A stretch of 64,000 nt of DNA from Thermoplasmata archaeon (lineage in GTDB: Archaea > Thermoplasmatota > Thermoplasmata > Halarchaeoplasmatales > Halarchaeoplasmataceae), in contig JBKHIX010000001.1 of assembly GCA_046538435.1 (NCBI GenBank), positions 184 to 64,183 of the forward strand, written 5' to 3'. Position 1 is the stretch's first letter. Every line of letters starts with the position of its first letter. This document shows positions 1 through 64,000 of the stretch, in pieces. A model generated the notes under the pieces. It did no database searches and had not been told where the DNA came from. It saw only the letters and a list, made by a program, of their open reading frames with translations. Both the position numbers and the translations under genes were made by a program.

Positions 1-242
1 AGTACTTCATGTGTGCCTGAGACTCTCCTGCATACGCTTCTTCTAAAGACTTATCTGTCATTTTTCCCATATATATACACCTCGTTTTTTCTTACGAATT
101 TTTTATTGTTAATATTAAAATCATTTATAAACCAAAATACCAAATTCTCATCTAAACCTATACTAAGATTCTTTTTAAGTTCGGATACTATCTTATTTTT
201 CTTCACAAAAACACCATAAATAAAGAAAAGAAAAGGGTTTAT

Positions 243-917
243 CTAAGATTTTTTGTGACACAACCACCAATCGTAGCACTCGATCTCGCCTTTTTCTTCC
301 TGTTCTTTTCTCTTCTTGATCATCTGTTCACTGCCTGCCGGTGGCATGATTACATCATCACCAACAAGTTCATTTTCTGGCCAGTTAGCTGGTATAGCTA
401 CTCCTTCTTCGTCTGCTTTCTGGAATCCTTTGATCATCCTTATGAACTCATCCATATTTCTTCCAAGTTCAGCTGGATAATATAGAATTGCTCTTATCGT
501 TGACTCTGGATCCACTATGAATACAGCTCTTACTGTTGCTGTACCACCAGTGTGATGAACTAAACCTAATCTATTTGCAACTCTTCCCTGTCCATCTGCT
601 ATTATCGGGAACTCGATCGTTTCATCTAATTCATCCTCTATCCATTCAGTCCATTTCAGATGGCTGTGAACTTGATCTATACTCAGACCGATCAATTCTG
701 TGTTTAACTCTCTAAACTGATCGTATCTCTTCTGGAATGCATAGAATTCAGTCGTACATACAGGTGTGAAATCACCTGGATGTGAGAAAAGTATAAACCA
801 CTTTCCCTCAAACTCATCCGGCAGTTTCTTTTCACCATAAGTGGTGTTAACTTTCATCTCTGGAAACTTATCACCTATCAAAGGCATACCTTCATTTTCT
901 TCTTCCATTTTTATCAC
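243..917 (-). CDS. 1-Cys peroxiredoxin (Prx6-type thiol peroxidase)
   Basis: 224 aa ORF with the peroxidatic Cys motif FTPVCTTE and an AhpC/TSA fold pattern. Confidence 0.85.
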
Positions 918-1301
918 CTATTTTTCTAATTTCTTTTCATTGGACCAAAGTCCATGGATATTACAGTATGAATTTGCTACAATCATACCTGCTTTTTCTG
1001 TCTTAAAGGCACTAACGACTTTTGGTTCTGTGTAAACAGTACTAGTATCTGGTCCTTCTGTCGATTCGCCATGTGCGTTGAACTCATACTTTCCCAGATG
1101 ATATGGGAATTTTTCTCCTTCTGGATGAAAGTAAAGTTCTATCCACCGGATGTGATGTTCAGTCGTATTTGGATGTGAAATCTCTTTACCAACTGTAGCT
1201 TTGACCTTGACTTCATCACCTTCCTCCTCTATTTCGATCACTGGTACGTGCTTTTCAGTTTTCCAATCATCTGTTTGATACATTTCTTCTATTTTTGACA
1301 T
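918..1301 (-). CDS. sor: superoxide reductase (neelaredoxin / 1Fe-SOR, desulfoferrodoxin family)
   Basis: 127 aa; KHVPVIE..., His-rich iron ligands (HH..W.E), and the C-terminal CNIHGLW motif typical of SOR. Confidence 0.8.
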   Translation of the reverse strand: MSKIEEMYQTDDWKTEKHVPVIEIEEEGDEVKVKATVGKEISHPNTTEHHIRWIELYFHPEGEKFPYHLGKYEFNAHGESTEGPDTSTVYTEPKVVSAFKTEKAGMIVANSYCNIHGLWSNEKKLEK

Positions 1302-1328
1302 ATTTTCTCACCTCTTATTTTTTATAAA

Positions 1329-1781
1329 CTATTTTTCAAGAATCTCAAATATTTCATCGAGATCAGGAACTTCACCTATAGGGTAAACTTTCCTGAATAT
1401 TATTTTTTGATCTTCATCAATTATTATATTAGCTCTTTCTGAAAACCCATCATCTTCTCTGAAAAGATCATATTTTTTGGCTATCCCACCATGTGGCCAG
1501 AAATCAGACAACATCCTCAATTCATCGAGACCTAATTTCTCATCCCATAATTTTTTAGTAGGGGATGAATCGACACTAATTCCAACTGAAATTGCTTCCA
1601 ATTCTTTGAACTTATCCATATGGTCATCGAGTGCCTTCATCTGCTTGGCACATACACTTGTTCCTGCCAGTGGATGAAATGAAAGCAGTACTTTTTGACC
1701 CTCGAAATCAGAAAGGATGAATTCATCGCCGTTCTGATCTTTGAGTGTGAAATCTATCGCTTTATCTCCTTCTTCTACCAT
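1329..1781 (-). CDS. bcp: Bcp-type peroxiredoxin (AhpC/TSA, redoxin family)
   Basis: 150 aa; HPLAGTSVCAKQ active-site Cys context; thioredoxin fold. Confidence 0.7.
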   Translation of the reverse strand: MVEEGDKAIDFTLKDQNGDEFILSDFEGQKVLLSFHPLAGTSVCAKQMKALDDHMDKFKELEAISVGISVDSSPTKKLWDEKLGLDELRMLSDFWPHGGIAKKYDLFREDDGFSERANIIIDEDQKIIFRKVYPIGEVPDLDEIFEILEK

Positions 1782-1799
1782 TATTTCAATCCTCCCGAT

Positions 1800-1964
1800 T
1801 CATCCTTCTATCTTTTCAAACTGATCTTTAGGTGCTCCACAAAGTGGACAAACCCAATCATCTGGTAATCCTTCGAATTTCGTTCCTGGTTCAATATCGT
1901 TCTCTAGATCTCCTTCATCTTCATCATAAACGTATCCACAAACAGTACATCTCCATTTAGCCAT
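1800..1964 (-). CDS. rd: rubredoxin (54 aa; absent from the ORF track because it is <60 aa)
   Basis: Manual reverse-strand translation: [54 protein letters not shown]. Two CxxCG knuckles and a classic rubredoxin pattern. An alternative in-frame ATG lies 6 nt upstream (1970). Confidence 0.85.
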
Positions 1965-1975
1965 CTCCATCACCT

Positions 1976-2476
1976 CTATGGACCCTGATGCATCGCAGGG
2001 TGATATTGATCGAATTCCTCAAATTCTTCTATCCTTTCAAGCTCAGATTTCAATATATCATAGTGATTCTGCTCCATACCTGATAGATAATCAAGCAATT
2101 TGACTGGCTCACCACTTTCGCCTTCATCTCTTGCTATGTTCGCCATTTTCTTATAAAAATCACGAGCTGATATCTCAGCATCCATAGACTGTTCAACTAT
2201 CTCGGACTCTTCTATATCATCTCCGTACCTTATGAAAGGTATAGGCACCGGTGTTTCTTCTGGTACTTCCATCTCCTTCCTTGGATTCCTTTTCTCGTAA
2301 AGGTCAGTAATGAAGTCCTGGTGTTTCTTCTCTTCTCCAGCTAAGAATTCAAATCTGTTCTTTATCACGAAGTTATCAGTTCTGTCCGATAGATATTCAT
2401 AAACTTCCCTACTGTTCACTTCTGATTTAGCCGCTGCTCTAAGTAACTCATCGAAGTCATATTCTTCCAATTCCAT
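1976..2476 (-). CDS. rubrerythrin-like ferritin-like diiron protein
   Basis: 166 aa; paired E..EEKKH and E..MEQNH helical motifs typical of ferritin-like diiron carboxylate sites. Confidence 0.55.
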
Positions 2477-2477
2477 A

Positions 2478-3011
2478 TTATTCTTCCTCCTTTTTTACAT
2501 AATGCGAGGCTTTCTGCGAAAGCGTACCCCTCTTAACATCATGATAATATTCATAAGTCATAACTTTATCGTTTTTTATTATATCGGCATCGATTACTTC
2601 TCCTATAAATAAAGTGTGAGTTCCTAATTCCTTCTTCTCTACTACATCTGCTTCGATATACGCAACTGAATGATCTAAAATAATAGGAACACCTGTTTTA
2701 CCTTTTTTATAATCCACACTTTCTAACTTATCATAATCTTCTCCACATTTGAAACCAAAGTCACCTATAAATCTCAAAGGTGTATCTTGAGATAAAACCG
2801 ATATACCAAATGATTGTGATTCTTCTATACACGAATGTGTGAAATTATCTAAATTTATTGAAACTGCTATCTGCGGAGGTTCTGCAGTCACCTGGAATAC
2901 AGAATTTGCTATCTGTCCATTTAACTTATCGCCTTTTTTGGCTGTGACGACATACGTGCCGTAGCTAATTTTATGCAGAGCCTCTAAATTCATCTTGACA
3001 CCTAGCAACAA
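2478..3011 (-). CDS. flavin reductase-like FMN-binding domain protein
   Basis: 177 aa; pattern of the flavin_reduct split-barrel family; sits with Rd/SOR/Rbr genes. Confidence 0.55.
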   Translation of the reverse strand: MLLGVKMNLEALHKISYGTYVVTAKKGDKLNGQIANSVFQVTAEPPQIAVSINLDNFTHSCIEESQSFGISVLSQDTPLRFIGDFGFKCGEDYDKLESVDYKKGKTGVPIILDHSVAYIEADVVEKKELGTHTLFIGEVIDADIIKNDKVMTYEYYHDVKRGTLSQKASHYVKKEEE

Positions 3012-3094
3012 CCTTAAATATTACGACATATATTAAGTTTTTGTACGATATTCGAAAAATTAATTACGTAAATATAAAAAATAAGTGCGATAAT

Positions 3095-3547
3095 ATGGCT
3101 AAAATTGACGAAACTGATAGGAAAATCCTAAGCATCTTAAGAAAAAACGCAAGGAAACACTTTACTGATATAGCTGAAGAGATGGGAGTAAGTGAAGCTA
3201 CTGTTAGAAATAGGATTAAATGCCTAGAAAGAAATGATGTTATCAAAAAGTACACCGTGGATATCAATCCCAAAGAATTAGGATTCGATATGGTTGCAAT
3301 AATTGGTTTAAATGTTACACCAGAATATCTTCTAAGTAGTGTAAACGAATTGAGAGATATAGAAGAGGTAAAATGGGCTGCAAAATCAACCGGCGATCAC
3401 ATGATAATGGCTGAAGTTTGGGCAGAGGACGGTGAAGGATTATCACGAGTGATAAGTAAAAAAATTGGAAATATAGAGGGTATAAAAGATGTGAGACCAG
3501 CCATATTGCTCGAAAAGAAAGAAGAAAAGTATGAAATTGATGGGTAA
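3095..3547 (+). CDS. Lrp/AsnC family transcriptional regulator
   Basis: MAKIDETDRKILSILRKNARKHFTDIAEEMGVSEATVRNRIKCL HTH_AsnC plus a C-terminal RAM domain; the true ATG lies downstream of the track start at 3041. Confidence 0.85.
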   Translation: MAKIDETDRKILSILRKNARKHFTDIAEEMGVSEATVRNRIKCLERNDVIKKYTVDINPKELGFDMVAIIGLNVTPEYLLSSVNELRDIEEVKWAAKSTGDHMIMAEVWAEDGEGLSRVISKKIGNIEGIKDVRPAILLEKKEEKYEIDG

Positions 3548-3602
3548 GATTTTGAATAAAATGTTTTAGTGAAGCCCCCTTTAAAATAAGTAAATATATT
3601 GA

Positions 3603-4322
3603 TTGAGGATGATCATGAAAGAACTAGTGGAAATACGATATAACAAAAAGGGGATATTTTTAGAACGAAAAAACAGGTTTCTAGGAAGTGTTCGATTTAA
3701 GAATGGAAAGGAAAATGACGTTCATATTAGAGATCCTGGTAGACTAAAAGAATTGTTATTCGAGGGTAATGAGGTACTTTTAAAGAAAGCAGATAATGAG
3801 AATCGAAAAACTAATTTGGATCTGATCGGTGCAAAATTCGATGATCTTTGGGTTCTAATAAACTCAGGTTATCACCGCGAAATAACTGAAAACATCCTAG
3901 AAGCCGAATCGATTAGTCCATTCGATAAAATAGATTCATACAAACCAGAAGTAAAATTGGGTGATAGTAGGATCGATTTTTTGATTAAAAAAAATGGTAA
4001 AAATATTTGGACAGAGGTCAAAGGTTGTACATTGGCTAAGAACGGAGAAGCATTATTCCCGGACGCGCCTACAGCGAGGGGAAAAAAACATGTAGATGAA
4101 TTGAGAGAAGTGGTTAAAAATGGGGATAGAGGTGCATTATTAGTCCTTATTTTTAGATCAGACGCTGAGTGCTTCAGACCTTACGAGAAAAGAGACCCTG
4201 AATTTACTGATTCCTTTTATAATGCTTATGAAGAGGGGGTTGAGATTTATCCTTTGCTGTTAAGTTACAATATTAATAGAGAAGGTAAATTATATTTTAA
4301 AAAGAAAATCCCTTTATGCTAA
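3603..4322 (+). CDS. sfsA: sugar fermentation stimulation protein SfsA homolog
   Basis: 239 aa; N-terminal GIFLERKNRF...GRL.EL pattern of the SfsA family. Confidence 0.75.
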   Translation: MRMIMKELVEIRYNKKGIFLERKNRFLGSVRFKNGKENDVHIRDPGRLKELLFEGNEVLLKKADNENRKTNLDLIGAKFDDLWVLINSGYHREITENILEAESISPFDKIDSYKPEVKLGDSRIDFLIKKNGKNIWTEVKGCTLAKNGEALFPDAPTARGKKHVDELREVVKNGDRGALLVLIFRSDAECFRPYEKRDPEFTDSFYNAYEEGVEIYPLLLSYNINREGKLYFKKKIPLC

Positions 4323-4371
4323 GTCTTTTAGAAACCAAAACTTTCTTTACAACATATCATATTTCTAAACC

Positions 4372-5211
4372 ATGTCAGGGATAACTTTCTTTCAAACTGA
4401 AGATTTAGATGAAGTCAGAGATTTTTACATGAATGAGATCGGTATGAACATGTGGGTGGATCAAGGTGCATGTATAATTCTACAGCACGGGAACATGCTT
4501 CTAGGTTTCTGTGAAGGAGATAAATCTGAAAAAGAAGGTGTCATCACATTTTTCTACGATACTAAAGAAGAAGTGGATGAAAAATACGAGAAAATTAAGG
4601 ACCTAGCAAGAGATGAACTAGAAAAAAGAGAAGCCTACAACATCTACAATTTCTTCGCAGAAGATATCCAGGGAAGAACTATAGAATTCCAGACATTTCT
4701 GCATGAGACAAAGCCCTTCAGAGAGGGGACTGAACTACTGAAAACAAGAAGAAGTGTCAGAGATTATAAGGACAAAGAAATACCAAAAGATGTACTAAAT
4801 TCAATTTTTGAGGAATGTAGATTCGCACCGACTTCTATGAATTCTGAATCCTATTATTTCATACCGATCAAAGATAGAGAAATTATAGAATTCATGTCCA
4901 AACGCAGAGGAAGCAGCAGTTCTCCCATCAAAGAGGCTCCGATGGCGGTGGCTATTTGCAGTGATCCTAATAAAACCGGTAGAGTAAAACAAGATGGTGA
5001 CATAGCTACATATCATTTCATCCTATCTGCTTGGGCACACGGTTTAGGTACCTGCTGGATAGCAGCCATGGATAGAGAAGATGTTAAAGAGAAACTAGAG
5101 ATTTCTCAAAACCATTTTGTGGCAACTGTAACACCTCTAGGGTATCCTGAAGAGATACCTGATACCCCTTCAAGAAAACCTGCAGATGATTACGTTAAAA
5201 AATGGATGTGA
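4372..5211 (+). CDS. nitroreductase-family protein with an N-terminal VOC/glyoxalase-like domain
   Basis: The C-terminal half has the nitroreductase pattern (RRSVRDY..., FMN-binding). The N-terminal ~120 aa resemble a glyoxalase/bleomycin-resistance fold. Confidence 0.65.
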   Translation: MSGITFFQTEDLDEVRDFYMNEIGMNMWVDQGACIILQHGNMLLGFCEGDKSEKEGVITFFYDTKEEVDEKYEKIKDLARDELEKREAYNIYNFFAEDIQGRTIEFQTFLHETKPFREGTELLKTRRSVRDYKDKEIPKDVLNSIFEECRFAPTSMNSESYYFIPIKDREIIEFMSKRRGSSSSPIKEAPMAVAICSDPNKTGRVKQDGDIATYHFILSAWAHGLGTCWIAAMDREDVKEKLEISQNHFVATVTPLGYPEEIPDTPSRKPADDYVKKWM

Positions 5212-5213
5212 AT

Positions 5214-5858
5214 CTACTTAAAAACCTCTCCAGTTTCTTTATACCAGAGAACAAGATCAAGATGCCCTAATGGTATCCCGATCTCATCAGAAAACTCTTT
5301 CATCTTTTTTTCTATATCTAAATATCTTTTTTTAGTCAATGTTTTAGGAATTTCATCTATAACTCCTAAAGCTGTTAGATTTCTTAATATATGTCGATCT
5401 AGAATGGCTAGATTTTCACCTTTCCCGATATTTCTAAGGAAGTGACTAGCTTCTTTATAACCCAAACCTTTAATATTGTCAACAATCCACTTTCTCGCTT
5501 GTTTTTGGTCATCAAATTCAGATATCTTTTCTTTTATTGATCTATTGCATTCTATGAATTTATTTCTAGCTTCAACTAAATAACCTGCTTTATTATTTCT
5601 AAATCTGACTCTCTTTATTTCATCTGAAATCGTATCCAATTCACCCTCTAAAAGCAAATCATTTTCTTTCAACTCTTGAACTGTATCCCAACATACTTTT
5701 GCTTTAGACTGAGGTGTGAACAAACAGAAGGCCATCTCATCGAATACTCTTTCATCTCCTTCTTTCCAAACCTCTTCAAATTCTTCTATCCTCGATTCTA
5801 TCGTTGGTTTTATCTCTTTGTATATTCGTTTTATCTCTTCTTCGCGGACTTTAGACAT
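5214..5858 (-). CDS. ogg: N-glycosylase/DNA lyase (archaeal Ogg2-type 8-oxoguanine DNA glycosylase, HhH-GPD)
   Basis: 214 aa; helix-hairpin-helix LKGLGYKEASHFLRNIG followed by the catalytic D in ILDRH. Confidence 0.7.
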   Translation of the reverse strand: MSKVREEEIKRIYKEIKPTIESRIEEFEEVWKEGDERVFDEMAFCLFTPQSKAKVCWDTVQELKENDLLLEGELDTISDEIKRVRFRNNKAGYLVEARNKFIECNRSIKEKISEFDDQKQARKWIVDNIKGLGYKEASHFLRNIGKGENLAILDRHILRNLTALGVIDEIPKTLTKKRYLDIEKKMKEFSDEIGIPLGHLDLVLWYKETGEVFK

Positions 5859-5907
5859 ATGAATCAGTGATCTTTTAACCTGTTAATCAATATTATTATT
5901 CCTCAAT

Positions 5908-7719
5908 CTAGTTTTCTTTTTCATCTAAATAATATTCAAAAGAATCCAAGAACATCGCATACTGACTGGGTGAAGATTTTATCTGACTGGAGAAAGATTT
6001 GATCATTTTTTCAGATTTTTCTTTAAAATCTGTTCGCTCTAATTCTTTATCAAGATATGTTAAATCGAAAAGGGCTATTGAATTACCTGAAGGATATGCA
6101 CCATCGTATACTTCCTTTTCCTTTAACGGTAGTTCTTCATTGGAGCTAAAATAAAATCCACCATTCTCTTCATCCCAGAATTGATCTATCATTGTTTCAG
6201 TATAATTCATCGCTTTCTCAAGATATTGATATTCATCAGTCATCCTGTACATCTCGATAAGTGCCCAAATTAGATAAGCATAATCATCAAGCATACCATC
6301 AATTCCAACTTCACCTCCTATGTATCGGTGATATAAGTGACCATTATATGACAATTCTTTGAGAATGAAATCTAAATTTTTTTTAGCCTTTTTTAATATC
6401 TCTTCATCATCAAATATCCTGGAAGCTTTAGCAAGAGCAGCGATAAACATACTGTTCCAATCAGTCAATATCTTCTTATCTTTACCAGGTTTCTCTCTTT
6501 TCCCCCTCTCGTCAAATAACACTTTTCTTATGTTTTCTAATTCTTTTTTTAATTGGGTTTCATTTTGTTCAAACTCCTCAGTTAGAGTTTTGATGTCTTT
6601 GTTCATATAGAGCACATTTTTTCCAGTTCCTTCGCCAGTTGATTCCTCAAGATAATTACCTTCAGGTGTGATGTTGTAAATTTTCTTGAACTTTTCAGAA
6701 TCTTCTTCTAGAATACTATCTATTTCTTCCTCAGACCATATGTAATATCCACCTTCGATTCCACCTACATCAGCATCTTCAGAAGAATAAAAACCTACTG
6801 ATTCAGCCTTCAATTCTCTAAATACATATCCGATTGTTTTTTCCGCTGTCCTTCTGTACTTTTCATCATTAGCGAGTTGATATGCTTTTGCATATGCCAT
6901 AACCAACATAGCCTGATCATAAAGCATCTTTTCAAAATGTGGTAGTCTCCATTGTCTATCTGTAGAATATCGATGAAAACCAAAACCGATGTGATCGTAT
7001 ATTCCTCCCATTCTCATGGCATCTAATGTTTTTTCAACCATATCTAAAGCTTCCTTTTCATCTGTTTCTTTCCAATATCTCATTAGAAACAGTAGATTAT
7101 GGGGTGTAGGAAATTTCGGTGCATTTCCAAATCCATGAAATTTTGTATCAAATGAACCTTTTAAAGTGTTATAAGCATCATCTAAAGTTGGAGTTTCTAT
7201 TCTTTCAGTAGATCTCTTAACTTTATCTTTAAGTGTAGATATTACTTTCTCAGCGGTTGAAATCAATTTCCCTCTATCGTTATCCCACAGGTATCTAACA
7301 CGGTTGGTGAGGTCTTTCAAACCTAACCTTTCATTTTCTCTCTCTTTTGGAATATAGGTCCCTGCAAAAAATGGTCTTTTATCAGGTGTCATTATGATAT
7401 TTAAAGGCCATCCGCCTCTTCCGCTCATCGCTCTAGCGATTTTCATGTAAACTTTATCTACGTCTGGTCTTTCCTCCTTATCAACTTTTATTGATACGAA
7501 TGTCTGGTTCATCAACTCAGCCACATCTTCATCCTCAAAAGATTCGTGTGCCATCACATGACACCAGTGGCATGAGGAATATCCTATCGATAGGAAAATC
7601 GGCTTATCCTCGTTTTTGGCTTTCTCAAATGCCCCGTCACACCATGGGTACCAATCGACGGGATTATCTGCATGCTGTTTTAGATATCTGCTCTTCTCTT
7701 CGGCAAGATGATTCATCAA
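5908..7719 (-). CDS. thioredoxin-domain protein, DUF255 / YyaL / SSP411 family
   Basis: 603 aa; the N-terminus NPVDWYPW...[18 protein letters not shown] is the hallmark of the DUF255 thioredoxin-fold family, and the C-terminus is a six-hairpin glycosidase-like fold. Confidence 0.8.
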
Positions 7720-7741
7720 AATATACTGGTGTTATACACTA

Positions 7742-8197
7742 TTAAAGGATTCTCCTCACTCTCCTAGCAATCTCTTCTAATAATCCTTCATCTTCATCTG
7801 TGAACGGTTTCAATTCGTGAGAATCGATATCTATCTCGCCAGCTATCTTATTTCCTTTAAATAGAGGTACAACGATCTCTGATTTCACTTTAACACTGCA
7901 GGAAAGATAATTATCTTCTTCAGAGACATCCTGAACCACATAAGTACCTTTAGATTCTGCAGCCTGACCGCATATACCTTCTCCAAAACGGATGGTTGTA
8001 TGTTCAGTCGGATCACCAACAAAAGGTCCTAACTCGAGTTCATCCTCTTTATCTTCACTTACCAGGTAGAAACCAACCCAGTCGTAATAATCTATTTCAT
8101 TATTTAGAAGCTCACATATCTGCTGTAATTTATCATTCAGATCGCCTGGACTTTCTATTATACTATCAACTTCATCTAAGATTCTACGTTTATCCAT
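7742..8197 (-). CDS. GAF domain protein (free methionine-R-sulfoxide reductase-like)
   Basis: 151 aa single GAF domain with a conserved ICGQAA Cys, as in fRMsr. Confidence 0.6.
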   Translation of the reverse strand: MDKRRILDEVDSIIESPGDLNDKLQQICELLNNEIDYYDWVGFYLVSEDKEDELELGPFVGDPTEHTTIRFGEGICGQAAESKGTYVVQDVSEEDNYLSCSVKVKSEIVVPLFKGNKIAGEIDIDSHELKPFTDEDEGLLEEIARRVRRIL

Positions 8198-8199
8198 AT

Positions 8200-8547
8200 T
8201 TAATCCTCCTTGTTCATATCATCCCATAATTCAAAAGCTTTTCTAAGATGTGGAATTGTAATGGAACCCCCTACTATTAGAGCTATACCTAATGCTTCAA
8301 CCATCTCTTCATCCGTTACTCCCTCCTCTTTACACCTGATCATATGATATTCGATACAATCATCACATTTCAGGACTGTAGAGGCAACTAGACCTAACAT
8401 CTCTTTGTATTTAGGTGGAATAGCTCCTTCTCTGTAAACAGAGTTATCCAAACTAAAAAAACGTTTGATGTCTTTTCCAGCATAATCCATAATTATATCG
8501 TTCAACCTTTCTCTCTCCTCTTTGAACTCTTCTACTTCCTCACTCAT
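8200..8547 (-). CDS. carboxymuconolactone decarboxylase family (AhpD-like) protein
   Basis: 115 aa; CxxxH-like motif (CDDCIEYH) of the AhpD/CMD family. Confidence 0.7.
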   Translation of the reverse strand: MSEEVEEFKEERERLNDIIMDYAGKDIKRFFSLDNSVYREGAIPPKYKEMLGLVASTVLKCDDCIEYHMIRCKEEGVTDEEMVEALGIALIVGGSITIPHLRKAFELWDDMNKED

Positions 8548-8617
8548 AGATGATTAACTATGAGATTGTTGATGAAGATAAAAGGTTTATGAAAAAGACC
8601 GAAAAATACTTATAAGT

Positions 8618-8637
8618 ATATTAGAATATTCTAATAT
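8618..8637. promoter_or_regulatory. perfect 20-bp palindrome ATATTAGAAT|ATTCTAATAT immediately 5' of the arsR start codon; putative ArsR operator overlapping the promoter
   Basis: Read directly from the sequence; it ends 1 nt before the ATG at 8639. Confidence 0.5.
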
Positions 8638-8638
8638 T

Positions 8639-8989
8639 ATGATAAACGAAGAGTCTCTCGATGACGAGCGCATCCATAAGATGCACGCTGAACTGTGCCA
8701 GATGCTCTCCAATCCTACTAGGTTGAGGATATTGGAGCAGCTGTGTGAAGAAGAAAAGACAGTCAGTGAACTGGTGGAAGCTGTAGGAGTCAGTCAATCA
8801 AGCATTTCACAACATTTGAGTCAACTCAGGAAAGAGAGATTAGTGGATTCCAAAAGAGACGGTTCTCACGTCTATTACCATCTAACATATCCAAAAATAA
8901 TGGATGCGTGTAAGATAGTAAGAGAGGTACTTTTCGATCAAATGAATGAAAGTAAAAGATTGATAGAAAGAGGTGTTAGAAATGAATGA
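8639..8989 (+). CDS. ArsR/SmtB family transcriptional regulator
   Basis: 116 aa; HTH_ARSR pattern LSNPTRLRILEQL...VSELVEAVGVSQSSISQHLSQLR. Confidence 0.8.
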   Translation: MINEESLDDERIHKMHAELCQMLSNPTRLRILEQLCEEEKTVSELVEAVGVSQSSISQHLSQLRKERLVDSKRDGSHVYYHLTYPKIMDACKIVREVLFDQMNESKRLIERGVRNE

Positions 8990-9392
8990 AACTGAAGATA
9001 AAGAAGCGGAAGAGGTAAAGAAGAGGATGATGGAAGATATGATGAATGAAGATGAAAAGGGTGTAGACTATCCAGATTCACCGATAACTCTCAATGACAG
9101 TAATTTCCAGGTGAAATTAGAGGAATATCCTTTGGTACTGGTGGATTTCTGGGCAGCTTGGTGTGGTCCATGTAAGATGATGGAGCCAGTGGTAGAAGAT
9201 CTAGCTCAGGAATATCAGGGAGATGTCGTATTCGGTAAGTTGAACGTCGACCAAAACCAGAGAGTTCCTTCAAAATTCCAGGTATCAGGCATACCAACAT
9301 TGATACTGTTCAAAAACGGAGAGATGGTAGATAAAATGGTCGGGGCCATGAACAAACAGATGCTTGAACAGAAGATCAAAAATCACGTCTAA
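8973..9392 (+). CDS. trx: thioredoxin
   Basis: WCGPCK active site; overlaps the arsR 3' end, so an arsR-trx operon. Confidence 0.85.
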   Translation: MLEMNETEDKEAEEVKKRMMEDMMNEDEKGVDYPDSPITLNDSNFQVKLEEYPLVLVDFWAAWCGPCKMMEPVVEDLAQEYQGDVVFGKLNVDQNQRVPSKFQVSGIPTLILFKNGEMVDKMVGAMNKQMLEQKIKNHV

Positions 9393-9472
9393 ATAATTCA
9401 AAACTTTTTTTATTTTATTTAAATTAAATTCCCCAAAACAATATTAATCAGTTTTAAGTTTTTAATGACTAC

Positions 9473-10399
9473 ATGATCATAAAGGTCAACAGTTTGAAGA
9501 AATCTTTCGGAGATACTCAAGCGCTTGATGGTATCTCTTTCGAAGTCGATAAGGGTGAGATATTTGGATTTCTAGGTCCAAATGGGGCCGGAAAGACCAC
9601 TACTGTTAAGATATTAGCTACGATGTTGCTGGCCGACAGTGGTAAGTCTGAAGTTATGGGGTATGATGTTGAAGAACATCCGAAGAAGGTTAGAGGTTTA
9701 GTGGATGTTATAACGGCTAGAGACAAATTTTATCGTCGTTTAGATGCGTACCAGAATATCAAATTCTTTTCAAGTATATATCAAGTAGAGGACTGGAAAT
9801 CTAAGATGGAGGATTACGGAGAATATCTAGGACTTGAAAAGAAAGATTTTGAAAAAAGACTCGCAGACTTTTCAACAGGTATGCGTCAAAAGTTAAATCT
9901 AATCAGAAATCTGATCAGAAAAACACCTATATTATTCTTAGATGAGCCTACTTTAGGATTAGATCCAGTTTCCAGCAAGAAATTCAGGAGATTATTGAAA
10001 GAGGTTATGGAGGAGGAGAGTAAAACTGTTATCTTCACAAGTCACAATATGTACGAAGTTGAAGAAATCTGTGAAAGGATAGCGATAATAAAAGATGGAA
10101 AAATAACCAAAACAGGTAAACCAAAAAACCTGAAAAAGCAGATCTTCCCGAAAAGGATGATCGAATTTTCCTATGAAGATGGTCAGCAATTCTGTTTAAA
10201 ACATGAATTCATCGATGATATTAAAAGAGAAGATGGAAAAACCCGTGTTATAATAAGTTCGGAAGGAAATGTTCATGACGTTATCCAGGAGATACTGAAC
10301 AAAGGTAGAGTAAATGATATAACAGTCAAAGAACCGACTTTAGAAGATGCTTTCATAAAACATACTGAACATGAAGAAGGTGATCTTGATTGGACTTGA
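9473..10399 (+). CDS. ABC transporter ATP-binding protein
   Basis: Walker A GPNGAGKTT, LSGG-like signature STGMRQK, Walker B ILFLDEPT. Confidence 0.85.
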   Translation: MIIKVNSLKKSFGDTQALDGISFEVDKGEIFGFLGPNGAGKTTTVKILATMLLADSGKSEVMGYDVEEHPKKVRGLVDVITARDKFYRRLDAYQNIKFFSSIYQVEDWKSKMEDYGEYLGLEKKDFEKRLADFSTGMRQKLNLIRNLIRKTPILFLDEPTLGLDPVSSKKFRRLLKEVMEEESKTVIFTSHNMYEVEEICERIAIIKDGKITKTGKPKNLKKQIFPKRMIEFSYEDGQQFCLKHEFIDDIKREDGKTRVIISSEGNVHDVIQEILNKGRVNDITVKEPTLEDAFIKHTEHEEGDLDWT

Positions 10400-11187
10400 T
10401 AGAATATTTTAAGATCGTTAAAGCCTTCCTTATCAGGGACTGGCAGAGAAGGTGGTCGTACAAATTAAATTTCATAGCTATGCTTCTTTATCCGATAATT
10501 TGGGTCAGCGTGTTCGCTCTTCTTGGAAAAACAGTAGATGAAGGAGGGGGTATGGGTGTTGCAGGAGGTTTCTCGACTTATATAGTAACCGGGATAATTA
10601 CATGGAGATTTATCCGCGTAGGATTCTTTGACTCCTCATGGAGTATCAGGTGGGAGCAGCATATAGGGACTTTCAAAAACATCTATATGATACCACATCA
10701 TCTTATTATTCCAGTTTCAGCAACTGCATTATCCGGTTTCACAGTTTCTCTATTGAACTTTGCTGAGATGTGGTTGGTAGCTGAATTCATATTTGGTATT
10801 CATCTAAATTTAACTATCGCTTCTTTTCTATTCTTGGTACTTGCATGGATGTCCATAATCGGATTCGGGTTCGTTATAGCAGGTATAGCAGTACTGTACA
10901 AAGAGATACAAGCGGTGTTCACAGTGGTATTTTTCTCTTTCCAATTCTTCTGCGGAGTTTTCTTCCCAATATCGGTATTACCCAAAGCAGCACAGTATGT
11001 GAGTAAAGTTATACCTATAACCTATGCATTACATGGAATAAGGGCGAGCATGAATCAAGGTTACATACCCACTAACGATCTTTTGATCATGCCTATTTCT
11101 GGATTAGTTGGATTTGCAATAGGATTGATTACATTGAATCTATGTTTGAAAAAAGCATTGAAAGAAGGAAAATTAGAAAGATACTGA
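10390..11187 (+). CDS. ABC-2 type transporter permease
   Basis: 265 aa polytopic membrane protein overlapping the ATPase stop; alternative TTG start. Confidence 0.65.
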   Translation: MDLIEYFKIVKAFLIRDWQRRWSYKLNFIAMLLYPIIWVSVFALLGKTVDEGGGMGVAGGFSTYIVTGIITWRFIRVGFFDSSWSIRWEQHIGTFKNIYMIPHHLIIPVSATALSGFTVSLLNFAEMWLVAEFIFGIHLNLTIASFLFLVLAWMSIIGFGFVIAGIAVLYKEIQAVFTVVFFSFQFFCGVFFPISVLPKAAQYVSKVIPITYALHGIRASMNQGYIPTNDLLIMPISGLVGFAIGLITLNLCLKKALKEGKLERY

Positions 11188-11216
11188 ATAGACTATTTTA
11201 TGTGATGAAAATAAAG

Positions 11217-11311
11217 TGCTCCTGGGGGGATTCGAACCCCCGTGATCGGCTGTCTTCGACAGTATCGGCCTCGAAAGGCCGAGATGATTGGCCGGACTAC
11301 ACCACAGGAGC
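11217..11311 (-). tRNA. tRNA-Glu(UUC) carrying a ~20-nt intron at the canonical 37/38 position (BHB-compatible)
   Basis: Reverse-complement reads GCTCCTG TG GTGT AGTCCGGCCAA TCAT C TCGGC CTTTCG|[AGGCCGATACTGTCGAAGAC]|A GCCGA TCAC GGGGG TTCGAAT CCCCC CAGGAGC A, followed by a T-run. 7-bp acceptor, G18G19, TTCGAAT T-loop. The 5' half closely matches archaeal tRNA-Glu as I recall it. Removing the 20 nt gives a 7-nt loop CUUUCGA. The intron fits helix-bulge(3)-helix(4)-bulge(3). Confidence 0.6.
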
Positions 11312-11400
11312 AAATTACGATGTAATTTGCGACTTAGAGGAATCCATGATTCCTCGCTAGGAGCAAAGATGAACAAAGTAAATCTTTGCGAGTTATAATA
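11312..11400 (-). other. three consecutive perfect or near-perfect hairpins in the 5' leader of the tRNA gene
   Basis: On the minus strand: CAAAGAT...ATCTTTG (flanked by CTCGC/GCGAG), GAGGAATC-ATG-GATTCCTC, and GCAAATTAC-ATC-GTAATTTGC, whose 3' arm abuts tRNA position 1. Confidence 0.4.
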
Positions 11401-11540
11401 TCAACACCATCCATAAAGGACAGCACTACCCGTTATAACAAAGGGAATATAAACTTTTTGTCTGGGCGTGTGTAAAAAGAAAGAAGGATAAATATCTTTC
11501 TATTCTACCCCTAACATTAGCCCGAAAAACTTATAGTCAT

Positions 11541-12662
11541 TTGCACGTTTTCACAGGCGGTGGTTATTTGAATCAAGATCCCTTCATTTACGCTCATGAA
11601 AAAGAGGAAGAAGTAATCTGGATGAGTCAAAATACTAATCAATTAGAAACAACTCCAAAGATACAAGAAGAATTAAAAAAAGCTGTGGATAAGAAAAAGT
11701 ACAACCTATATCCCTATAAACAGGGGATTTTAGGCCTTAAACAGTTGGTCTTAGAAGATATTGGACTAACAGAGGGGTTCGATAATATAATCAATAATGG
11801 AGCTGTTGAATCCACCTATCTGCTTACTAGAGCACTATTAGACAAAGGTGATCATGTTATAGCATCAGATCCAAGCTTTATGCCTATCCATCATCAAATC
11901 GAATTGACCAATGCAGACCTAACTGAAATAGACATTTATAAGGACGATTATAAAATGAGTGTCAACGAAGTAAATGAAGCAGTCAATAAATATACTGAGA
12001 TGATTTTATTTATCGATCCTCTAAATCCATTAGGGTCTTCTTATAATAGAAAGGAAGTCAAAGGAATATCTGAAATTGCGGAAGATAATGATATCTGGCT
12101 TATCGATGATATCACATATCGGGATTTTGCTTATGAACACACTTTGACGACTGAATTCTATCCTGAAAAAACGTTATTAGTATATTCATTCTCTAAAAAC
12201 TGTGGTTTCGCGGGTATGCGTCTAGGCTCACTCATCATGCCTGAAGAGTATTCTGAAGAACTGCATAAATGGAGACCTAATGTATTATCAGCAAACGTAC
12301 TAGCACAAGTCGCAGCTAAAGCAGCCCTTGAAACCAAGGACCTATGGATTGATGATATGGTCGAGCAGGCTAGGAAAAATCAGGCCATCATCAAAGATGC
12401 CGTTGATAAAATCCCAGATCTAAAACTGCCAGTTTATCCCTCATCGACTAACATGTTTGTCATAGATGTGGAAGAAACAGGTTTAGACCCGCAAGAGATA
12501 CAGGAAAAACTTCTCTATGAACACGATATCTTTGTACGAGGTGGAAACTATCTCTCAAAGAAATCCGGACACAAGTTTGTCAGAGTTTCCTTTACTGTGC
12601 CTGAAGATGAATGCAGAGAGTTCGCTGAAAAATTACCTATCGTTATCGATGAATTAAGATGA
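11541..12662 (+). CDS. class I/II PLP-dependent aminotransferase
   Basis: SFSKNCGFAGMRLG Lys motif and the aminotransferase I/II fold pattern. The likely true start is ATG 11622 (MSQNT...), preceded by GAGGAAG. Confidence 0.75.
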   Translation: MHVFTGGGYLNQDPFIYAHEKEEEVIWMSQNTNQLETTPKIQEELKKAVDKKKYNLYPYKQGILGLKQLVLEDIGLTEGFDNIINNGAVESTYLLTRALLDKGDHVIASDPSFMPIHHQIELTNADLTEIDIYKDDYKMSVNEVNEAVNKYTEMILFIDPLNPLGSSYNRKEVKGISEIAEDNDIWLIDDITYRDFAYEHTLTTEFYPEKTLLVYSFSKNCGFAGMRLGSLIMPEEYSEELHKWRPNVLSANVLAQVAAKAALETKDLWIDDMVEQARKNQAIIKDAVDKIPDLKLPVYPSSTNMFVIDVEETGLDPQEIQEKLLYEHDIFVRGGNYLSKKSGHKFVRVSFTVPEDECREFAEKLPIVIDELR

Positions 12663-13312
12663 ATCTAAAACCTCTAACAGATGGTGTATACAAAGACAAC
12701 AGTGATATCTATACAATGAACCTGGTTCCAGGTGAGAATGTATACGGTGAAGACCTGATAGAGGAAGATGATTTTGAATACAGAAAGTGGGACCCAAAGA
12801 GAAGTAAAATTGGTGCATATTTAAAAAAGACAGACTTTTTACCAATCACTTACGAAATTAATAGTCTATATCTAGGCGCTGGAGATGGCACTACAGTAAG
12901 TCACCTTTCAGATATAGTTACACATGGAAAAATATTTGCTGTTGAAATGGCTAGAAACCCATATAGAAAACTTCTAAATCTCTCTGAAAAAAGAAAAAAT
13001 ATATTTCCAATAATGGCTGACGCACATAATACTCACAAATATTCAGATATCATCCAAAAAGTAGATTTTCTATATCAAGATATTTCACAGAGGGACCAGA
13101 CCGAGATATTCATCAAAAACACCAGATTTCTTAAAAACGATCATTACGGTTTCTTGGCAGTAAAGTCCAGGAGTATAGATGTAAGCAAGAAACCAGAAAA
13201 GATATATCATGAAGTAGAAAAAAAGCTAAAAAACGCGGGTTTAAAAGTGAAAGATAAGGTAGATATCAGTCGATGGCAGAAGGGCCATGCAGTTATAATT
13301 GTTAAAAATTAA
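12659..13312 (+). CDS. flpA: fibrillarin-like rRNA/tRNA 2'-O-methyltransferase
   Basis: 217 aa; YRKWDPKRSKIGA..., LYLGAGDGTTVSHLSDIV SAM motif, PIMADAH, the full-length fibrillarin pattern; the start overlaps the upstream stop (ATGA). Confidence 0.9.
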   Translation: MNLKPLTDGVYKDNSDIYTMNLVPGENVYGEDLIEEDDFEYRKWDPKRSKIGAYLKKTDFLPITYEINSLYLGAGDGTTVSHLSDIVTHGKIFAVEMARNPYRKLLNLSEKRKNIFPIMADAHNTHKYSDIIQKVDFLYQDISQRDQTEIFIKNTRFLKNDHYGFLAVKSRSIDVSKKPEKIYHEVEKKLKNAGLKVKDKVDISRWQKGHAVIIVKN

Positions 13313-13360
13313 CCGGAAATATTCAAAAGTTATTTTATACCATCATCATATACCAATTCA

Positions 13361-14095
13361 ATGAGTCGGTGGAAGTTAAAGGAGGATGAATTTTTTTCGA
13401 CAATCTGGGGCAAGTTATTTTTATTTATCACCCCATTTGCTATCGCTGCTCTTTATATTTCTTTGCTATACGTAATGATATTTGATAAATCAATATTCTG
13501 GATCACCGGAGGAGGGATGTTTGCATATTTTTTTCCACCTGCAGGTAAAGAAAGTGTGATTCCTATTACAATCACTACATTAAGAGCTAGTAAATACGGA
13601 TTATCCGAAACTGCAATTATCACTTTGGTTTCAGGTTCTATAGCTTTCGTCGATACTGTTACATCCTATTTCCTTTTATGGAACTTCTACATAGCTGAAA
13701 AGATACCTCTGATCGGTAAGTGGATCAAAAGATTCGAAGAATTTGGAGCTCAAAAGATGAAGGAAAAAGGCTGGATATCAAAAATCGCATTTGTAGGAGT
13801 TGCCTTATTCGTAGTCTTTCCTTTCCAGGGAAGTGGAGGTGTCGGTGGATCAATCCTAGGTAAAGTGATTGGTATGAATAAATATCAGGCATGGTTCGCA
13901 ATAATGAGCGGGTCATTTATAGGATGTTTTATTTTTGGTATAATTTCATATTATCTTGGAGGTGCCGTTTTGAATGCTTTCAAAACCAACGTGTTCAAAG
14001 GTGTTGGTTTGTTGATACTAATAATCGCAGTATTTATATTCCTTTATTATTTCTCTAAAAATCACGTATTAGAAAAAAAGGAAAAGAAGGTGTGA
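13361..14095 (+). CDS. hypothetical polytopic membrane protein
   Basis: 244 aa, with about 6 predicted hydrophobic helices; no confident family assignment. Confidence 0.4.
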   Translation: MSRWKLKEDEFFSTIWGKLFLFITPFAIAALYISLLYVMIFDKSIFWITGGGMFAYFFPPAGKESVIPITITTLRASKYGLSETAIITLVSGSIAFVDTVTSYFLLWNFYIAEKIPLIGKWIKRFEEFGAQKMKEKGWISKIAFVGVALFVVFPFQGSGGVGGSILGKVIGMNKYQAWFAIMSGSFIGCFIFGIISYYLGGAVLNAFKTNVFKGVGLLILIIAVFIFLYYFSKNHVLEKKEKKV

Positions 14096-14097
14096 AA

Positions 14098-15063
14098 ATG
14101 GAATTGAAAGATAGAACTATATTGGTCACAGGTGCAGCTGGTTTTATAGGTTGTCATCTTTGTGATGAACTGGTCAAAGAAAACGAAGTGATCGGATATG
14201 ATAACCTATCCTCAGGAAAGAAAGAGATGGTAGAACATCTTTTTGATCATGATAATTTTGAACTCGTGATAGCTGATTGTTTAGACGAGGATTCTTTAGA
14301 TGAGCAGATGAAAAAATGCGATATGGTATTTCATCTAGCTGCCAATCCAGATGTTAGAGTGGGTGCAGAAGATACGTATGTACATCTAGACCAGAACATA
14401 ATAGCGACCTACAAAGTTCTTGATTCAATGAGAAAAAACGATGTGAAGGATATTATTTTCACATCTACATCTACCGTTTATGGAGAAACCGATGTTATAC
14501 CAACTCCTGAAGATTTAGGACCACTTAAACCCATATCGCTTTACGGAGCGTCTAAACTGAGCTGTGAATCTCTGATCTCTGGTTACTGCTACACGTTCGA
14601 TATGAATTCTGTTTCATTCCGTTTCGCTAACGTTGTTGGACCAAGAAGCACACACGGTGTCACCTACGACTTTGTTAATAAGTTGAAGGAAAATCCAAAT
14701 GAATTAGAGATTTTAGGAAGCCCGCCAGGAACTAGAAAATCTTACTTCTACATATCAGATTGTATAGACGGCATGATCCATGCAGTTAAAAATGCTGAAG
14801 ATCAGGTTGAATATTTCAATCTTGGATCTGAAGACTATATTAATGTGAAAGAAATCGCAGATATTGTAACAAGAGAAATGGACCTTGAAGATGTCGAATA
14901 CAATTGGACTGGTGGAGTAGACGGTGGCCGTGGCTGGAAAGGCGATGTAAAAGTGATGAGATTATCCATTGAAAAGATGAAAGAAATAGGTTGGGAACCA
15001 GAATACAATAGCGCAGAATCTATAGCTCTAACCACAAGATCGCTATTAGATGATCGAGCTTAA
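14098..15063 (+). CDS. NAD-dependent epimerase/dehydratase (UDP-sugar 4-epimerase-like)
   Basis: ILVTGAAGFIG Rossmann motif and the SDR-extended YxxxK region; the track start at 14092 is a GTG, and the ATG lies at 14098. Confidence 0.85.
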   Translation: MELKDRTILVTGAAGFIGCHLCDELVKENEVIGYDNLSSGKKEMVEHLFDHDNFELVIADCLDEDSLDEQMKKCDMVFHLAANPDVRVGAEDTYVHLDQNIIATYKVLDSMRKNDVKDIIFTSTSTVYGETDVIPTPEDLGPLKPISLYGASKLSCESLISGYCYTFDMNSVSFRFANVVGPRSTHGVTYDFVNKLKENPNELEILGSPPGTRKSYFYISDCIDGMIHAVKNAEDQVEYFNLGSEDYINVKEIADIVTREMDLEDVEYNWTGGVDGGRGWKGDVKVMRLSIEKMKEIGWEPEYNSAESIALTTRSLLDDRA

Positions 15064-15378
15064 TATATTAGCCGGTTTGGCCATCAACAGTGCTACACCT
15101 AAGCAGCTCAAGAAATATATGTAATACATTATCGTGTACTTTTTATCCTCTATTTTATCAAACATTTCCTTTCCTGTCATACATTTACCACCAAAACGTC
15201 ATATCTATGTCAGACACTTTAATAACAAACTTTATCTTATTTATATTTTTCCTAATTATAACAGATAATTCAGATAAATATCAGTATTTTGAAAACATAA
15301 ATCGAAGTAAAATCACTATAAAACACCAAAAAAATATAAGTATTTAAATTACTATCTCAAGTTAGTAGAGGAATCTGA

Positions 15379-15537
15379 ATGGATAAGAAAATCCATAAGA
15401 AGATTGATAAGAGAGATGAATCCGTAACCATCAATGATATTCAGGAAATTATTAAAGAGATTCAAGAAGAGCATCCTGATAGAGATGTATTCTTTGATGG
15501 AGATGAGTACGCCATATGCAGTAGAAAGAAGGAATGA
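15379..15537 (+). CDS. small hypothetical protein (52 aa) immediately upstream of IPK
   Basis: Manual translation: MDKKIHKKIDKRDESVTINDIQEIIKEIQEEHPDRDVFFDGDEYAICSRKKE; preceded by GAGGAA; coding status unproven. Confidence 0.25.
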   Translation: MDKKIHKKIDKRDESVTINDIQEIIKEIQEEHPDRDVFFDGDEYAICSRKKE

Positions 15538-15543
15538 TGATCC

Positions 15544-16299
15544 TTGATTTTGATAAAGTTAGGAGGAAGTGTTTTAACTTATAAAAATAGACCGTATTCG
15601 TTTAAAAGAGAAACACTAAAAAGATTAACCGATGAGATAGTACGTTCAGATATCGAAGATCTCATTTTAGTTCATGGAGGTGGGAGTTTTGGGCACCCTG
15701 GTGCAGAGAAATACGATTTAAATTCAGAAAATCCACTCGATATCGAAGAAGGTACTGCTAAAGTGCAGAGAGATATGCGTATCATGAATAATCATGTTCT
15801 AGAAATCATGCATGAAAAGGGAGTATGGGCTGTTTCACTTCCTGGTGGTCTTGTTACTACGTACAAAAACGGTAAGTTGATCGATTTTAACGAAGAGATC
15901 TTCGAAAGGTACCTATCTATAGGTACTGTACCAATCTCCTTTGGTGATGTTGCCTTTGATGAAGATAGAAAAGTTACAATCTGCTCAGGGGATGACATCA
16001 TGCTTTCGCTTGCAGATAAAGCTGATAAATCAATATTCGTAGCAAATGTAGATGGCGTCTTCAAAAACGGTAAATTAGTTGAAACATTTACAAAGGAAAT
16101 GTTCCCTCTTGAACCTGAAGATTTCGACTCTGAAGGAACTTCAATCGATGTCACTGGAGGGATGAATAAAAAGGTAAAAAAGATGCTGGAAATGTCGAAA
16201 TATTGTCCCACTTATGTGGTAAATGGATCTGAGAAAGAGAGATTATATAAACTACTTAACAATGAGAGTACAACTTGCACGGAGGTAAAGTATGATTGA
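15544..16299 (+). CDS. ipk: isopentenyl phosphate kinase
   Basis: Amino-acid-kinase fold with LIKLGGSVLT...VHGGGSFGH, characteristic of archaeal IPK; TTG start. Confidence 0.8.
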   Translation: MILIKLGGSVLTYKNRPYSFKRETLKRLTDEIVRSDIEDLILVHGGGSFGHPGAEKYDLNSENPLDIEEGTAKVQRDMRIMNNHVLEIMHEKGVWAVSLPGGLVTTYKNGKLIDFNEEIFERYLSIGTVPISFGDVAFDEDRKVTICSGDDIMLSLADKADKSIFVANVDGVFKNGKLVETFTKEMFPLEPEDFDSEGTSIDVTGGMNKKVKKMLEMSKYCPTYVVNGSEKERLYKLLNNESTTCTEVKYD

Positions 16300-17335
16300 A
16301 TCCCGGAAAGAAGACCATATCAGAATCTGCTTAAATGAAGATGTTGAGATCGAAAATAATTACTGGGAGGATGTTAAATTATTCCATAATTCAGCTCCAG
16401 AAATTGATCTAGAGGATATCGAGCTAGAAGTCGAATTTTTGAATAAAAAATTAAAAGCTCCTTTGATGATAGCCGGGATCACAGGTGGATATAAGGGAGC
16501 AACAAATATCAACAAAATTTTAGCTGCTGCCGCTGAAGAAGTTGGTATTGGGATAGGTGTGGGAAGCCAAAGGGCTATTATAGAAAATGAAGATCTGAGA
16601 GATACTTATGAAGTTATCAAAGATTATGATGTTCCATTGGTAATAGGTAACATAGGAGCACCTCAACTTATTAAACAGGATGGTGAAGAACCATTATCTA
16701 ATGACCAGGCAAAAGAAGCTCTGAAAATGATCGATGGGGATTATCTGGGCATACATTTCAATTATTTACAGGAGGTCTGCCAACCAGAAGGTGATCTTAG
16801 AGCAAAGAATGTTTTAGATTCAGTAGAAAAAATCGCTTCCGAAGTTCCAGTGATAGCAAAAGAAACTGGAGGAGGTGTTTACTCTGATGTCGCTGTCAAA
16901 CTTGAAAAAGCGGGTGTTAAAGCTATCGACGTCGGTGGTATGGGTGGCACATCATTTGCAGCAGTTGAACATTATAGAGCTGATGATGAAACTATAAAAG
17001 AATTATCAGAAAATCTCTGGGACTGGGGGATACCAACACCTGTTTCTATCATAGAATGTAACAGAAGCGTGTCTATACCTTTGATAGGAACTGGTGGTAT
17101 AAGAAATGGAATCGAAGCAGCTAAAGCACTCAGTCTTGGTGCTGATATTGTCGGTATAGCAGGCGGGATACTACCATCTCTTATGGAAGGAAAGAAAGCT
17201 ACCGTTGAATATTTAGAGAAATTCATCTATCATATGAAAGTTGGATTATTTTTACTAGGTTGTCATAAGCCGAAAGAACTCACCAAACAAAAATTAGTTT
17301 TAACTGGTGAATTAAGAGATTGGGTAGATATCTAA
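16292..17335 (+). CDS. fni: isopentenyl-diphosphate delta-isomerase type 2 (FMN-dependent)
   Basis: 347 aa TIM-barrel; VGSQRA and GGTS/GGIRNG motifs of IDI-2. Confidence 0.85.
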   Translation: MIESRKEDHIRICLNEDVEIENNYWEDVKLFHNSAPEIDLEDIELEVEFLNKKLKAPLMIAGITGGYKGATNINKILAAAAEEVGIGIGVGSQRAIIENEDLRDTYEVIKDYDVPLVIGNIGAPQLIKQDGEEPLSNDQAKEALKMIDGDYLGIHFNYLQEVCQPEGDLRAKNVLDSVEKIASEVPVIAKETGGGVYSDVAVKLEKAGVKAIDVGGMGGTSFAAVEHYRADDETIKELSENLWDWGIPTPVSIIECNRSVSIPLIGTGGIRNGIEAAKALSLGADIVGIAGGILPSLMEGKKATVEYLEKFIYHMKVGLFLLGCHKPKELTKQKLVLTGELRDWVDI

Positions 17336-17362
17336 ATATAGTACCAAATAGAGGTGAGAAAA

Positions 17363-18346
17363 ATGAATGTTATAGAGGAATTAGAAGAAAGAAGAGTTAT
17401 TGTTGATAAAAAAATCGAAAGTGTTTTTGTAGATTCAAAAAAACATCCCTTATGGGACTCCATGTCTTACTACCCTGAGGCAGGGGGTAAAAAACTCAGA
17501 CCTTTCTTAGCGATGATCTCAGCAGGTGCACTTGGTGCAGAGGAAGAAAAAGCTCTACCCTACGGAGTAGCTATTGAACTCGTTCATAATTTCACCCTTG
17601 TTCACGACGACATCATGGATGATGATGAGATGAGAAGGGGACAGAAAACACTTCATAAAAAAATCGGTGACGCTCACGCCATAAATGCCGGCGACGGCCT
17701 TTTTGCTCTTTCGTTCAAAATCTTATCAGAAACTGATGTCCCGGGAGAAAGCATTAGAAAATTATTAGAAGAACTTTCGAACTCAGTTGTCGTTGTTGCT
17801 GAGGGTCAGGAAGAAGACATGAGTTTTGAAGAGACATTCGATATAAATGAGGAAGAATTCATAACGATGATAGAAAAGAAAACAAGTTATCTATTCAAAG
17901 CTGCCACTAGAGGTGGAGCGATAATTGCTGATGCTGATCATGATGAAATCGAGCATATGAGTGAATACGCTAGAAAGATGGGGATAGCGTTTCAGATCCA
18001 GGACGATTATTTAGATTTAGTAGGTGATCAAGAAGAGATAGGTAAGGACGTAGGAAGTGACATAAAGAGAGGGAAAAGAACCTTGATGGTTATCCATGCG
18101 ATACATAGCCTTGATGAAGACAAAAAAAATAGATTGATACATATATTAGAAAAAAATGACAATTCGACAGATGAAGTCGAGGAGGCCATGGAGCTGATGA
18201 AATCTGTAGGATCCATCGATCACGCAAAAAAAATGGCTGAAAAATACGGGACAGAAGCAAAAAAGGAGTTAGAGTTCTTACCAGGATCAGAATACAAAGA
18301 GATACTAATCTCTCTTGTCGATTTCATGATCAATAGAAACAAGTGA
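17363..18346 (+). CDS. geranylgeranyl diphosphate synthase (short-chain trans-prenyltransferase)
   Basis: First DDIMD and second DDYLD aspartate-rich motifs; the track start at 17354 is a GTG, and the ATG lies at 17363. Confidence 0.85.
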   Translation: MNVIEELEERRVIVDKKIESVFVDSKKHPLWDSMSYYPEAGGKKLRPFLAMISAGALGAEEEKALPYGVAIELVHNFTLVHDDIMDDDEMRRGQKTLHKKIGDAHAINAGDGLFALSFKILSETDVPGESIRKLLEELSNSVVVVAEGQEEDMSFEETFDINEEEFITMIEKKTSYLFKAATRGGAIIADADHDEIEHMSEYARKMGIAFQIQDDYLDLVGDQEEIGKDVGSDIKRGKRTLMVIHAIHSLDEDKKNRLIHILEKNDNSTDEVEEAMELMKSVGSIDHAKKMAEKYGTEAKKELEFLPGSEYKEILISLVDFMINRNK

Positions 18347-18350
18347 TATC

Positions 18351-18890
18351 TCAGTCCAATTTATCAAAAAGTATGTCTTTAGCGTAAAAAAGGGCGATCA
18401 TAGTATGAGGATGAGATAATTCCCTATTCTCCAATTTTTTGTAGATCTTTTTAATAGGTATTATCTTTATTTCTATCTCTTCACCTTTATCTCTATTAAT
18501 TTTTCCACCTTCTTCTGCATCACCTATGAACAGATGAGCCTTCTGCGTATTTAAACTAGCTATAGGGTGATATTCAACTAATTTTTCTGCATCTTTCAGT
18601 ATATAACCTGTTTCTTCCTCTAATTCTCTCTCAGCTGTTTCTATCGGTGATTCTTCTTCATCGATCAATCCTGCCGGTAACTCTAGGACCATCTCATCTA
18701 TAGGATATCTGTAATTTTTGATCATAACCATTTTATCATCTACAACCGGAAGAACACCTGCAAAATCAGGTATCTCAAGCATAGTATAAGTTTTAAGTTG
18801 ACCATCAGGAAGTCTTACATCATCTTCCTCTAGGGTGAAAAACGTGGAATCCGCCACCTTTCTCGATTCTATCTTTTTCCATCTACCCAT
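18351..18890 (-). CDS. NUDIX hydrolase (ADP-ribose pyrophosphatase-like)
   Basis: Nudix box GLIDEEESPIETAERELEEETG. Confidence 0.8.
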   Translation of the reverse strand: MGRWKKIESRKVADSTFFTLEEDDVRLPDGQLKTYTMLEIPDFAGVLPVVDDKMVMIKNYRYPIDEMVLELPAGLIDEEESPIETAERELEEETGYILKDAEKLVEYHPIASLNTQKAHLFIGDAEEGGKINRDKGEEIEIKIIPIKKIYKKLENRELSHPHTMIALFYAKDILFDKLD

Positions 18891-18924
18891 GATTTCGTAA
18901 ATCTCATGTTGATAATAGTTTTTT

Positions 18925-19506
18925 TCATAAAAAGAATATCTCTATCAGGAATGCTATCCCTAAAATTATGAAAAGTATTGACGCAATTAAATCAATCTTA
19001 TCCTTTTCAATGAACTTAGTTAATTTTGTACCCAGAAAAACACCTGCACCAATTACCAACGCCAAAGCTGTTATCGCACCAATAAATACAAGATATGGAT
19101 TTTGAAATCTCGCAGTTAATGCTATAACGACCAACTGTGTTTTATCACCTAATTCTGCAACCATTGCTAAAAAGAAAGAGGTTGTGAAAACTTTCTGCTT
19201 CTTAACTTTTCTTTTTGTTTCCTGTTCCTCTTTGATGAGTGACAGTACACCAAATATCAAAAAAATCAAAGCTGCCAATATCTTCAGATGAAATACAGGG
19301 ATGACCTGATATAATATGGTCCCTACAGTTACCCCTATGACTGTGATCACACACATCCCCAAAAATATACCCCAAAATACTGGACGATAATGATACTTGG
19401 ATGCTAATGAGATCGTCATTAGTTGTGATTTATCGCCTAATTCTGCTAAGAAGACGATTGCAAAGGTAGACAATAAGATCAGTAAACTATTCATACATAT
19501 ATCCAC
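18925..19506 (-). CDS. UPF0016 / GDT1-TMEM165 family membrane protein (putative cation/H+ exchanger)
   Basis: Two repeats of the E-x-G-D-K-[ST] motif (AELGDKSQ, AELGDKTQ). Confidence 0.75.
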   Translation of the reverse strand: MDICMNSLLILLSTFAIVFLAELGDKSQLMTISLASKYHYRPVFWGIFLGMCVITVIGVTVGTILYQVIPVFHLKILAALIFLIFGVLSLIKEEQETKRKVKKQKVFTTSFFLAMVAELGDKTQLVVIALTARFQNPYLVFIGAITALALVIGAGVFLGTKLTKFIEKDKIDLIASILFIILGIAFLIEIFFL

Positions 19507-19559
19507 AAATTATTTTTGAATTAATACTTTTCTATTCTACATTAAAAAGACAGACATAG

Positions 19560-20950
19560 AGCACTATGCCTTCATGCATACGTGATGAATGCCACTTTCA
19601 CTCCACCCCTCACTGGTTATTTAAATAATATACAAACAATATCAAAAATGGATGTACAAAACATTACGGCAGAACATGCACAACCTAGATAAACAGGAAT
19701 ATGAAATACTGACAAGCCTGTGCCACTTATCTAAAAACGTATACAATGAAACACTATATGAGATACGACAACACTTTTTTGACACAGGTGAGAATCTAAA
19801 CTATCACGAACTCTGCAAGATCATCGGTAAGAAAAGTGAGAATTACAAAATGCTGATATCTCAAGCTGCACAACAGACGATGAAAAAAGTTTGCGAAGCC
19901 TTTAACTCCTTCTTTAAACTCAATAAGAAAAAGAAAAAGGGCGAATATGACGATGACGCTTATCCACCCGGATATCAGGATAAAGACGGTTTCTTCATAC
20001 TAGATTTTCACAACCAAGCTTTTCAGCTCAAAGATGATCACATCAGGATAGGTATAACAAAAAGCTTTAGAGAAAAATTTGACGTTAACAAAAAAGAGAT
20101 TCTAATACCATTCAAGCACGATAACATAACTGAAGAAAACATCAAACGCTTCCAGATCATACCCAAAGGTAAGGGTAATTACCTAGAGTACCGCATCGTG
20201 TATGAGACTGATAAAGAACCAATACAGAAGAATAAAAACAACTTCCTCTCGATAGACCTCGGCGTAGAAAATCTTGCTACCTACGTTGACCGCTCTGGAC
20301 GGTCGTTCATCATAGACGGCCGTAAACTCAAATCGATAAACAGATGGTATAACAAAAAGATAGCAAGATTGAAATCGATAAAAGATAAACAGGGTATCGA
20401 AGAGGATACAAAAAAAATCTCAAAATTGTTCCAAGACAGAAGTAACAAAATACACGATTACATGAACAAAACCGTTCATAAAATAATCGAGCACTGTAAG
20501 AAACATAAAATAGGTGAAATTGTTGTTGGTCACTCAAAAGGCTGGAAACAAGAAGTCAACATCGGTAAGGTAAATAACCAAAATTTTGTACATATACCTT
20601 TCGACAAATTAAAAACCAAACTCAAACATAAGTGTGAATACCACGACATAGACTTCACGCTGGTACCAGAACATCATACGAGTAAATGTAGCTTCCTAGA
20701 CAACGAACCAGTAGAACATCACGAAGAGTACATCGGTACAAGAGTAAAACGAGGACTCTTCAAAACCAAAAACGGCACTTTGATAAATGCCGATGTCAAC
20801 GCGGCTTTGAATATAGCCAAAAAAGCAGGTAAGCTCGAAACCATATCGGGACTAGAGTGTAGTGGCACTGTGGCTGTGCCTGAAAGAATAAGAGTGAATT
20901 GACACTAAACTTCTTCCGAAGCTTCCCTCTTTCAAGGGGGAAGAGAAGTC
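19560..20950 (+). mobile_element. IS200/IS605-family element carrying only tnpB (IS1341-like), with structured ends
   Basis: TnpB ORF plus an imperfect subterminal hairpin upstream (~19566-19594). Immediately after the stop (20922-20943) comes the hairpin CTTCCC-N10-GGGAAG and the GAAGCTTC palindrome. No tnpA. Confidence 0.5.
19652..20902 (+). CDS. tnpB: TnpB (IS605 OrfB) RNA-guided-nuclease-family protein with a degenerate zinc finger
   Basis: RuvC-I ([14 protein letters not shown]), RuvC-II E in [14 protein letters not shown], Ruv[17 protein letters not shown]. The usual CxxC...CxxC is replaced by KCSF...KTKNG. Confidence 0.8.
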
Positions 20951-21452
20951 ACACTAATTTATATCCAATGTAATAGAAAACAGCTAAAGTGATCGCTCCT
21001 CTTATCGCACCCGCTATTATATTAGTTCCAAAAAACCATTTTCTATCCATTCCAATACCCTCTTCTTCTGGATTCAACAATGAGAACAGGTATAAAGATA
21101 CGGAATCTATCATCAATGGAGTACTCAAAACTAAAAGTAAACCATAATATCCATAATTTTTAACGAACCATTCTGAGTATTCTACTATCTTTTTGATAAA
21201 TGAATTTGATACAGAAATCTTCTTGATCTTTTCTCTAGCTTTTGTCCCTATCTCGAAAACTATCAATGACCCTGCACCTTTTCCAAAGGCTAAAATTGCG
21301 ATCAGCAAGGCAGGATGCATGTGAAAATTGAAAAGTCCTATTTCAACAGGGATGGGGAGTATGACAGCAGCTAACACTGTGTAAGTGAAAAATACTATCG
21401 AATATGACACAGGGTCGGTTGCCAAACTAGTTAGAAATCCAATTAAATCCAT
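20949..21452 (-). CDS. hypothetical membrane protein
   Basis: 167 aa, about 4 TM helices; its stop codon abuts or overlaps the IS right end. Confidence 0.4.
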   Translation of the reverse strand: MDLIGFLTSLATDPVSYSIVFFTYTVLAAVILPIPVEIGLFNFHMHPALLIAILAFGKGAGSLIVFEIGTKAREKIKKISVSNSFIKKIVEYSEWFVKNYGYYGLLLVLSTPLMIDSVSLYLFSLLNPEEEGIGMDRKWFFGTNIIAGAIRGAITLAVFYYIGYKLV

Positions 21453-21494
21453 CTTCCTGTTATTGAATTAATATCTTCATAATAGGTTTTTCCA

Positions 21495-21590
21495 TCAATA
21501 AGCACAAGAAGACTTACCACAATTTAGACATATACTACACCCTTCTCTACGTACCAACTCTGAGCCACAATCAGGACATTCATTATCCAT
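21495..21590 (-). CDS. tiny zinc-ribbon protein (31 aa; not in the ORF track)
   Basis: Manual translation: MDNECPDCGSELVRREGCSICLNCGKSSCAY, with CPDC and CLNC knuckles. Confidence 0.3.
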   Translation of the reverse strand: MDNECPDCGSELVRREGCSICLNCGKSSCAY

Positions 21591-21721
21591 TTTCGAATCA
21601 CCTTCTAAGGAAACAACAATCCTAATAGGAAGATATAAAACTAAATTACAGAGGGGTCAATGAAAGTGAGTTCCTAAATATAGGGCTAAATATTTTATAA
21701 ACTATATACCCATATTGCTCT

Positions 21722-23176
21722 GTGGCTGTCGAAAATTATACAGATATGGTCAAAAACACTAGTTGGCTCCTTTCCGCCAATATGGTCTCGAGGATTTTAA
21801 CTGCAGTTTTTATAATCTTGTTAGCGAATCATCTTTTACCTGCAGATTTTGGTGTTTATAATTTTGCATTTTCAACTGCCTTTATTGTATCAGTTATTCC
21901 TGAATTCGGATTCGATGCTCTCACAGTTAAAAAGGTCTCTAAAAAGCCTTCAAAAGCTCCAGAAATGATAGCTGATGTACTTTCATTACGAATAATCTTC
22001 AGCATTTTAACAGTCTCATTACTGTGGTTTTTTTCAACAATCATTATCTATCAATTTGGTATGGATATTCAATTCAATATCCTTCTTTTGGCATTTCTAA
22101 CGTTACTTTTCGAAAAAATTTCAGGAGGATTTTTTGCAGTATTTAGAGCAAAAGGAAAAATGAATTATCAAGCATACGTTATAATATCCTGGAAGATCAT
22201 CTATCTTTTTCTAGGTATATTAGGAATATTACTGGGTTTTGGTCTATTTAAGATATTATTACTCCTTTTAACAGCATCAATATTTCAATCAATCTTATCG
22301 ATTACTTTCTATTTCACCAATCTTGAGCACAGTATTTCTTTACCGAATATTCAAAGATGGAAAACGCTTATCTATTCAGCATATCCGTTTGCTGTTTTCT
22401 CTATTCTCAGCATGTTCTATGGTCATATCACTATAGTTCTGATAAGTATTTTGAAGGGTCCAAGTCCTACTGGACTTTTCAGTGCTGGTTGGAAATTGAT
22501 TATTTTTTTAGGAGTTATCCCACATTCTTTTGGAAGAGCACTGTTTCCATTTTTCACTAAATTATATTCATCTAAACCTGATTCAGTTAAAGAAGCTTGT
22601 GTTCGTTCAACTAGAAATCTTTTACAGACTGCTATACCTCTCACTGTAATTCTATACTTACTAACACCTGAAATCATAGATATTTTGTTTACTAGAAGTT
22701 ACTTACCCACAGTAAAAGTTTTCAGAATATTGATATGGATGATACCATTTCTTTTCGTTAATGGTAGTTTAAGGATGGTGCTTTGGTCAACAGATCGAAC
22801 CATAGAAACCTCTAAGAATCTGCTTTATTCATCTTTATCCCTTCTAATCTTTGGAGCCTTACTTATCTATGAATTCGGAATATTGGGTGCTGCTGCAGCT
22901 GTAGTTTCCGCTGAAATCATCTATTTTATTACAAACTATATAAAGATAAGACGAACCCTGGGCGCTATCTGGAATAAAGACTTCCTAACTATTTCTATAA
23001 TTACGATCATATCCATATATATGATGTATTTTGTTCAAAATAACAATTTATTTTCAAAATATGTATTCATAATACTATTCATCCCGATTTACATAACAAC
23101 TTTGTACAAATTAAAAGCATTAAAGAAAGAGGATATTTATGCTGTAAAATCATCGATACCATTTTTTGATCGTTGA
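21722..23176 (+). CDS. oligosaccharide/polysaccharide flippase (MOP/Wzx-like)
   Basis: 484 aa, about 12-14 TM; polysaccharide biosynthesis protein pattern; the start could be GTG 21722 or ATG 21746. Confidence 0.65.
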   Translation: MAVENYTDMVKNTSWLLSANMVSRILTAVFIILLANHLLPADFGVYNFAFSTAFIVSVIPEFGFDALTVKKVSKKPSKAPEMIADVLSLRIIFSILTVSLLWFFSTIIIYQFGMDIQFNILLLAFLTLLFEKISGGFFAVFRAKGKMNYQAYVIISWKIIYLFLGILGILLGFGLFKILLLLLTASIFQSILSITFYFTNLEHSISLPNIQRWKTLIYSAYPFAVFSILSMFYGHITIVLISILKGPSPTGLFSAGWKLIIFLGVIPHSFGRALFPFFTKLYSSKPDSVKEACVRSTRNLLQTAIPLTVILYLLTPEIIDILFTRSYLPTVKVFRILIWMIPFLFVNGSLRMVLWSTDRTIETSKNLLYSSLSLLIFGALLIYEFGILGAAAAVVSAEIIYFITNYIKIRRTLGAIWNKDFLTISIITIISIYMMYFVQNNNLFSKYVFIILFIPIYITTLYKLKALKKEDIYAVKSSIPFFDR

Positions 23177-24237
23177 ACAATATCAACTATCTGTTCTGCA
23201 GTAGTACCCTCACCATAAGGACCCTCGCTAGGTTTCCATCTATCCATATCAAAATTATTAATGATCGACAGTATCTCATCACTTTTGGTCCCTACAACTT
23301 CAGTGTGACCAGAATCAACTGCTTCAGGCCTTTCGGTAGACTCCCTAAGAACAAAAACCTTCTTATTTATATTAGGGGCTGTAGCTTCCTCCTGTATACC
23401 TCCTGAATCTGTCAATATGTACTTGGAATTTTTCATTAGCAGCAAAAATTCAAGATAACCTTGAGGCTTAACCAGTTTCATCCCTTCTATTCCATCCAAC
23501 TTATCGTACAAACCATATTTTTTAAACATCTTTACAGACCTGGGATGTATCGGATAGATAATATTTTCATCTATTTTTTTGAACAACTTGATAAACTCCT
23601 TTTGAACTTCTTTATCATCTACATTTTCTGCACGATGGGCAGTGACCAAAACATATTCATCAGGTATATTAAAATCAAAACTCGCTTTCTCTTCAGCAAT
23701 CTTCATATTTTGAAGGCAGGCGTCTATAACCGAATTCCCGGTTACAAATATCTCTCCCCATACACTCTCTCCTCTCAATATCTCTGCACTTTCTTCAGTA
23801 GGAGCAAAAAGTAAACTTGAAGCATGGTCTGCTAGTCTTCTATTATATTCCTCAGGCATCCTGTAATCATAGCTCCTCAGACCTGCCTCAATATGCCCAA
23901 CATCTATACCCATCTTCACTCCTGCCAATGAACCCGCTAAAACTGTATTCGTATCACCTTGGACTAGAACAGTATCCGTGTCAAAATCATCAAATGCTTT
24001 CTCTAACTTTATCAATGCATTACCCGTCTGTTCTCCTTGAGTTCCCGAGCCAACACCTAGGTATCTATCAGGTTCTGGTAGATTCAATTCCTGGAAAAAA
24101 ATATCAGAAACTTCGTGATCATAATGCTGTCCAGAATGTATAATTTTATAGTCTAAGCCTCTATGATCCAACTCTCTGATTATTGGACTCATCTTGATTA
24201 TCTCAGGCCTTGTCCCTACTACCACAGCAACACTCAT
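23137..24237 (-). CDS. wecB: UDP-N-acetylglucosamine 2-epimerase (non-hydrolysing, WecB family)
   Basis: MSVAVVVGTRPEIIKMSPI N-terminus and the Epimerase_2 pattern throughout. Confidence 0.85.
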   Translation of the reverse strand: MSVAVVVGTRPEIIKMSPIIRELDHRGLDYKIIHSGQHYDHEVSDIFFQELNLPEPDRYLGVGSGTQGEQTGNALIKLEKAFDDFDTDTVLVQGDTNTVLAGSLAGVKMGIDVGHIEAGLRSYDYRMPEEYNRRLADHASSLLFAPTEESAEILRGESVWGEIFVTGNSVIDACLQNMKIAEEKASFDFNIPDEYVLVTAHRAENVDDKEVQKEFIKLFKKIDENIIYPIHPRSVKMFKKYGLYDKLDGIEGMKLVKPQGYLEFLLLMKNSKYILTDSGGIQEEATAPNINKKVFVLRESTERPEAVDSGHTEVVGTKSDEILSIINNFDMDRWKPSEGPYGEGTTAEQIVDIVQRSKNGIDDFTA

Positions 24238-24371
24238 CGTGTATCTATTATCTACACAATAAAAAGCTTATTGGATTAATCATAGAGTTAAGGAACATAA
24301 TTATTAATAATGGTCATTGAATAAACCCCTATAATATCAAATTTCAGTTGACATTTAAAAAGGTGCCTTAT

Positions 24372-25676
24372 ATGAAAGACGTGGTCATTGTAAACGGGGT
24401 TAGAACTCCACAAGGTAAGTTTGGAGGCTCATTGAAAAACGTTAGTGCTTCAGATCTAGGAAAAACAGTGATCAAAGGATTATTTGATAAAATAAAAGCA
24501 AGACCTAAAGTTTCTGAAATTCAAAAGAAAATCAGACCCAATAAGTTTCGTTCCATAGATAAAACTGAGGTCGAAGAGAAATATTGGGAATGGGACGAGG
24601 ATTTACAGAAAATAAATATCGATGAAGTCATAATGGGCAATGTACTTCAGGGTGGACAGGGACAGAACCCAGCTAGACAGGCTAGTATCAAAGCAGGAAT
24701 CCCCTTTGAGATACCCGCTTATACCGTCAATAAAGTATGTGGTTCTGGGAGTAAGGCAATCACTCTTGCAGCAGATGCGATATTATCAGGAAATGCAGAA
24801 GCCATAATAGCTGGAGGGATGGAAAGCATGAGTAGTGCCCCATACGTCCTTCCAAAAGCAAGATGGGGATATAAAATGGACCTAGATGGGCAAGGAGAAA
24901 TAAACGATGTGATGGTTCTAGATGGTTTATATGAAATTTTTTACGATTACCATATGGGTTATACTGCAGAGAATCTAGCTGAGCTCTATGACATATCCCG
25001 TGAAGAACAGGATAGATTGGGTATGGAAAGTCAAAATAGAGCTATGAAGGCTGTAAAGAACGGAACCTTCGAAGACGAAATAGTACCTGTAGAAACATCT
25101 AAAGGTATTTTTAAAAAGGATGAAACTCCGCGAGATACAAATATGGACTTGATGTCTAAACTTCCACCTGTTTTCAAAGAAGGTGGTACTGTAACTGCCG
25201 GTAACTCTTCCGGAATTTCAGATGGTGCTGCTGCTGTTTTGGTCACCTCTCGGGAATTTGCGGAGGAAAATGATCTGAATATAATGGCTACTTTGAAAGG
25301 ATATGCAAGTGCTGGGGTGGATCCAAAATATATGGGATTAGGTCCCGTACCAGCAACCAGAAAAGTCCTAAATGAATCAGGTTATTCAAAAAAAGATTTA
25401 AACTTAATAGAGGAGAACGAAGCTTTCGCCTCTCAAATCTTGGCATGTATGGAAGAGATGAGGACTCCAAAATATGGGATTGATATGAACGAAGTAGGGA
25501 GTGAAAATGTAAATCCTCACGGCTCAGGAATCTCATTAGGACATCCTATAGGATGTACAGGTGCTAGAATAGTAGTTACACTGCTACATGAGCTAGAAAG
25601 GAGAGATGACAATACAGGACTAGCAAGTTTATGCGTAGGCGGAGGCATGGGTATGTCCTTATTATTCGATAGATAA
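24372..25676 (+). CDS. acetyl-CoA C-acetyltransferase (thiolase)
   Basis: VCGSG active-site Cys; C-terminal GHPIGCTGARIV and CVGGGMG motifs. Confidence 0.9.
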   Translation: MKDVVIVNGVRTPQGKFGGSLKNVSASDLGKTVIKGLFDKIKARPKVSEIQKKIRPNKFRSIDKTEVEEKYWEWDEDLQKINIDEVIMGNVLQGGQGQNPARQASIKAGIPFEIPAYTVNKVCGSGSKAITLAADAILSGNAEAIIAGGMESMSSAPYVLPKARWGYKMDLDGQGEINDVMVLDGLYEIFYDYHMGYTAENLAELYDISREEQDRLGMESQNRAMKAVKNGTFEDEIVPVETSKGIFKKDETPRDTNMDLMSKLPPVFKEGGTVTAGNSSGISDGAAAVLVTSREFAEENDLNIMATLKGYASAGVDPKYMGLGPVPATRKVLNESGYSKKDLNLIEENEAFASQILACMEEMRTPKYGIDMNEVGSENVNPHGSGISLGHPIGCTGARIVVTLLHELERRDDNTGLASLCVGGGMGMSLLFDR

Positions 25677-25753
25677 TCGAAAATAAACTTATATGTGAAA
25701 TTAATTTGATTCAAATAGAAACTGTATATAATTTGAAAAAGGAGTGATCAAAT

Positions 25754-26602
25754 ATGGATATTAAAAAAGTAGGAGTATTAGGTGCAGGTACGATGGGACA
25801 CGGTATAGCACAAGTGTTCGCTCAGAACGGTTATGAGGTCATAATGAGGGATATTGAACAGAAATTTTTAGATGACGGTATCGAGTCGATAGAAAAATCC
25901 CTATCAAAAAGTGTAGAAAAAGAGAAGATGAGTGAAGAGGAAAAGGGAAATACCCTCAACAATATCGATACAACGTTGGAACTAGATGATCTAAAAGACT
26001 GTGAACTGATAGTTGAAGCTATAATCGAAGATACTGATATTAAAAAAGACAATTTTGAAAAACTGGATAAAATGTGTAATGATGAGACGATATTTGCCTC
26101 CAATACATCAACTATCCCAATCACAGAACTGTCGTCTGTAACTGATAGGGATGAAAAATTCATAGGAATGCATTTTTTCAATCCAGTTCCATTGATGAAG
26201 TTAGTAGAAGTCACCAAAGGATTGAAGACGAGTGATTCAACTACAGATACTATAGCCGAGTTAGCAGAAAATATAGGCAAGGAACCTGTTGAAATAGAGG
26301 ATTCACCAGGATTTGCAGCTAATAGGATATTAATACCGATGATTAACGAGGCGATATTTGCGCTTCATGAAGGTGTAGCTGAAAAAGAAGCAATAGACAA
26401 AGTGATGAAATTGGGTGCAAACCATCCTATGGGTCCGTTAGAACTAGCTGATCTGATAGGTCTCGACACTGTACTTCATATCATGAATGTCCTACATGAT
26501 GAGTTTGGAGATTCAAAGTACAGGCCTTGTCCTTTGCTCAAAAAGATGGTCAGAGCAGGTAATTTAGGGAAAAAGACCGGCAAAGGTTTTTATGAATACT
26601 GA
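25754..26602 (+). CDS. 3-hydroxyacyl-CoA (3-hydroxybutyryl-CoA) dehydrogenase
   Basis: [17 protein letters not shown] motif; the 3HCDH N and C domains. Confidence 0.9.
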
Positions 26603-27374
26603 AGGTGTGCATATGATAGATGTTGAAGAGAGAGATAACTTTGATATATTAATACTAAATAATCCTCCAGTGAACGCAATTTGCACTGAACTTTTGGAAG
26701 AATTGGATGACACACTAGATTCTCTTGAAAAGAAAGAATCAAGAGCGCTCATCATCACAGGTGAAGGAAAATCATTCGTCGCTGGTGCGGACATATCTGA
26801 GATGAAAGATATGACTCCTTTAGAGGCAGAAAACTTCTCAAATAAAGGCCATAGAATATTTTCTAAATTAGAAAACTTCCCTAAACCTGTCATAGCTGCA
26901 GTTAACGGATTTGCTTTAGGTGGTGGTCTTGAGATAGCACTAAGTTGCGACATCATAGTAGCCTCTGAGGAAGCACAATTCGGGCAGCCCGAAGTGGGAT
27001 TGGGAATTATACCTGGATTTGGAGGAACACAGCGATTGACAAGAACTGTAGGTCCAAAAAAAGCAAAAGAACTGATCTTTACCGCTGATAGAATAAATGC
27101 TAAGAAAGCTTATGAAATCGGACTAGTAAACAGAGTAGTACAGCCAGATGAACTCATGGATGAATGTAAAGACATTGCTAGTTCTATAAGCAAGAACGCT
27201 CCTCTTGCAGTACAACACGCGAAAAAAGCGATCAATGAGGGGAGTGATATCCAGATCGATGAAGCTATGAAAATTGAAGCTAAAGAGTTCAAAGAATGCT
27301 TCAAAACAGAAGATCATAAAGAGGGACTAAAAGCATTTATAGAAAAAAACGAACCAAAATTTAAAGGTAAATAA
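26592..27374 (+). CDS. enoyl-CoA hydratase (crotonase family)
   Basis: [19 protein letters not shown] oxyanion-hole motif; catalytic E in GQPEVGLG. Confidence 0.9.
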
Positions 27375-27380
27375 GTTTAC

Positions 27381-27416
27381 CCGGCTAAAGCCGGAAAATA
27401 TTTTTTTATTTTTTCC
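27381..27416. terminator. GC hairpin CCGGC-TAAA-GCCGG followed by a T-run between convergent genes
   Basis: Read directly; 7 nt after the crotonase stop; the oligo-T also suits archaeal termination. Confidence 0.4.
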
Positions 27417-28206
27417 ACGGTTTTCTTCTGCGGCTCTTTCCTTTACTGTAGAAATAATATAGTAAGAAACCTGATACTGAAGCGATTATTATTACCGCTG
27501 CTATCCATCCAAGATTGCTGTCCCCTTCAACATAAAATGTCTTTTGTAGTAATCGTTCGTCTTTACTGAATCCTTCTTTATCATCAAGATTGTAATCCAC
27601 CCATATCTCTAGTTCATGTTCTCCTGAAGAATAGCCTTTTTTAGACCATTTCATAGTTAATGTTTTCCTTTCATCAGCCTCTAACGCATCTATTTTTGTT
27701 ATATTTTTTAGATCTCCATCAACGAACAAACCAACTTCAATATTGCTGATCTCAGTGTCAGTTGGATTCTGCACACTCACCGTTGTAGTTACTGGTTTTA
27801 TAGCATTTATTTCATAGTCATCTTCATTATATCTTGTTTCTCCGTCCTTTGCACAGTATGCTTTGAATGTTATCTTAGCATCACCTTCCTCTCGGACAGT
27901 AACTTTTACAGTAAAAACATTCGATTCTTCTGATTCCTGAGTCCTCTCATCTATCTTTACATCGATATTAGCATCAGTTTTGAGTGTCCAATTATCTGCC
28001 TCACTTCCAAATGATCCGCCTATCCTAACTCTGTAAGTGGCACTTTCATTAACAAAAACATCTTTCGGGCCTTTTTCTACAAAAATTCTAACCCCTGATT
28101 GAGATAAATCTTGAGCCTCAGTACTATAAATAGAAAGTGGTATCGTGAGCATCAATATAACCACGATAAAAATTGAGAGGTACCTAGTGGTCTTCATCGT
28201 ATCCAC
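27406..28206 (-). CDS. CARDB-domain surface protein with an N-terminal signal/TM and a C-terminal TM plus polybasic tail
   Basis: N-terminal hydrophobic segment, a CARDB-like region (SNIEVGLFVDGD...TLTMKWS...ELEIWVD), C-terminal IIIASVSGFLLYYFY + KGKSRRRKPWKK, three N-x-S/T sequons; overlaps the AglB stop by 13 nt. Confidence 0.5.
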   Translation of the reverse strand: MDTMKTTRYLSIFIVVILMLTIPLSIYSTEAQDLSQSGVRIFVEKGPKDVFVNESATYRVRIGGSFGSEADNWTLKTDANIDVKIDERTQESEESNVFTVKVTVREEGDAKITFKAYCAKDGETRYNEDDYEINAIKPVTTTVSVQNPTDTEISNIEVGLFVDGDLKNITKIDALEADERKTLTMKWSKKGYSSGEHELEIWVDYNLDDKEGFSKDERLLQKTFYVEGDSNLGWIAAVIIIASVSGFLLYYFYSKGKSRRRKPWKK

Positions 28207-31200
28207 CTCTTCTTTTTAAGTATGTAATATGCACCGACTGCCACTAATATCACTATCAATACCCACTGCCATGTTTTTAACGAAAATTCCTCTTCTTCAA
28301 GTCTTACTCCGCCATCTTTCATATCTATGGAACCAATCTGTGATAATTGTGGCATTTCCGTTTCATATTGTTCTGTAGAACTTTTTGTTTCATCACCTAC
28401 AGATGTTGCAGTTACTTCTATTTTTACATTCTTATTTGGACGTTCTCTGTTAGAAGTTAGTGAAATTTCTATAGATTTTTCCTCATGAGCATTTATCTTC
28501 TCTGTTATATTCACTACAGATGCATCCCAACCTAAGTTGCTCAGTTCTTTTTTATTTATAATGTTCATCGAATATCTATCTTCTCCATTACCTGTGTTGT
28601 TCAGATTGATGGTATACGTGATAATCCCATTACTGTATTTCTTGTTAGTAATCTCAGGTTTTAATTTGGTACCATATACTTGTTTAACCTCGATAGGTAG
28701 AACCTTTTCCAAGCTTTCATCTGAATTAGCTGAATCTATCCTTAATTTAACTGACTCGTGATCTACTGTTGCATTTTCATCTACTTTTACACTAATTTCT
28801 ACTGTTTTTGTTTCTTTTGGATTCAATGTAATATTTTCTTCTGAATATTTGATTTGCCAATTTGACGTCGAAGATAGTAAATAGGTATCTTTTGTGTTTC
28901 CTGTATTTTTGATTTGAACGTAATATCTTACTCTTTCACTCTGAGCTGCACTTTTCTTTTCTAAATCGTTCACAATTTCTAGACCATATTCTTTTACTTT
29001 ATTCAACCCTATATCTAAATCTCTACTAGTAGTAAATGTATAATCCTTATTAAACTTATATTCAGTCAAACCATATTGAGTATCTCTAGTAGTACTAGCC
29101 TTTAAAGTGTATTTTCCTTTTGGAACGACTGCTCTAAAAGTACCATCTTCTGATACTTCGAATGATTTACTGATCCCCTTACCCTCGAACTCAAGAGAAG
29201 CTGTTACTCTTTCTCCATCAATCGTTAATTTTCCATCGATTCGCACTGCGTCATTTAGATTGATATCCAGAGTCTTTTCCTCGCCCATCTTAAAGTTATC
29301 CAGATAAGAGTAGATATATTGTCCTTTCTTATGAGATACATATACCGTGTATGGGCCCTCAGCTAATCCTAGAGAATAAGCTCCGTCATCACCTGTTTTA
29401 ACAGACGTGGATAGTTTATCAGATATCAATGATATAAATTGTATCTCTACTTCGTCTATATATTGTCCATCGGCTTTCACATCACCGGTCAAAGTTGCAT
29501 TTATTAATTCTCTGTTAAGTTCTAGACTCGGTGATATCGGAGTAGAAATATCATATTCCTCATCATAATAATATCTTACATCCCTAATGGTTCCTTCAAC
29601 ATGCTCTTCAGTCTCATAGTCAATAATTATATTGTATTCGCCAGGAGTCAACGGTATGTTTATCTCTCCATCCTGGTTGCTTATCTCTGTTATTTCATAG
29701 CCAGAGAATTTATTTCTAAAGGTTACTGGAACATCGCCCTTTGTTTCTCCCTTGTAAATCACCTCGGGATTTACCATTACATTGTCATACAACGTGATAT
29801 TCAATTTAGTTGATCCATCGACTACTAATTTCGTCTGTTCAGAGATATCTTTGTCTCGGTTTATTGCTCTTATAGAGTATTCACCTTTTTCCAAATAAAC
29901 GATGTACTCACCTTGTCCAGTTATCTCTTTTTCCTGCGGCCCAACAAAGGTAACTTCAGCATCTACTTTTTCATTATTTTTATCTTTTAGAATACCAGTC
30001 ACTCTATATTCATACACCGGAGTCAAATCAAGATTTAAACTGTCATCACCTGGTGAAATATCAATTGATTTTGAGAGCTCATATTTTGCCTTACCATCAT
30101 CCAACAAGGTATCTATAATCACATTATACTTTCCAGGTTTTAAATCAGCAGTATATGACGTGCCATCAGCTTCTATTTGTTTTGTAATCGCGCCATCACT
30201 TTCTGCTTCAAACTTGATACCTATGTCATCAACATAAGTATTATCGAAAGTCAAATTACCTTTTACAGTAACATTATCAGCGGTTAGTGCAATATTAGAT
30301 TCAAATTCCTTTCCTGGCCTATATGTTTTGGTCACCGTTTCGAAGCCTTCTTTAGAGACCTCAACTTCTGTTTTAGAATCCGGCATCACTAAACTATAAC
30401 TTCCATCTCTTAGCGATGTAAATGTTGCTGTCTTATCACTAGATTCGATCTGTACATTTGCTCTGATTCCTTCACCTTCATCATATTCTCCGTCATTGTT
30501 CATATCTCGATAGATTCTACCTTCTACTAATTCACCTTCTTTGGCCAATAATGAAAGGTATCCAGAACTTTCAACAGTGATTTCATTTAAACTAAATTTC
30601 TTCTGTGCCGTAGTTTCCTTCCAACCATAAACACTGTAAGTACCTTTTGTAAGATCAATATCGAATACACCTGTATGATTACTGGTTACAACAGCTTCTT
30701 CAGAAGGATTGTTTTTGTTAACGAACAAAATGTTGAAATTGTTTTGTCTGAAACCTGCGGAATCCACATGACCTCTTACTCTATAACCCTTCTCGAACTC
30801 AGCTATATAAGTTTCATCCTCTGTGACTGTCACTGTTCCCATATGTACCTGATTTTCTGAACCCTTTTGATATTGACCATATATCCTGTAAGATAACGCT
30901 GGTACTTTGATAGTTGTTTGTCCATCTTCAGCGGTTGATACAGTCCTAGTATAACCGACTCCTTCTTTATCATATATTGATAAACTTTGATATCTAATCC
31001 TATTACCATCTTTGACTGTTTTCAACTTTAATTCATGAGCTTCTGAAATTGATATCTGCTTATCTATAGGAGAACCTGCTTTTATCTCAAAAGTCATCGG
31101 TCCTTTCTTTAAACAATAATTCTCATCTCTTACACTTAAATTGTATGTTCCTGGTACAACATTATCAAAGGTATAATTATCATCTTCTCCTGCTGTAAAG

Positions 31201-34200
31201 GTGGTCTCTTCGTACTTGTCATTATTAACATTCTCAAGCCTTAATGTAAATTCTTTTACCCCAATCTCTTCATCTACTGTGTAATTACCTTTGACTGTAC
31301 CAGTTGAAACAGAGATATCCTCTTGATTATCTGATCCTGGCTCTAATTTTACTCCTGTCAGTTCAGAACTACCAGGGGTATCAGCTTTCACTGTATATTG
31401 GCCGGGTACCAAGTTATTTATTTCGTAACTTCCATTTTCTGCACTAATGGTGTATTCTATTCCTGCTGTTTTGTTTTCTATTATCACATCAGATGAAACC
31501 AATGTATCATTATTTTTATTATATTCCTCATTACCGTCAGTATCGATATAAACTCTTCCAGATAAGTTAGCAGTATCTACGGTAAAATCATGTTTTTTAT
31601 TGTAATCCCAAACGCCATCTGAGTTTTTATCAACTTTTTCTCTCATGGCCTCTTCATCAGTAACCTCAAATTTTTCTTGACCTAGATTTATGGATTCTGT
31701 TTTGAGTAACTTACTGTTTGCAGCCTGATCACTATCTATTCCCCCATTAGTCACTACAACTGAATTGTTCCCTTCAGGAAGTATAACCTCATATCGTCCA
31801 TTTGAATCTGTTCTGGTAACATCATGTGGTGTGAATTCTTCATCTAAAACCGTCACGTTTGCATTAGGTATCGGCTGACTATCGTTTGTTTTCACTGTAC
31901 CCTTTAAGATCGCACCATCGTAATATTCTAAGAATACTACCCCTTGATTCATATAACTTCTAGCAGATCTATCTACTGTCCCTTTCTCCTCTTGTTGATA
32001 TTCTTTTGCCTTATCATATGATATGGCTCTCCAAGAATCGGTATGATTCTCATAATCTTTATAAGGATTATAATAGGCAGTTCTGTAAACCATGCTGAAG
32101 TGCTTCATTCCCCAACTTGGCATTGGGTTATATTGTTGTTGTTGTTGTTGTTGTAGTTGTTGTTGTTGACTACCCTCTAATTGGTCAATACCAGGTATTC
32201 CTTGGTCCAATCCAATTTCTTTACCAGAATAACCTGCCATCACACGATACATTGTCGTGTTATAGAACATTGGCTGGAAGTTTATATTGTAATCAACAAT
32301 CTGGACATTCTCTGGTACGTCTTCTCTTGAATCATATTCCATACCATCACTACCAACCAATTTGATACGATAGAAATCGACCGGTGATCTCTGTTCTCCA
32401 CCTTCGTCTATTCTATATCCTGCTAATTTAGCAGGTGCATAAAATATACCTGTATTTCTAGCGGATTTTGGGAATAATCTGGAATCGGCTGCGAGATATT
32501 TTATTCTTTTATCTAACTCTAAAGATACATCTCTATACAGTGAGGACGTTGTACCTACTCCTTCCTCCGAAAGCATAGCCATAGTATAAGCGTATTTAAC
32601 GTTCTTGGGATGGATATCGTCAGCTCTTGGATAATATCTCTCTGGATTGTTCAATACCTCTTCTTTGTATTTTGGCTCACCAAAATTCGTCATAACCTCT
32701 TCAAGCTTTTCTGTTTTAGCTTCTCCTATATGTTTTATCAATATTTCCTTAACATCCTCGTTAAATTCTCCTTCTTCTTGTATAGGAAGTTCCAACAATC
32801 TTACTGTCATTAAAGATATGACTTCGGATTCATTTTGAGCCATCAATATATTACCCGCCAACATGTATCCTACCTGGAAGTTATCAGCAACTGTTGGATG
32901 TTCTCCTTCTTCAATACATTCGAAACCATAGTCCCACCAACTGAGGAAAGCTGGCCGATCTTTAGGCTCTAAATCTTTATCCTTTTCACTGAACCAATCC
33001 CAAGCTGCCGGCCAATAATCAATAGGTTTATCCATTTGATAACCAAAGGCCCCTAGATACCACGAGTCCTGAGAACTTACATTATAATCTTCAGGTCTCA
33101 TAGCATTAGGCAACGAATTGTAAATCTGATCATTATATTCTTTTTTATCATCAGAAGGTATTCCAGAATCAAATGCATAAAGAACATTTGGCATCAACAC
33201 TAAGAATATCACAGTAAGAATCACTAAGATATGTCTGATCTTTATGCCTTCACGAAGCGCCCTAATATAGTTTCCTCTGAATTTTCTAAATCTAGTAGCT
33301 ATCGAACTGAAGTCTGCCTTATCTATGAGCAAGGCAATGATCCAACCAGCAGTCAAGGCAAATGCTGGTGAAGAATTGAAGATAAATCTAGCAGCAGATG
33401 TTGCCATGTATATTGCAAAAGCAGTCCAAACTAAAACAAACATGAACGGCTTTCTCCAATACTCTTTGAGATGCCAGATCGCAAGAGCTATTCCTAGGAA
33501 TGCCAAGAAGAAAGTTAGAATACCAAAAGATAAGACGATATTACTGAATTGAGGTGCCTGTGCCTCTGCTATAGTACTATACAGTTTATTCTGTATAAAG
33601 TAACCTCCTGCTGAAGAAATTGGTTCTAGTAAACTAGGTAATACGGTAGCGCCTAGACCAATATATATTGCTCCGCCTATTCCTAAAATTGAAAATACTA
33701 GTACCCAGGGAAGATCTCTGGTTATAGTGAAGAATATTCCTACAGCGAAAGCCACCAAGAACATTAATAGAGGTATATCGAACCATTTACCTGGTCCACT
33801 GCTGAGTAAACCAGTGAATATATTGCTTCCTATATTAGCACCTATATAATATGGGGCAGCCACAATAAACGCAACAGCCATAGTTACTCCAACACATGCA
33901 GTAATACCCAACGAATCTTTACCTTGAAATCTATCCACAATTAATTGGAATGCAAAGTAAACAAGTATAATAACCATCACATATGGATAACCTTTCCATG
34001 TCAGAGCTACCGTTGCTGTAGCCATCCCCGCTAAACCTGCATAAAGCAGTGATTTTTTGTTCTTGGCTGCAAATCTACTCAAACCGCTTTTGATCTTCGA
34101 CCATTTAGTCCAGTCTGTGACCCAATTTACCTCTTCAGATATATCTTTTAAAGATCTCATGAAGAAATAGAAAGCTGTTACCGCAAAGAACAGATATATT

Positions 34201-34754
34201 GCATCGTGGTCACCGTTTGTTATTACACTTCTTTGAAGGTGACCTGAACTAACTGCTAGTAAGAATACTGCAGCTATTCCTGCTTTTTTACCGAATGTAT
34301 CTCTGCCTATTAGGTAAACAGGGAATATCGTAAGAGCGCCCCATATACCTGTTGATAGGATGAATGAATATGAAATCGCCTGGCTCATATTTCCAACAAA
34401 TGGATATATAACGTAACCACCTAAAACAACTGACCAACCATAAATTGGGGGTCTTGGGTTACCTGCACCAAACGGATATTTACGTAAATTATCATATAAT
34501 AAATGCTGATGATTTTCTGCAATATAATTAATTATTCTCTCATAATAATAAGCGTCTGAACCTCCTGATAGAAGATACGGTGTTCCAAATTTTGTTGCTA
34601 GTTCAAATGCAAAGTAAACTCGTATGAACAGAGCAATAATGAAAACTCCTACCAAGCAGGTCAACGTTCCCCAGTTTTCTTCCCACCAACGCGTTTTGGA
34701 GGAAGATTGTTCCTTTTCTCTTGAAATTTTATCAAGCCATCTAAAGCTCATCAC
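28194..34754 (-). CDS. aglB: AglB/STT3 oligosaccharyltransferase fused to a ~1300-aa array of beta-sandwich repeats (CarboxypepD_reg-like, CARDB-like) and a C-terminal TM anchor
   Basis: The N-terminal ~870 aa carry the multi-TM STT3 domain with GGSDAYYYER and WWDYG (LSWWDYGFECIEEG) motifs. Then comes the polyQ QQQQLQQQQQQQ. Then at least 8 repeats of the GxYxV...NGxYxxxxLxPGxY type and two CARDB-like modules. The protein ends with the TM anchor WVLIVILVAVGAYYILKKKRWIR. Confidence 0.85.
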   Translation of the reverse strand: MMSFRWLDKISREKEQSSSKTRWWEENWGTLTCLVGVFIIALFIRVYFAFELATKFGTPYLLSGGSDAYYYERIINYIAENHQHLLYDNLRKYPFGAGNPRPPIYGWSVVLGGYVIYPFVGNMSQAISYSFILSTGIWGALTIFPVYLIGRDTFGKKAGIAAVFLLAVSSGHLQRSVITNGDHDAIYLFFAVTAFYFFMRSLKDISEEVNWVTDWTKWSKIKSGLSRFAAKNKKSLLYAGLAGMATATVALTWKGYPYVMVIILVYFAFQLIVDRFQGKDSLGITACVGVTMAVAFIVAAPYYIGANIGSNIFTGLLSSGPGKWFDIPLLMFLVAFAVGIFFTITRDLPWVLVFSILGIGGAIYIGLGATVLPSLLEPISSAGGYFIQNKLYSTIAEAQAPQFSNIVLSFGILTFFLAFLGIALAIWHLKEYWRKPFMFVLVWTAFAIYMATSAARFIFNSSPAFALTAGWIIALLIDKADFSSIATRFRKFRGNYIRALREGIKIRHILVILTVIFLVLMPNVLYAFDSGIPSDDKKEYNDQIYNSLPNAMRPEDYNVSSQDSWYLGAFGYQMDKPIDYWPAAWDWFSEKDKDLEPKDRPAFLSWWDYGFECIEEGEHPTVADNFQVGYMLAGNILMAQNESEVISLMTVRLLELPIQEEGEFNEDVKEILIKHIGEAKTEKLEEVMTNFGEPKYKEEVLNNPERYYPRADDIHPKNVKYAYTMAMLSEEGVGTTSSLYRDVSLELDKRIKYLAADSRLFPKSARNTGIFYAPAKLAGYRIDEGGEQRSPVDFYRIKLVGSDGMEYDSREDVPENVQIVDYNINFQPMFYNTTMYRVMAGYSGKEIGLDQGIPGIDQLEGSQQQQLQQQQQQQYNPMPSWGMKHFSMVYRTAYYNPYKDYENHTDSWRAISYDKAKEYQQEEKGTVDRSARSYMNQGVVFLEYYDGAILKGTVKTNDSQPIPNANVTVLDEEFTPHDVTRTDSNGRYEVILPEGNNSVVVTNGGIDSDQAANSKLLKTESINLGQEKFEVTDEEAMREKVDKNSDGVWDYNKKHDFTVDTANLSGRVYIDTDGNEEYNKNNDTLVSSDVIIENKTAGIEYTISAENGSYEINNLVPGQYTVKADTPGSSELTGVKLEPGSDNQEDISVSTGTVKGNYTVDEEIGVKEFTLRLENVNNDKYEETTFTAGEDDNYTFDNVVPGTYNLSVRDENYCLKKGPMTFEIKAGSPIDKQISISEAHELKLKTVKDGNRIRYQSLSIYDKEGVGYTRTVSTAEDGQTTIKVPALSYRIYGQYQKGSENQVHMGTVTVTEDETYIAEFEKGYRVRGHVDSAGFRQNNFNILFVNKNNPSEEAVVTSNHTGVFDIDLTKGTYSVYGWKETTAQKKFSLNEITVESSGYLSLLAKEGELVEGRIYRDMNNDGEYDEGEGIRANVQIESSDKTATFTSLRDGSYSLVMPDSKTEVEVSKEGFETVTKTYRPGKEFESNIALTADNVTVKGNLTFDNTYVDDIGIKFEAESDGAITKQIEADGTSYTADLKPGKYNVIIDTLLDDGKAKYELSKSIDISPGDDSLNLDLTPVYEYRVTGILKDKNNEKVDAEVTFVGPQEKEITGQGEYIVYLEKGEYSIRAINRDKDISEQTKLVVDGSTKLNITLYDNVMVNPEVIYKGETKGDVPVTFRNKFSGYEITEISNQDGEINIPLTPGEYNIIIDYETEEHVEGTIRDVRYYYDEEYDISTPISPSLELNRELINATLTGDVKADGQYIDEVEIQFISLISDKLSTSVKTGDDGAYSLGLAEGPYTVYVSHKKGQYIYSYLDNFKMGEEKTLDINLNDAVRIDGKLTIDGERVTASLEFEGKGISKSFEVSEDGTFRAVVPKGKYTLKASTTRDTQYGLTEYKFNKDYTFTTSRDLDIGLNKVKEYGLEIVNDLEKKSAAQSERVRYYVQIKNTGNTKDTYLLSSTSNWQIKYSEENITLNPKETKTVEISVKVDENATVDHESVKLRIDSANSDESLEKVLPIEVKQVYGTKLKPEITNKKYSNGIITYTINLNNTGNGEDRYSMNIINKKELSNLGWDASVVNITEKINAHEEKSIEISLTSNRERPNKNVKIEVTATSVGDETKSSTEQYETEMPQLSQIGSIDMKDGGVRLEEEEFSLKTWQWVLIVILVAVGAYYILKKKRWIR
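32134..32169. repeat. (TTG)n/(CAA)n trinucleotide microsatellite encoding the polyQ linker of AglB
   Basis: ttgttgttgttgttgttgttgtagttgttgttgttg read directly from the sequence. Confidence 0.9.
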
Positions 34755-34847
34755 ATTTCACCTGTATAAGATGACACGCCTTTGCCATGTAAGCACCCCT
34801 ATATATAGATTATTCACATATGAAGGGGTATAATTTATTATTATATA

Positions 34848-35987
34848 TTAATCTTTTATTAAAAATTCATCCAACCTATCCTTTGCTTTCTCTCTTTTAC
34901 TTTGATGTTTCTCAAGAAAACCGATGATATTCTCTTTTAAAAGACCTTTGCATTCTCCGCATAATATATCTCCCGATCTGCATCTCTCAGCAATATCTCG
35001 TACCTTCTCATCATCACTTTCGAATATGAAATAACGGAAATTCTGTATTGCACAGATATCTGGATTTCCACCCTTTTCTCTCTGTTCCTGAGCTGAAACT
35101 CTTCCACCAGTAAACGCTTCATTGATCTTATTTTCAACATCCTCTTTTGTATCTGTAGTAAATATAGTAGTCTTAGGTTGACTAGCAGACATTTTACCAA
35201 ATCCATCAAGTGAGGGTGCTAATTTGTTGTGAAGAAGTGCTGGTTTATAGTAATCCAAAGTCTCAGCGATGTCTCTCGTCAATCTAAAATGTGGATCCTG
35301 ATCAATCCCACAAGGGATCACCACAGGTACCTTCCTACCTTCTCTTTCAGTTGGTAGGAAGCATGGAGAAGATTGTATAGCAGTATAGAAAATGCTCCCA
35401 ACATTGGTTGAATTATCGAATCCAAACACAGCTTTCACGTTAGAAAAATTTAATCTTTTAGCTGCTTTAAGTGCTAGAGGATACAATGTATGTATGTAAT
35501 CTGTATCTATAAATATATGAGTCTTTTCTGGATCAAAACCAAGTGCAATTATATCCAACGCATTTTCTAAAGCAAAAGAATGAGTTTTTTCTTGAGTCAT
35601 ATCAAAATCAAATAAAAATTTTTCATCATCAGTTAATTGAAAATACAAATCTACATCGAATTTTTCCTGCATCCATTTAGCAAAAATCCAGGGCATTAAA
35701 TGACCTATATGGGTATGTCCAGAAGGACCCCTTCCAGTATACATAGCGAATTTATTACCTTTCTCGTACTCATCCAAGATCCAATCGAAATCCCTATGTG
35801 AGTAGAATATACCTCTTCTCAACATGAAATGAGTATCACCTACTAGGTCTTCTACTCTATCTATCAAGTCCTCGTCTATATGATCTGTTCCAAATTGCTG
35901 TAATAGTTTTTCATAGTCGATATTTCCTTCGACTTCCCACGGAGTCACTCTAAACTCTTCTTTTTCACTATCTGAATTACCTGGCAT
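34848..35987 (-). CDS. trpS: tryptophanyl-tRNA synthetase (archaeal/eukaryotic type)
   Basis: GRGPSGHTHIGH (HIGH) and KMSAS (KMSKS) motifs and the class Ic pattern. Confidence 0.85.
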   Translation of the reverse strand: MPGNSDSEKEEFRVTPWEVEGNIDYEKLLQQFGTDHIDEDLIDRVEDLVGDTHFMLRRGIFYSHRDFDWILDEYEKGNKFAMYTGRGPSGHTHIGHLMPWIFAKWMQEKFDVDLYFQLTDDEKFLFDFDMTQEKTHSFALENALDIIALGFDPEKTHIFIDTDYIHTLYPLALKAAKRLNFSNVKAVFGFDNSTNVGSIFYTAIQSSPCFLPTEREGRKVPVVIPCGIDQDPHFRLTRDIAETLDYYKPALLHNKLAPSLDGFGKMSASQPKTTIFTTDTKEDVENKINEAFTGGRVSAQEQREKGGNPDICAIQNFRYFIFESDDEKVRDIAERCRSGDILCGECKGLLKENIIGFLEKHQSKREKAKDRLDEFLIKD

Positions 35988-36010
35988 ATTTGTTCAGATT
36001 TTGAAAGTAT

Positions 36011-36490
36011 TTGACCTTTATAAATCCTACCTTACTTTCACTCACCCCTTTCCTCAATGATTATATATTCAATATATTAAAAGAAAAACAAATGAAAAGA
36101 AATACTCATATCGCGGCTTCAATAATATTCGCTATATTTGGAAATATTCTTATCAATATTATATTAAATGGTACTGTTCCTGATAATATTACAAACTTTA
36201 TTTATTTTTTCCTCAACATGCGTGTTTATACCTTCTTAATTATGATCGGTTTTTCAGTTTTAGGAGGTATATTACCAGATATATTAGATCCTCCATTTAC
36301 CAAAAGGCATAGGAGGTATGCTCACAGTAAAATTTTACTCATTATTTTCTTAACCATCTTATTGATCACTGTAGTATTGATCTTTATTAAGAGAGGAAAT
36401 ATTATACTTTGGTCACTATATTATTTTCTAGTCGGTTACATATCTCATTTAGTTTTAGATTCTTTCACCCCTGGAGGTTTATGGGGATAA
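36011..36490 (+). CDS. hypothetical membrane protein (possible membrane-bound metal-dependent hydrolase, DUF457-like)
   Basis: 159 aa, 4 TM; His/Asp residues in GGILPDILDPPF...HRRYAHS; weak. Confidence 0.35.
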   Translation: MTFINPTLLSLTPFLNDYIFNILKEKQMKRNTHIAASIIFAIFGNILINIILNGTVPDNITNFIYFFLNMRVYTFLIMIGFSVLGGILPDILDPPFTKRHRRYAHSKILLIIFLTILLITVVLIFIKRGNIILWSLYYFLVGYISHLVLDSFTPGGLWG

Positions 36491-36558
36491 AAATTTTTCA
36501 AACTTTAAACTAAAACAACCTATCTTTTTTAAAAAAAAGTAAGTAATCATTTCATACA

Positions 36559-36587
36559 CAGACCTGTCTGATGACCAGACTAAGATT
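36559..36587 (-). other. 3' half of the 23S rRNA bulge-helix-bulge processing stem
   Basis: Complementary to 39502-39530 with bulge(3)-helix(4)-bulge(3) geometry; see findings. Confidence 0.7.
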
Positions 36588-39501
<2,914 letters not shown>

Positions 39502-39530
39502 AATCTAAGTCTGGTACACATCCAGGTCTG
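39502..39530 (-). other. 5' half of the 23S rRNA bulge-helix-bulge processing stem
   Basis: aatctaagtctggtacacatccaggtctg pairs with 36559-36587. Confidence 0.7.
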
Positions 39531-39694
39531 CGTATGACTGGTAATCATCGAATCCCTAATACAAGGATTCTATACCCTACCCCGGTAACCCTTTTTCATG
39601 TCACCGAGTGCATTACTTAACAAGTATTTGCGAATATTTAAACTTGATTTCCACGCCGGAAGAACCAAAGGCTTCCACCGTGGGATTCGCTCTT

Positions 39695-39721
39695 AAAAGG
39701 CATGTATTATAAATGCCTTTT
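39695..39721. other. perfect 9-bp inverted repeat AAAAGGCAT-N9-ATGCCTTTT in the spacer upstream of the 23S gene
   Basis: Read directly; the loop GTATTATAA contains a TATA-like string. Confidence 0.3.
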
Positions 39722-39964
39722 GGTTCGTGTTTCCCGCTAATCCTTGGAGTTATTTAAAACCTTCTAATTCTAAATGGTTCTTCCACCTAATACTCTTCGG
39801 GTGCGGAATTGTACATCATCTTTCTAACATTAAAGTCTATCGGTAAATTATATTTGTTACCTATACTTTAATAATATCAAATACCCCTGTCTGACATTCA
39901 GCAGACGTGATTTGAAATGTGATACTTCCAAACATTCATTTATTAAAAAAATTGGTGCAGAAAA

Positions 39965-40798
39965 ATGAAAAAAATACCAACGGGAATAAGTGATCTAGAT
40001 TCTATTATTAAAGGTGGAATACCAGCAGGATCGGTCGTTCTTCTATTGAATGAGATAGGTGCAGGAGGGCTAGAATACCTCTACACAGCATCAGCTAAAT
40101 TATTGAGAGTTATTGATAGCCCTAAAGATATACACCTATTATTAGGAGATGAATGTAGACAATCTATCTTACCTCAAGAAGTACATTATGTAACATTTTC
40201 AAGGTCCATGGAGGACGTACTCGATGAAGTTAAAATCTCTTTTAATCAGGATTATTATGATGTCATAGAAGAAAATCTAAAAATAAAAGATTTTTCAGAA
40301 TCTTACTTCAAAAGAACTATGGTGCCACCAGGATGGACAGGTAAACGAGATAAAAAAAATATATTTTCAGATAACTCAAACTCTGATCTACTGGAAGATT
40401 TGGTAAATTTTCTAGAAGAAAATGCTGAAGACAATATGATTATAATCGATTCTTTAACAGATTTGCTTACAAATTCTTCAATAGATAACGAAAAACTAGT
40501 TACAATAATCAAAGGTATGAGAAGAGCTTCTAAACAATGGGGTGGCGTGATTTATCTATTATTATCTAAAGGCATCATCGAGAAAAGTACGGAATATTTA
40601 TTGATTGATAGTGTCGATGGTGTCTTGACATTCGAATGGTCAAAAAATAGAAGGACCTCTCAGAGACAGCGATATATGCTAGTCGACAAATTCATGAGTG
40701 TTTTACCACATCTTAAAAGAGAAAAGATAGCTAGATTTACAGCAGAGGTAACTGACTATGAGGGGTATACTGTAGTTAATTATGAAAAAATTAGGTGA
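39965..40798 (+). CDS. KaiC/RecA-superfamily paralog with a degenerate (inactive) Walker A
   Basis: GISDLDSIIKGGIPAGSVVLLLNEIGAGGLEY aligns to the KaiC-like N-terminus, but GxxGxGKT is replaced by GAGGLE. Confidence 0.5.
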   Translation: MKKIPTGISDLDSIIKGGIPAGSVVLLLNEIGAGGLEYLYTASAKLLRVIDSPKDIHLLLGDECRQSILPQEVHYVTFSRSMEDVLDEVKISFNQDYYDVIEENLKIKDFSESYFKRTMVPPGWTGKRDKKNIFSDNSNSDLLEDLVNFLEENAEDNMIIIDSLTDLLTNSSIDNEKLVTIIKGMRRASKQWGGVIYLLLSKGIIEKSTEYLLIDSVDGVLTFEWSKNRRTSQRQRYMLVDKFMSVLPHLKREKIARFTAEVTDYEGYTVVNYEKIR

Positions 40799-40803
40799 TA
40801 GAT

Positions 40804-41511
40804 ATGAAAGATAAAAATATAAAAAGGGTGAAAACAGGCATTGAAGGCCTAGATGAGATGCTAAATGGGGGCGTTCCAAAAGGTCACGTATTTACCGTTA
40901 TGGGAGCCTTTGGAACTGGTAAAACTACTTTTTCATTACAATATTTATGGAATGGTTTACAAAATGATGAATCAGGAATTTTCATAACATTAGAAGAAGA
41001 TAGAGATGCAATGATCGAGACAGGTTTGTCTTATGGCTGGGATTTTAGACCTTATATCGAAAATGATAAACTAGCGGTTGAAAAATTAAAACCTGCCGAT
41101 GCACAAGCTACAATATCAAAGATTCAAAGTGAACTACCTGCCTTTATCGATAATTTTGACGCAGAGAGAATAGCTATAGATTCTGTTTCTCTTCTTAACA
41201 TGATGTCAGATTCAAACAAGGAAAAAAGAGAAAGATTGTTCAGCCTATGCCAGATGATAAAAGATACAGGTGCTACAGCACTTTTTACTGCTGAAGTTAA
41301 AGACGATAACCCTAGAAGTTCTAGAGATGGGTTAATAGAGTATACAACAGATGGTGTTATTTTACTTAGATATAATCAAAAAGATATGCAGGATGTTCAA
41401 CTCAGTGTTCAGGTTATCAAGATGAGACGGATCGAGCATTCAAGAAAGATTAAACCTTATCTTATATCGGATAAAGGTATAGAAGTTCAGTCAGAAGGAG
41501 CTATTTTCTAA
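40804..41511 (+). CDS. KaiC-like RecA-superfamily ATPase
   Basis: GIEGLDEMLNGGVPKGHVFTVMGAFGTGKTTFSLQY Walker A and Walker B ...IAIDSVS; GTG at 40795 in the track, ATG at 40804. Confidence 0.75.
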   Translation: MKDKNIKRVKTGIEGLDEMLNGGVPKGHVFTVMGAFGTGKTTFSLQYLWNGLQNDESGIFITLEEDRDAMIETGLSYGWDFRPYIENDKLAVEKLKPADAQATISKIQSELPAFIDNFDAERIAIDSVSLLNMMSDSNKEKRERLFSLCQMIKDTGATALFTAEVKDDNPRSSRDGLIEYTTDGVILLRYNQKDMQDVQLSVQVIKMRRIEHSRKIKPYLISDKGIEVQSEGAIF

Positions 41512-41519
41512 GTGATAAT

Positions 41520-42542
41520 ATGGGTGTCAGGATAAAAGATATTATCCGTAGTAATGAGATAAAATTAAGTGATCTTGAAAATAAAATTATTGCTGTAGAT
41601 GCATACAATATAATATATCAATTCTTATCGAGCATCAGGCAGAGAGATGGATCACCATTAAAAGACTCCAAAGGTCGTATAACTTCACATCTTTCAGGCT
41701 TGTTGTACAGAAATGCCAATCTTATAGAGAATGGTATTAAGTTGGTATACGTTTTTGATGGTAAACCTGACATTATGAAAGAAGGAACCCTGGAAAAACG
41801 TAAAGAAAGAAAAAGGAAGGCTGAAAAAGAGTATGAAGAAGCTCTTGAAAAAGGAGATCTAAAAACTGCTAGAACGAAAGCTCAACAAACATCAAGAATG
41901 GATGCGGAGATAGAAGGCAGCGGTAAAGAATTACTCACACTATTAGGTATACCCTGGATACAAGCTCCTGCAGAAGGTGAAAGCCAAGCTGTTCATATGG
42001 TAAAAAAAGGTGATGCTTGGGGTGTAGGCAGTCAAGATTACGATTCTCTGTTATTAGGCGCACCCCGTTTGATTAAGAATCTAACAATCACCGGAAGAAG
42101 AAAGCTGCCAGGAAGGAACGAATATAAAATGATAAATCCCGAGTTGATCATTTTAGAGGATGTTTTAAATGAGGTTGAAATTACCAGAGAACAACTAATC
42201 GATATAGGCATATTGTGTGGTACGGATTATAATGATGGTGTAAAAGGTATAGGGCCCAAAAGAGGACTGAAGTATGTTAAAAAATACGGTGATCTTGAAA
42301 ATGTATTGAAAGAAAAAGACAAAGAAGTCAATAACTACGAAAGAATAAAAGAACTTTTTTTAAATCCCAAAATTACCGAAGATTATTCTATAAAATTCAG
42401 AAAAATGGATGTGGATGGAATAAAAAATTTCTTATGCGAAAAACATGAATTCTCTGAATCGAGGGTCCAGAGTGCTTTAGATAAGATCAAAGAGGGAAGA
42501 GATAAAGAAAAACAAACGAGTTTAAGCGCTTTTGGGGACTAA
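41520..42542 (+). CDS. fen: flap endonuclease 1
   Basis: XPG-N (IAVDAYNIIYQFL), XPG-I (YVFDGKPDIMKE ... GDAWGVGSQDYDSLLLG) and a C-terminal PIP-like tail. Confidence 0.9.
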   Translation: MGVRIKDIIRSNEIKLSDLENKIIAVDAYNIIYQFLSSIRQRDGSPLKDSKGRITSHLSGLLYRNANLIENGIKLVYVFDGKPDIMKEGTLEKRKERKRKAEKEYEEALEKGDLKTARTKAQQTSRMDAEIEGSGKELLTLLGIPWIQAPAEGESQAVHMVKKGDAWGVGSQDYDSLLLGAPRLIKNLTITGRRKLPGRNEYKMINPELIILEDVLNEVEITREQLIDIGILCGTDYNDGVKGIGPKRGLKYVKKYGDLENVLKEKDKEVNNYERIKELFLNPKITEDYSIKFRKMDVDGIKNFLCEKHEFSESRVQSALDKIKEGRDKEKQTSLSAFGD

Positions 42543-45500
42543 CAAAACTCGTCTAAACTTGGTGTGGAAACTTTATCATTTTGGAATAAAGATTCTATCT
42601 GTTCTTCCAGCTGCTTAACTCTCTGGTAAAGATAATCAGGTACATCATACTTTTCTACCATCTCCAATGAATGGTTAAGATACTTTTTAACGCTCCCTTC
42701 ATGTATAGTGAGAGTGAGATTGCCTCCACAATCACACTCTCCACTCAAAGGTATTCTCCTGTATTTCGTATTACATTTTGTACATCTTATTGTTTGAACA
42801 CCAAATTTATTGAAATTACCGATGAGGTCAGGGATGAAGTGGTCACCTATTACTCTGCTGACAACATCAGCTGTATCAACTGCTCTTATTAGGTCAGCCA
42901 CTTTTATCTGGGCATTCATCTTATCAGTCATCTTTCCCAATCGAGTATACTTACTCATTGTTGGTCCTTCAGATATATCAGCAGTATCATGAGTATATCC
43001 AAATCCCTCGTATTGACTTTCCGTCTCTAACCTATCCTCTGCGAGCTCCATAATCTCAGAAACTTCCTTAGGATCAGGATAATCAACAGTTCGTTCATAG
43101 AATTCTAACGGATACTCCCAAATTGTATCTACATTATGAGCTTCACTGTCTATCTCAGAAGGATCTATTCTGGTTGTTAAAACCAGAGGGGCATCCATTA
43201 GACCCCCACGCTTTTGAGGTAAGAATTCTTCTGAAAAATTTAGTAGTCCATCTAGGAGAAGCATTATGCAGTCCTCATCTCCGTCACAATTCCTTCTTTT
43301 AGCTGCGTGGAAGTATGGGTGTGCATAACCAGCTCTACCTTTATGGAATCCGATCAACCTACCGAGAACACCTCCCGAAGTATGTGGAGCCAATCCAACT
43401 ATCAGCTCACCAATCATATCTTCTTTTCTTTCTGCATCATAATATGAATTTAGGCCATAGTATTTCTCTAAAAGATCATCAATAAATTTTGCAACTTTTA
43501 CGATATACTGTCCTGCGCTATTGGATGCGATAAAATCCTGGACCTTGAGTTCTAACATTTGATCAGGATCTTTTAGTTCCTCACCATGGATGTCCTTTTT
43601 ATATCCTAATTCCCTAGCTCTTTCAACCGATAATCCTATCTCGCTGGGTTTAAAATGGGTCACGGGTAGATCTGTCATATCATATCTTGTCGTACCATCC
43701 TTAAATACGTAAATCCCATACTTTGCTCTTAAAATTCCTTTCTCCAACGCCTCAGGTGTCTTTGTCTTGGTCATCAACCCTTTTACACCCTTGATTTTCT
43801 GGACATTTCCACCTTCCCCTAAATTAGATAAGGCCTGTCGGAAAATATTCTTCACAGGTATTTTCTGTTCTTTTGGTTCATCTATTATCTCACATCTACC
43901 ATCACAAGAACATCTCACTGTTGCACTTGTCCTCCCGCACTCTTTACATCTTCTAGCGCTTACATCAACTTCAATAACACCCTCTTCCACAGCTTTTCTA
44001 ACCAGTCTCTGTGATCCTCCCGCGCTACCTACAGGGAAAAGTGTATGGACCGGGGGGCTCATCTTTCTTTCTTTTGCTTTCTCTGGTCTAGCCATCCTTG
44101 AGCCTATGGAAGTCGGCCCCTTACTTCTGATTGGGACTCCAGCTAACTCAGATACATAATTAATAGGGTCTTCTTCACTACTCTCGTTGATTTTTTCTGA
44201 CGATTCTAAGTCTAAACCTAGAGTAAACGATAAAGATCGATAATCTTTAACTACAATTTTCCCATCCTCTAAAGTATGTGGAATACCGATCTGTTCCATT
44301 AATTCTTTGATTTTTCTTTTTTTGTCTATCTTTAGAGCATTTTCAATTTTTCCTTCCTTCGATATCCAATCCCTCAATTCTTTTATTTCATCCACATCAA
44401 CATAATCCCAAAAATAGATAAATCTTGGATGTAAAGGATACCCCTTTTCTTTTGACAATTCAACCGCCTTTTTATCATCTAATTTACTAGCTGTTATATC
44501 CTCATCTATTTCTTGCTTCCACCATTCATGACAGTAGGCACCTGGAACTAAAGGATGATTGTTTTCAACGAACTCGCCATATGGTATGAGGATCTCTCCA
44601 ACATCTATTATCTCTTTAACTTTTAGATTCAACTCCTTGGCCTCTTCTGCGGTATCAACTCTAGTTACCGTCCCATCATGAAGTAAAACAGTCGGACCTT
44701 CAATCGAGTCACAAGGAGTCACTGCACCTGCTTTCCCTGGTCTTTCGATCTTGACCTGAGTACCTAAGGCTAGGAATTCTTCTGTTAAGTACATAGTAGC
44801 TGGGTTTATAGCGATAGATGCTAATCCCCCTGTTCTAGCCCTACCATATCTTAATCTAAATCCTCCTTTTCTACTAGGGTGTCCAAAAACAGGTCTTCCT
44901 GCTATGGTTTCTTTTATATACTTATAATTTGGTTTGACTCCTTTACTTCCTTCTTCTTCCTCTTCTTCATCAGATTTGCTCTTACCAGACATGTGTTTAT
45001 CGATATATTCATCTAAAAAATCCCATCCGATACCTAATTTTTCAACGTGCTTTTTTAGTTTTTGTGCTTTAAGACACATACCTTCAGCTATTACAAGACA
45101 AGCACCGCCTCTCACTCTATTTGTATCAACTCTTGGTAAATCTCTGTTACCAGATACTTCTGTATCAGTACCTTCACCACTTATACCTACAGGACAACCA
45201 TCTACTATCAAAGATATCTCTTCATTTGAAGGTGTGTATTGAAGTCCTAATGATTTCTTATAGAGAGGGATCTCTTCCTTGAATCTCTGTATTTCATCTT
45301 TACTCGCTTTAAATTCACCTATACCCAACTCCCGTCGAACCACATCAGCTATCAGTACACTCATGGCCTGACCGGTTCCTCCTGCTGAACGGATAGGGCC
45401 TGCAAATGATAATTCAACATAGTCACTTCCGTCAAAATTCTCCCGAATCTTTACTCCGCCGATACCTTCCAACGGAGCAACAAGAATTCCTTCAGTTAAT

Positions 45501-45799
45501 ACTGCTAAACCGATCCTTACTGCATCCTCCAATCTTTCACCAACACTACCCTCATCCCTAGATGCTACTTCTTTCGCAATTCGGATTGATACCTCTTCCC
45601 TATCGTATTCTTCACTAAGCTCTCGAATTTTTTCAGCAGTGTTTTTAACTCCAGTCAGTTCCTGTGCCCTCAAAGCTAAGTCCTCAGCTCGTGGGATTTC
45701 AACTTCAGTCGTAGGGTCATATCCCATATTCCTCGCTTTTTCAGCTAACTGATAACATCCCTCTGCTTTGTCTTCCAGACTTTGGAAATATTGTTTCAT
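42539..45799 (-). CDS. polC: DNA polymerase II (PolD) large subunit DP2
   Basis: 1086 aa; internal CKECGRTSATVRCSCDGRC and C-terminal CTKCNTKYRRIPLSGECDCGG zinc fingers; conserved DP2 catalytic-core pattern. Confidence 0.8.
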   Translation of the reverse strand: MKQYFQSLEDKAEGCYQLAEKARNMGYDPTTEVEIPRAEDLALRAQELTGVKNTAEKIRELSEEYDREEVSIRIAKEVASRDEGSVGERLEDAVRIGLAVLTEGILVAPLEGIGGVKIRENFDGSDYVELSFAGPIRSAGGTGQAMSVLIADVVRRELGIGEFKASKDEIQRFKEEIPLYKKSLGLQYTPSNEEISLIVDGCPVGISGEGTDTEVSGNRDLPRVDTNRVRGGACLVIAEGMCLKAQKLKKHVEKLGIGWDFLDEYIDKHMSGKSKSDEEEEEEGSKGVKPNYKYIKETIAGRPVFGHPSRKGGFRLRYGRARTGGLASIAINPATMYLTEEFLALGTQVKIERPGKAGAVTPCDSIEGPTVLLHDGTVTRVDTAEEAKELNLKVKEIIDVGEILIPYGEFVENNHPLVPGAYCHEWWKQEIDEDITASKLDDKKAVELSKEKGYPLHPRFIYFWDYVDVDEIKELRDWISKEGKIENALKIDKKRKIKELMEQIGIPHTLEDGKIVVKDYRSLSFTLGLDLESSEKINESSEEDPINYVSELAGVPIRSKGPTSIGSRMARPEKAKERKMSPPVHTLFPVGSAGGSQRLVRKAVEEGVIEVDVSARRCKECGRTSATVRCSCDGRCEIIDEPKEQKIPVKNIFRQALSNLGEGGNVQKIKGVKGLMTKTKTPEALEKGILRAKYGIYVFKDGTTRYDMTDLPVTHFKPSEIGLSVERARELGYKKDIHGEELKDPDQMLELKVQDFIASNSAGQYIVKVAKFIDDLLEKYYGLNSYYDAERKEDMIGELIVGLAPHTSGGVLGRLIGFHKGRAGYAHPYFHAAKRRNCDGDEDCIMLLLDGLLNFSEEFLPQKRGGLMDAPLVLTTRIDPSEIDSEAHNVDTIWEYPLEFYERTVDYPDPKEVSEIMELAEDRLETESQYEGFGYTHDTADISEGPTMSKYTRLGKMTDKMNAQIKVADLIRAVDTADVVSRVIGDHFIPDLIGNFNKFGVQTIRCTKCNTKYRRIPLSGECDCGGNLTLTIHEGSVKKYLNHSLEMVEKYDVPDYLYQRVKQLEEQIESLFQNDKVSTPSLDEFC

Positions 45800-45947
45800 C
45801 TCGTCAGAAAATTTTAGTTCCGGCGTACTAATACCTCCATTCCCGCGATAAATATATGCGTAATCATTAGGTAAATCAAGTCATAGAATACCTGATTATT
45901 AAGATTACTGGTGAGCTTGATTTTTAGAAATAAAAGTTGATAAATAC

Positions 45948-46814
45948 TTGTTCATTTTTCACTTATATATGGTTTACAGAAATGCGGAAGAAATAATCAA
46001 AGACAATCAAAAAGGTGCTGCAGAACTTATGAAAGATATGGGTGAGAATATACTTGATATGAATATAAGTGAAGCAAAAGAATATGTTATGAAAATAATA
46101 AAGAATAGATATAGCATGACTCCCCTCATAAATCTATCTAATGTCTTCTTTACTGCTTTAGATGAAGGAGATGACTTCTCTAAGGAAGTTAAAAATTATA
46201 TGAATAAAGTAGAAGAATCTAGAAATGAAACGATAAACAAAATGAAATCTATCATAGATAAAAACGAATTCCATCACGCAGCTACAATAAGCTATAGTTC
46301 CACTGTGATAGATACAATAAAAGATATCAGTAAAGCTACAGTGTTCGAATCGAGACCTCTCAATGAAGGGAGAAAAACTGCGGAATTACTACGATCAAAT
46401 GATACTGATGTTGGATACTGGATCGACGCTGCTATGTTGAAAGGGTTAGAGGACTGTGATTTCGTGATAATTGGTACAGATACTATATCACATAAAGGAT
46501 TTCTGAATAAAATTGGTTCATATCCCTTAGTTATATCTGCTAAAGAAAAAGATATTCCAGTATATGCTGTAAGTGATGAATCTAAATTAATGCCCATAGA
46601 TTTTATAATGTCAAAAAGTGAGAGCCATCCCTCAAATGAAGTCTGGAAAACAATTAAAGAAATAGAAGTTCACAATGAATATTTCGAAAGAGTTCCTTTA
46701 AAATATGTTTCATTCGTTATCGGGAAAGGAGTATTCGATGAATATGAAATAATAAACAAGGTAAAGAAGAAAAAGGTTTCTGATTTTTTAAAAGAGTTTT
46801 ATCCTTTAAGGTGA
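45948..46814 (+). CDS. eIF-2B alpha/beta/delta-family protein (eIF2B-like or ribose-1,5-bisphosphate isomerase-like)
   Basis: IF-2B family pattern (ISYSSTVI..., VIIGTDTISHKGFLNKIGSYPLV); subfamily not resolvable. Confidence 0.55.
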   Translation: MFIFHLYMVYRNAEEIIKDNQKGAAELMKDMGENILDMNISEAKEYVMKIIKNRYSMTPLINLSNVFFTALDEGDDFSKEVKNYMNKVEESRNETINKMKSIIDKNEFHHAATISYSSTVIDTIKDISKATVFESRPLNEGRKTAELLRSNDTDVGYWIDAAMLKGLEDCDFVIIGTDTISHKGFLNKIGSYPLVISAKEKDIPVYAVSDESKLMPIDFIMSKSESHPSNEVWKTIKEIEVHNEYFERVPLKYVSFVIGKGVFDEYEIINKVKKKKVSDFLKEFYPLR

Positions 46815-48065
46815 TATAGGACTTTCCTTTTCCTTCATCTCTTCTTTCTCCATCTTCTTTTGTTTGATCTCTTCTTTTATAACTTCACCTAAATGCTTGA
46901 TGCCTTCTTTTATTTCCTCTTCTGAAGAGTGTGTAAAGTTTATCCTCATGGTATTATACCCACGATCTTCTACAAAGAAAGCGTCGCCAACTACATAAGC
47001 TACGTTCCTCTGTACAGCTTTATCGAACATTTCACGGGTATTTACATATTCAGGAAGTTTAGCCCAAATGAACATTCCACCCATAGGTCTGTTCCATTCC
47101 GCCTCTTCAGGGAAATGTTCTTCCATTGCTTCTAGCATTGTCAAACGCTTTTTATTGTAAAGTTCTTTTATCTCTTCTAGGTGTTTGTCTAATATGCCTT
47201 CAGATACGTATTTCCAAGCCACATATTGACCAAAAGGATTAGTACAAAGGTCGGTAGCCTGTTTTGCGATCACCATCTTTTCTATCAATATTTTTGGACC
47301 AGTACACCATGCGATCCTGAATCCTGGTGCTAAAATTTTAGAGAAAGTTTCTAATCTGACCACTCTATCGTCATCGTCAATAGACATCAGATGGGGCATC
47401 GGTTCCCCCTCATATCTTAAATGTGAGTAAGGTGAATCTTCAACAATCAAAATATCATACTTTTCTGCGATCTCGATCAACCGATGTCTCTTTTCTGCTG
47501 ACATGGTGGCTCCAGAAGGATTTTGGAATGTCGGGACCACGTAAACAAACTTTGGTTTTCTACCCATCTTAATCAATTGTCCAACTTTCTTATCGAGCAT
47601 CTCCATATCCATCCCATCTTCTTCCACTCTTACTGTTTCCATATTTGCTTCATAAGCTCTAAATGCTCCTGTAGCGCCAAGATAGGTTGGTGAGCCAACT
47701 ATAATCGTATCGCCAGGATCCAATAGAACTTTACTCAATAATTCAAGTGCCTGCTGAGAACCGGCTGTTATCACTATATTATCCCTTTCAACCGGCATCC
47801 CTCTGCCTGTCATCATCTTTGCAAGTTCATCCCTTAAATTGTTCACTCCCTCTGTTGAACCGTACTGTAATATCTTATCACCCATCTCATCGAGCAGGTT
47901 GTTGATTATCTCTCTAGTTTCTTCTGTAGGAAATGCTTTTGGATTTGGTAACCCTCCTGCAAATGATATCAAACCGGGTTTTTGTATCAATTTTAGCAAT
48001 TCCCTAATCTCTGAGGCCTTCATCTTGCCTGCTCTTTTCGAGAATAATCGATTATAATCTACCAT
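46806..48065 (-). CDS. PLP-dependent aminotransferase (class I, AadAT/LysN-like)
   Basis: 419 aa; FQNPSGATM and the pyridoxal-Lys region, with an N-terminal arm typical of 2-aminoadipate/aromatic aminotransferases. Confidence 0.7.
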   Translation of the reverse strand: MVDYNRLFSKRAGKMKASEIRELLKLIQKPGLISFAGGLPNPKAFPTEETREIINNLLDEMGDKILQYGSTEGVNNLRDELAKMMTGRGMPVERDNIVITAGSQQALELLSKVLLDPGDTIIVGSPTYLGATGAFRAYEANMETVRVEEDGMDMEMLDKKVGQLIKMGRKPKFVYVVPTFQNPSGATMSAEKRHRLIEIAEKYDILIVEDSPYSHLRYEGEPMPHLMSIDDDDRVVRLETFSKILAPGFRIAWCTGPKILIEKMVIAKQATDLCTNPFGQYVAWKYVSEGILDKHLEEIKELYNKKRLTMLEAMEEHFPEEAEWNRPMGGMFIWAKLPEYVNTREMFDKAVQRNVAYVVGDAFFVEDRGYNTMRINFTHSSEEEIKEGIKHLGEVIKEEIKQKKMEKEEMKEKESPISP

Positions 48066-48165
48066 TTTATCAGCACATATGCGATAAACTAGTGTACATT
48101 AATATTTTCGGTCTATTTTACCTCAATACTTATATGATAGATTGATAATCTTTTATTAGAAGGAA

Positions 48166-48354
48166 GTGAAAATTATGGAAATGACGGGAGGATGCCATAT
48201 CTGCGGTAAAGTTGCAACTCAATCCTGTAAAATATGTGGTATGATTACCTGTGATAAACATCTTAGAAACGGAATTTGTCTAGAATGCAGAACAGGTAGG
48301 AAAATAGATAGAGAGAAAGAAGAAAAAAGTCTTCAAGAAAACGTTTTTACCTAA
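48166..48354 (+). CDS. small C4 zinc-ribbon protein
   Basis: CHICGK...CKICG...CDKH...CLEC; 62 aa; overlaps the ValRS stop. Confidence 0.4.
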   Translation: MKIMEMTGGCHICGKVATQSCKICGMITCDKHLRNGICLECRTGRKIDREKEEKSLQENVFT

Positions 48355-50978
48355 ATTTTTTCTAGAAAGATTATACCTTCTTCAAAATCGATGGACTCTA
48401 CTTCTTCACCTTTATGTACCTTTGACTTTTTAATCTCAACATCTTCTTTACCGATGTTATAAGTTTCACCATCTATCACTATCTTATAATCACCGGATCC
48501 CAAAGCTTTCGAGACTTTTGAAGGGTCTGTTTTCTTTAACTTCTCAACTATTTCATTCGCTTTGTTCTTGAATTTGGGTCCGATCGAAGAATAATCCGGT
48601 ATTATCTCCGTTGCTTTCTCCTCCAACTCATCCGAAGCGATAAAATTGATCCTTTCTGCTTTGACTGTGTTCAATATGTCTTCCTCATTTTCTTTTATAC
48701 CTGAAGCTGAGCTGATTATTCTGATTTCTCCGATCTCCTCGTTCAAAGGTATGCCTTTTTCAGATTTCCAGTTTCTGATTTCAGCTATTATGTCCTTTAC
48801 TAATTCACCCTGTTCTTCAGATTCATCATCGATTAAAATTTCTTCTGGCCAGTTGGAAACATGTACACTTTTCTTTCCTTCGAACTCTTTGTAATACCTA
48901 TCATAGACCTCTTCGGTTATGAAACACATGAAAGGTGCTAGCATCTTCGTTATACCGAGACCTACATTATACAGAGTATACTTCACTGCTTCATCTTCTT
49001 TCTTGTATATCCTATGTTTTATCATCTCTATGTAATGATCGGCCAATACATGCCATAAGAAATATTCAACTTCTTTCAATGCTTTATCGTATCTATATTC
49101 ATTCATATATTTAGTAGCATCTTTGACGAGTTTACTGTACTTGCTTAGTAACCATCTGTCTACTGTCTTTAATTCGGGCATCTCTGTGATTTTTTCATCT
49201 ATAGAACTACCAATAAATTTCTGGAGGTTCCAATATTTGGTTCTTATTCTCTGACCCCTCTTCAACCACTTTTTCTCGAATTCGCTGTCTTCACCGGGTT
49301 TGTTCGAGCCGCCTAGATATCGAATAGTATCCGCACCGTATTCATCTGCTACCTCTTCTGGATCCACAATGATACCCTTTGAGGAGGAAAATGCTTTTCC
49401 ACCAGGCAGCATAAGATATCCATGTATCATGATGTCCTCCCATGGTTTCTCATCAGAATGAAATAGACTTTTTACTATAGTATTGAAAGCCCAAAAACTG
49501 ATTATGTCATGTGATTGTGGTCTCAGTGTGAACGGAAATACTTTGTCGAATAATTCAGAATCATTTATCCATCCAGTTGCTATGTAAGGTGTTAGAGATG
49601 ATGTAGCCCATGTATCTAACACGTCTTCTTCTGGTTCAAATTCTTCACCCCCACAGTTCTCACATTTTTCTATCGGGTCGTCAACCAAGGGATTCACAGG
49701 CAATTGTTCATCCTTCGCTAGTTTAACTTCACCACAATCCTTACAATACCAAACTGGGAAAGGAATGCCATGGTACCTCTGTCTCGATATACACCAGTCC
49801 CATCTCAGTGATTTTACCCAGGTATCATATCTAACCTTCATGTGTTCTGGATACCAATTTAGTTCTTCTCCAACATCTCGATATTTATCTCTAAGATCAA
49901 GATACTTGATAAACCACTGCTTGGTTACTAGGAATTCAATTGGAGAGTCACATCTTTCATGTACGTTCACATCATGTACTATTTCCCACAGTTCACCCAA
50001 TTTATTATTCTTTTTTAGATCTTCGATTATCCTTTCTCTAGCTTCTTCTACATCCAATCCAGAATATTCATCTGCTTTATCAGTCATATGGCCTGTTTCA
50101 TCTATTGCTATCCTCAAGGGTAGATCGTGGGCGTACCACCAATCGATATCCGTCTGATCACCAAATGTACAGCACATAACGATTCCTGTTCCAGTCTCCA
50201 TATCTACCTTATCATCTTCAATAATAGGTACCTCCTGACCAAATAATGGTACCTTGGCTGTCTTACCAATCAGATGTCTGTTTTCTTCATCATCAGGATG
50301 GACGAACACTGCGACACAAGCTGGGAGAAGTTCAGGCCTGGTTGTTGATATAGTTATATGACCTCCACCTTCTAGGTCAAAATAGATATTATTGAACATG
50401 CCTTCCTTTTCTAACTCATCAGTTTCCACCTGAGATATTGCAGTTTCACAGTGAGGGCACCATAATGTGGGTGCTTCTTTTCTATACTCTCTACCCCTCT
50501 TATACAGTTCGATGAAAGACTTTTGAGATGTTTTTCTAGATTCTTCATCTATAGTCCTATAAAATATATCATAATCTGGGAAAGTGCCAACTCTTTTCCA
50601 TTTTCTTTCGAGATCGTCTTCTAACTTCTTACTTTCCTCTAAACACAATTCAATAAATCTTTCACGTCCAACATCTTTTGGATCGACACCTGTTTCATTT
50701 TTAACATAAAGTTCAGTAGCAATCCCATTATCATCAAAACCCCAAGGATAGAAAACGTTGTATCCCTGCATCCTTTTGTACCTTGCAATTATATCCATCT
50801 GTGCATATGAAAATGCATGGCCTATGTGCATCCTACCTGAGATTGTAGGAGGTGGTGTGTCTATAGAAAAGATGGGTTTTTCAGAATCTCTATCGAACTT
50901 GTAGATATCGCTATCTTCCCACCTTTCCAGCCATTTCTTTTCGATCTCAACGAATTCTTCTGTTCCATAGGAAGACAT
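48351..50978 (-). CDS. valS: valyl-tRNA synthetase (archaeal type)
   Basis: PPPTISGRMHIGHAFSYAQMDIIARYKRMQGYNVFYPWGFDDNG HIGH region matches archaeal ValRS as I recall it; KMSKS-like KFSSSKG; 875 aa. Confidence 0.7.
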   Translation of the reverse strand: MSSYGTEEFVEIEKKWLERWEDSDIYKFDRDSEKPIFSIDTPPPTISGRMHIGHAFSYAQMDIIARYKRMQGYNVFYPWGFDDNGIATELYVKNETGVDPKDVGRERFIELCLEESKKLEDDLERKWKRVGTFPDYDIFYRTIDEESRKTSQKSFIELYKRGREYRKEAPTLWCPHCETAISQVETDELEKEGMFNNIYFDLEGGGHITISTTRPELLPACVAVFVHPDDEENRHLIGKTAKVPLFGQEVPIIEDDKVDMETGTGIVMCCTFGDQTDIDWWYAHDLPLRIAIDETGHMTDKADEYSGLDVEEARERIIEDLKKNNKLGELWEIVHDVNVHERCDSPIEFLVTKQWFIKYLDLRDKYRDVGEELNWYPEHMKVRYDTWVKSLRWDWCISRQRYHGIPFPVWYCKDCGEVKLAKDEQLPVNPLVDDPIEKCENCGGEEFEPEEDVLDTWATSSLTPYIATGWINDSELFDKVFPFTLRPQSHDIISFWAFNTIVKSLFHSDEKPWEDIMIHGYLMLPGGKAFSSSKGIIVDPEEVADEYGADTIRYLGGSNKPGEDSEFEKKWLKRGQRIRTKYWNLQKFIGSSIDEKITEMPELKTVDRWLLSKYSKLVKDATKYMNEYRYDKALKEVEYFLWHVLADHYIEMIKHRIYKKEDEAVKYTLYNVGLGITKMLAPFMCFITEEVYDRYYKEFEGKKSVHVSNWPEEILIDDESEEQGELVKDIIAEIRNWKSEKGIPLNEEIGEIRIISSASGIKENEEDILNTVKAERINFIASDELEEKATEIIPDYSSIGPKFKNKANEIVEKLKKTDPSKVSKALGSGDYKIVIDGETYNIGKEDVEIKKSKVHKGEEVESIDFEEGIIFLEKI

Positions 50979-51085
50979 GGTGGGTACTAAATTGTATTAA
51001 GACTTTAAATTTTCGGAAGTTTCTGTTATTAGGTTAAATACAAAAACAGTTATAAGACAAAAAGGAATTATTAGATTTGTTATAA

Positions 51086-51661
51086 ATGAAACTAACCGAC
51101 AAAGAAATCAAAAATATAAAAGAGATGCGTAAAGACGGGTTATCTCTAAATCAGATCGCTGATAAGTTAGAAAAAGATGAAAACGAATTTAAAAATTATA
51201 TAATCAAAGAGAAGTTGTTGAGTAAAGAATTATATGAACTATCACTGCAGTCAAAAGCCTTTAAGATGTTCGACGAAGGAAAAGATGCTGTTGATCTTGT
51301 TAAAGAGGGTTACTGTACAGCAGCTGAAGCCGGAGTTTTAATGGAAAAATATTCCGATCTTTCTGGAGCTGAAGACCAATCCGAACAAATCAAAGACATG
51401 CACAGAAAAATATCAACACAGGTAGGTCTTTTAGGGAGCAGAGTTGCCCGATTAGAGGTGAAAATCATGAACTCGTTATTATTGCCAAAAACCTTTGAAT
51501 GTCCTTCCTGTGGTAACAAAGGTAAGTACGAAGTGGGTGTTGTTTGTAATGCATGTGGACAAGTAGCAACATACATACCAGATGTGATAAAAGACAGTTT
51601 ATCTGGGAAGATTGTAGACACTTCTGTTTACGTGGGCAATAAGGAAGATGAAGAAGACTAA
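51086..51661 (+). CDS. HTH plus C-terminal C4 zinc-ribbon protein (possible transcription factor)
   Basis: N-terminal IKEMRKDGLSLNQIADKL HTH-like; C-terminal CPSCGNKGKYEVGVVCNACG. Confidence 0.35.
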   Translation: MKLTDKEIKNIKEMRKDGLSLNQIADKLEKDENEFKNYIIKEKLLSKELYELSLQSKAFKMFDEGKDAVDLVKEGYCTAAEAGVLMEKYSDLSGAEDQSEQIKDMHRKISTQVGLLGSRVARLEVKIMNSLLLPKTFECPSCGNKGKYEVGVVCNACGQVATYIPDVIKDSLSGKIVDTSVYVGNKEDEED

Positions 51662-52878
51662 CTAACATAAGAGATGGTATCCATCTCTCTTTCCAAAATG
51701 CTTATTCGTTTTTCATCTAAAGCATTTGGATTTACTATTACTAAAAATATACTTTTAGTTTCAGAAACGATATCCACCATATGACGGATAAATTTAATCG
51801 ATGCTTCAAAATTCACGTTACTTATAAGATATTCCAATCCATCCAATAATATTAAAGAATCTTCTTTTATCTTCTTTTCTAATACCCAACTCAATCTCTC
51901 TAAGTTGGGCGATATAATATCGTATATCTCGCTTTCCTTATCTGTTAACCATTTAACCTCAGCTTCTTTTAAATCAAATTCTTCTTCTATCCGTTTGGGA
52001 TTAAGCCTAGAGATTATGAACTTGTGAAGGTCCTTTTCTATTTTCTCGAATAGCTCAAATACTATATCAGCACTTTGCTCTTTGATAAGATAACTTCTGC
52101 TTTCTAAAACATCTAACTTTAACTCTCTATTTTCAACCTCTTTATCTATATATTGTTCTAATGTTTTTCTCACATTATCTAAAGTTACCTTCTCATCTAA
52201 AAGATCGGAATAAGCTGATATCCTAGTTAAAGCCCCCTCGATGAATCTTACGTTCTTTTTGATGTTTTTAGCTATGAAATTCAACACATCTGGTGGTGTA
52301 TCTATACTAAACTGCTTTGATTTTTCTTTGATTATCTCTTTTCTGCTTTCAAACGTGGGTGGTAATATATCAACCACCAGGCCAGATTTAAATATTGATG
52401 CTAACCTTTCCTCAACCTCTGTTATTTTTTCAGGTGAGCGGTCACTGGAAATCACTATCTGACCGCTTCCATTTTGAATTTCGTTAAATATGTGAAAAAG
52501 AGAATGTTGGGCTTCAGGTTTTTCAGTTATAAACTGAATATCGTCTAATAATAGAGTATCGAATTCAGAGTATTTTTCTTTGAATTTTGCTAATTCATCC
52601 TGCTCTAAATACTTATTAAAATCAGTAACTAATTTAGAAGTCGTGATGTATTTTATTTGTCTATCTGGGAATCTTTTAGATAAAGCTCTCCCAATTGCTT
52701 TCATCAGATGGGTTTTACCCAACCCAGATTCACCTTTGATAAATAATGGATTGTAACTTCTATCGGGATTTTTTGAAACAGCCACAGCAGCTGCACATGC
52801 AAATCGATTATTTGGACCAACTATAAAATTTTCAAAACTATATCTGTTGGGAAACTCATCTTCAATATCTTTTGACAT
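51658..52878 (-). CDS. DnaA-type AAA+ ATPase (DnaA domain III homolog) with a non-DnaA C-terminal DUF835-like domain
   Basis: FENFIVGPNNRFACAAA, NPLFIKGESGLGKTHLMKAIG, LLLDDIQFITEKPEAQHSLFHIFNEIQNGSGQIVISSDRSPEKI and VRFIEGALTRISAYS all align with bacterial DnaA/Hda domain III. The C-terminal 150 aa (…LLDGLEYLISNVNFEASIKFIRHMVD…) lack DnaA domain IV. Confidence 0.7.
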   Translation of the reverse strand: MSKDIEDEFPNRYSFENFIVGPNNRFACAAAVAVSKNPDRSYNPLFIKGESGLGKTHLMKAIGRALSKRFPDRQIKYITTSKLVTDFNKYLEQDELAKFKEKYSEFDTLLLDDIQFITEKPEAQHSLFHIFNEIQNGSGQIVISSDRSPEKITEVEERLASIFKSGLVVDILPPTFESRKEIIKEKSKQFSIDTPPDVLNFIAKNIKKNVRFIEGALTRISAYSDLLDEKVTLDNVRKTLEQYIDKEVENRELKLDVLESRSYLIKEQSADIVFELFEKIEKDLHKFIISRLNPKRIEEEFDLKEAEVKWLTDKESEIYDIISPNLERLSWVLEKKIKEDSLILLDGLEYLISNVNFEASIKFIRHMVDIVSETKSIFLVIVNPNALDEKRISILEREMDTISYVS

Positions 52879-52892
52879 TTGTTTTGTTTCAT

Positions 52893-53300
52893 CTATGATT
52901 TTTTACCTATTATATTGAGTGTTTTTTTGTCATTCTCTTTGGAATACTCTTCATAAACAGTTTCCTTTTCTTTACCAGGTATTTTTCCTTCTAATTCCGA
53001 AATCAATTTATCCACATCGACCTTTGTATGAATACTTATTTTCAACTCAGACCTCTGATCTAAGGCTTGAACATTTTGTAAAGATTCTAAGTCCGTTAAT
53101 TTTCCCGAAGGTGTATCTAACTGAGAAGTCCTAGGTATTCCATTTTTTATTATTACTAGTCCTTCATATTCATCGGGTATTTCCACCATGATGTAACCAT
53201 TAAATGAATGGGTTTTTAATTTGGTTACCAAAATTTGGAGCTTACCAGAACCTTCGACTTCTTTTATTTTTATTCCTTCAGGGATATTATTTGGTGACAA
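52893..53300 (-). CDS. hypothetical protein (135 aa), first gene of the operon with the DnaA-like ATPase
   Basis: Beta-rich N-terminus and a charged C-terminus; no family recognised. Confidence 0.35.
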   Translation of the reverse strand: MSPNNIPEGIKIKEVEGSGKLQILVTKLKTHSFNGYIMVEIPDEYEGLVIIKNGIPRTSQLDTPSGKLTDLESLQNVQALDQRSELKISIHTKVDVDKLISELEGKIPGKEKETVYEEYSKENDKKTLNIIGKKS

Positions 53301-53367
53301 GGTATTACTTAATTTGTCACCATGATAAATATATTTTCGCTAAAAAAGCAAAAAAAACTTATCCTTT

Positions 53368-53991
53368 GTGTCTGATTCCTTAATGATGAAAAGTCTGTTG
53401 ACCCGGTGTCCTTACTGTGGAGCACACTTTTATAAAAATACACCTGAAAACGATATTTCATATGTAAATATAATATGTCCTTACTGCAATTACCAATATA
53501 AAGACTCTATAGATGAAGAAAGAATTAAGAAACATGATTTTTACTGGGAGATATATTCTGGTCTCTATCCCCCAATAAAATCCGAAATACATAAAAAATC
53601 AAGATTAACAATTTCTGGGGTATTACTACTTTTAACATTACCATTTTTCATCTACGGTCTCTCACAAATATTTTTCCAAGGTGCTTTATCAGGTCTTTCT
53701 GTGGTGGAAACTAACACCATATATGGGGTATGGTTAGCGGGATTGATTTTTCTTCTTTTCGTTATAGCTGGTATAATTAGTGCATTGAAGCGTTATTCAT
53801 TCGTGATTTCCTTATCTGGAATTATCTTTGCTCTACTGAGTTCAGTCCTCTGGCTCTACATCTACCAAAGACTAGATCAACACATGTTTGACAATTTTTA
53901 TCAACTCCTAATGTTTGGTCCTCAAATCCTATCCCTCATATCTTTAACATTAATTATTAAGAACAGAAAATCGTTCAAACTCGGTTATTGA
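53368..53991 (+). CDS. membrane protein with an N-terminal C4 zinc ribbon and 4 TM helices
   Basis: CPYCGAHFYK...ICPYCNYQY followed by four hydrophobic helices. Confidence 0.4.
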   Translation: MSDSLMMKSLLTRCPYCGAHFYKNTPENDISYVNIICPYCNYQYKDSIDEERIKKHDFYWEIYSGLYPPIKSEIHKKSRLTISGVLLLLTLPFFIYGLSQIFFQGALSGLSVVETNTIYGVWLAGLIFLLFVIAGIISALKRYSFVISLSGIIFALLSSVLWLYIYQRLDQHMFDNFYQLLMFGPQILSLISLTLIIKNRKSFKLGY

Positions 53992-54999
53992 TTATTGGAT
54001 ATATAAGAACTGATAACCCATATAAAGAACATATCCGGCAAGCATTACTATGCCTTCCAAGCGAGATATTTTCTTACCCGTATACATGAAGATAGTTAAA
54101 ATTATACTAACTATAACCATGATTAACATACTATAGATGAGATCTGGTGAAAAATCCAATGGAACAAAGGTCGCACAAATACCTAAAACCATAAGGATAT
54201 TGAACGTATTTGAACCGATAACATTGCCTAAAGATATATCAGATTCTTCTCTATAAGCTGCCATACTAGAGGCAGCTAATTCAGGTAAAGAAGTTGCTAA
54301 AGCAATGATCGTGAGACCTACCACACCTTCTTTTAAACCAAATTCATCCATATAGAATATTGCTCCATCAATCATCAATTCTGCTCCAATGGCGATTCCA
54401 AGTAAACCAAATACTATTTTAGCGATGTTGATTTTCGGAGCGTACTCCTCCTTTTGCACATAATCTTCATCCTTTATCTCTTCCTCAATTTCTAATTCTT
54501 CTTTGATTATTTCTTTTTCACCCTCAAAATAAGCAATCCAAATAAAGAAACCGATGTATCCTATAAACGCTAATAATAATAGAATGCCCTCCCATCTCTC
54601 TATAACATAACCAGAAGCCAATATGTTTGATGAAAAAAGAATCAACAAGACCATAGCTCCAAACATAATCGGTATCTCTCTTTTAATAATATTTCTGTCA
54701 ACACTTATCGGTTTTATCAGTGAACTTGCACCTAAAACCAATAAAATATTTGCAATATTTGATCCTATAACATTTCCAACAGAGATCCCCTGTTTCCCCT
54801 TGAAAATCGCATTTAAACTTCCAGCAAGTTCTGGTAGAGATGTGCCAAAGGATACAAGTGTTAATCCAATTACGATCGCTGGTACCCCAAAATATGCTGC
54901 AGTTTTACCTCCCCCCTCTACTAGAAAATCAGCACCTTTAACTAAAATTACTACACCTACAATTAGTGCTGCAGTCCATCCTAGTAACTGTAAAACCAT
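53992..54999 (-). CDS. Ca2+/cation antiporter (CaCA family, YrbG-like Na+/Ca2+ exchanger)
   Basis: Two alpha-repeats with GNVIGSNIANILLVLG and GNVIGSNTFNILMVLG. Confidence 0.8.
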   Translation of the reverse strand: MVLQLLGWTAALIVGVVILVKGADFLVEGGGKTAAYFGVPAIVIGLTLVSFGTSLPELAGSLNAIFKGKQGISVGNVIGSNIANILLVLGASSLIKPISVDRNIIKREIPIMFGAMVLLILFSSNILASGYVIERWEGILLLLAFIGYIGFFIWIAYFEGEKEIIKEELEIEEEIKDEDYVQKEEYAPKINIAKIVFGLLGIAIGAELMIDGAIFYMDEFGLKEGVVGLTIIALATSLPELAASSMAAYREESDISLGNVIGSNTFNILMVLGICATFVPLDFSPDLIYSMLIMVIVSIILTIFMYTGKKISRLEGIVMLAGYVLYMGYQFLYIQ

Positions 55000-55072
55000 G
55001 ATGGGGCATTTTATTATAGTATAAAAAAGTTTTAGTATCCCATGTTCAGATTAAATATTCGGACGCACTATT

Positions 55073-56248
55073 ATGAAAAAATATGAATATAATGAAGAAA
55101 TTGTATTAGTCGGAGTCGACTATCTAGGTGATAAGAGTCTAGAATCTGACATATCCGACTTGATTGGAAAATACGAACCTGGCATAGTGGGTCTAACTTT
55201 ATGTGAAAAACGATTTGAATCATTAGAGGAAGAAGAAAAATGGAAGGATAAACCATTATTACCTTCTTACAAAGAAGGGAAAACCGGCACTTTGATCTAT
55301 CAAGCATTTATGGATGCGGTAAGAGAGAACCTGAGACGGTTTAAAGGCCTTAAACCTGAAAGTCATATTGCAAACCTTGTACCTCTTGCTGACTCACTTA
55401 ATGTTGATGTAGAGTTTTTGGACAGAGACATAACTCTCACCCTCAGTAGATCTTTTAGGAATATGTCTCCTATTGAAAAACTGAAAATGATCTGGTATTT
55501 TAGATCAACGATGTTGACCTTTTCTGAGGAAAAAAAATCAGAATCTGTAAAGGAGATAGAAAAACATGATGATTTAATAGAGGGTGTTTTAGATACAGTT
55601 AGAAAGTTTGCCCCCACCGTGACTAAAAGGGCCAAAAGTGAAAGGATCGAATACATTAGTAGAAGGATATTTAGATCCTCAAAAAGAGATAAAATAATTG
55701 CGGTCGTTCCAGAAAGTAAACTTCTTGACGTAAAAAATAAACTTGATGATATACAAAAAGAGGAAAAAGAAAGAGGGAGAGCTAGGGGCATACTTCATTT
55801 AGAAAAAATCAGTAAGAAAGTCTATACAACTCTATTGAGATTTGCTTCTCCTATCTTTTTCATCAGTTTGGCTGTTTATCTATTTTTATTCTCTGATGTT
55901 CTGAATATCTGGCGTGCCTGGCTATACTGGTTTATCGCAGTAGGGGGTATGGCTGCTTTAGGTGCTTTGCTTGGTAGAGGGCATCCTATCTCGATAATAA
56001 CTTCTTTCATATTGGCACCTTTCATGTCTTTAACCTTAATTGGTCCTGGATGGATAGCTGGATATGTAGAATTAAAAATTAGGAATCCTAAAGTGAGGGA
56101 CTTGAGAGAACTTACCTCTTCAGATTCCAGTAGAGATTTCCTATCCAATAATATTATAAGAATATTTCTTGTAGGAACATTCTCCAACGTTTTTACGTGG
56201 ATTGGACTATTCATCGTTCTACCTTTACTGATATCAATACTTGGCTAA
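55073..56248 (+). CDS. TraB/PrgY/GumN-family protein with a C-terminal membrane domain
   Basis: N-terminal IVLVGVDYLGDKSLESDI...GIVGLTLCEKR matches the TraB-family start; C-terminal TMs. Confidence 0.55.
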   Translation: MKKYEYNEEIVLVGVDYLGDKSLESDISDLIGKYEPGIVGLTLCEKRFESLEEEEKWKDKPLLPSYKEGKTGTLIYQAFMDAVRENLRRFKGLKPESHIANLVPLADSLNVDVEFLDRDITLTLSRSFRNMSPIEKLKMIWYFRSTMLTFSEEKKSESVKEIEKHDDLIEGVLDTVRKFAPTVTKRAKSERIEYISRRIFRSSKRDKIIAVVPESKLLDVKNKLDDIQKEEKERGRARGILHLEKISKKVYTTLLRFASPIFFISLAVYLFLFSDVLNIWRAWLYWFIAVGGMAALGALLGRGHPISIITSFILAPFMSLTLIGPGWIAGYVELKIRNPKVRDLRELTSSDSSRDFLSNNIIRIFLVGTFSNVFTWIGLFIVLPLLISILG

Positions 56249-56294
56249 ATAGAAAAATATATAACCCAAATTATGTTCATTAATACAATCTAAA

Positions 56295-57152
56295 ATGAAA
56301 CTAAAAAATTTCTTAAAAAGGTTTATCGAAGGTCTTCTAATGGGGGGTGCTAATATAATCCCAGGTGTTTCCGGAGGAACTATAGCCTTGATTATCGGGA
56401 TTTATGATAGATTAATACATGCTATAAACCAGATCCCTAAAGACCTTCCTCTACCTCTTTTTAAAGGAGATATAGATGGCTTTAAATCTAAATTGAAAGA
56501 TATTGATTTTCCATTCCTTGCTCCACTGGCAGTTGGAGCTCTAGTATCTATAATCACTATAGCAAGAGGTCTAGAGATCGTTATGGATTCATACCCTGCT
56601 ATAACATTTGCTTTCTTTTTTGGGTTGATATTGGTATCGGTAGCAATAATATACAAATATATTGAGAGGATCAATTTTTACTCTATACTATCAGCCTTCA
56701 TTGGTTTTCTTTTCGTTTTCTATATTTTGGGAATCGAAGGTATAGAATTCAGCCATGGACCTATAACTATATTTTTCTCAGGTATGGTGGCAATCGTTTC
56801 CATGATTCTACCAGGTATTTCAGGATCATATATATTATTGATTCTTCATCAATATGAATACATGGTTGAGGCATTATATTCTTTTAATTTTCAAACTATC
56901 ATCATATTTGTAGCGGGAGCTGTAGTCGGTCTATTCGGTTTTGCAAAAATACTGGATTATCTACTACAAAAATATCCTTCAATATCTATGGCATTTCTGT
57001 TCGGATTGATGGTCGGGGCTCTTAGAGTCCCACTTGTAAAATCAGTAAATAATGCTAGTAACATTTTTGAGATAATAATTCCCGCCATAATTGGGGCAGC
57101 CCTTATAGCAATTTTAGAGTACAAATATTTATTAAAAGAACGGATGAACTAA
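56295..57152 (+). CDS. DUF368 membrane protein (PopT-like polyprenyl-phosphate translocase family)
   Basis: GANIIPGVSGGTIALIIGIYDRL and the repeated second half ILPGISGSYILLIL. Confidence 0.75.
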   Translation: MKLKNFLKRFIEGLLMGGANIIPGVSGGTIALIIGIYDRLIHAINQIPKDLPLPLFKGDIDGFKSKLKDIDFPFLAPLAVGALVSIITIARGLEIVMDSYPAITFAFFFGLILVSVAIIYKYIERINFYSILSAFIGFLFVFYILGIEGIEFSHGPITIFFSGMVAIVSMILPGISGSYILLILHQYEYMVEALYSFNFQTIIIFVAGAVVGLFGFAKILDYLLQKYPSISMAFLFGLMVGALRVPLVKSVNNASNIFEIIIPAIIGAALIAILEYKYLLKERMN

Positions 57153-57805
57153 ATCTTTTTAAACCCTCTTTTTATCCATCCTCCTACTGCTCTTCTTACA
57201 TAGAAGAAAGTTTGAGGATAAGTTCTACTTTGGCCTCTAACATCTGTTTTATATTCTTTGATATCACTAATCAGCTCTTGCCAGCTGTTGGCATTATCAA
57301 CTATGGTGTAAGCTTTCCCAACACTCTTCAAGCGGTGAGCATCACTTCCACCAATAATAGGTAAATTCATTTCTTTTGCTAACTTTTTTGATCTTATATT
57401 TTTATAACCCCATGTTCTACCGTTCATCCCTTCCATAGCATCCCAATCATTACCTCGAATTACGTCCTCACCCATCCCAGACCAGAATCTGTAAGGGTGA
57501 ACTGCAACAGCTATTGCATCATGTTCATGGATGATATCTACCGCTTCTTCAACTGTTTTAGGTCTACCAATCTCGTCCTTCAAACCAAGTGCACCTACAT
57601 GTCCTTCCTCAGTACTAACTTCTATACCAGGTACCAATATCAAATCAGTATCCATGTCTTTTATTTCATTGTAACCTTTGATGGTATTATGATCCAATAT
57701 TGCTAAACCATCTAACCCTTTTTTTTCAGCAATCTTAACTATCTCTCTCGGTTTGGATTTAGAGTCCCCTGAATATTGAGAATGGATATGTAAATCAAAT
57801 TTCAT
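57149..57805 (-). CDS. PHP-domain metal-dependent phosphoesterase
   Basis: MKFDLHIHSQYS...LAILDHN...GSDAH histidine-rich PHP motifs. Confidence 0.7.
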   Translation of the reverse strand: MKFDLHIHSQYSGDSKSKPREIVKIAEKKGLDGLAILDHNTIKGYNEIKDMDTDLILVPGIEVSTEEGHVGALGLKDEIGRPKTVEEAVDIIHEHDAIAVAVHPYRFWSGMGEDVIRGNDWDAMEGMNGRTWGYKNIRSKKLAKEMNLPIIGGSDAHRLKSVGKAYTIVDNANSWQELISDIKEYKTDVRGQSRTYPQTFFYVRRAVGGWIKRGFKKI

Positions 57806-58377
57806 GTTCTTTCACCTTCAACAGACGATATTATCTTTTTAGCAAGTTCAGTGTCTTCATTTTTCAACATTTTTATTACCTTATTTTTAATTTCCTCTTT
57901 TTGTTCTTTTTCCGCAACAGGTATTCTACTGGCATATACCATTGAATCTAAATATGGATTATCTCTAGTTAAGTATTCCTTTTTTTCTCCTTTTTGATAC
58001 TTTATTTCAGCGTTAATGGATTTTAACAAAAGTTTTCCATATTTATCAATCCCTTTTTTTTCTTCAATGCTTTTAACTTCACAAAAAAAAGTCTTTGTTG
58101 CCTCTTTTGGATAATAATAAGAATCTTTCTTTAAAACTTCATCTTCGCTCAGTTCTGATTGGTTCGGTTCATTATATCCAGTCAAAGAAGCTTTATAGAA
58201 AAGCTGAAGGCTTTTTGTTAATGAAAACGTAAATTTGCTGCCTATTCCTAGATTCTTACTGGTATCAGAAGGATGATATAATCGTAATTGCAAATGATTT
58301 TCACTAACCTCTGCTCCTACAGCTGATGTATTTAATGTCTTGTTAAAGGATATTAGAATACCCTCATAATATGTCAT
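57802..58377 (-). CDS. hypothetical protein (191 aa)
   Basis: ORF with coupled stops (overlaps the PHP gene); no family recognised. Confidence 0.35.
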   Translation of the reverse strand: MTYYEGILISFNKTLNTSAVGAEVSENHLQLRLYHPSDTSKNLGIGSKFTFSLTKSLQLFYKASLTGYNEPNQSELSEDEVLKKDSYYYPKEATKTFFCEVKSIEEKKGIDKYGKLLLKSINAEIKYQKGEKKEYLTRDNPYLDSMVYASRIPVAEKEQKEEIKNKVIKMLKNEDTELAKKIISSVEGERT

Positions 58378-58389
58378 AATTTCCCTCTG

Positions 58390-58821
58390 TTAAGCTACCT
58401 CCATACCACCAACGTTCTTCTTATCTTTCTTTCCCTGTTCAGAAAAATTTACCTTAGGTAGAGGTATTGGGGGAGGGAGTTGTAACTCTTTAGCTAGTAT
58501 TACCGCTTCAGGTATACAGTTATTAATAATCGTCGAATGGATCTGCTGAGCTACATCTTGAGGCATTTCGTTATCTTTTTTCCATTTTTTTGCTAGATTG
58601 GGATAGTTCCCCTCGAATAATATCTTGCCTTCAATCTTTATCATCCCCACATTAGAATAGTTGATATTGAATCTGAAGTTCAACTCATTTTTATTATTGT
58701 CTATTTTCTTGATACGTGTAACCGAGCTATTGTGGTCAACTCTTAAATTTCCTCTAGTTTCTCCCTTTTCACTGTACCTTTCAGCATCAATGGATCTTAT
58801 CTCAAAATTCTTAACAGCCAT
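58390..58821 (-). CDS. hypothetical protein (143 aa)
   Basis: ORF upstream of and co-directional with 57802-58377; no family recognised. Confidence 0.35.
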   Translation of the reverse strand: MAVKNFEIRSIDAERYSEKGETRGNLRVDHNSSVTRIKKIDNNKNELNFRFNINYSNVGMIKIEGKILFEGNYPNLAKKWKKDNEMPQDVAQQIHSTIINNCIPEAVILAKELQLPPPIPLPKVNFSEQGKKDKKNVGGMEVA

Positions 58822-58952
58822 AAAGCGATATTAAAACCGGTTCTTTAATAATCTTTTGTTCAATGTAGAATTTACATAAAAATGAAGTAATGTAAGCAAA
58901 ATGTTTATAATCTTCCGGGCTAATTGATATGAAGCTAAATTATACATAAGTT

Positions 58953-59321
58953 GTGGTTAAAATGTCTCCTGCTAACTTAATTGAAATGTTATTAGAGGAT
59001 ATCAAAGAGAATCCAGAAATCAAAAATGTAACTCTTGTTTCTAGAAGTGGTATGCATATAGCTGGTGAGGTACCAAAAAATTCCCACCGTGAGACATTCG
59101 TAGCGATGTCTGCTATATTACTTGGATCAGCAGAAACTGCTACGTCTGAATTGAAAGATGAATTATCGTATGTTCTCGTGGAATTAAAGAATTCCCGTAT
59201 CTTGATTTTGAACAGCGGGCCTTCAGCGATTCTTGTTACAAGGCTAAATAGAGAAAGTGATATTGATGAAATTATCAATTACCTTGAAAATCCTATCCAG
59301 GACATTCAAGATTCGCTATAA
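58953..59321 (+). CDS. Roadblock/LC7 (MglB-like) domain protein
   Basis: VTLVSRSGMHIAG...ETFVAMSAILLGSAETATSEL...VLVELKNSRILILNSGPSAILV matches the Roadblock/LC7 fold pattern. Confidence 0.7.
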   Translation: MVKMSPANLIEMLLEDIKENPEIKNVTLVSRSGMHIAGEVPKNSHRETFVAMSAILLGSAETATSELKDELSYVLVELKNSRILILNSGPSAILVTRLNRESDIDEIINYLENPIQDIQDSL

Positions 59322-59395
59322 ATTTTGGAGGGGTTATTATTAGCATTACTAGTTTTATTAATTGTAACGTCATCTCACTCGAAAGACGTTCCGAA

Positions 59396-60829
59396 ATGTA
59401 CCATGGTTTTACTGTTGAAAATGGAGCAATAGGCAATATAGATAATTACGACAAAATAATGGAAGGTACTGATAAAAAGATTGACCTGGATGGCAATTAT
59501 GTTTTGCCGGGATTCATCGATTCCCACACGCATCTTCTTGAAACAGGGCTTAAAATGGATAGAGTTGATCTTTCTAAGTGCGAAACTTTTGAAGAGGTCA
59601 AATATTATTTAGGGAAAAAAATAGAAGAAACTGAAGAAGATGGATGGGTGATTGGTGTTGATTATGATGAATCTAAATGGAAAGATACTGATGCACCAGA
59701 CAAAGACGATTTAGATGAGCTAAGTGAAAAGCATCCTATAATAATCAAAAGAATCTGTGGACACTCAGCTGTGGCTAATTCTTTAGCATTAGATGAAATA
59801 GGAATGGATAGTGAAGAAATTGATTATGAATCGGGACATATTAAAGAAGAGCCTGTATGGGAGCTAGATGAAATCATATCGATTTCTAAAGAAGAAAAAA
59901 AAGAAGCCATTAAAAGAGGGATTGAAAAAGCTCACTCTCTGGGAATCACCTGTGTTCATGAAGTTGTAGGAAAGGAAGCATGGGAAGCCTATAAAGAACT
60001 GGATGAAGAAGATGATCTAGATTTAAGATTTCGATGTTATATTTACTACGATGATGTAGAAGAAGATGGACCTGTCCAGAAAAGCGATTTTCTTTCATTG
60101 AACGGATTAAAAGTCTTTGCAGATGGATCAATAGGCGCAAGGACTGCTGCTCTAGAAGAAGAATATGCAGATGATCCTGGTAATAAAGGTATATTGATTC
60201 ATGACCAAGATGAGATTGAAGAGATAATCAAAAATGGTGAAGAAAAAGGGTTTCAGATTATGATTCATGCTATCGGGGATAGATCCATATCTACTGTAAT
60301 TAATGCATTTGAAGAAAGCTCTACAAAAGCATCAGAACTAAGGCACAGAATCGAACATGCTGAAATGCTGTGGGAAGAAAACATACGAAGGATTAGGGAC
60401 CTAAACTTGATATTATCTGCTCAACCAAATTTTGCATATAAGTGGTCAAAAACAGGAGGGATGAACGATACGAGACTGGGCAAAAAAAGACTTCAAAATT
60501 GTAATCCTTACTGGGATATCCAAAGATCATTGGTTAAAATGACCTTTGGTTCAGACTGTATGCCTATGGATCCCTTATTTGGGATATATTCAGCTGTAAA
60601 TCATCCCATTCTCGAGCAAAGGATTTCTACATACAATGCCTTACAAAGCTACATCACAAATGGAGCCTACGCAGGCAAGGATGAAAACAAATTCGGTAAA
60701 TTTAAGGAAGGTATGTCTGCTGATTTTGTAGTTTTATCAGCTAATCCATTAGAATCTGATAGTATAAAAGATATCGAAGTAGTAATGACTGTAGTTGATG
60801 GGGAGATTGTTTACGACAATAGAAATTAA
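59396..60829 (+). CDS. amidohydrolase-family metal-dependent hydrolase (Amidohydro_3-like)
   Basis: LPGFIDSHTHL metal-binding HxH, a later HAIGD and C-terminal D motifs. Confidence 0.75.
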   Translation: MYHGFTVENGAIGNIDNYDKIMEGTDKKIDLDGNYVLPGFIDSHTHLLETGLKMDRVDLSKCETFEEVKYYLGKKIEETEEDGWVIGVDYDESKWKDTDAPDKDDLDELSEKHPIIIKRICGHSAVANSLALDEIGMDSEEIDYESGHIKEEPVWELDEIISISKEEKKEAIKRGIEKAHSLGITCVHEVVGKEAWEAYKELDEEDDLDLRFRCYIYYDDVEEDGPVQKSDFLSLNGLKVFADGSIGARTAALEEEYADDPGNKGILIHDQDEIEEIIKNGEEKGFQIMIHAIGDRSISTVINAFEESSTKASELRHRIEHAEMLWEENIRRIRDLNLILSAQPNFAYKWSKTGGMNDTRLGKKRLQNCNPYWDIQRSLVKMTFGSDCMPMDPLFGIYSAVNHPILEQRISTYNALQSYITNGAYAGKDENKFGKFKEGMSADFVVLSANPLESDSIKDIEVVMTVVDGEIVYDNRN

Positions 60830-60897
60830 AATTATTTTAAATATTCATCCGATTACCTTATATATCCCCTTTTTATTGAAAATACCGGTGTTTGAAA

Positions 60898-61278
60898 ATG
60901 CCTGAAATACCTGAAGAATTAAGATATACGGAAGATCACGAATGGGTGAAATTAACAGACGGAGAAGCACAGTATGGCATCACTGATTATGCACAGGAAG
61001 AATTAGGAGATATAGTTTATATCGAACTCCCAGAAGTTGGTGAGGATGTTGAGAAAGGTGACATGATAGGTGTGATTGAATCAGTAAAAACCGTATCAGA
61101 TCTTTATGCTCCTATGACTGGAACAATAACAAAAGTTAATGATGAACTTGAAGAATCACCAGAGACTATAAATGATGATCCATACGGAGATGGATGGATA
61201 GTAAAAATAGAATACGAAGATAAATCCGAGTATGAAAGTTTGATGGATGCAGAAGAATTTAAACTTCATACAGAATAA
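60898..61278 (+). CDS. gcvH: glycine cleavage system H protein
   Basis: Lipoyl-lysine motif ESVKTVSDLYAP; YTEDHEWV start; the track begins at TTG 60892. Confidence 0.85.
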   Translation: MPEIPEELRYTEDHEWVKLTDGEAQYGITDYAQEELGDIVYIELPEVGEDVEKGDMIGVIESVKTVSDLYAPMTGTITKVNDELEESPETINDDPYGDGWIVKIEYEDKSEYESLMDAEEFKLHTE

Positions 61279-61350
61279 AAACCTTTCTTCTCTTATTATA
61301 TCAAATCAGTAGATCGAATTAAAAAAGAAAATGGTTTTTAGATTTTATTA

Positions 61351-62643
61351 CTAGTATTTATCTAAAAATGAAAATCTATCGTGAGCTGGCATTCCCTCAT
61401 TAAAGCAGTAGTGTATTTCACTGAAGTCTTTTCTAAATTCTTTTACATCTACTTTGACTTTTTCTAGATCCTCTTTATCCATCACTATTCTTTTGATGAA
61501 TTCTGCGACCTCATCCATCTCATTTTCTTTCATTCCTAGCCTTGTAAGTTCTTGGGCACCTAACCTTATACCACTAGGTTCCTGTGCACTGTCAACGTCA
61601 TCCCAAGGAAGCAGATTTTTATTTGCTATAATGTTAGCTTCTTCCATAGCCTCGACTAGAGTTTCTCCACCGCCTTCATCTAAAACATCTACAGCTATAG
61701 TATGTGATGCAGTAAATCCTTTATGCTCACACAAAACATCGAATCCTCTTTCGTACAATGCTTGTCCCAGGGCCTGTGCATTTTTGATTATCTGATCTGC
61801 GTAATCTTCTCCAAACTTCTGGTGTTCAGAAAGTGAAACTCCCAAAGCAGCCATCGTGTGGAGATGATGATTAGAGAGTACTCCTGGGAATACACCGTAC
61901 TTGAGCTTTTCCTGAGTCTCTTCATCTCTTGGATTGGCCAAAAGAATACCTCTCTGAGGGCCAGGAAGTGTCTTGTGTGTACTACCTGTCATTATTTCAG
62001 CACCTTCTTCTAAAGGTTGCTGGAATCTCCCTGCACCTATTAAACCTAAAACGTGTGCTCCATCATACCATACATGGCAACCTACTTCTTCAAACGTTTC
62101 TTTTAATTCGTCTAATGGTGGAGGAAATAAGAATACTGATTGACCAAACAGTGCAATATCAGGTTCTTCTTCAAGTAAAAGATCTTTTGTACCTTCTAAA
62201 TCTATATTCATCTCGTCTACATTGAAAGGATAAGTCTTCGGTTTCATCCCTCTGAATCCTACTGAACCAAAAACAGCACTACTTATATGGGCTCCGTCTG
62301 ATACATCTACAGATGTTATAGATTTATCTGGTCCTCCTAGTGCCATAAGAACTGCTTGATTTGCATTTGTTCCAGATATAGGCCTTACATCAGCGTAATC
62401 TGCACCAAATAAATCCTTGGCTAATTCCTGCACTTTTAATTCTATCTTATCAACATAAATATTACCCTGATAATATCTATTTCCCGGAGTCCCTTCGGCA
62501 TACCTGTCCTGTAAATCAGATAGTAGTAATTCTCTAGCCATAGGACTAATTATATTCTCCGATGCGATCATCGGTAGTGAATTCGAAAACCATTTATGGT
62601 GTTTCTTCACCTGCTCATATATATATTCTGCATCTTTCTTCAT
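61351..62643 (-). CDS. glyA: serine hydroxymethyltransferase
   Basis: PLP-lysine motif TGSTHKTLPGPQRG and the SHMT N-terminal pattern. Confidence 0.9.
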   Translation of the reverse strand: MKKDAEYIYEQVKKHHKWFSNSLPMIASENIISPMARELLLSDLQDRYAEGTPGNRYYQGNIYVDKIELKVQELAKDLFGADYADVRPISGTNANQAVLMALGGPDKSITSVDVSDGAHISSAVFGSVGFRGMKPKTYPFNVDEMNIDLEGTKDLLLEEEPDIALFGQSVFLFPPPLDELKETFEEVGCHVWYDGAHVLGLIGAGRFQQPLEEGAEIMTGSTHKTLPGPQRGILLANPRDEETQEKLKYGVFPGVLSNHHLHTMAALGVSLSEHQKFGEDYADQIIKNAQALGQALYERGFDVLCEHKGFTASHTIAVDVLDEGGGETLVEAMEEANIIANKNLLPWDDVDSAQEPSGIRLGAQELTRLGMKENEMDEVAEFIKRIVMDKEDLEKVKVDVKEFRKDFSEIHYCFNEGMPAHDRFSFLDKY

Positions 62644-62835
62644 ATAAACACCTTGAAATTCTTATAAAACACTCATTATTAAACCATTTTGTCTGCAAAA
62701 ACTACTATCCTCGATTTATCAAGACAATTTTTTTATAACCTTGAAACACTTATTTTATTATTGGAGGACAAAAGAACTAATAATAAGAGTCTTTGTTCTC
62801 CAAAATCTAACATAAAATCAGGATGGAGAAATAAG

Positions 62836-63990
62836 ATGGCACGAATAGATGATTTTAGAGTTAAGGACATTATGAGTAAGGAAGTATTCACAGCTGAAGC
62901 AGAAGAAACAGTTTCTGATGCAATAGGGTTGATGAAAAAACACAACATCTCAGAAATACCTATAGTAGAAGACGGAGAAATAATTGGCCTGATAAGCGAT
63001 GATAAATTTATTGAAAGGAGACATCTACCATTTTCAACAAAATTGAGACATGTGATGAGTAACCCCCCGAAGATTCAAGAAGAGGACACCATAGTAGAAT
63101 TATGTGAAATGCTACTCTCATCGGGATATAGAGGGCTGCCTGTCAGCAGCAATCATGGTGATCTTGTTGGCTTTGTATCTAGGACAGATATAGTTTCAAT
63201 AATCCCTGAAATAGATGAATTAAGTGATATAGACGTTAATGAGGTGATGACACCTTCACCAACTACAGTCAGTGAAAGGGAAGCCATCGGTAAAGCAAAA
63301 TCATTGATGAAAAAATTAGATGAGAGAGTTCTACCAGTGGTTGATAAGCATGGCCACCTTAGCGGCATTATAGGAGTTAAAAACATAGTAAATGGAGGGT
63401 CATGGCCTATTGAAAGAGAAGAAAAAGGTGAAAGAAGAGGTGAAAGAGATTCACCATATGATAATATGGAGATTCAGAGTCTGATGAATACACCCCCTGT
63501 AAAAATTTCCCTTAAAGACTCCGTTAAAAAAGCAGCCGGTAAAATGAAGGATTACAATATATCAACTCTTGTTGCTGCAGAGAATAGTAAAATCAAAGGA
63601 ATAATTACACAATATGATCTAGTAGAGTTGATCACTACTTTCAGAGAATCTGAACAGGTATATGTACAAATTACAGGGTTAGAGGCTTCTCCAGAGATGT
63701 ATAATCAAATGTATAATCTAGTCCAGAAATACCTAAGCAAGATAAATAAGGTTTTAAAGCCACTTGTTTTGAATATTCACGTGGTTACCCATAAAAAGGA
63801 AGGAAATGAAACAAAATACAGCATCAGGTTAAGACTTAATACAGATTACGGTATGTTTTACGCCAATAAATACGACTGGAACATAATGAAGGCACTGGAT
63901 GATTCTCTTGAAAGTGTAAGAAAGAAAGTGTTCCAAAAAAAGGATAAGTGGGTGACAAATAAAAAGCATCCAAAATATATCAGGGAATAA
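62836..63990 (+). CDS. CBS-domain protein (two CBS pairs) with a C-terminal uncharacterised domain
   Basis: Four CBS motifs (…EIPIVEDGEIIGLISDDK…, …GLPVSSNHGDLVGFVSRTD…, etc.); the real start is ATG 62836, preceded by GGAGAA. Confidence 0.7.
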   Translation: MARIDDFRVKDIMSKEVFTAEAEETVSDAIGLMKKHNISEIPIVEDGEIIGLISDDKFIERRHLPFSTKLRHVMSNPPKIQEEDTIVELCEMLLSSGYRGLPVSSNHGDLVGFVSRTDIVSIIPEIDELSDIDVNEVMTPSPTTVSEREAIGKAKSLMKKLDERVLPVVDKHGHLSGIIGVKNIVNGGSWPIEREEKGERRGERDSPYDNMEIQSLMNTPPVKISLKDSVKKAAGKMKDYNISTLVAAENSKIKGIITQYDLVELITTFRESEQVYVQITGLEASPEMYNQMYNLVQKYLSKINKVLKPLVLNIHVVTHKKEGNETKYSIRLRLNTDYGMFYANKYDWNIMKALDDSLESVRKKVFQKKDKWVTNKKHPKYIRE

Positions 63991-64000
63991 GTGTTTTATA

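Follow-up and report, generated by a model that had tools for sequence, protein, structure and literature searches.

Analysis of a 64,000-nucleotide (64 kb) stretch of a halophile-associated Thermoplasmata genome, referred to here as the window, reveals an intact and recently inserted mobile element of 1412 bp at 19541..20952 on the + strand (± 1 nt, a C being repeated at both junctions). Judged from its sequence, this is very probably a functional-looking, non-autonomous IS200/IS605 element of the IS1341 type (tnpB only), consisting of a TnpB and an omegaRNA scaffold. An earlier sequence-only reading had proposed such an element at 19560-20950, within ~20 nt of the true ends, and its central observation is confirmed by the family models, the single ORF and the absence of a Y1 transposase from the window; the interpretation placed on that observation is partly supported, as discussed below.

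The ends of the element are set to the base by element-free syntenic loci, in which the gap between the DedA-like and GDT1 genes measures only 39-41 bp. Comparison of the window junctions with three such empty sites, which read ...CATCTAC^ACTAAC... in L170 and ...TATCTAA^ACTAAC... in L173 and L174, shows that target-site duplication is absent and that the element was inserted 3' of CTAC (19537..19540, + strand, with T at 19536), the TAM of this insertion, and terminates in TCAC. The restored empty joint is predicted to read ...TTCTAC/ACTAATTT (19540/20953). Homology to the closest relative, L001 (87% identical at the amino acid level and located in a different genome context), spans ~19540 to ~20961, and the right end (RE) is sharp across 16 elements, with conservation ending at 20952 in all of them. 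A left end (LE) at 19533 with the TAM TTTTC, based on the TTATC motif of relatives, was also considered and ruled out: in-silico excision gives a neighbouring ORF of 181 aa, the listed orthologues of that neighbour are almost all 167-169 aa, and the empty sites disagree. The conflict between TTATC and CTAC is resolved by the guide rule of IS608, given that LE guides differ between lineages. Genomes in which the neighbouring protein is 86-90% identical do not have the insertion, which argues that it is young.

The immediate neighbours encode GDT1, NUDIX and DedA/VTT-like proteins, the last being a membrane protein of 167 aa (20949..21452, - strand) whose gene is convergent with tnpB. The overlap with the stop codon of this gene, already suspected, is genuine: its stop TGA corresponds to TCA in the terminal TCAC of the element (20949-52), which also supplies the third base of the last codon, so that the protein is unaltered by the insertion. 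The native stop is left orphaned at 19537-39 (CTA, or TAG on the minus strand). Among the 120 DedA-like homologues listed, lengths range from 133 to 198 aa, with nearly all at 167-169 aa. A stop codon is supplied by the terminal motif in ~5 of 72 loci, by a rough estimate about the number expected from tolerated insertions.

The only ORF between the element ends is tnpB. The protein, LE, RE and scaffold each occur only once within the 64 kb window, and tnpA is absent from it (phmmer with an IS608 TnpA query against all six-frame ORFs, plus a domain search), in agreement with the sequence-only reading. Other copies do exist in the form of relatives that share the conserved end structure, many of which lie on contigs 1.4-2 kb long, consistent with an element that is repeated. 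In L034, L018 and L007, an ORF for a Y1 TnpA (PF01797) adjoins tnpB on its upstream side in divergent orientation; by this gene arrangement, found in only 3 of ~170 loci and with two of the three ORFs being short fragments, the TnpB lineage is associated with Y1 (HUH) TnpA.

As the 64 kb window contains no tnpA, this copy may no longer be able to move. It could even be a stranded relic that no longer moves or homes, its intact sequence looking healthy only since the insertion is recent. We consider this possible but rather unlikely. It is favoured by the missing tnpA and the single copy within the window, by the youth of the insertion (absent where the neighbouring protein is 86-90% identical) and by the TAM CTAC, where the LE guide predicts the TCAC present in L001. 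However, TnpA works in trans on tnpB-only elements, as described by Meers 2023 (PMC10055086), the search for tnpA covered the 64 kb window only, the tnpB ORF is free of frameshifts and stop codons, and the scaffold has the top score of all covariance-model matches (133 bits, with the window sequence in the model's building set). Selection on the lineage has also been long-term (dS 1.26, dN/dS 0.058 against L001), a comparison that speaks little to this copy after its insertion.

The tnpB gene lies at 19652..20902 (+ strand) and encodes the 416 aa anticipated from the ORF. By domain and family models, the predicted protein is a TnpB of the OMEGA class, matching OrfB_IS605 (PF01385, 4e-29) and Cas12f1-like_TNB (PF07282, 1e-9) in Pfam and guided_TnpB (NF040570) in NCBIfam at 184 bits (cut-off 100). 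The RuvC-I/II/III residues were correctly read as intact: D202 (20255-57), E340 (20669-71) and D381 (20792-94) show no variation in alignments of 26 and of 87 relatives. RNA-guided, TAM-dependent DNA cleavage is predicted for this protein. The AlphaFold model (pLDDT 87, pTM 0.79) has as its top Foldseek matches Cas12f, ISFba1 TnpB, ISDra2 TnpB and Fanzor2 (TM 0.62-0.74, E 1e-12 to 6e-19); phmmer against the PDB gave no match, and a profile search gave weak partial matches only. The overall fold and RuvC triad are thus those of the ISDra2 and ISFba1 TnpB-omegaRNA complexes (8H1J, 8EXA, 8IAZ) and of Cas12f, at an identity of merely 14-19%. With NADVN in RuvC-III, the window protein is of the 'derived' type, whereas ISDra2 falls in the 'typical' clade (DRDxN) as described in PMC10691335. 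Over the whole gene, dN/dS is 0.058 at a dS of 1.26 between the window and L001, and by this measure the tnpB lineage is under strong purifying selection. The high identity of this pair in the 5' part of the ORF is not general, being unseen in five other pairs.

In place of the C4 zinc finger (ZnF), the protein has a segment spanning residues 345-375 (20684..20776, + strand). The protein reads TSK-C346 here, and C346 is the segment's one cysteine, so the earlier reading was right that zinc-finger cysteines are missing: of CxxC...CxxC, the first Cys alone remains, at a position where the ZnF-bearing relatives L051 and L077 have TCSFCG...VCKKCG. The view of this TnpB as an unusual or degenerate variant does not hold. 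About 150 of 169 related loci (38-87% identity) have 0-1 Cys in this segment, in hosts that include Bacillota, Synergistota, Asgard archaea, Thermococci, haloarchaea and Thermoplasmatota, and dN/dS is low (0.058). As far as these sequences indicate, the absence of the ZnF is a fixed, ancestral state of a very large clade and not local decay or a defect. The replacing segment conserves F348, D350, E352, Y360, G362, R364 and R367-G368-L369, and is modelled confidently, at a block pLDDT of 85-88; three short strands lie in or near it (residues 363-366, 369-371 and 377-379).

Loss of the ZnF is itself already known. Altae-Tran 2023 (PMC10691335) describes the C4 zinc finger as conserved in most TnpBs, unlike the window protein, and as lost or carrying mutations in certain large branches of TnpB; absence of the motif does not exclude membership of TnpB, since it has been lost in such branches. 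The window protein resembles these branches in that a whole large branch is without C4 and has kept its catalytic residues. RIIIr-4, the sole ZnF-less clade named in the text of that paper, has a rearranged RuvC-III, whereas the triad of the window protein is unrearranged. It might be argued that loss of the ZnF abolished cleavage throughout the clade, leaving a protein that only binds in an RNA-guided manner or processes omegaRNA. Three of four zinc ligands are gone, the role of the ZnF in TnpB is described as unclear (PMC10691335), and no biochemically tested member of the ZnF-less clade was found in the literature searched. We judge this explanation very unlikely nonetheless: an alignment of 87 sequences shows no variation in the D/E/D residues or the motifs around them, the very large size and multi-copy nature of the clade are what active OMEGA systems should show, and the replacing segment is conserved and confidently folded by AlphaFold. 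Moreover, Cas12a is an active nuclease, and its Nuc domain is without bound zinc.

Both ends of the element carry signals laid out as in IS608 of Helicobacter pylori. By LE alignments and IS608 geometry, the LE (19541..19651, + strand) contains a relic AAGAC core (19547-51), a 4-nt DNA guide AGAG (19558-61), an imperfect hairpin (19562-69/19576-84) whose loop is approximately TTCA, and a conserved ATGAATG (19585-91). The TATA-like TTTAAATA at 19620-27, which precedes the ATG by 25-32 nt, is also part of the LE and may serve as promoter. An LE hairpin had been placed at ~19566-94, close to the position found here; its fold is not significant in the window alone, and among relatives it is conserved, with stronger pairing in L001. 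The RE transposition signals on the DNA (20918..20952, + strand) comprise, from the 16-element comparison and IS608 geometry, the guide GAAG (20918-21) and the subterminal hairpin (20922-43), followed after a linker of 5 nt by the transposon-encoded motif (TEM) TCAC (20949-52), at which the RE finishes. As in IS608, subterminal hairpins at both ends have 4-nt guides 5' of each foot, the cleavage sites are ~20 nt (LE, on the 5' side) and ~10 nt (RE, on the 3' side) from the hairpins, and insertion is 3' of a tetranucleotide with no duplication. In detail, CL precedes the foot of the LE hairpin by 21 nt on its 5' side (19 nt in IS608), and the RE is cleaved 9 nt beyond its hairpin foot in the 3' direction (10 nt for CR in IS608; PMC3201880, PMC5934647). 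The pair GR/CR is GAAG/TCAC, against GAAT/TCAA in IS608 (same sources), identical save for a compensated fourth position. Unlike IS608, the element is without tnpA, its TAM is TCAC-like rather than TTAC, and its TnpB is of another clade.

The LE guide and TAM covary by lineage: AAGA occurs with TTAT(C) in nine elements and AGAG with TCAC in L001, making the predicted TAM of the window TCAC-like, as against TTAT(C) in most relatives. L001 indeed has TCAC at the TAM position, whereas the window has CTAC, a difference from the guide's prediction that could weaken re-excision or targeting by TnpB.

The 3' end of the element has the make-up predicted for an omegaRNA scaffold that overlaps tnpB, ends at the RE boundary and is followed by a variable guide, and the sequence-only suggestion of a structure where omegaRNAs map is upheld by covariation and by frozen synonymous sites. 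The conserved structured stretch occupies the last ~125-145 nt of the element, with a modelled core at 20828..20952 (+ strand); near-identity to L001 begins at ~20808, and by analogy the scaffold may have its 5' end at about 20750. Covariation defines three helices (20834-36/20855-57, 20841-42/20849-50 and 20864-68/20876-80), a long-range helix (20882-88/20911-17) that pairs GAAAGAA with the CTTC side and encloses an insert whose length varies, and a further helix (20893-95/20904-06). The terminal hairpin, CTTCCCTCT (20922-30)-TTCA-AGGGGGAAG (20935-43), has a 9-bp stem with compensatory changes and a UUCA loop. Of the stacked hairpins previously drawn after the stop codon, this one is accordingly retained, while the local CTTC-TTCC-GAAG hairpin is rejected, because changes in its 3' half are uncompensated and the partner of CTTC is the upstream GAAAGAA.

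Support for the scaffold rests on comparison between sequences; single-sequence folding, in which the 3' region is modestly better than shuffles (z about -2), was not used as evidence. Across 16 elements aligned with MAFFT, 91.3% of cells are paired, compared with 39-52% in slid controls, and 19 pairs are compensatory. For 76 covariance-model matches the corresponding values are 90.6% against ≤49%, with 26 of 28 pairs compensatory (score 0.60, controls ≤0.13); fitting to the model inflates the pair counts of this alignment (A8), and the MAFFT-based count is the unbiased one. The model was built from eight short-type sequences, the window among them, chosen because MAFFT misaligned the terminal hairpin once long-insert variants were included. 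A covariance model of the 3' region, as the earlier reading had called for, recovers the scaffold behind tnpB in >70 loci. In Rfam, the window has no match at the gathering threshold, and raising E to 10 over 20650-21050 gave a chance match only. Constraint on the coding sequence is also evident: dS between the window and L001 is 0.056 over the scaffold versus 1.57 upstream, third-position identity is 29/31 versus 206/352, and synonymous sites are frozen across the last ~30 codons.

Part of this 3' conservation (terminal hairpin, GR and TEM) is also required by TnpA at the DNA level, and it could be proposed that the whole structure is a right end for TnpA and no RNA scaffold at all. The terminal hairpin, GAAG and TCAC do match the RE layout of IS608, and Gomes-Filho 2015 (PMC4615843) remarked that the hairpin might be a DNA-level structure that has been retained. 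We give this proposal only a slight chance, as the constraint extends over 125-145 nt, far more than the ~35 nt of the RE signal, four further helices beyond the terminal hairpin covary inside the coding region, one of them long-range, and the synonymous sites are frozen through the last ~30 codons. Bacillota relatives with a different TEM (TTCAG) also keep the same architecture. An omegaRNA scaffold is consistent with what is known of archaeal IS1341-type tnpB genes, which give rise to sense-overlapping sotRNAs of ~218 nt with an RE-like UUCA hairpin (PMC4615843). As at those loci, the structured part covers the final ~100-150 nt of tnpB and continues for ~50 nt beyond its stop, and the UUCA-loop terminal stem is the counterpart of the tetraloop described there as RE-like.

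Beyond the RE, the segment ACTAATTTATATCCAATGTA (20953..20972, + strand) is the predicted omegaRNA guide, with ACTAATTTATATCCAA as the target sequence that matches it; it consists of host flank, into which the final codons of the DedA-like gene extend. We infer the guide role of 20953 onward from established TnpB biology as presented in Karvelis 2021 (PMC8612924) and Meers 2023 (PMC10055086), and an omegaRNA at the 3' end, a guide beyond the RE and TAM-dependent insertion 3' of a motif would all be shared with ISDra2 and ISFba1. A guide that overlaps the end of a host gene, together with a single copy in the window and no nearby transposase, could also suggest a domesticated TnpB acting as a TldR-like host regulator aimed at the 3' end of the DedA-like gene. 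This is extremely unlikely: the RuvC triad, lost in the nuclease-dead TldRs, is intact, the locus is empty in syntenic relatives, transposition signals are kept at both ends, and the match of guide and flank simply follows from the landing site.

Taken as a mobile OMEGA element, the locus suggests a mechanism for which we infer transcription, RNA processing, nuclease activity, a TAM requirement and current mobility. The element would have arrived as single-stranded DNA 3' of CTAC, exactly at the convergent stop codon of the DedA-like gene and with no duplication. A Y1 TnpA acting in trans would insert it by reading the subterminal hairpins and the 4-nt DNA guides, with the LE guide AGAG pairing with a TCAC-like TAM and the RE guide GAAG with the TEM TCAC. 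Transcription of tnpB would start from the TATA-like box in the LE, and an omegaRNA of ~150-220 nt would derive from the 3' part of this transcript or from a separate sense-overlapping one, uniting the scaffold (20828-20952) with a guide of ~16-20 nt of flanking DNA from 20953. The TnpB-omegaRNA complex would then cut DNA bearing the TAM and the guide match, namely the emptied donor joint or an allele that lacks the element, upon which recombination could restore the element (homing or retention).

The precedents closest to the locus are the elements of Halobacterium salinarum and other archaeal IS1341-type elements (Gomes-Filho 2015, PMC4615843; PMC12558985), which likewise carry tnpB alone; the haloarchaeal proteins are 55-57% identical to the window TnpB and belong to the same clade. 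Unlike these precedents, the present element has a Thermoplasmata host and a reshaped LE, and its omegaRNA is a predicted one. A broader joint reading, which we offer tentatively and think somewhat improbable as a whole, would combine a distinct OMEGA lineage without C4 zinc, TAM reprogramming and scarless insertion at stop codons. In the very large derived (NADxN) clade, the segment that binds the target nucleic acid would fold with no C4 zinc site; the archaeal sub-branch may perhaps use a residual Cys346/His357 site. With a scaffold found neither in Rfam nor among solved structures, the clade would form a structurally distinct, uncharacterised OMEGA lineage. In the window and L001, the LE guide would have been rewritten from AAGA to AGAG beside a reshaped hairpin, switching the TAM from TTAT(C) to TCAC, identical to the TEM; this would be a natural TAM reprogramming, which TnpB's own TAM recognition would need to follow. 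TAM and TEM would both be a reverse-complemented stop plus one base in the same register, so that insertions at convergent stops would leave the host protein without a scar.

The locus is well formed yet ordinary, and adds a Thermoplasmata member to an already noted type of TnpB without altering the current understanding of OMEGA systems. It is nevertheless an example of textbook quality, with base-exact ends from empty sites, a nuclease under selection and clear scaffold covariation, and the ZnF-less clade that it joins has no solved structure. Covariation of the LE guide with the TAM offers a testable natural example of a change in target specificity. If the clade is active, the zinc ribbon would be dispensable for TnpB function, and the clade would provide compact nucleases, some derived from thermophiles or halophiles, together with a scaffold model (R1) with which to mine for them.

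The limits of the tnpB element follow from comparison with empty sites. Its convergent DedA/VTT-like neighbour encodes 167 aa, and nearly all of the 120 homologues listed are 167–169 aa long; two of these (90% and 86% identity) were found in loci L170, L173 and L174, which share the gene order of the window (epimerase, polysaccharide synthase, DedA-like, GDT1, NUDIX, polyprenyl synthase) with only 39–41 bp between the DedA-like and GDT1 genes. Oriented like the window, L170 has CATCTAC followed by ACTAACTTATATCC at its empty site and L173 has TATCTAA followed by ACTAACTTATACCCC, while the window has ATTCTAC (to 19540) followed by ATTAAAAAGAC at the left junction and GAGAAGTCAC (to 20952) followed by ACTAATTTATATCC at the right. 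The mobile element is therefore 19541–20952 (+; 1412 bp, ±1 nt), located 3′ of CTAC with no duplication; the sequence-only reading had placed it almost exactly. Insertion separated the DedA-like gene from its own stop codon (CTA, 19537–39), which lies stranded at the left junction, but the terminal TCAC of the element supplies an in-frame TGA and completes the final Val codon with its last base, so that the host protein is unaltered. Conservation stops directly after AG(A/T)(A/T)G-TCAC in 16 related elements in unrelated contexts and, judged from these sequences, the right boundary is independently sharp. The closest relative, L001 (87% aa and 83% nt identity), is flanked, in another MAG, by genes for an IS110 transposase and a nitroreductase, and the span it has in common with the window is exactly the element. 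The host flank at 19528–19540 (TTTTCTATTCTAC), which the empty sites show to be native, resembles the left-end tip of the Methanohalarchaeum copies (TTATCTATTTGAC; L003, about 1388–1400) at 10 of 13 positions and also the L001 flank (CTATTCAC), a possible sign that target preference extends beyond 4 nt.

In IS608, 4-nt guides located 5′ of the hairpin feet, AAAG (GL) and GAAT (GR), read the cleavage motifs CL (TTAC, 19 nt 5′ of the left foot) and CR (TCAA, 10 nt 3′ of the right foot) (PMC3201880, PMC5934647). The right end of the window element has a similar layout, with guide GAAG (20918–21, +), a hairpin (20922–43, +) and cleavage after TCAC, 9 nt past the hairpin foot; guide and motif differ from those of IS608 only in a compensated fourth position. 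At the left end, the guide AGAG (19558–61, +) precedes a hairpin (19562–69/19576–84, +) whose foot lies 21 nt past the end of CTAC. Under the IS608 pairing rule, AGAG predicts the transposon-adjacent motif (TAM) TCAC, which the L001 flank (TATTCAC) matches exactly, whereas CTAC in the window differs from it by one base. The left guide AAGA occurs in nine other elements, all of which have upstream the TTAT(C) expected from it. The TAM thus varies by lineage, covarying with the left guide; we infer that the pairing rule established for IS608 would extend to these elements. In three relatives, the gene immediately upstream of tnpB, in divergent orientation, encodes a Y1 transposase (PF01797); no such gene is present within the 64-kb window.

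The TAMs TTAT, TCAC and CTAC each amount to a reverse-complemented stop codon plus one base, in the same register as the right-end motif. Five loci (L162 2277–2280, L068 1764–1767, L064 1386–1389, L077 2762–2765 and L081 2830–2833) resemble the window in that a long convergent ORF takes its stop from the TCA of the element's terminal TCAC, with Pfam domains running complete to the end in L068 (nitroreductase) and L064 (AIR-synthase-related). Such stops occur in about 5 of 72 loci, a rate that seems consistent with chance among insertions that are tolerated.

RNAalifold on 16 elements predicted four helices in the end of the ORF and just past it, including a long-range helix pairing GAAAGAA (20882–88) with TTCTTCC (20911–17, +), which in longer relatives encloses a variable-length insert with one or two extra hairpins. 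With the terminal hairpin added to this structure, 91.3% of cells in the MAFFT alignment were paired (39–52% with partners slid), with double changes in nineteen pairs and a covariation score of 0.50 versus at most 0.16. Searches with a covariance model based on eight short-type sequences gave full-length matches at the tnpB 3′ end in over 70 loci, always on the gene strand, and exactly one in the window; in the model-fitted alignment 90.6% of cells were paired (no more than 49% after sliding), and compensatory change was seen in 26 of 28 pairs. Synonymous sites compared between the window and L001 provide a test independent of covariation: dS falls from 1.57 upstream of 20828 to 0.056 between that position and the stop codon, third positions match at 206/352 sites in the ORF body and 29/31 in its end, and only 2 of the 50 positions past the stop differ. 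The scaffold proposed after the stop is borne out overall, although not in its fine structure: the local hairpin CTTC-TTCC-GAAG lacks support, as its 3′ half varies without compensation and its CTTC belongs to the long-range helix. Halobacterium IS1341-type sotRNAs are ∼218 nt long, starting ∼1100 nt into tnpB and ending ∼74 nt past the stop (PMC4615843); these limits suggest a predicted RNA from ∼20750 to ∼20970, and the terminal stem with its UUCA loop corresponds to their 'RE-like tetraloop' (PMC4615843). The scaffold region had no match in Rfam.

The ORF (19652–20902, +) encodes a 416-aa protein matching OrfB_IS605, the Cas12f1-like TNB domain and, far over the cut-off, the NCBIfam entry 'guided_TnpB', confirming the TnpB element first noticed in the sequence. 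An identical protein is on record at NCBI for a Thermoplasmata archaeon MAG; the window is archaeal, since it carries an archaeal LSU rRNA (36586–39500), and homologues of the neighbouring gene bear names such as Saliniplasma and Natronoplasma. A tRNA match at 11217–11311 (−; 95 nt against a 71-position model) is probably an archaeal, intron-containing tRNA. Alignments of 26 and 87 relatives (43–87% identity) show no variation at the RuvC residues D202, E340 and D381. No solved structure is close by sequence alone; the AlphaFold model, computed from the 87-sequence alignment, is confident (pLDDT 87, pTM 0.79), and its closest folds are Cas12f, ISFba1 TnpB, ISDra2 TnpB and Fanzor2 (TM 0.62–0.74, 14–19% identity). 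The first 100 nt of tnpB (19652–19751 versus L001 3001–3100) are 96% identical, with 30/33 third positions unchanged, in contrast to ∼80% in the ORF body, which may reflect a second overlapping constraint or recent recombination.

C346 is the sole cysteine between RuvC-II (E..TSK) and RuvC-III (NADVN), in agreement with the zinc-finger loss reported earlier, but this state is not the unusual variant it was taken for. Among 169 related loci from genome and metagenome collections, with the segment translated per locus, about 150 have 0–1 cysteines and only L051 and L077 carry TCSFCG...VCKKCG; the loss is not a local lesion. The clade lacking the finger spans Bacillota (Geobacillus, Anoxybacillus and many gut/rumen taxa), Synergistota, Asgard archaea, Thermococci, Methanohalarchaeum, haloarchaea and Thermoplasmatota. 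The NADXN motif marks the 'derived' major TnpB clade of Altae-Tran et al. 2023 (PMC10691335) and is present in the window protein; zinc-finger loss is a trait already known at survey level from that work. The replacing segment, with conserved F348, D350, E352, Y360, G362, R364 and R367-G368-L369, is modelled with three short strands (block pLDDT 85–88). L051 and L077 share the 3′ scaffold, which thus occurs in relatives with and without the finger. The archaeal sub-branch conserves the remaining cysteine and a histidine ∼11 residues on (TSKCSF.D.E...HH.EY; C346 at 20687–89 and H356/H357 at 20717–22, + in the window), while Bacillota counterparts have Ala at the Cys position and an insert (IPVYNADNPQEY.F) replacing the His region; a residual metal site, in archaea only, is possible.

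The L001 MAG carries a second right end and scaffold (5456–5534, −) of an L162-like subfamily (GGAAGCACCTT..AAGGTGAGGATGTCAC), convergent, ∼1.1 kb downstream of the first copy and cut by the contig end; the IS110 gene lies just upstream of that first copy. In L082 a second scaffold start (2146–2192, +), ∼540 bp past the first element, runs off the contig end, and as similarity starts only ∼12 nt ahead of the scaffold, this copy may be an ORF-less (PATE-like) derivative. A 66%-identical relative (L163 2892–3731) adjoins a phage capsid gene (PF25209) and may reside in a virus or provirus. Many Bacillota copies (L089–L143), whose right end terminates in TTCAG, not TCAC, share on different contigs ∼70 identical nt, ∼110 nt upstream of the left-end core, ending in GCTTGTTAGAGATAACAAGAAGTTCATAA and holding a perfect hairpin (CTTGTTA-GAGA-TAACAAG), where a few copies have other sequence inserted; either the left end is longer than assumed or this is a common target.

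At the sequence level, a whole-gene dN/dS of 0.058 and the intact state of both the triad and the ends favour a functional TnpB-omegaRNA unit. Domestication of the TnpB is unlikely, as the site is empty in relatives and the nuclease is intact. As is established for OMEGA systems (Karvelis 2021; Meers 2023), the flank from 20953 (ACTAATTTATATCC) would provide the guide in such a unit and the TAM-flanked empty joint the target, where a cut would favour restoration of the element through recombination. Continued mobility of this copy would require a TnpA encoded elsewhere in the genome and tolerance of the CTAC TAM. Within a TnpB clade without a solved structure and absent from Rfam, the element is a very clean member.

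Follow-up and report, generated by a model that had tools for sequence, protein, structure and literature searches.

The oligosaccharyltransferase (OST) AglB encoded in the 64,000-nucleotide window of a Thermoplasmata archaeon contig analysed here represents a giant form of the enzyme, in which a complete AglB continues into an external arm of beta-sandwich domains that ends in a second membrane anchor; a conserved partner gene adjoins it. This form is the typical AglB of a large part of Thermoplasmatota and not a one-off. The AglB of archaea is regarded as an enzyme of about 600-1,000 residues that acts alone, and the archaeal OST is taught as a single-subunit enzyme. At 2186 codons the giant is more than twice the usual size, in agreement with a preliminary description from sequence alone, according to which the extension roughly doubles the protein. 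Giant-form proteins are already deposited in databases under automatic names, and within the open full-text literature, with subscription journals lying outside it, we found no description of a giant AglB, of a fusion of AglB to a CarboxypepD_reg array or of the partner.

The gene is a single unbroken frame of 2186 codons, as first reported, with zero N and zero internal stops. An ATG at 34751 directly follows the GTG at 34754 and is the likely start, because the database protein P0001, 100% identical to the giant, has 2185 aa. Read by eye, a TATA-like element CTATATATA at 34808-34800 is a putative promoter element, and a Shine-Dalgarno-like AGGTGA lies at 34763-34758, 6 nt upstream of the ATG.

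28194..34754, minus strand: giant AglB coding sequence, 2186 codons from GTG 34754, stop TGA at 28196-28194
34758..34808, minus strand: putative expression signals of the giant, inferred by eye only

Database searches recovered at least 117 distinct, collinear, full-length relatives of 2,140-2,370 aa with 30-75% identity to the giant (among the best 120 of 298 matches), so that the fusion proposed earlier turned out to be common property of a family. Among these best 120 of 298 matches, 117 exceed 2,100 aa, all but one of these falling between 2,139 and 2,250 aa, and query coverage is 94-100% in nearly all of the long relatives. Each of the best 80 genome loci covers most of the giant, or all of it up to the contig end, and 301 clusters at 50% identity match it with E<=1e-30. 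Of the 94 representatives listed with at least 2,041 aa, nearly all carry a terminal hydrophobic segment and, behind it, basic residues. The gap fraction of the family alignment across the arm is 0.01-0.07, and domain count, domain order and total length are retained down to 30% identity. Carriers of the giant form include Methanomassiliicoccales from animal guts, DHVE2-group relatives and hypersaline Thermoplasmata.

Residues 1 to ~1035 of the giant constitute a complete AglB, comprising a multi-TM GT-C domain and an external domain that closes with one prealbumin-like beta-sandwich. Its recognizable elements, with invariance scored across 40 diverse members of the giant family, are as follows:

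33165..34691, minus strand: multi-TM GT-C/STT3 membrane domain, residues 22-530 (Pfam, profile match, hydropathy peaks)
34536..34565, minus strand: first acidic loop motif GGSDAYYYER, residues 64-73 (G64, G65, D67 and Y70 invariant)
34203..34211, minus strand: second acidic motif D182-H183-D184 (H183 and D184 invariant)
33564..33575, minus strand: TIXE motif T394-I395-A-E397 (TIAE, residues 394-397), invariant
32925..32939, minus strand: WWDYG motif, residues 606-610, invariant and followed by invariant D624-N625-F626
31935..33164, minus strand: globular core of the external domain in canonical AglB, residues 531-940 (TIGR04154 at 33-1034; PDB 3vgp/3vu0 at 564-648)
32133..32168, minus strand: polyQ run QQQQLQQQQQQQ, residues 863-874, an insert within the AglB external domain
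31716..31931, minus strand: prealbumin-like domain 1, residues 942-1013, highly conserved and belonging to canonical AglB

The Pfam STT3 model (PF02516) matches residues 66-515 with 62.3 bits (cutoff 24.5), and the family profile matches Archaeoglobus fulgidus AglB (3waj) over profile positions 18-470 with E 2.6e-20. The motifs GGSDxYYYxR and WWDYG named in the preliminary description were recovered at residues 64-73 and 606-610. R456 is likewise invariant in the 40 diverse members; we take this residue and the TIXE motif to lie in external loop 5, by homology to the A. fulgidus AglB and PglB structures. The residues D624-N625-F626 are invariant downstream of WWDYG, and a canonical DxxK or MxxI motif could not be placed there by eye. 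The normal AglB had originally been taken to end near residue 870. It is indeed complete but extends to about residue 1035, since TIGR04154 aligns end to end with residues 33-1034 and the short relative P0257 (978 aa), which ends just past prealbumin-like domain 1, aligns with residues 34-1022. The TIGR04154 score of 251.3 bits lies below the cutoff of 450 for the archaeosortase-A-associated AglB subfamily. As the canonical AglB part already includes one prealbumin-like domain, the polyQ run is no linker, contrary to its initial interpretation. It is missing from the family consensus, and with a gap fraction of 0.24 over 851-900 it is a lineage-specific insert in part of the family and not the junction of enzyme and arm. 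Since its AglB part is complete and all catalytic motifs that could be tested are invariant, the giant should transfer a lipid-linked glycan to Asn-X-Ser/Thr in the manner of other AglBs.

It is against this background that an artefactual origin has to be judged, whether as an assembly chimera, as two genes joined by read-through or as a scaffold without catalytic activity; the unusual size is the sole argument for it. The same architecture recurs in more than 100 independent assemblies from several sources (NCBI, JGI, ENA, Logan), which shows the fusion to be genuine, and apparent short forms such as P0210 (954 aa), on a long-read contig, proved to be giants split by a frameshift. Conservation of the architecture across genomes led us to reject a chance ORF, chimera, read-through or frameshift, and the invariant catalytic motifs led us to reject a pseudoenzyme; we regard any such explanation as almost certainly wrong.

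Beyond canonical AglB, the arm adds ~1,150 residues, with 10 prealbumin-like and two CARDB-like domains spanning residues ~1040-2135. Together with the first prealbumin-like domain of the AglB part, iterated HMM searches delineated 11 prealbumin-like domains followed by two CARDB-like modules, 13 altogether:

29058..31583, minus strand: prealbumin-like/CarboxypepD_reg domains 2-11, residues 1058-1899 (Pfam, iterated HMM, structure model)
28350..29012, minus strand: two CARDB-like/FixG_C-like beta-sandwiches, residues ~1915-2135, with invariant NTGN-type motifs (N1950, G1952; N2053, G2055, N2056)
28197..28274, minus strand: C-terminal TM helix (2161-2179) and polybasic tail KKKRWIR (hydropathy, structure model)

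Thus, the carboxypeptidase-regulatory-like repeats discerned earlier are real, their number rising from at least eight to 11, and the two CARDB-like modules follow them as described. Domains 2-11 measure ~84 aa apiece with linkers nearly absent. The added prealbumin-like domains are of the CarboxypepD_reg/SdrD-B/NOMO type, and the HMMs that recognize beta-sandwiches in the extension of the giant include CarboxypepD_reg (135 bits), SdrD_B (PF17210; 47.8 bits, cutoff 29.7, residues 1064-1153), NOMO_5th (37 bits, cutoff 27) and FixG_C. Domain 2 resembles SdrD-B, and its acidic loops are conserved, D1042, G1047, D1050 and D1071 being invariant or near-invariant within or beside it; in a comparison with the B-repeats of MSCRAMM-type (SdrD-like) adhesins, the family profile matched PDB 10ps_A with E 4.2e-7. 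A structure model of the arm, predicted from a 36-sequence alignment, is all-beta with a pLDDT of 86.9, and its pTM of 0.45 leaves the inter-domain geometry uncertain. Structure searches with the giant and the partner returned only generic Ig-like matches. Helix 1122-1142 of the arm model corresponds to giant residues 2161-2181, bearing out the terminal TM segment and KKKRWIR tail of the preliminary description. The giant is therefore anchored in the membrane at both ends, by its multi-TM N-terminal part and by C-terminal re-entry, so that the two-end tethering of an enzyme-array fusion envisaged at the outset holds as an architecture. Homology-derived topology and the positive-inside rule place the tail in the cytoplasm.

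The giant carries 25 sequons, of which 20 lie past residue 870, the number estimated by eye before, where composition predicts 14.4. Across the family, the arm has 16.9 sequons against 8.7 expected (~2-fold), with 114 of 117 members exceeding expectation; N1752 is kept in 102 of 117 members, and N903 is also conserved. This enrichment and the conservation of some positions make self-glycosylation, first raised as a suggestion, plausible, and the arm is probably glycosylated by the catalytic domain to which it is fused.

Immediately downstream lies the partner gene, whose ATG at 28197 overlaps the TGA of the giant as ATGA:

27406..28197, minus strand: partner gene; its product, a membrane protein of 263 aa, has a hydrophobic helix at the N-terminus, then two CARDB-like beta-sandwiches, a TM helix and the polybasic tail ...RRRKPWKK

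This is the CARDB surface protein noticed previously, with its three sequons and C-terminal TM plus polybasic architecture, but its start is the ATG at 28197 and not position 28206. Pfam CARDB (PF07705) matches it with 33.5 bits (cutoff 22.7), the N-terminal helix is probably a signal peptide or signal anchor, and the structure model has two beta-sandwiches flanked by this helix and the C-terminal TM helix. Alignment of partner residues 47-194 with giant residues 1932-2105 by hhalign (probability 97%, E 7e-11) indicates that the partner is a distant paralogue of the last two domains of the giant. A partner ORF adjoins the giant in 73 loci and is phmmer-homologous in 67 of them. It also accompanies the 2,104-aa class of AglBs, and is absent beside the AglBs of 978 aa (short) and 1290 aa (mid-size), neither of which has the C-terminal module. 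Variants of the greatest length (2747 and 3155 aa) have no partner gene, so that it is not universally required. The two genes form a conserved, translationally coupled module, and gene linkage and paralogy suggest that their products pair. The AglB-centred surface module proposed earlier stands in this form, but its S-layer-like character found no support, the structural matches being generic.

The giant shares with canonical archaeal AglBs (A. fulgidus AglB-L, 3waj/5gmy; haloarchaeal TIGR04154) the GT-C multi-TM domain, the acidic motifs, TIXE and WWDYG, and these enzymes likewise have an external domain ending in a beta-sandwich; it departs from them in the ~1,150 added residues, the second anchor and the conserved partner gene, and in lacking PGF-CTERM. 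Mid-size Thermoplasmatota AglBs (1,090-1,355 aa, the P0247 family) and P0257 have a related catalytic part (29-38% identity) followed by one to few prealbumin-like domains, and unlike the giant they have no C-terminal TM, CARDB-like module or partner gene. These forms give the impression of earlier steps, or of alternative ones, in the same process of domain accretion; a weak comparison did not find the mid-size family and the giants in the same genome.

Outside the AglBs, a close architectural parallel is NOMO (Nodal modulator) of the ER BOS complex, in which 12 prealbumin-like domains precede one C-terminal TM with a short tail (PMC11186639; PMC8327139), and which behaves as a spacer, rod-like in shape and defined in length (PMC8327139). 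The giant resembles it, in architecture only, in its 11 prealbumin-like and two CARDB-like domains, TM helix at 2161-2179 and 7-residue tail. Among PDB sequences, NOMO2 (9c7v_B) matches the family profile best (E 1.4e-23), above A. fulgidus AglB. Nevertheless, the similarity does not amount to orthology, because it is single-domain and non-collinear: in HMMER alignments, profile positions 1730-1826 match NOMO 130-231, and positions 1073-1268 match both NOMO 270-471 and 902-1082. NOMO also differs in being a separate protein with a signal peptide, unfused to STT3, and no genes resembling those of its partners nicalin and TMEM147 were seen among the annotated subset of ORFs in the window. SdrD-type B-repeat stalks and Gram-positive pilins (SpaA, FimP, BaTIE) are, like the giant, built of tandem rigid Ig-like units, with conservation of the acidic loops. 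In contrast to them the giant is tethered at two ends and gives no evidence of isopeptide bonds, and sequence and Pfam searches found in it neither a ligand-binding A region nor an LPXTG sortase signal. Ribophorin I/Ost1, OST48/Wbp1 and TRAP alpha/beta of eukaryotes also place non-cytoplasmic beta-sandwiches with one C-terminal TM near STT3, and the partner and the C-terminal module of the giant are paralogous in the way that TRAP alpha and beta are (PMC11186639). However, neither giant nor partner matched the ribophorin I, OST48 or TRAP families (Pfam, E<=0.01), no OST or TRAP subunit was within the top 50-60 structural matches, and the resemblance to eukaryotic OST accessory subunits is topological only.

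With a likelihood that we place only a little above even, the arm is a fixed-geometry, N-glycosylated, doubly anchored scaffold that pairs with the partner and positions AglB in the envelope. The chain leaves the AglB part outward through 10 prealbumin-like and two CARDB-like sandwiches, nearly linkerless, and then re-enters the membrane by one TM helix with its polybasic tail. According to this model, the arm would form an extracellular strut or arch of fixed geometry, N-glycosylated and possibly stiffened by Ca2+, and not a variable adhesin. Its membrane-proximal end would pair with the partner in a two-protein, multiply anchored scaffold that holds AglB at a defined place in the cell envelope. 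We favour such a strut because relatives as distant as 30% identity keep the domain count, order and length, and because most loci carry the partner. These same properties bear on the label 'adhesin-like' applied to the array at first: the domain types justify it, but the near-fixed length and domain number down to 30% identity are unlike the variable repeats of adhesins. It is accordingly distinctly unlikely that the arm serves at the surface in adhesion or ligand binding, with AglB as no more than its membrane anchor. Adhesin stalks and pilins of bacteria typically contain SdrD_B, SpaA/prealbumin and CARDB domains, and the arm is exposed and sequon-rich; yet there is no distinct ligand-binding head domain, 7 of the 11 prealbumin-like domains best match their positional orthologue in a relative at 34% identity, as part of an organization fixed over deep divergence, and with both ends anchored no tip is presented outward.

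Another proposal, which we hold to be unlikely though less so than an adhesin, is that arm and partner would form an accessory platform of the enzyme, holding nascent or unfolded substrates or docking AglB beside the Sec translocon, in analogy with the beta-sandwich subunits on the luminal side of eukaryotic OST, or with NOMO as part of the BOS complex that associates with the translocon. The NOMO2 match, the body plan shared with NOMO (PMC11186639; PMC8327139), the NOMO_5th hit and the modelled single-pass topology of the partner, with its external beta-sandwiches as in eukaryotic accessory subunits, are consistent with this, whereas the non-collinear, single-domain nature of the NOMO similarity, the missing ribophorin I/OST48/TRAP matches and the nicalin/TMEM147-like genes unseen among the annotated ORFs weigh against it. 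A further conception, which strikes us as quite improbable, is that the giant and its paralogous partner are an obligate two-protein archaeal OST whose NOMO-like rod serves as an envelope ruler or strut, or as a coupler to the secretion machinery. As a ruler, the rod could span the space below an outer layer or that between the pair of membranes reported in Methanomassiliicoccus; in the boldest form, archaeal prealbumin-domain arms beside STT3 may be evolutionary relatives of eukaryotic ER NOMO. Finally, the C-terminal TM and basic tail might be an archaeosortase-type cleaved sorting signal, leaving the mature arm lipid-anchored or released. Several distant members (P0166, P0176, P0180, P0182, P0212) have PGF(E)-like tripeptides directly before the terminal helix, P0166 gives sub-threshold matches to archaeal CTERM sorting models (Loki/Heimdall-CTERM) and the last domain of the giant matches 'choice-of-anchor T'. 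Nonetheless, the giant has no PGF-like motif before its C-terminal helix, the PGF-CTERM models of NCBIfam match neither it nor four of the PGF-like distant members, and its TIGR04154 score (251 against 450) again falls short, making cleavage very improbable.

As to the envelope in which such a scaffold would stand, the Methanomassiliicoccales species M. alvi has no S-layer, and two membranes are reported in M. luminyensis (PMC10673518). Cultured Methanomassiliicoccales relatives often lack an S-layer. The link of the giant form to wall-less cells is loose, because DHVE2-group relatives also carry it and Aciduliprofundum is described with an S-layer. A section of Thermoplasmatota thus has an AglB more than twice the usual size, with a fixed 13-domain arm, a second anchor and a coupled conserved partner. 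If arm and partner matter functionally, the archaeal OST would have in them its first candidate accessory components, and a glycosylation enzyme would double as a structural element of the envelope in lineages that often have no S-layer. Methanomassiliicoccus probably includes cultured carriers, which makes the idea testable.

The gene encoding the giant form of the oligosaccharyltransferase AglB lies in a window of about 36% GC on an archaeal contig, together with a downstream gene for a small membrane protein, here called the partner:

28194-34754, minus strand: giant AglB, 2186 codons, uninterrupted, no ambiguous bases
28197, minus strand: ATG start of the partner (27406-28197), overlapping the TGA of the giant as ATGA

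Two adjacent start codons are available to the giant, GTG at 34754 and ATG directly after it at 34751. P0001 ('Thermoplasmata archaeon', 2185 aa), a database protein of identical sequence, begins at the ATG; by eye, AGGTGA and a TATA-like element lie upstream of this codon. All motifs quoted in the preliminary description are present (GGSDAYYYER, residues 64-73; WWDYG, 606-610; polyQ, 863-874), as are a C-terminal transmembrane (TM) helix at 2161-2179 and, after it, KKKRWIR; DHD is found at 182-184 and TIAE at 394-397. Residues G64, G65, D67, Y70, H183, D184, T394, I395, E397 and R456, along with W606-G610 and D624-N625-F626, are invariant in 40 diverse members, and the family profile recovers the TM domain of Archaeoglobus fulgidus AglB (3waj, E 2.6e-20). 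Judging from these sequence features, the giant is probably an active AglB. By homology, its external domain and the beta-sandwich array that follows, here termed the arm, would lie outside the cell, with the additional TM helix placing the basic tail in the cytoplasm.

Pfam identifies STT3 (66-515), SdrD_B (1064-1153), NOMO_5th, FixG_C and several copies of CarboxypepD_reg (135 bits), while the NCBIfam 'choice-of-anchor T' model matches residues 2021-2131. The proposed repeat array, put at eight or more copies, is borne out by a family-iterated HMM, which resolves 11 prealbumin-like domains:

942-1013 of the giant: prealbumin-like domain 1
between 1058 and 1899 of the giant: ten prealbumin-like domains of ~84 residues each, with hardly any linkers

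The two CARDB-like modules also predicted follow at ~1915-2135. Residues 1040-2186 are modelled with confidence by AlphaFold2 (pLDDT 86.9), as beta structure alone up to a terminal helix at 2161-2181; at a pTM of 0.45, the model does not fix the overall shape. The enzyme had been thought to end at ~870 aa, with the polyQ tract serving as a linker, and neither view holds. The first prealbumin-like domain is still part of canonical AglB, which extends to ~1035, as shown by the alignment of the haloarchaeal-type AglB model TIGR04154 to residues 33-1034 (score 251, below its cutoff of 450), by that of P0257, a short relative of 978 aa with one prealbumin-like domain, to residues 34-1022, and by the high conservation of residues 901-1000 in the family. 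A quarter of the family has gaps in the polyQ region, and polyQ is missing from the consensus, so it is an insert rather than a linker.

Out of 5.8 billion proteins searched, 298 matched. Among the best 120 of these, which stem from NCBI, JGI, ENA and Logan assemblies, 117 exceed 2,100 aa (all but one being 2,139-2,250 aa), with query coverage of 94-100% in nearly all and identities of 30-75%. The 117 full-length members are collinear, with arm gap fractions of 0.01-0.07 per 50-residue bin; conservation is 0.31-0.48 in the arm versus 0.5-0.74 in the catalytic part. When the 11 domains are compared with those of a Methanomassiliicoccales relative at 34% identity, 7 find their best match in the equivalent position. 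With each species represented by one genome, a genome scan yielded 566 related stretches, the best 80 of which cover most of the giant, or all of it up to the contig end; they come from hypersaline Thermoplasmata (Ca. Natronoplasma, Halarchaeoplasma, Saliniplasma), Methanomassiliicoccales including Methanomassiliicoccus, and DHVE2-group archaea. The fusion recurs across several groups and assembly sources, and we reject an artefact on the strength of this conservation across genomes. Residues 1-1040, used in an exhaustive HMMER search, matched 301 clusters (50% identity, E<=1e-30), and the best 150 are mostly 2,040-2,780 aa, the longest being 3,174 aa. The giant form is not rare. Nearly all 94 listed representatives of at least 2,041 aa end in a hydrophobic segment plus basic residues; this C-terminus is lacking in a mid-size class (1,090-1,355 aa) with few prealbumin-like domains. 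P0210, short at first sight, proved to be a frameshift-split giant. Still larger variants were seen at two loci, L089 (P0173, 2747 aa) and L090 (P0263, 3155 aa), both without a partner gene and one followed by a subtilisin-like protease gene.

The partner does overlap the stop of the giant as described, with its start at ATG 28197 and not at 28206. In its 263 residues, an N-terminal hydrophobic helix precedes two beta-sandwiches, after which come a TM helix and a polybasic tail; the CARDB assignment (33.5 bits) and a C-terminal plan common to both proteins stand. With downstream ORFs called by a simple start-codon rule, an ORF of 255-295 aa abuts or overlaps the giant stop in 73 related loci with downstream DNA, and 67 of the 73 are homologous to the window partner (E 1e-127 to 4e-6). 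Homologues accompany a 2,104-aa class and occur in Methanomassiliicoccales loci with otherwise different neighbours; they are absent beside the largest variants, and beside short and mid-size AglBs, which themselves lack the C-terminal module. Profile-profile comparison aligns partner residues 47-194 with giant 1932-2105 (probability 97%, E 7e-11), which makes the conserved partner distantly paralogous to the last two domains of the giant. Clade by clade, the cytoplasmic tails of the two proteins vary together (loci L003-L083; window 28197-28220 and 27406-27430): in 30 of 31 loci a giant with the ending KKRW[ILF] has a partner with the ending RRRPW, and in other clades KGVFxRRKR goes with YRRPxKRRK. 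Contact between the tails in the cytoplasm, or common descent alone, could explain the pattern. In the Methanomassiliicoccales locus L001 (15448-15771), the partner is directly followed by a gene for a small thioredoxin that weakly matches the Pfam model OST3_OST6; no such gene is present in the window.

Across orders, only the giant-partner pair is conserved. Housekeeping genes flank it, with a tRNA synthetase upstream and beta-oxidation-type genes downstream; a Wzx-like flippase and a UDP-GlcNAc 2-epimerase are encoded within 5 kb, and no large agl cluster was found around the giant. Two RNA genes were located elsewhere in the window:

36586-39500, minus strand: stand-alone 23S rRNA (16S and 5S not found in the window)
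11216-11311, minus strand: tRNA gene of 96 nt, anticodon not assignable by ARAGORN

The latter probably contains an intron. A 406-aa ORF (51658-52878, minus) fuses a bacterial-type DnaA ATPase (Bac_DnaA, E 3.8e-58), an unusual domain for an archaeal contig, to DUF835. Isoprenoid and glycan genes surround a gene of the IS605 OrfB/TnpB type (19652-20902, plus), whose product has a Cas12f1-like TNB domain. The large subunit of DNA polymerase D (42539-45799, minus) is free of inteins; in a related genome, its homologue at the start of L003 carries one with a LAGLIDADG domain.

The top PDB sequence match of the family profile, ahead of A. fulgidus AglB, is NOMO2 of the ER BOS complex (9c7v_B, E 1.4e-23). 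Both share a plan of ~12 prealbumin-like domains, one TM helix and a short tail. The matching stretches are out of order relative to the giant, pointing to a common domain family and plan, and we reject orthology. Published work portrays NOMO as a rod-like spacer with a defined length (PMC8327139; PMC11186639). As estimated earlier, about 20 sequons occupy the extension (25 in the giant, 20 past residue 870, where composition predicts 14.4). Over 117 members the arm averages 16.9 sequons versus 8.7 expected, 114 exceeding expectation, with N1752 conserved in 102 and N903 in 83. The arm is thus very probably N-glycosylated; of the suggestion that it is its own enzyme's substrate, the sequon enrichment holds, and modification by the giant's own catalytic domain is plausible.

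Less confidently, arm and partner might form an accessory or substrate-handling platform; Pfam and structure searches gave no sequence or fold evidence linking either to ribophorin I, OST48 or TRAP. That the arm is an adhesin, in line with the adhesin-like label first given to its repeats, is likewise a reading of lower confidence, as is a cleaved sorting signal at the giant C-terminus. Five distant giants of 2,350-2,470 aa (P0166, P0176, P0180, P0182, P0212) have PGF(E)-like tripeptides before the terminal helix, resembling archaeosortase signals; the four PGF-like members scanned with NCBIfam gave no PGF-CTERM match, and CTERM-model matches are sub-threshold only.

We found no description of the giant form in the searchable literature; public databases already list such proteins, with automatically assigned names. 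It is an intact, conserved, probably active AglB, extended by 12 external beta-sandwiches and anchored in the membrane a second time, in lineages often without an S-layer (PMC10673518). We favor the arm as a glycosylated strut or arch of fixed geometry, possibly stiffened by Ca2+ at SdrD-like acidic loops, whose base would pair with the partner and so position the enzyme within the envelope.

Follow-up and report, generated by a model that had tools for sequence, protein, structure and literature searches.

A DnaA-type ATPase gene with a DUF835 tail in a Thermoplasmata archaeon, an interrupted copy from a conserved archaeal family

Introduction

AAA+ modules of the DnaA type are taken to be a hallmark of bacteria. 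One of them is found in a stretch of 64,000 nucleotides from a Thermoplasmata archaeon (GenBank assembly GCA_046538435.1, contig JBKHIX010000001.1), called here the window, and it raises the question of what such a module is, where it came from and what it does there. A sequence-only reading of the window had described it as part of a small operon and had taken the surrounding DNA to be archaeal, a view that holds, given the archaeal LSU rRNA, PolD DP2 and FEN1 encoded there. All four open reading frames of that description (51658-52878 and 52893-53300 on the minus strand, 51086-51661 and 53368-53991 on the plus strand) were recovered, and so was the 4-bp convergent overlap between 51658-52878 and 51086-51661. 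The function had been called uncharacterised, and in agreement our literature search returned no publication or experiment on DnaA-type/DUF835 archaeal ATPases.

A single gene interrupted by a deletion

Our analysis indicates that 51658-53300 (minus strand) is one gene, interrupted here by a real deletion of one nucleotide. The two ORFs that it contains lie in different frames with 14 nt between them. Their homologues are single proteins of 537-555 aa spanning both, the first ~135 residues of which correspond to the upstream ORF, and in L089 an intact orthologue of 547 aa is found in identical synteny. The ancestral gene coded for a PATAN-like / DnaA AAA+ / inactivated KaiC (iKaiC, DUF835) ATPase. 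The frameshift site is located at 52893-52904 (minus strand), where an A6 run (52899-52904) is one base short compared to the intact orthologue: the DNA alignment shows GGTAAAGAAATC in L089, a 95%-identical relative, versus GGTAAA-AAATC in the window. A premature TAG stop at 52893-52895 is the result. Since this deletion splits the gene, the 135-aa ORF is the gene's own detached N-terminal domain. The translationally coupled "135-aa partner" of the sequence-only reading was thus an artefact, and so was the finding of only ~20 residues in front of the AAA+ core, since relatives carry ~135 more at this end. Calls of the type "135 aa + 406 aa" would be better annotated as one disrupted gene.

The indel falls within a homopolymer run, as might be expected from a sequencing or assembly error over a gene that is intact in the organism. 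We consider such an error very unlikely. The same deletion was found in an independent Logan assembly, L091 (run SRR21542050), that differs from the window at two other bases, so that it has been recorded twice, in the NCBI MAG record and in the Logan assembly. Besides, it is accompanied by substitutions at family-invariant sites, described below.

The DnaA-type module

The AAA+ module (domain IIIa plus lid) is located at 52144-52848 on the minus strand, aa 11-245 of the 406-aa ORF 51658-52878. The resemblance to DnaA domain III noticed before proved to be strong. Bac_DnaA (PF00308) matched aa 11-170 with an E value of 3.8e-58 and 196.7 bits (cut-off 23), over model positions 3-162 of 162, and a PDB sequence search retrieved domain III of Bacillus subtilis DnaA (8bv3) at E 2.4e-59, with 42% identity over 231 aa. 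This alignment is ungapped and takes in the whole module with its lid, so the initiator-specific helical insert is kept. Overall, the identity of the AAA+ module to DnaA was 42-47%. The motifs cited in the earlier description are all present (YSFENFIVGPNN, GLGKTHL, LLLDDIQF, IVISSDRSPEKI and NVRFIEGAL), with Walker A at 52711-52734, Walker B at 52540-52554, sensor I at 52438-52449, box VII at 52390-52407 and sensor II at 52222-52236, all on the minus strand. In the alignment of 32 members the catalytic motifs were invariant or nearly so; Walker A and B, sensor I (SDRxP), the box VII arginine and sensor II were invariant or present in at least 90% of the archaeal family, the window copy having Ile at the arginine finger.

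When compared with other families, the core scored far higher to DnaA than to Hda and higher to Hda than to IstB. The DnaA model TIGR00362 gave 298.2 bits over positions 102-348 of 437, below its cut-off of 343.9, Hda (TIGR03420) 94.7 bits (cut-off 194.8) and the IstB model of NCBIfam (IS21_help_AAA) 56.9 bits (cut-off 200), while Pfam IstB_IS21 appeared with 33 bits beneath a far stronger DnaA match and the DnaC model with 22 bits (E 1e-4, cut-off 357). No match to Orc1/Cdc6 was found at E <= 1 in Pfam or among the best 25 of the 28 NCBIfam matches, nor at E <= 1e-3 in the PDB sequence search.

The archaeal family differs from DnaA at both ends and in its genomic context. Domain IV was already said to be absent, and indeed Bac_DnaA_C (PF08299) had no match at E <= 1 in the window ORF, the C-terminus being DUF835 instead, or at E <= 0.1 in the relatives P0002, P0009 and P0031. 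The family has no DnaA-box HTH and no domain I either, the N-terminus being taken by the PATAN-like domain, and the locus shows neither a DnaA-box cluster nor a dnaN context. Hda/HdaA is likewise an AAA+ protein of the DnaA clade without a DNA-binding domain, and some archaeal members match the Hda_lid model. However, the archaeal ORF is far closer to DnaA (298 versus 95 bits), and Hda itself, an inactivator related to DnaA, is a protein of ~230 aa that has a clamp-binding N-terminus but lacks further domains, whereas the intact archaeal protein has ~547 aa and two extra domains.

The domains at both ends

The C-terminal tail (51682-52071, minus strand, aa 270-399) had been recognized as DUF835-like by its LLDGLEYL...FIRHMVD pattern. 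The pattern is there, and PF05763 matched with E 4.2e-23 and 82.1 bits (cut-off 33.1; 89.8 bits in P0002). The tail has the RecA-like core fold of the KaiC/RecA superfamily, in common with REC-DUF835 regulators and KaiC-like ATPases (ArlH/FlaH, PH0284). The domain fused to DUF835 in the archaeal family is an AAA+ module of DnaA type, in place of REC or TM domains. A Walker A (GxxxxGK[ST]) was searched for, and no GK[ST] appeared in residues 251-406 or among the conserved family columns. Lacking a P-loop, the tail is an inactivated "iKaiC" and cannot itself be an ATPase, unlike ArlH and KaiC. In archaeal response regulators DUF835 has been described as an output domain, and Galperin et al. (2018) read it as an inactivated KaiC serving as signalling output (PMC5847659).

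The N-terminal domain (52986-53300, minus strand, aa 1 to ~105 of ORF 52893-53300) is a divergent alpha/beta domain. None of 17 N-domain sequences matched DUF4388 (PF14332) directly at E <= 10. A profile of the domain matched 253 representatives. Out of 63 shorter matches that were scanned, 38 carried DUF4388 (best E 3.2e-16) and 10 DUF2226; proteins with these annotations were reached by the profile at E ~1e-13 to 1e-6, and in P0246 and P0264 the profile and the Pfam DUF4388 model matched overlapping stretches. PatA-type proteins of the PixE/PixG kind (PATAN, DUF4388) are within reach of the profile, the archaeal domain being very divergent from them. By this transitive profile homology the domain appears to be PATAN/DUF4388-like; a search for a solved PATAN structure to compare it with retrieved none. 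In PatA-type regulators, PATAN has been described as the output domain that binds proteins and confers membrane localisation (bioRxiv 10.1101/2021.06.11.447907).

Other DnaA-type AAA+ modules without domain IV, in architectures that are not those of an initiator, were found in the tandem-DnaA proteins of Gemmatimonadota and in giant proteins that join PATAN, coiled coil, DnaA and zinc ribbons (P0052, P0276, P0332). The giant ones share the PATAN-like N-domain with the archaeal family. These proteins differ in carrying a second AAA+ or zinc ribbons at the C-terminus, not DUF835, and they are likewise uncharacterised. We know of no described fusion of PATAN with AAA+.

A conserved neighbourhood and a possible ancient transfer

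The three-domain ATPase family is conserved, specific to Thermoplasmatota and inherited in a stable chromosomal neighbourhood. Directly downstream of the ATPase lies the gene of a dedicated partner protein (51086-51661, plus strand), which combines a conserved helical core (SKAFxMFxEG...TQxGLLGSR) with a CxxC...CxxC zinc ribbon and an acidic tail and may carry an HTH at its N-terminus. All subfamily-1 loci that were inspected have the partner gene at this place, in convergent orientation or in the same direction as the ATPase gene and overlapping it. Among 5.8 billion proteins only 31 clusters of the partner were found, Thermoplasmatota wherever named, and they are on contigs equal in length to those that bear the ATPase; the partner strictly co-occurs with it. 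Its N-terminus is HTH_38-like in some lineages, and the HTH is missing in L085, L088 and L092. On the other side, and divergent from the ATPase, a membrane protein with an N-terminal zinc ribbon and ~4 predicted TM segments (53368-53991, plus strand; relatives begin at a Met at 53386) is conserved in this subfamily. L081-L085, L088 and L089 have an orthologue placed divergently in the same way, 29-47% identical, or ~96% in the near-identical L089. The two neighbours already seen in the window are thus conserved in related loci. In L091-L093 an unannotated gene of ~200 aa corresponds to the membrane protein by its divergent position alone.

The synteny extends over a long range (Na/Ca exchanger, TraB-like, VCA0040-like, PHP, DUF447, Roadblock, aaRS and PolD genes), and the order of the housekeeping genes is kept across relatives 50-95% identical. 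Several further genes appear near the ATPase in part of the loci. In three of them PolD DP2 and FEN1 are encoded at a distance of 6-10 kb, and a gyrase or helicase gene is close by in others. An orthologous KaiC-like ATPase gene is found nearby in three subfamily-2 loci, in L088 alone the partner gene lies between two Ras/Roc GTPase genes, and a Roadblock gene is ~6 kb off in some loci.

The core is of bacterial DnaA type, and the sequence-only reading accordingly proposed a horizontally acquired module, as a regulatory or defence system or the remnant of an integrated replicon. A TnpB-like ORF is found 31 kb away, and PADLOC returned weak generic matches, to mad8 on the P-loop (E 2.5e-4) and to PDC-M14A on the zinc ribbon (E 1.7e-3). 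Against a mobile, defence or plasmid-remnant module stand the housekeeping gene order common to relatives, the ordinary GC content of the locus and the lack of adjoining integrase, repeats or replicon genes. A GC-skew inflection at the locus was sought and none appeared; DnaA boxes (TTATCCACA, up to one mismatch) had 29 occurrences, 21.8 +/- 4.3 being expected, and formed no cluster. We scanned genome contigs with the family alignment and DnaA-motif patterns and obtained nearly exclusively bacterial dnaA loci, which were reused as the DnaA set for a tree; the archaeal ones were L001 and L002 only. In this neighbor-joining tree, midpoint-rooted, without support values and used only to see nesting inside a bacterial phylum, the archaeal AAA+ cores were placed apart from the clade formed by 78 bona fide bacterial DnaAs. 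As the cores are not nested in the DnaA of any bacterial phylum, any transfer would be ancient. We have rejected the mobile-module explanation on the gene order, the GC content and the tree; it is largely refuted and hardly tenable.

The state of the copy in this genome

The frameshift is not the only change in the window copy. Three codons depart from the family at sites that are invariant or nearly so: G70 of the N-domain is D (53091-53093; G in 32/32 relatives), a T of the DUF835 tail is I (51916-51918; T in 32/32), and Ile162 (52393-52395, minus strand) replaces the arginine finger of box VII (SRF to SIF), where 31 of the 32 family members, the 95%-identical P0002 among them, have R. The change at the finger is also present in L091. 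The dN/dS was 0.65 for the N part and 0.10 for the C part, the latter within the values of neighbouring genes (0.05-0.11), and a relative-rate test found no excess of changes in the window lineage (17 versus 16). Most likely the window copy was recently inactivated or functionally altered, and the locus is a frameshifted, probably decaying copy. The pseudogene call is based on the frameshift together with the three changes at invariant sites, and the rate plays no part in it. The normal dN/dS of the C part and the lack of rate excess count against pseudogenisation.

These same values would also fit a split that is functional, either as two subunits (a 135-aa PATAN-like and a 406-aa DnaA-iKaiC protein, the latter reinitiating at a native internal Met 14 nt past the stop) or with ribosomes slipping by -1 at the A6 run and so restoring some full-length protein. 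Both ORFs are still open, the frameshift is present in the population (two assemblies) and the shift required is -1, on AAA AAA T. Yet the three substitutions, the arginine finger among them, and the dN/dS of the N part speak against it, there is no Shine-Dalgarno-like sequence ahead of the internal ATG, the run of six A is slippery in part only (the codon in the P site would re-pair on TAA) and a single ORF is kept in all other lineages. We regard a functional split as rather unlikely.

Switch or DNA-acting factor

For the intact family, we infer an ATP-driven oligomerising switch with end domains that dock on partner or signalling proteins. The AAA+ module would bind ATP and form head-to-tail assemblies by way of the box VII arginine, as in DnaA domain III. 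The PATAN-like and DUF835 domains, both known elsewhere as protein-docking outputs of signalling proteins (PATAN-REC, REC-DUF835), would couple the ATP-dependent assembly to partners, among them the zinc-ribbon proteins and the membrane, and possibly also KaiC-type ATPases or small GTPases. The outcome would be a nucleotide-controlled switch or scaffold and not a replication initiator that binds DnaA boxes. The loss of the B-motif arginine in the window's subfamily (EKPEAQ), which we take to be the ssDNA-binding R245 of Escherichia coli DnaA, favours a switch or scaffold. The KaiC-like ATPase and Ras/Roc genes near some loci also favour it. The small-GTPase/Roadblock link is weak and serves as context; the GTPase and KaiC associations are sporadic, and this counts against a signalling switch. 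On balance we lean towards reading the locus as one gene of a three-domain ATPase family that works as a nucleotide switch or scaffold, its copy in the window being likely inactivated or altered.

Other data count against this reading and point to DNA. To our knowledge, all proteins of the initiator AAA+ clade that have been characterised (DnaA, DnaC, IstB, Orc/Cdc6) act on DNA, and the identity to DnaA suggests constraints like those of DnaA. Some members of subfamily 2 retain a GKERTQ or KERTQ B-motif, presumably the ssDNA-contact motif of Aquifex DnaA (GKERTQ), and the partner has its zinc ribbon and, in some lineages, the HTH. A DnaA-type filament might then engage ssDNA or origin-proximal duplex, the partner giving in trans the sequence recognition that DnaA has in domain IV. 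Regulation or tethering of the ATPase would fall to its PATAN and iKaiC domains and to the membrane protein, and it would serve, next to Orc1/Cdc6, in the control or restart of replication or in the organisation of chromosome and membrane. The conserved catalytic and oligomerisation motifs, the initiator-specific insert, the giant relatives fusing PATAN, coiled coil, DnaA AAA+ and zinc ribbons, and the replication genes close to some loci all fit such a factor. However, the ATPase itself has no DNA-binding domain, its B-motif arginine is gone in the window's subfamily, the partner's HTH is missing in three loci, the locus has neither DnaA-box enrichment nor a GC-skew turn, and the replication genes are neither adjacent nor universal. 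The zinc-ribbon region of the giant proteins is also unrelated to the partner beyond the CxxC knuckle. A "Rosetta stone" link, in which their fused zinc ribbon would be a partner homologue, was rejected when hhalign aligned only a 9-residue CxxC match. A DNA-acting, initiator-like factor seems to us possible, at a rather low probability. It is improbable that Thermoplasmatota possess a second initiator-like machine derived from DnaA, in which an ATP-dependent filament, held by its PATAN and iKaiC domains to the membrane and to signalling proteins, and the zinc-ribbon/HTH partner would act on chromosomal DNA, controlling replication initiation or chromosome positioning, so that an initiator module of bacterial type would operate in an archaeal cell next to Orc1/Cdc6.

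These data place a DnaA-type module, stably inherited and without a DNA-recognition domain, between two signalling-type docking domains in an archaeal phylum. Together with its partner genes, the ATPase family is a clearly delimited unit of uncharacterised function that is amenable to experiment. If it is a nucleotide switch, an initiator ATPase would have been reused as a signalling scaffold, and if it acts on DNA, it would represent an unrecognised layer of archaeal replication or chromosome control.

DnaA-type core in an archaeal setting

We analyzed the four ORFs that a sequence-only reading had proposed at this locus, and all of them are present (51086-51661, 51658-52878, 52893-53300 and 53368-53991). 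The same reading described a DnaA-type AAA+ core fused to a DUF835 tail and lacking domain IV, a description that Pfam, NCBIfam and PDB matches bear out at the domain level. In the 406-aa ORF at 51658-52878 (minus strand), Pfam Bac_DnaA was matched over the whole model at residues 11-170 (E 3.8e-58) and DUF835 at residues 270-399 (E 4.2e-23). The DnaA equivalog TIGR00362 gave 298 bits, below its cut-off of 343.9 bits, and covered only positions 102-348 of the 437 in the model. Other NCBIfam scores were 95 bits for Hda and 57 bits for IstB, and no Orc1/Cdc6-type match appeared among the 25 best of the 28 NCBIfam matches; we checked whether Orc1/Cdc6 or IstB would outscore Bac_DnaA, and neither did. 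Among PDB sequences the best match was domain III of Bacillus subtilis DnaA (8bv3/8btg, E ~1e-59), followed by the DnaA of T. maritima (1e-55) and Aquifex (2.5e-38), with Hda (about 3e-7) and IstB (about 1e-4) weaker. The B. subtilis protein was 42% identical over 231 residues without gaps, so the initiator-specific helical insert has been kept.

The surroundings are archaeal, as had been proposed: the LSU rRNA gene at 36586-39500 is of archaeal type, PolD DP2 and FEN1 are encoded, and identical proteins carry the database names Thermoplasmatota or Thermoplasmata MAG.

Several other genes of the window deserve mention. The 23S rRNA gene is solitary: neither 16S nor 5S was matched anywhere in the 64 kb. 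At 95 nt, the sole tRNA match (11217-11311) is long enough to suggest a tRNA with an intron. A KaiC-like gene pair adjoins FEN1 and the PolD large subunit (39965-41511, 41520-42542, 42539-45799); its 277-aa member is degenerate, its 238-aa member is a full KaiC-family match, and the block is also found in the related contig L088, 70-72% identical. The ORF at 19652-20902 (416 aa) has OrfB_IS605 and Cas12f-like TNB domains and is a TnpB-type transposon-associated nuclease. The largest gene is a 2186-aa ORF on the minus strand (28194-34754). Between aaRS and aminotransferase genes, a 62-aa ORF (48166-48354) codes for several cysteines including CxxC pairs, and a 59-aa gene has been called at its place in the relative L089.

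A frameshift splits the ATPase gene

The 135-aa ORF at 52893-53300 had been taken for a separate operon partner. Our comparison shows that it corresponds to the first ~135 residues of homologues that are single proteins, nearly all of them 537-555 aa long. The 95%-identical orthologue P0002 (547 aa) is intact and lies on L089, with a gene order identical to that of the window. Aligned at the junction, L089 reads GGTAAAGAAATC and the window GGTAAA-AAATC, i.e. a deletion of 1 nt in the window, where an A6 run now occupies 52899-52904 and an early TAG stop 52893-52895. After the deletion the frame resumes as -1; the next ATG (52878) encodes a Met internal to the native protein. The split form is recorded in a second NCBI MAG (P0122/P0001), and the independent Logan assembly L091 (run SRR21542050) has the same junction with two other bases different. 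The split is therefore genuine in this population rather than a one-off assembly error.

Further changes have accumulated in the window copy. Three residues invariant in 31-32 of 32 relatives, all kept in P0002, are altered: G70 to D in the N-domain, the box VII arginine finger (R to I, SRF becoming SIF, codon 52393-52395) and a T to I change in the DUF835 domain. Between the window and L089, dN/dS was 0.65 for the N part and 0.10 for the C part, against 0.05-0.11 for five neighbouring genes. The relative-rate count (17 versus 16 lineage-specific changes) indicated no overall acceleration, so any inactivation must be recent. The two halves may still function as separate parts, or a low rate of -1 recoding at the A-run could restore some full-length product; we consider the frameshifted copy to be probably inactivated or functionally altered, and the locus probably decaying.

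Anatomy of the intact family

We aligned 32 full-length family members, whose identity to the window protein is 34-95%; variable linkers separate three conserved modules. In the DnaA-type AAA+ module with its lid, GxGKTHL (Walker A), LLLDD (Walker B), SDRxP (sensor I) and the arginines of box VII and sensor II are either invariant or kept in at least 90% of the members. The basic 'B-motif' after Walker B (E. coli K243/R245) is only partly kept, being EKPEAQ in the window's subfamily (subfamily 1) and GKERTQ in some members of the more distant subfamily 2.

Conserved neighbours

We examined nine distinct subfamily-1 loci (window, L089/L091, L081/L082, L083/L084, L085, L088, L092, L093). The two flanking genes singled out by the sequence-only reading, HTH/zinc-ribbon and zinc-ribbon/4-TM, proved to be conserved neighbours. 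Upstream of the ATPase gene, every locus examined has a divergently transcribed gene of ~200 aa, which in L081-L085, L088 and L089 codes for a zinc-ribbon/4-TM protein, the counterpart of window 53368-53991 (29-47% identical, about 96% in L089); in L091-L093 it was matched by size and position only. Downstream, every locus has a small gene in the partner position (window 51086-51661); in the loci compared, its product combines a zinc ribbon with an acidic tail and a helical core that is conserved. The gene is convergent in some loci and co-directional in others, overlapping in L085 and L092 and lying between two Ras/Roc GTPase genes in L088 (L088:9810-11999). Among 5.8 billion proteins the partner family accounts for only 31 clusters; the members that carry a name are all Thermoplasmatota, one of them Candidatus Saliniplasma (order Halarchaeoplasmatales), and the contigs of these clusters match in length those bearing the ATPase gene.

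Subfamily 2 (L086, L087, L001, L002) has proteins of 640-700 aa with an inserted linker, and the neighbour is instead a convergent gene whose 366-499-aa product combines a helical region and several zinc ribbons. Three of these loci also have an orthologous gene for a KaiC-like ATPase in the vicinity.

For the partner gene, dS between the window and L089 was 0.75 (nucleotide identity 0.88), compared with 0.13-0.26 for all its neighbours; recombination with a less closely related lineage may be the reason. Its dN/dS (0.045, same pair) indicates strong purifying selection. About 6 kb separate the ATPase gene from a Roadblock/LC7 gene (58953-59321), whose block is syntenic with those of L081 and L083; together with the Ras/Roc neighbours this gene may link the family to small-GTPase signalling, a sporadic association.

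An old module of this lineage

Horizontal acquisition, a defence role or the remnant of a replicon had been suggested for the module. Against them stand the conserved synteny, the tree, the ordinary GC content of the locus and the absence of mobile-element genes adjacent to it. Synteny extends to relatives down to about 50% identity, with genes for a Na/Ca exchanger, TraB-like, VCA0040-like, PHP, DUF447 and Roadblock/LC7 proteins, an aaRS, IF-2B and PolD DP2. A rough NJ tree placed the 78 bona fide DnaAs of bacteria in one clade, and the archaeal proteins fell outside it, as did a Gemmatimonadota tandem-DnaA group that makes up a clade of its own. The defence-system search gave no meaningful match, and DnaA boxes showed no enrichment (29 found, 21.8 +/- 4.3 expected). 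The DnaA-type module is old and vertically inherited in this archaeal lineage. Recent import and a replicon remnant were set aside by synteny and tree.

The Gemmatimonadota proteins, ~640 aa long and named 'DnaA/Hda family' (P0038-P0120, e.g. P0052), have two tandem Bac_DnaA AAA+ modules and no domain IV, and are the next-best matches to the archaeal core (38-41% identity).

A putative ATP-controlled switch

The complete catalytic motifs suggest that the AAA+ module of the intact protein would bind ATP and, like domain III of DnaA, would use the arginine finger for head-to-tail assembly. The end domains, a PATAN-like N-domain and DUF835, would dock onto partner or signalling proteins, and the oligomer would act as an ATP-controlled switch or scaffold connecting signalling partners with membrane-associated ones. 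By analogy with the known domains, we lean somewhat towards this reading as a whole; its mechanistic step alone is proposed tentatively. It is favoured because the zinc-ribbon partner is obligatory, there is a zinc-ribbon membrane protein, and KaiC-like or small-GTPase genes are occasional neighbours, and because both end domains come from families that serve as protein-docking outputs of signalling proteins. In PatA-type regulators it is the PATAN domain that binds to the pilus motor ATPase and takes up a membrane location (bioRxiv 10.1101/2021.06.11.447907), and archaeal response regulators use DUF835 as an output domain (PMC5847659).

In the main alternative, the filament could still act on DNA through binding contributed by the partner. 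The characterised AAA+ proteins of the initiator clade all act on DNA, an identity of 42-47% to DnaA points to constraints like those on DnaA, and giant relatives fuse a PATAN-like domain, a coiled coil, a DnaA AAA+ module and zinc ribbons; however, homology of their zinc-ribbon part to the partner could not be demonstrated, and the intact protein has no DNA-recognition domain. We regard this alternative as rather unlikely, and a DnaA-derived, DNA-acting initiator-like system operating in archaea as quite improbable.

The giant relatives are P0332 (1420 aa, L090:8001-12263, in a housekeeping chromosomal context) and P0276 (1348 aa); in both, the coiled coil is long and the zinc ribbon(s) are C-terminal. 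In P0274 (996 aa), where DnaA gave no match, the PATAN-like domain and the coiled coil are accompanied by double zinc ribbons.

The family belongs to the Pfam Bac_DnaA and DUF835 domain families, and its proteins are labelled 'DnaA ATPase domain-containing' or 'DUF835 domain-containing' in databases. Unlike DnaA it has neither domain I nor domain IV, stays below the equivalog cut-off and lacks an oriC context. It belongs to none of Hda, IstB/DnaC and Orc1/Cdc6, and its tail, although KaiC-folded, is no KaiC ATPase. We found no description of a DnaA-DUF835 fusion or its partners in the literature. The family is a lineage-specific, uncharacterised architecture on a DnaA AAA+ core, and it is experimentally well defined.
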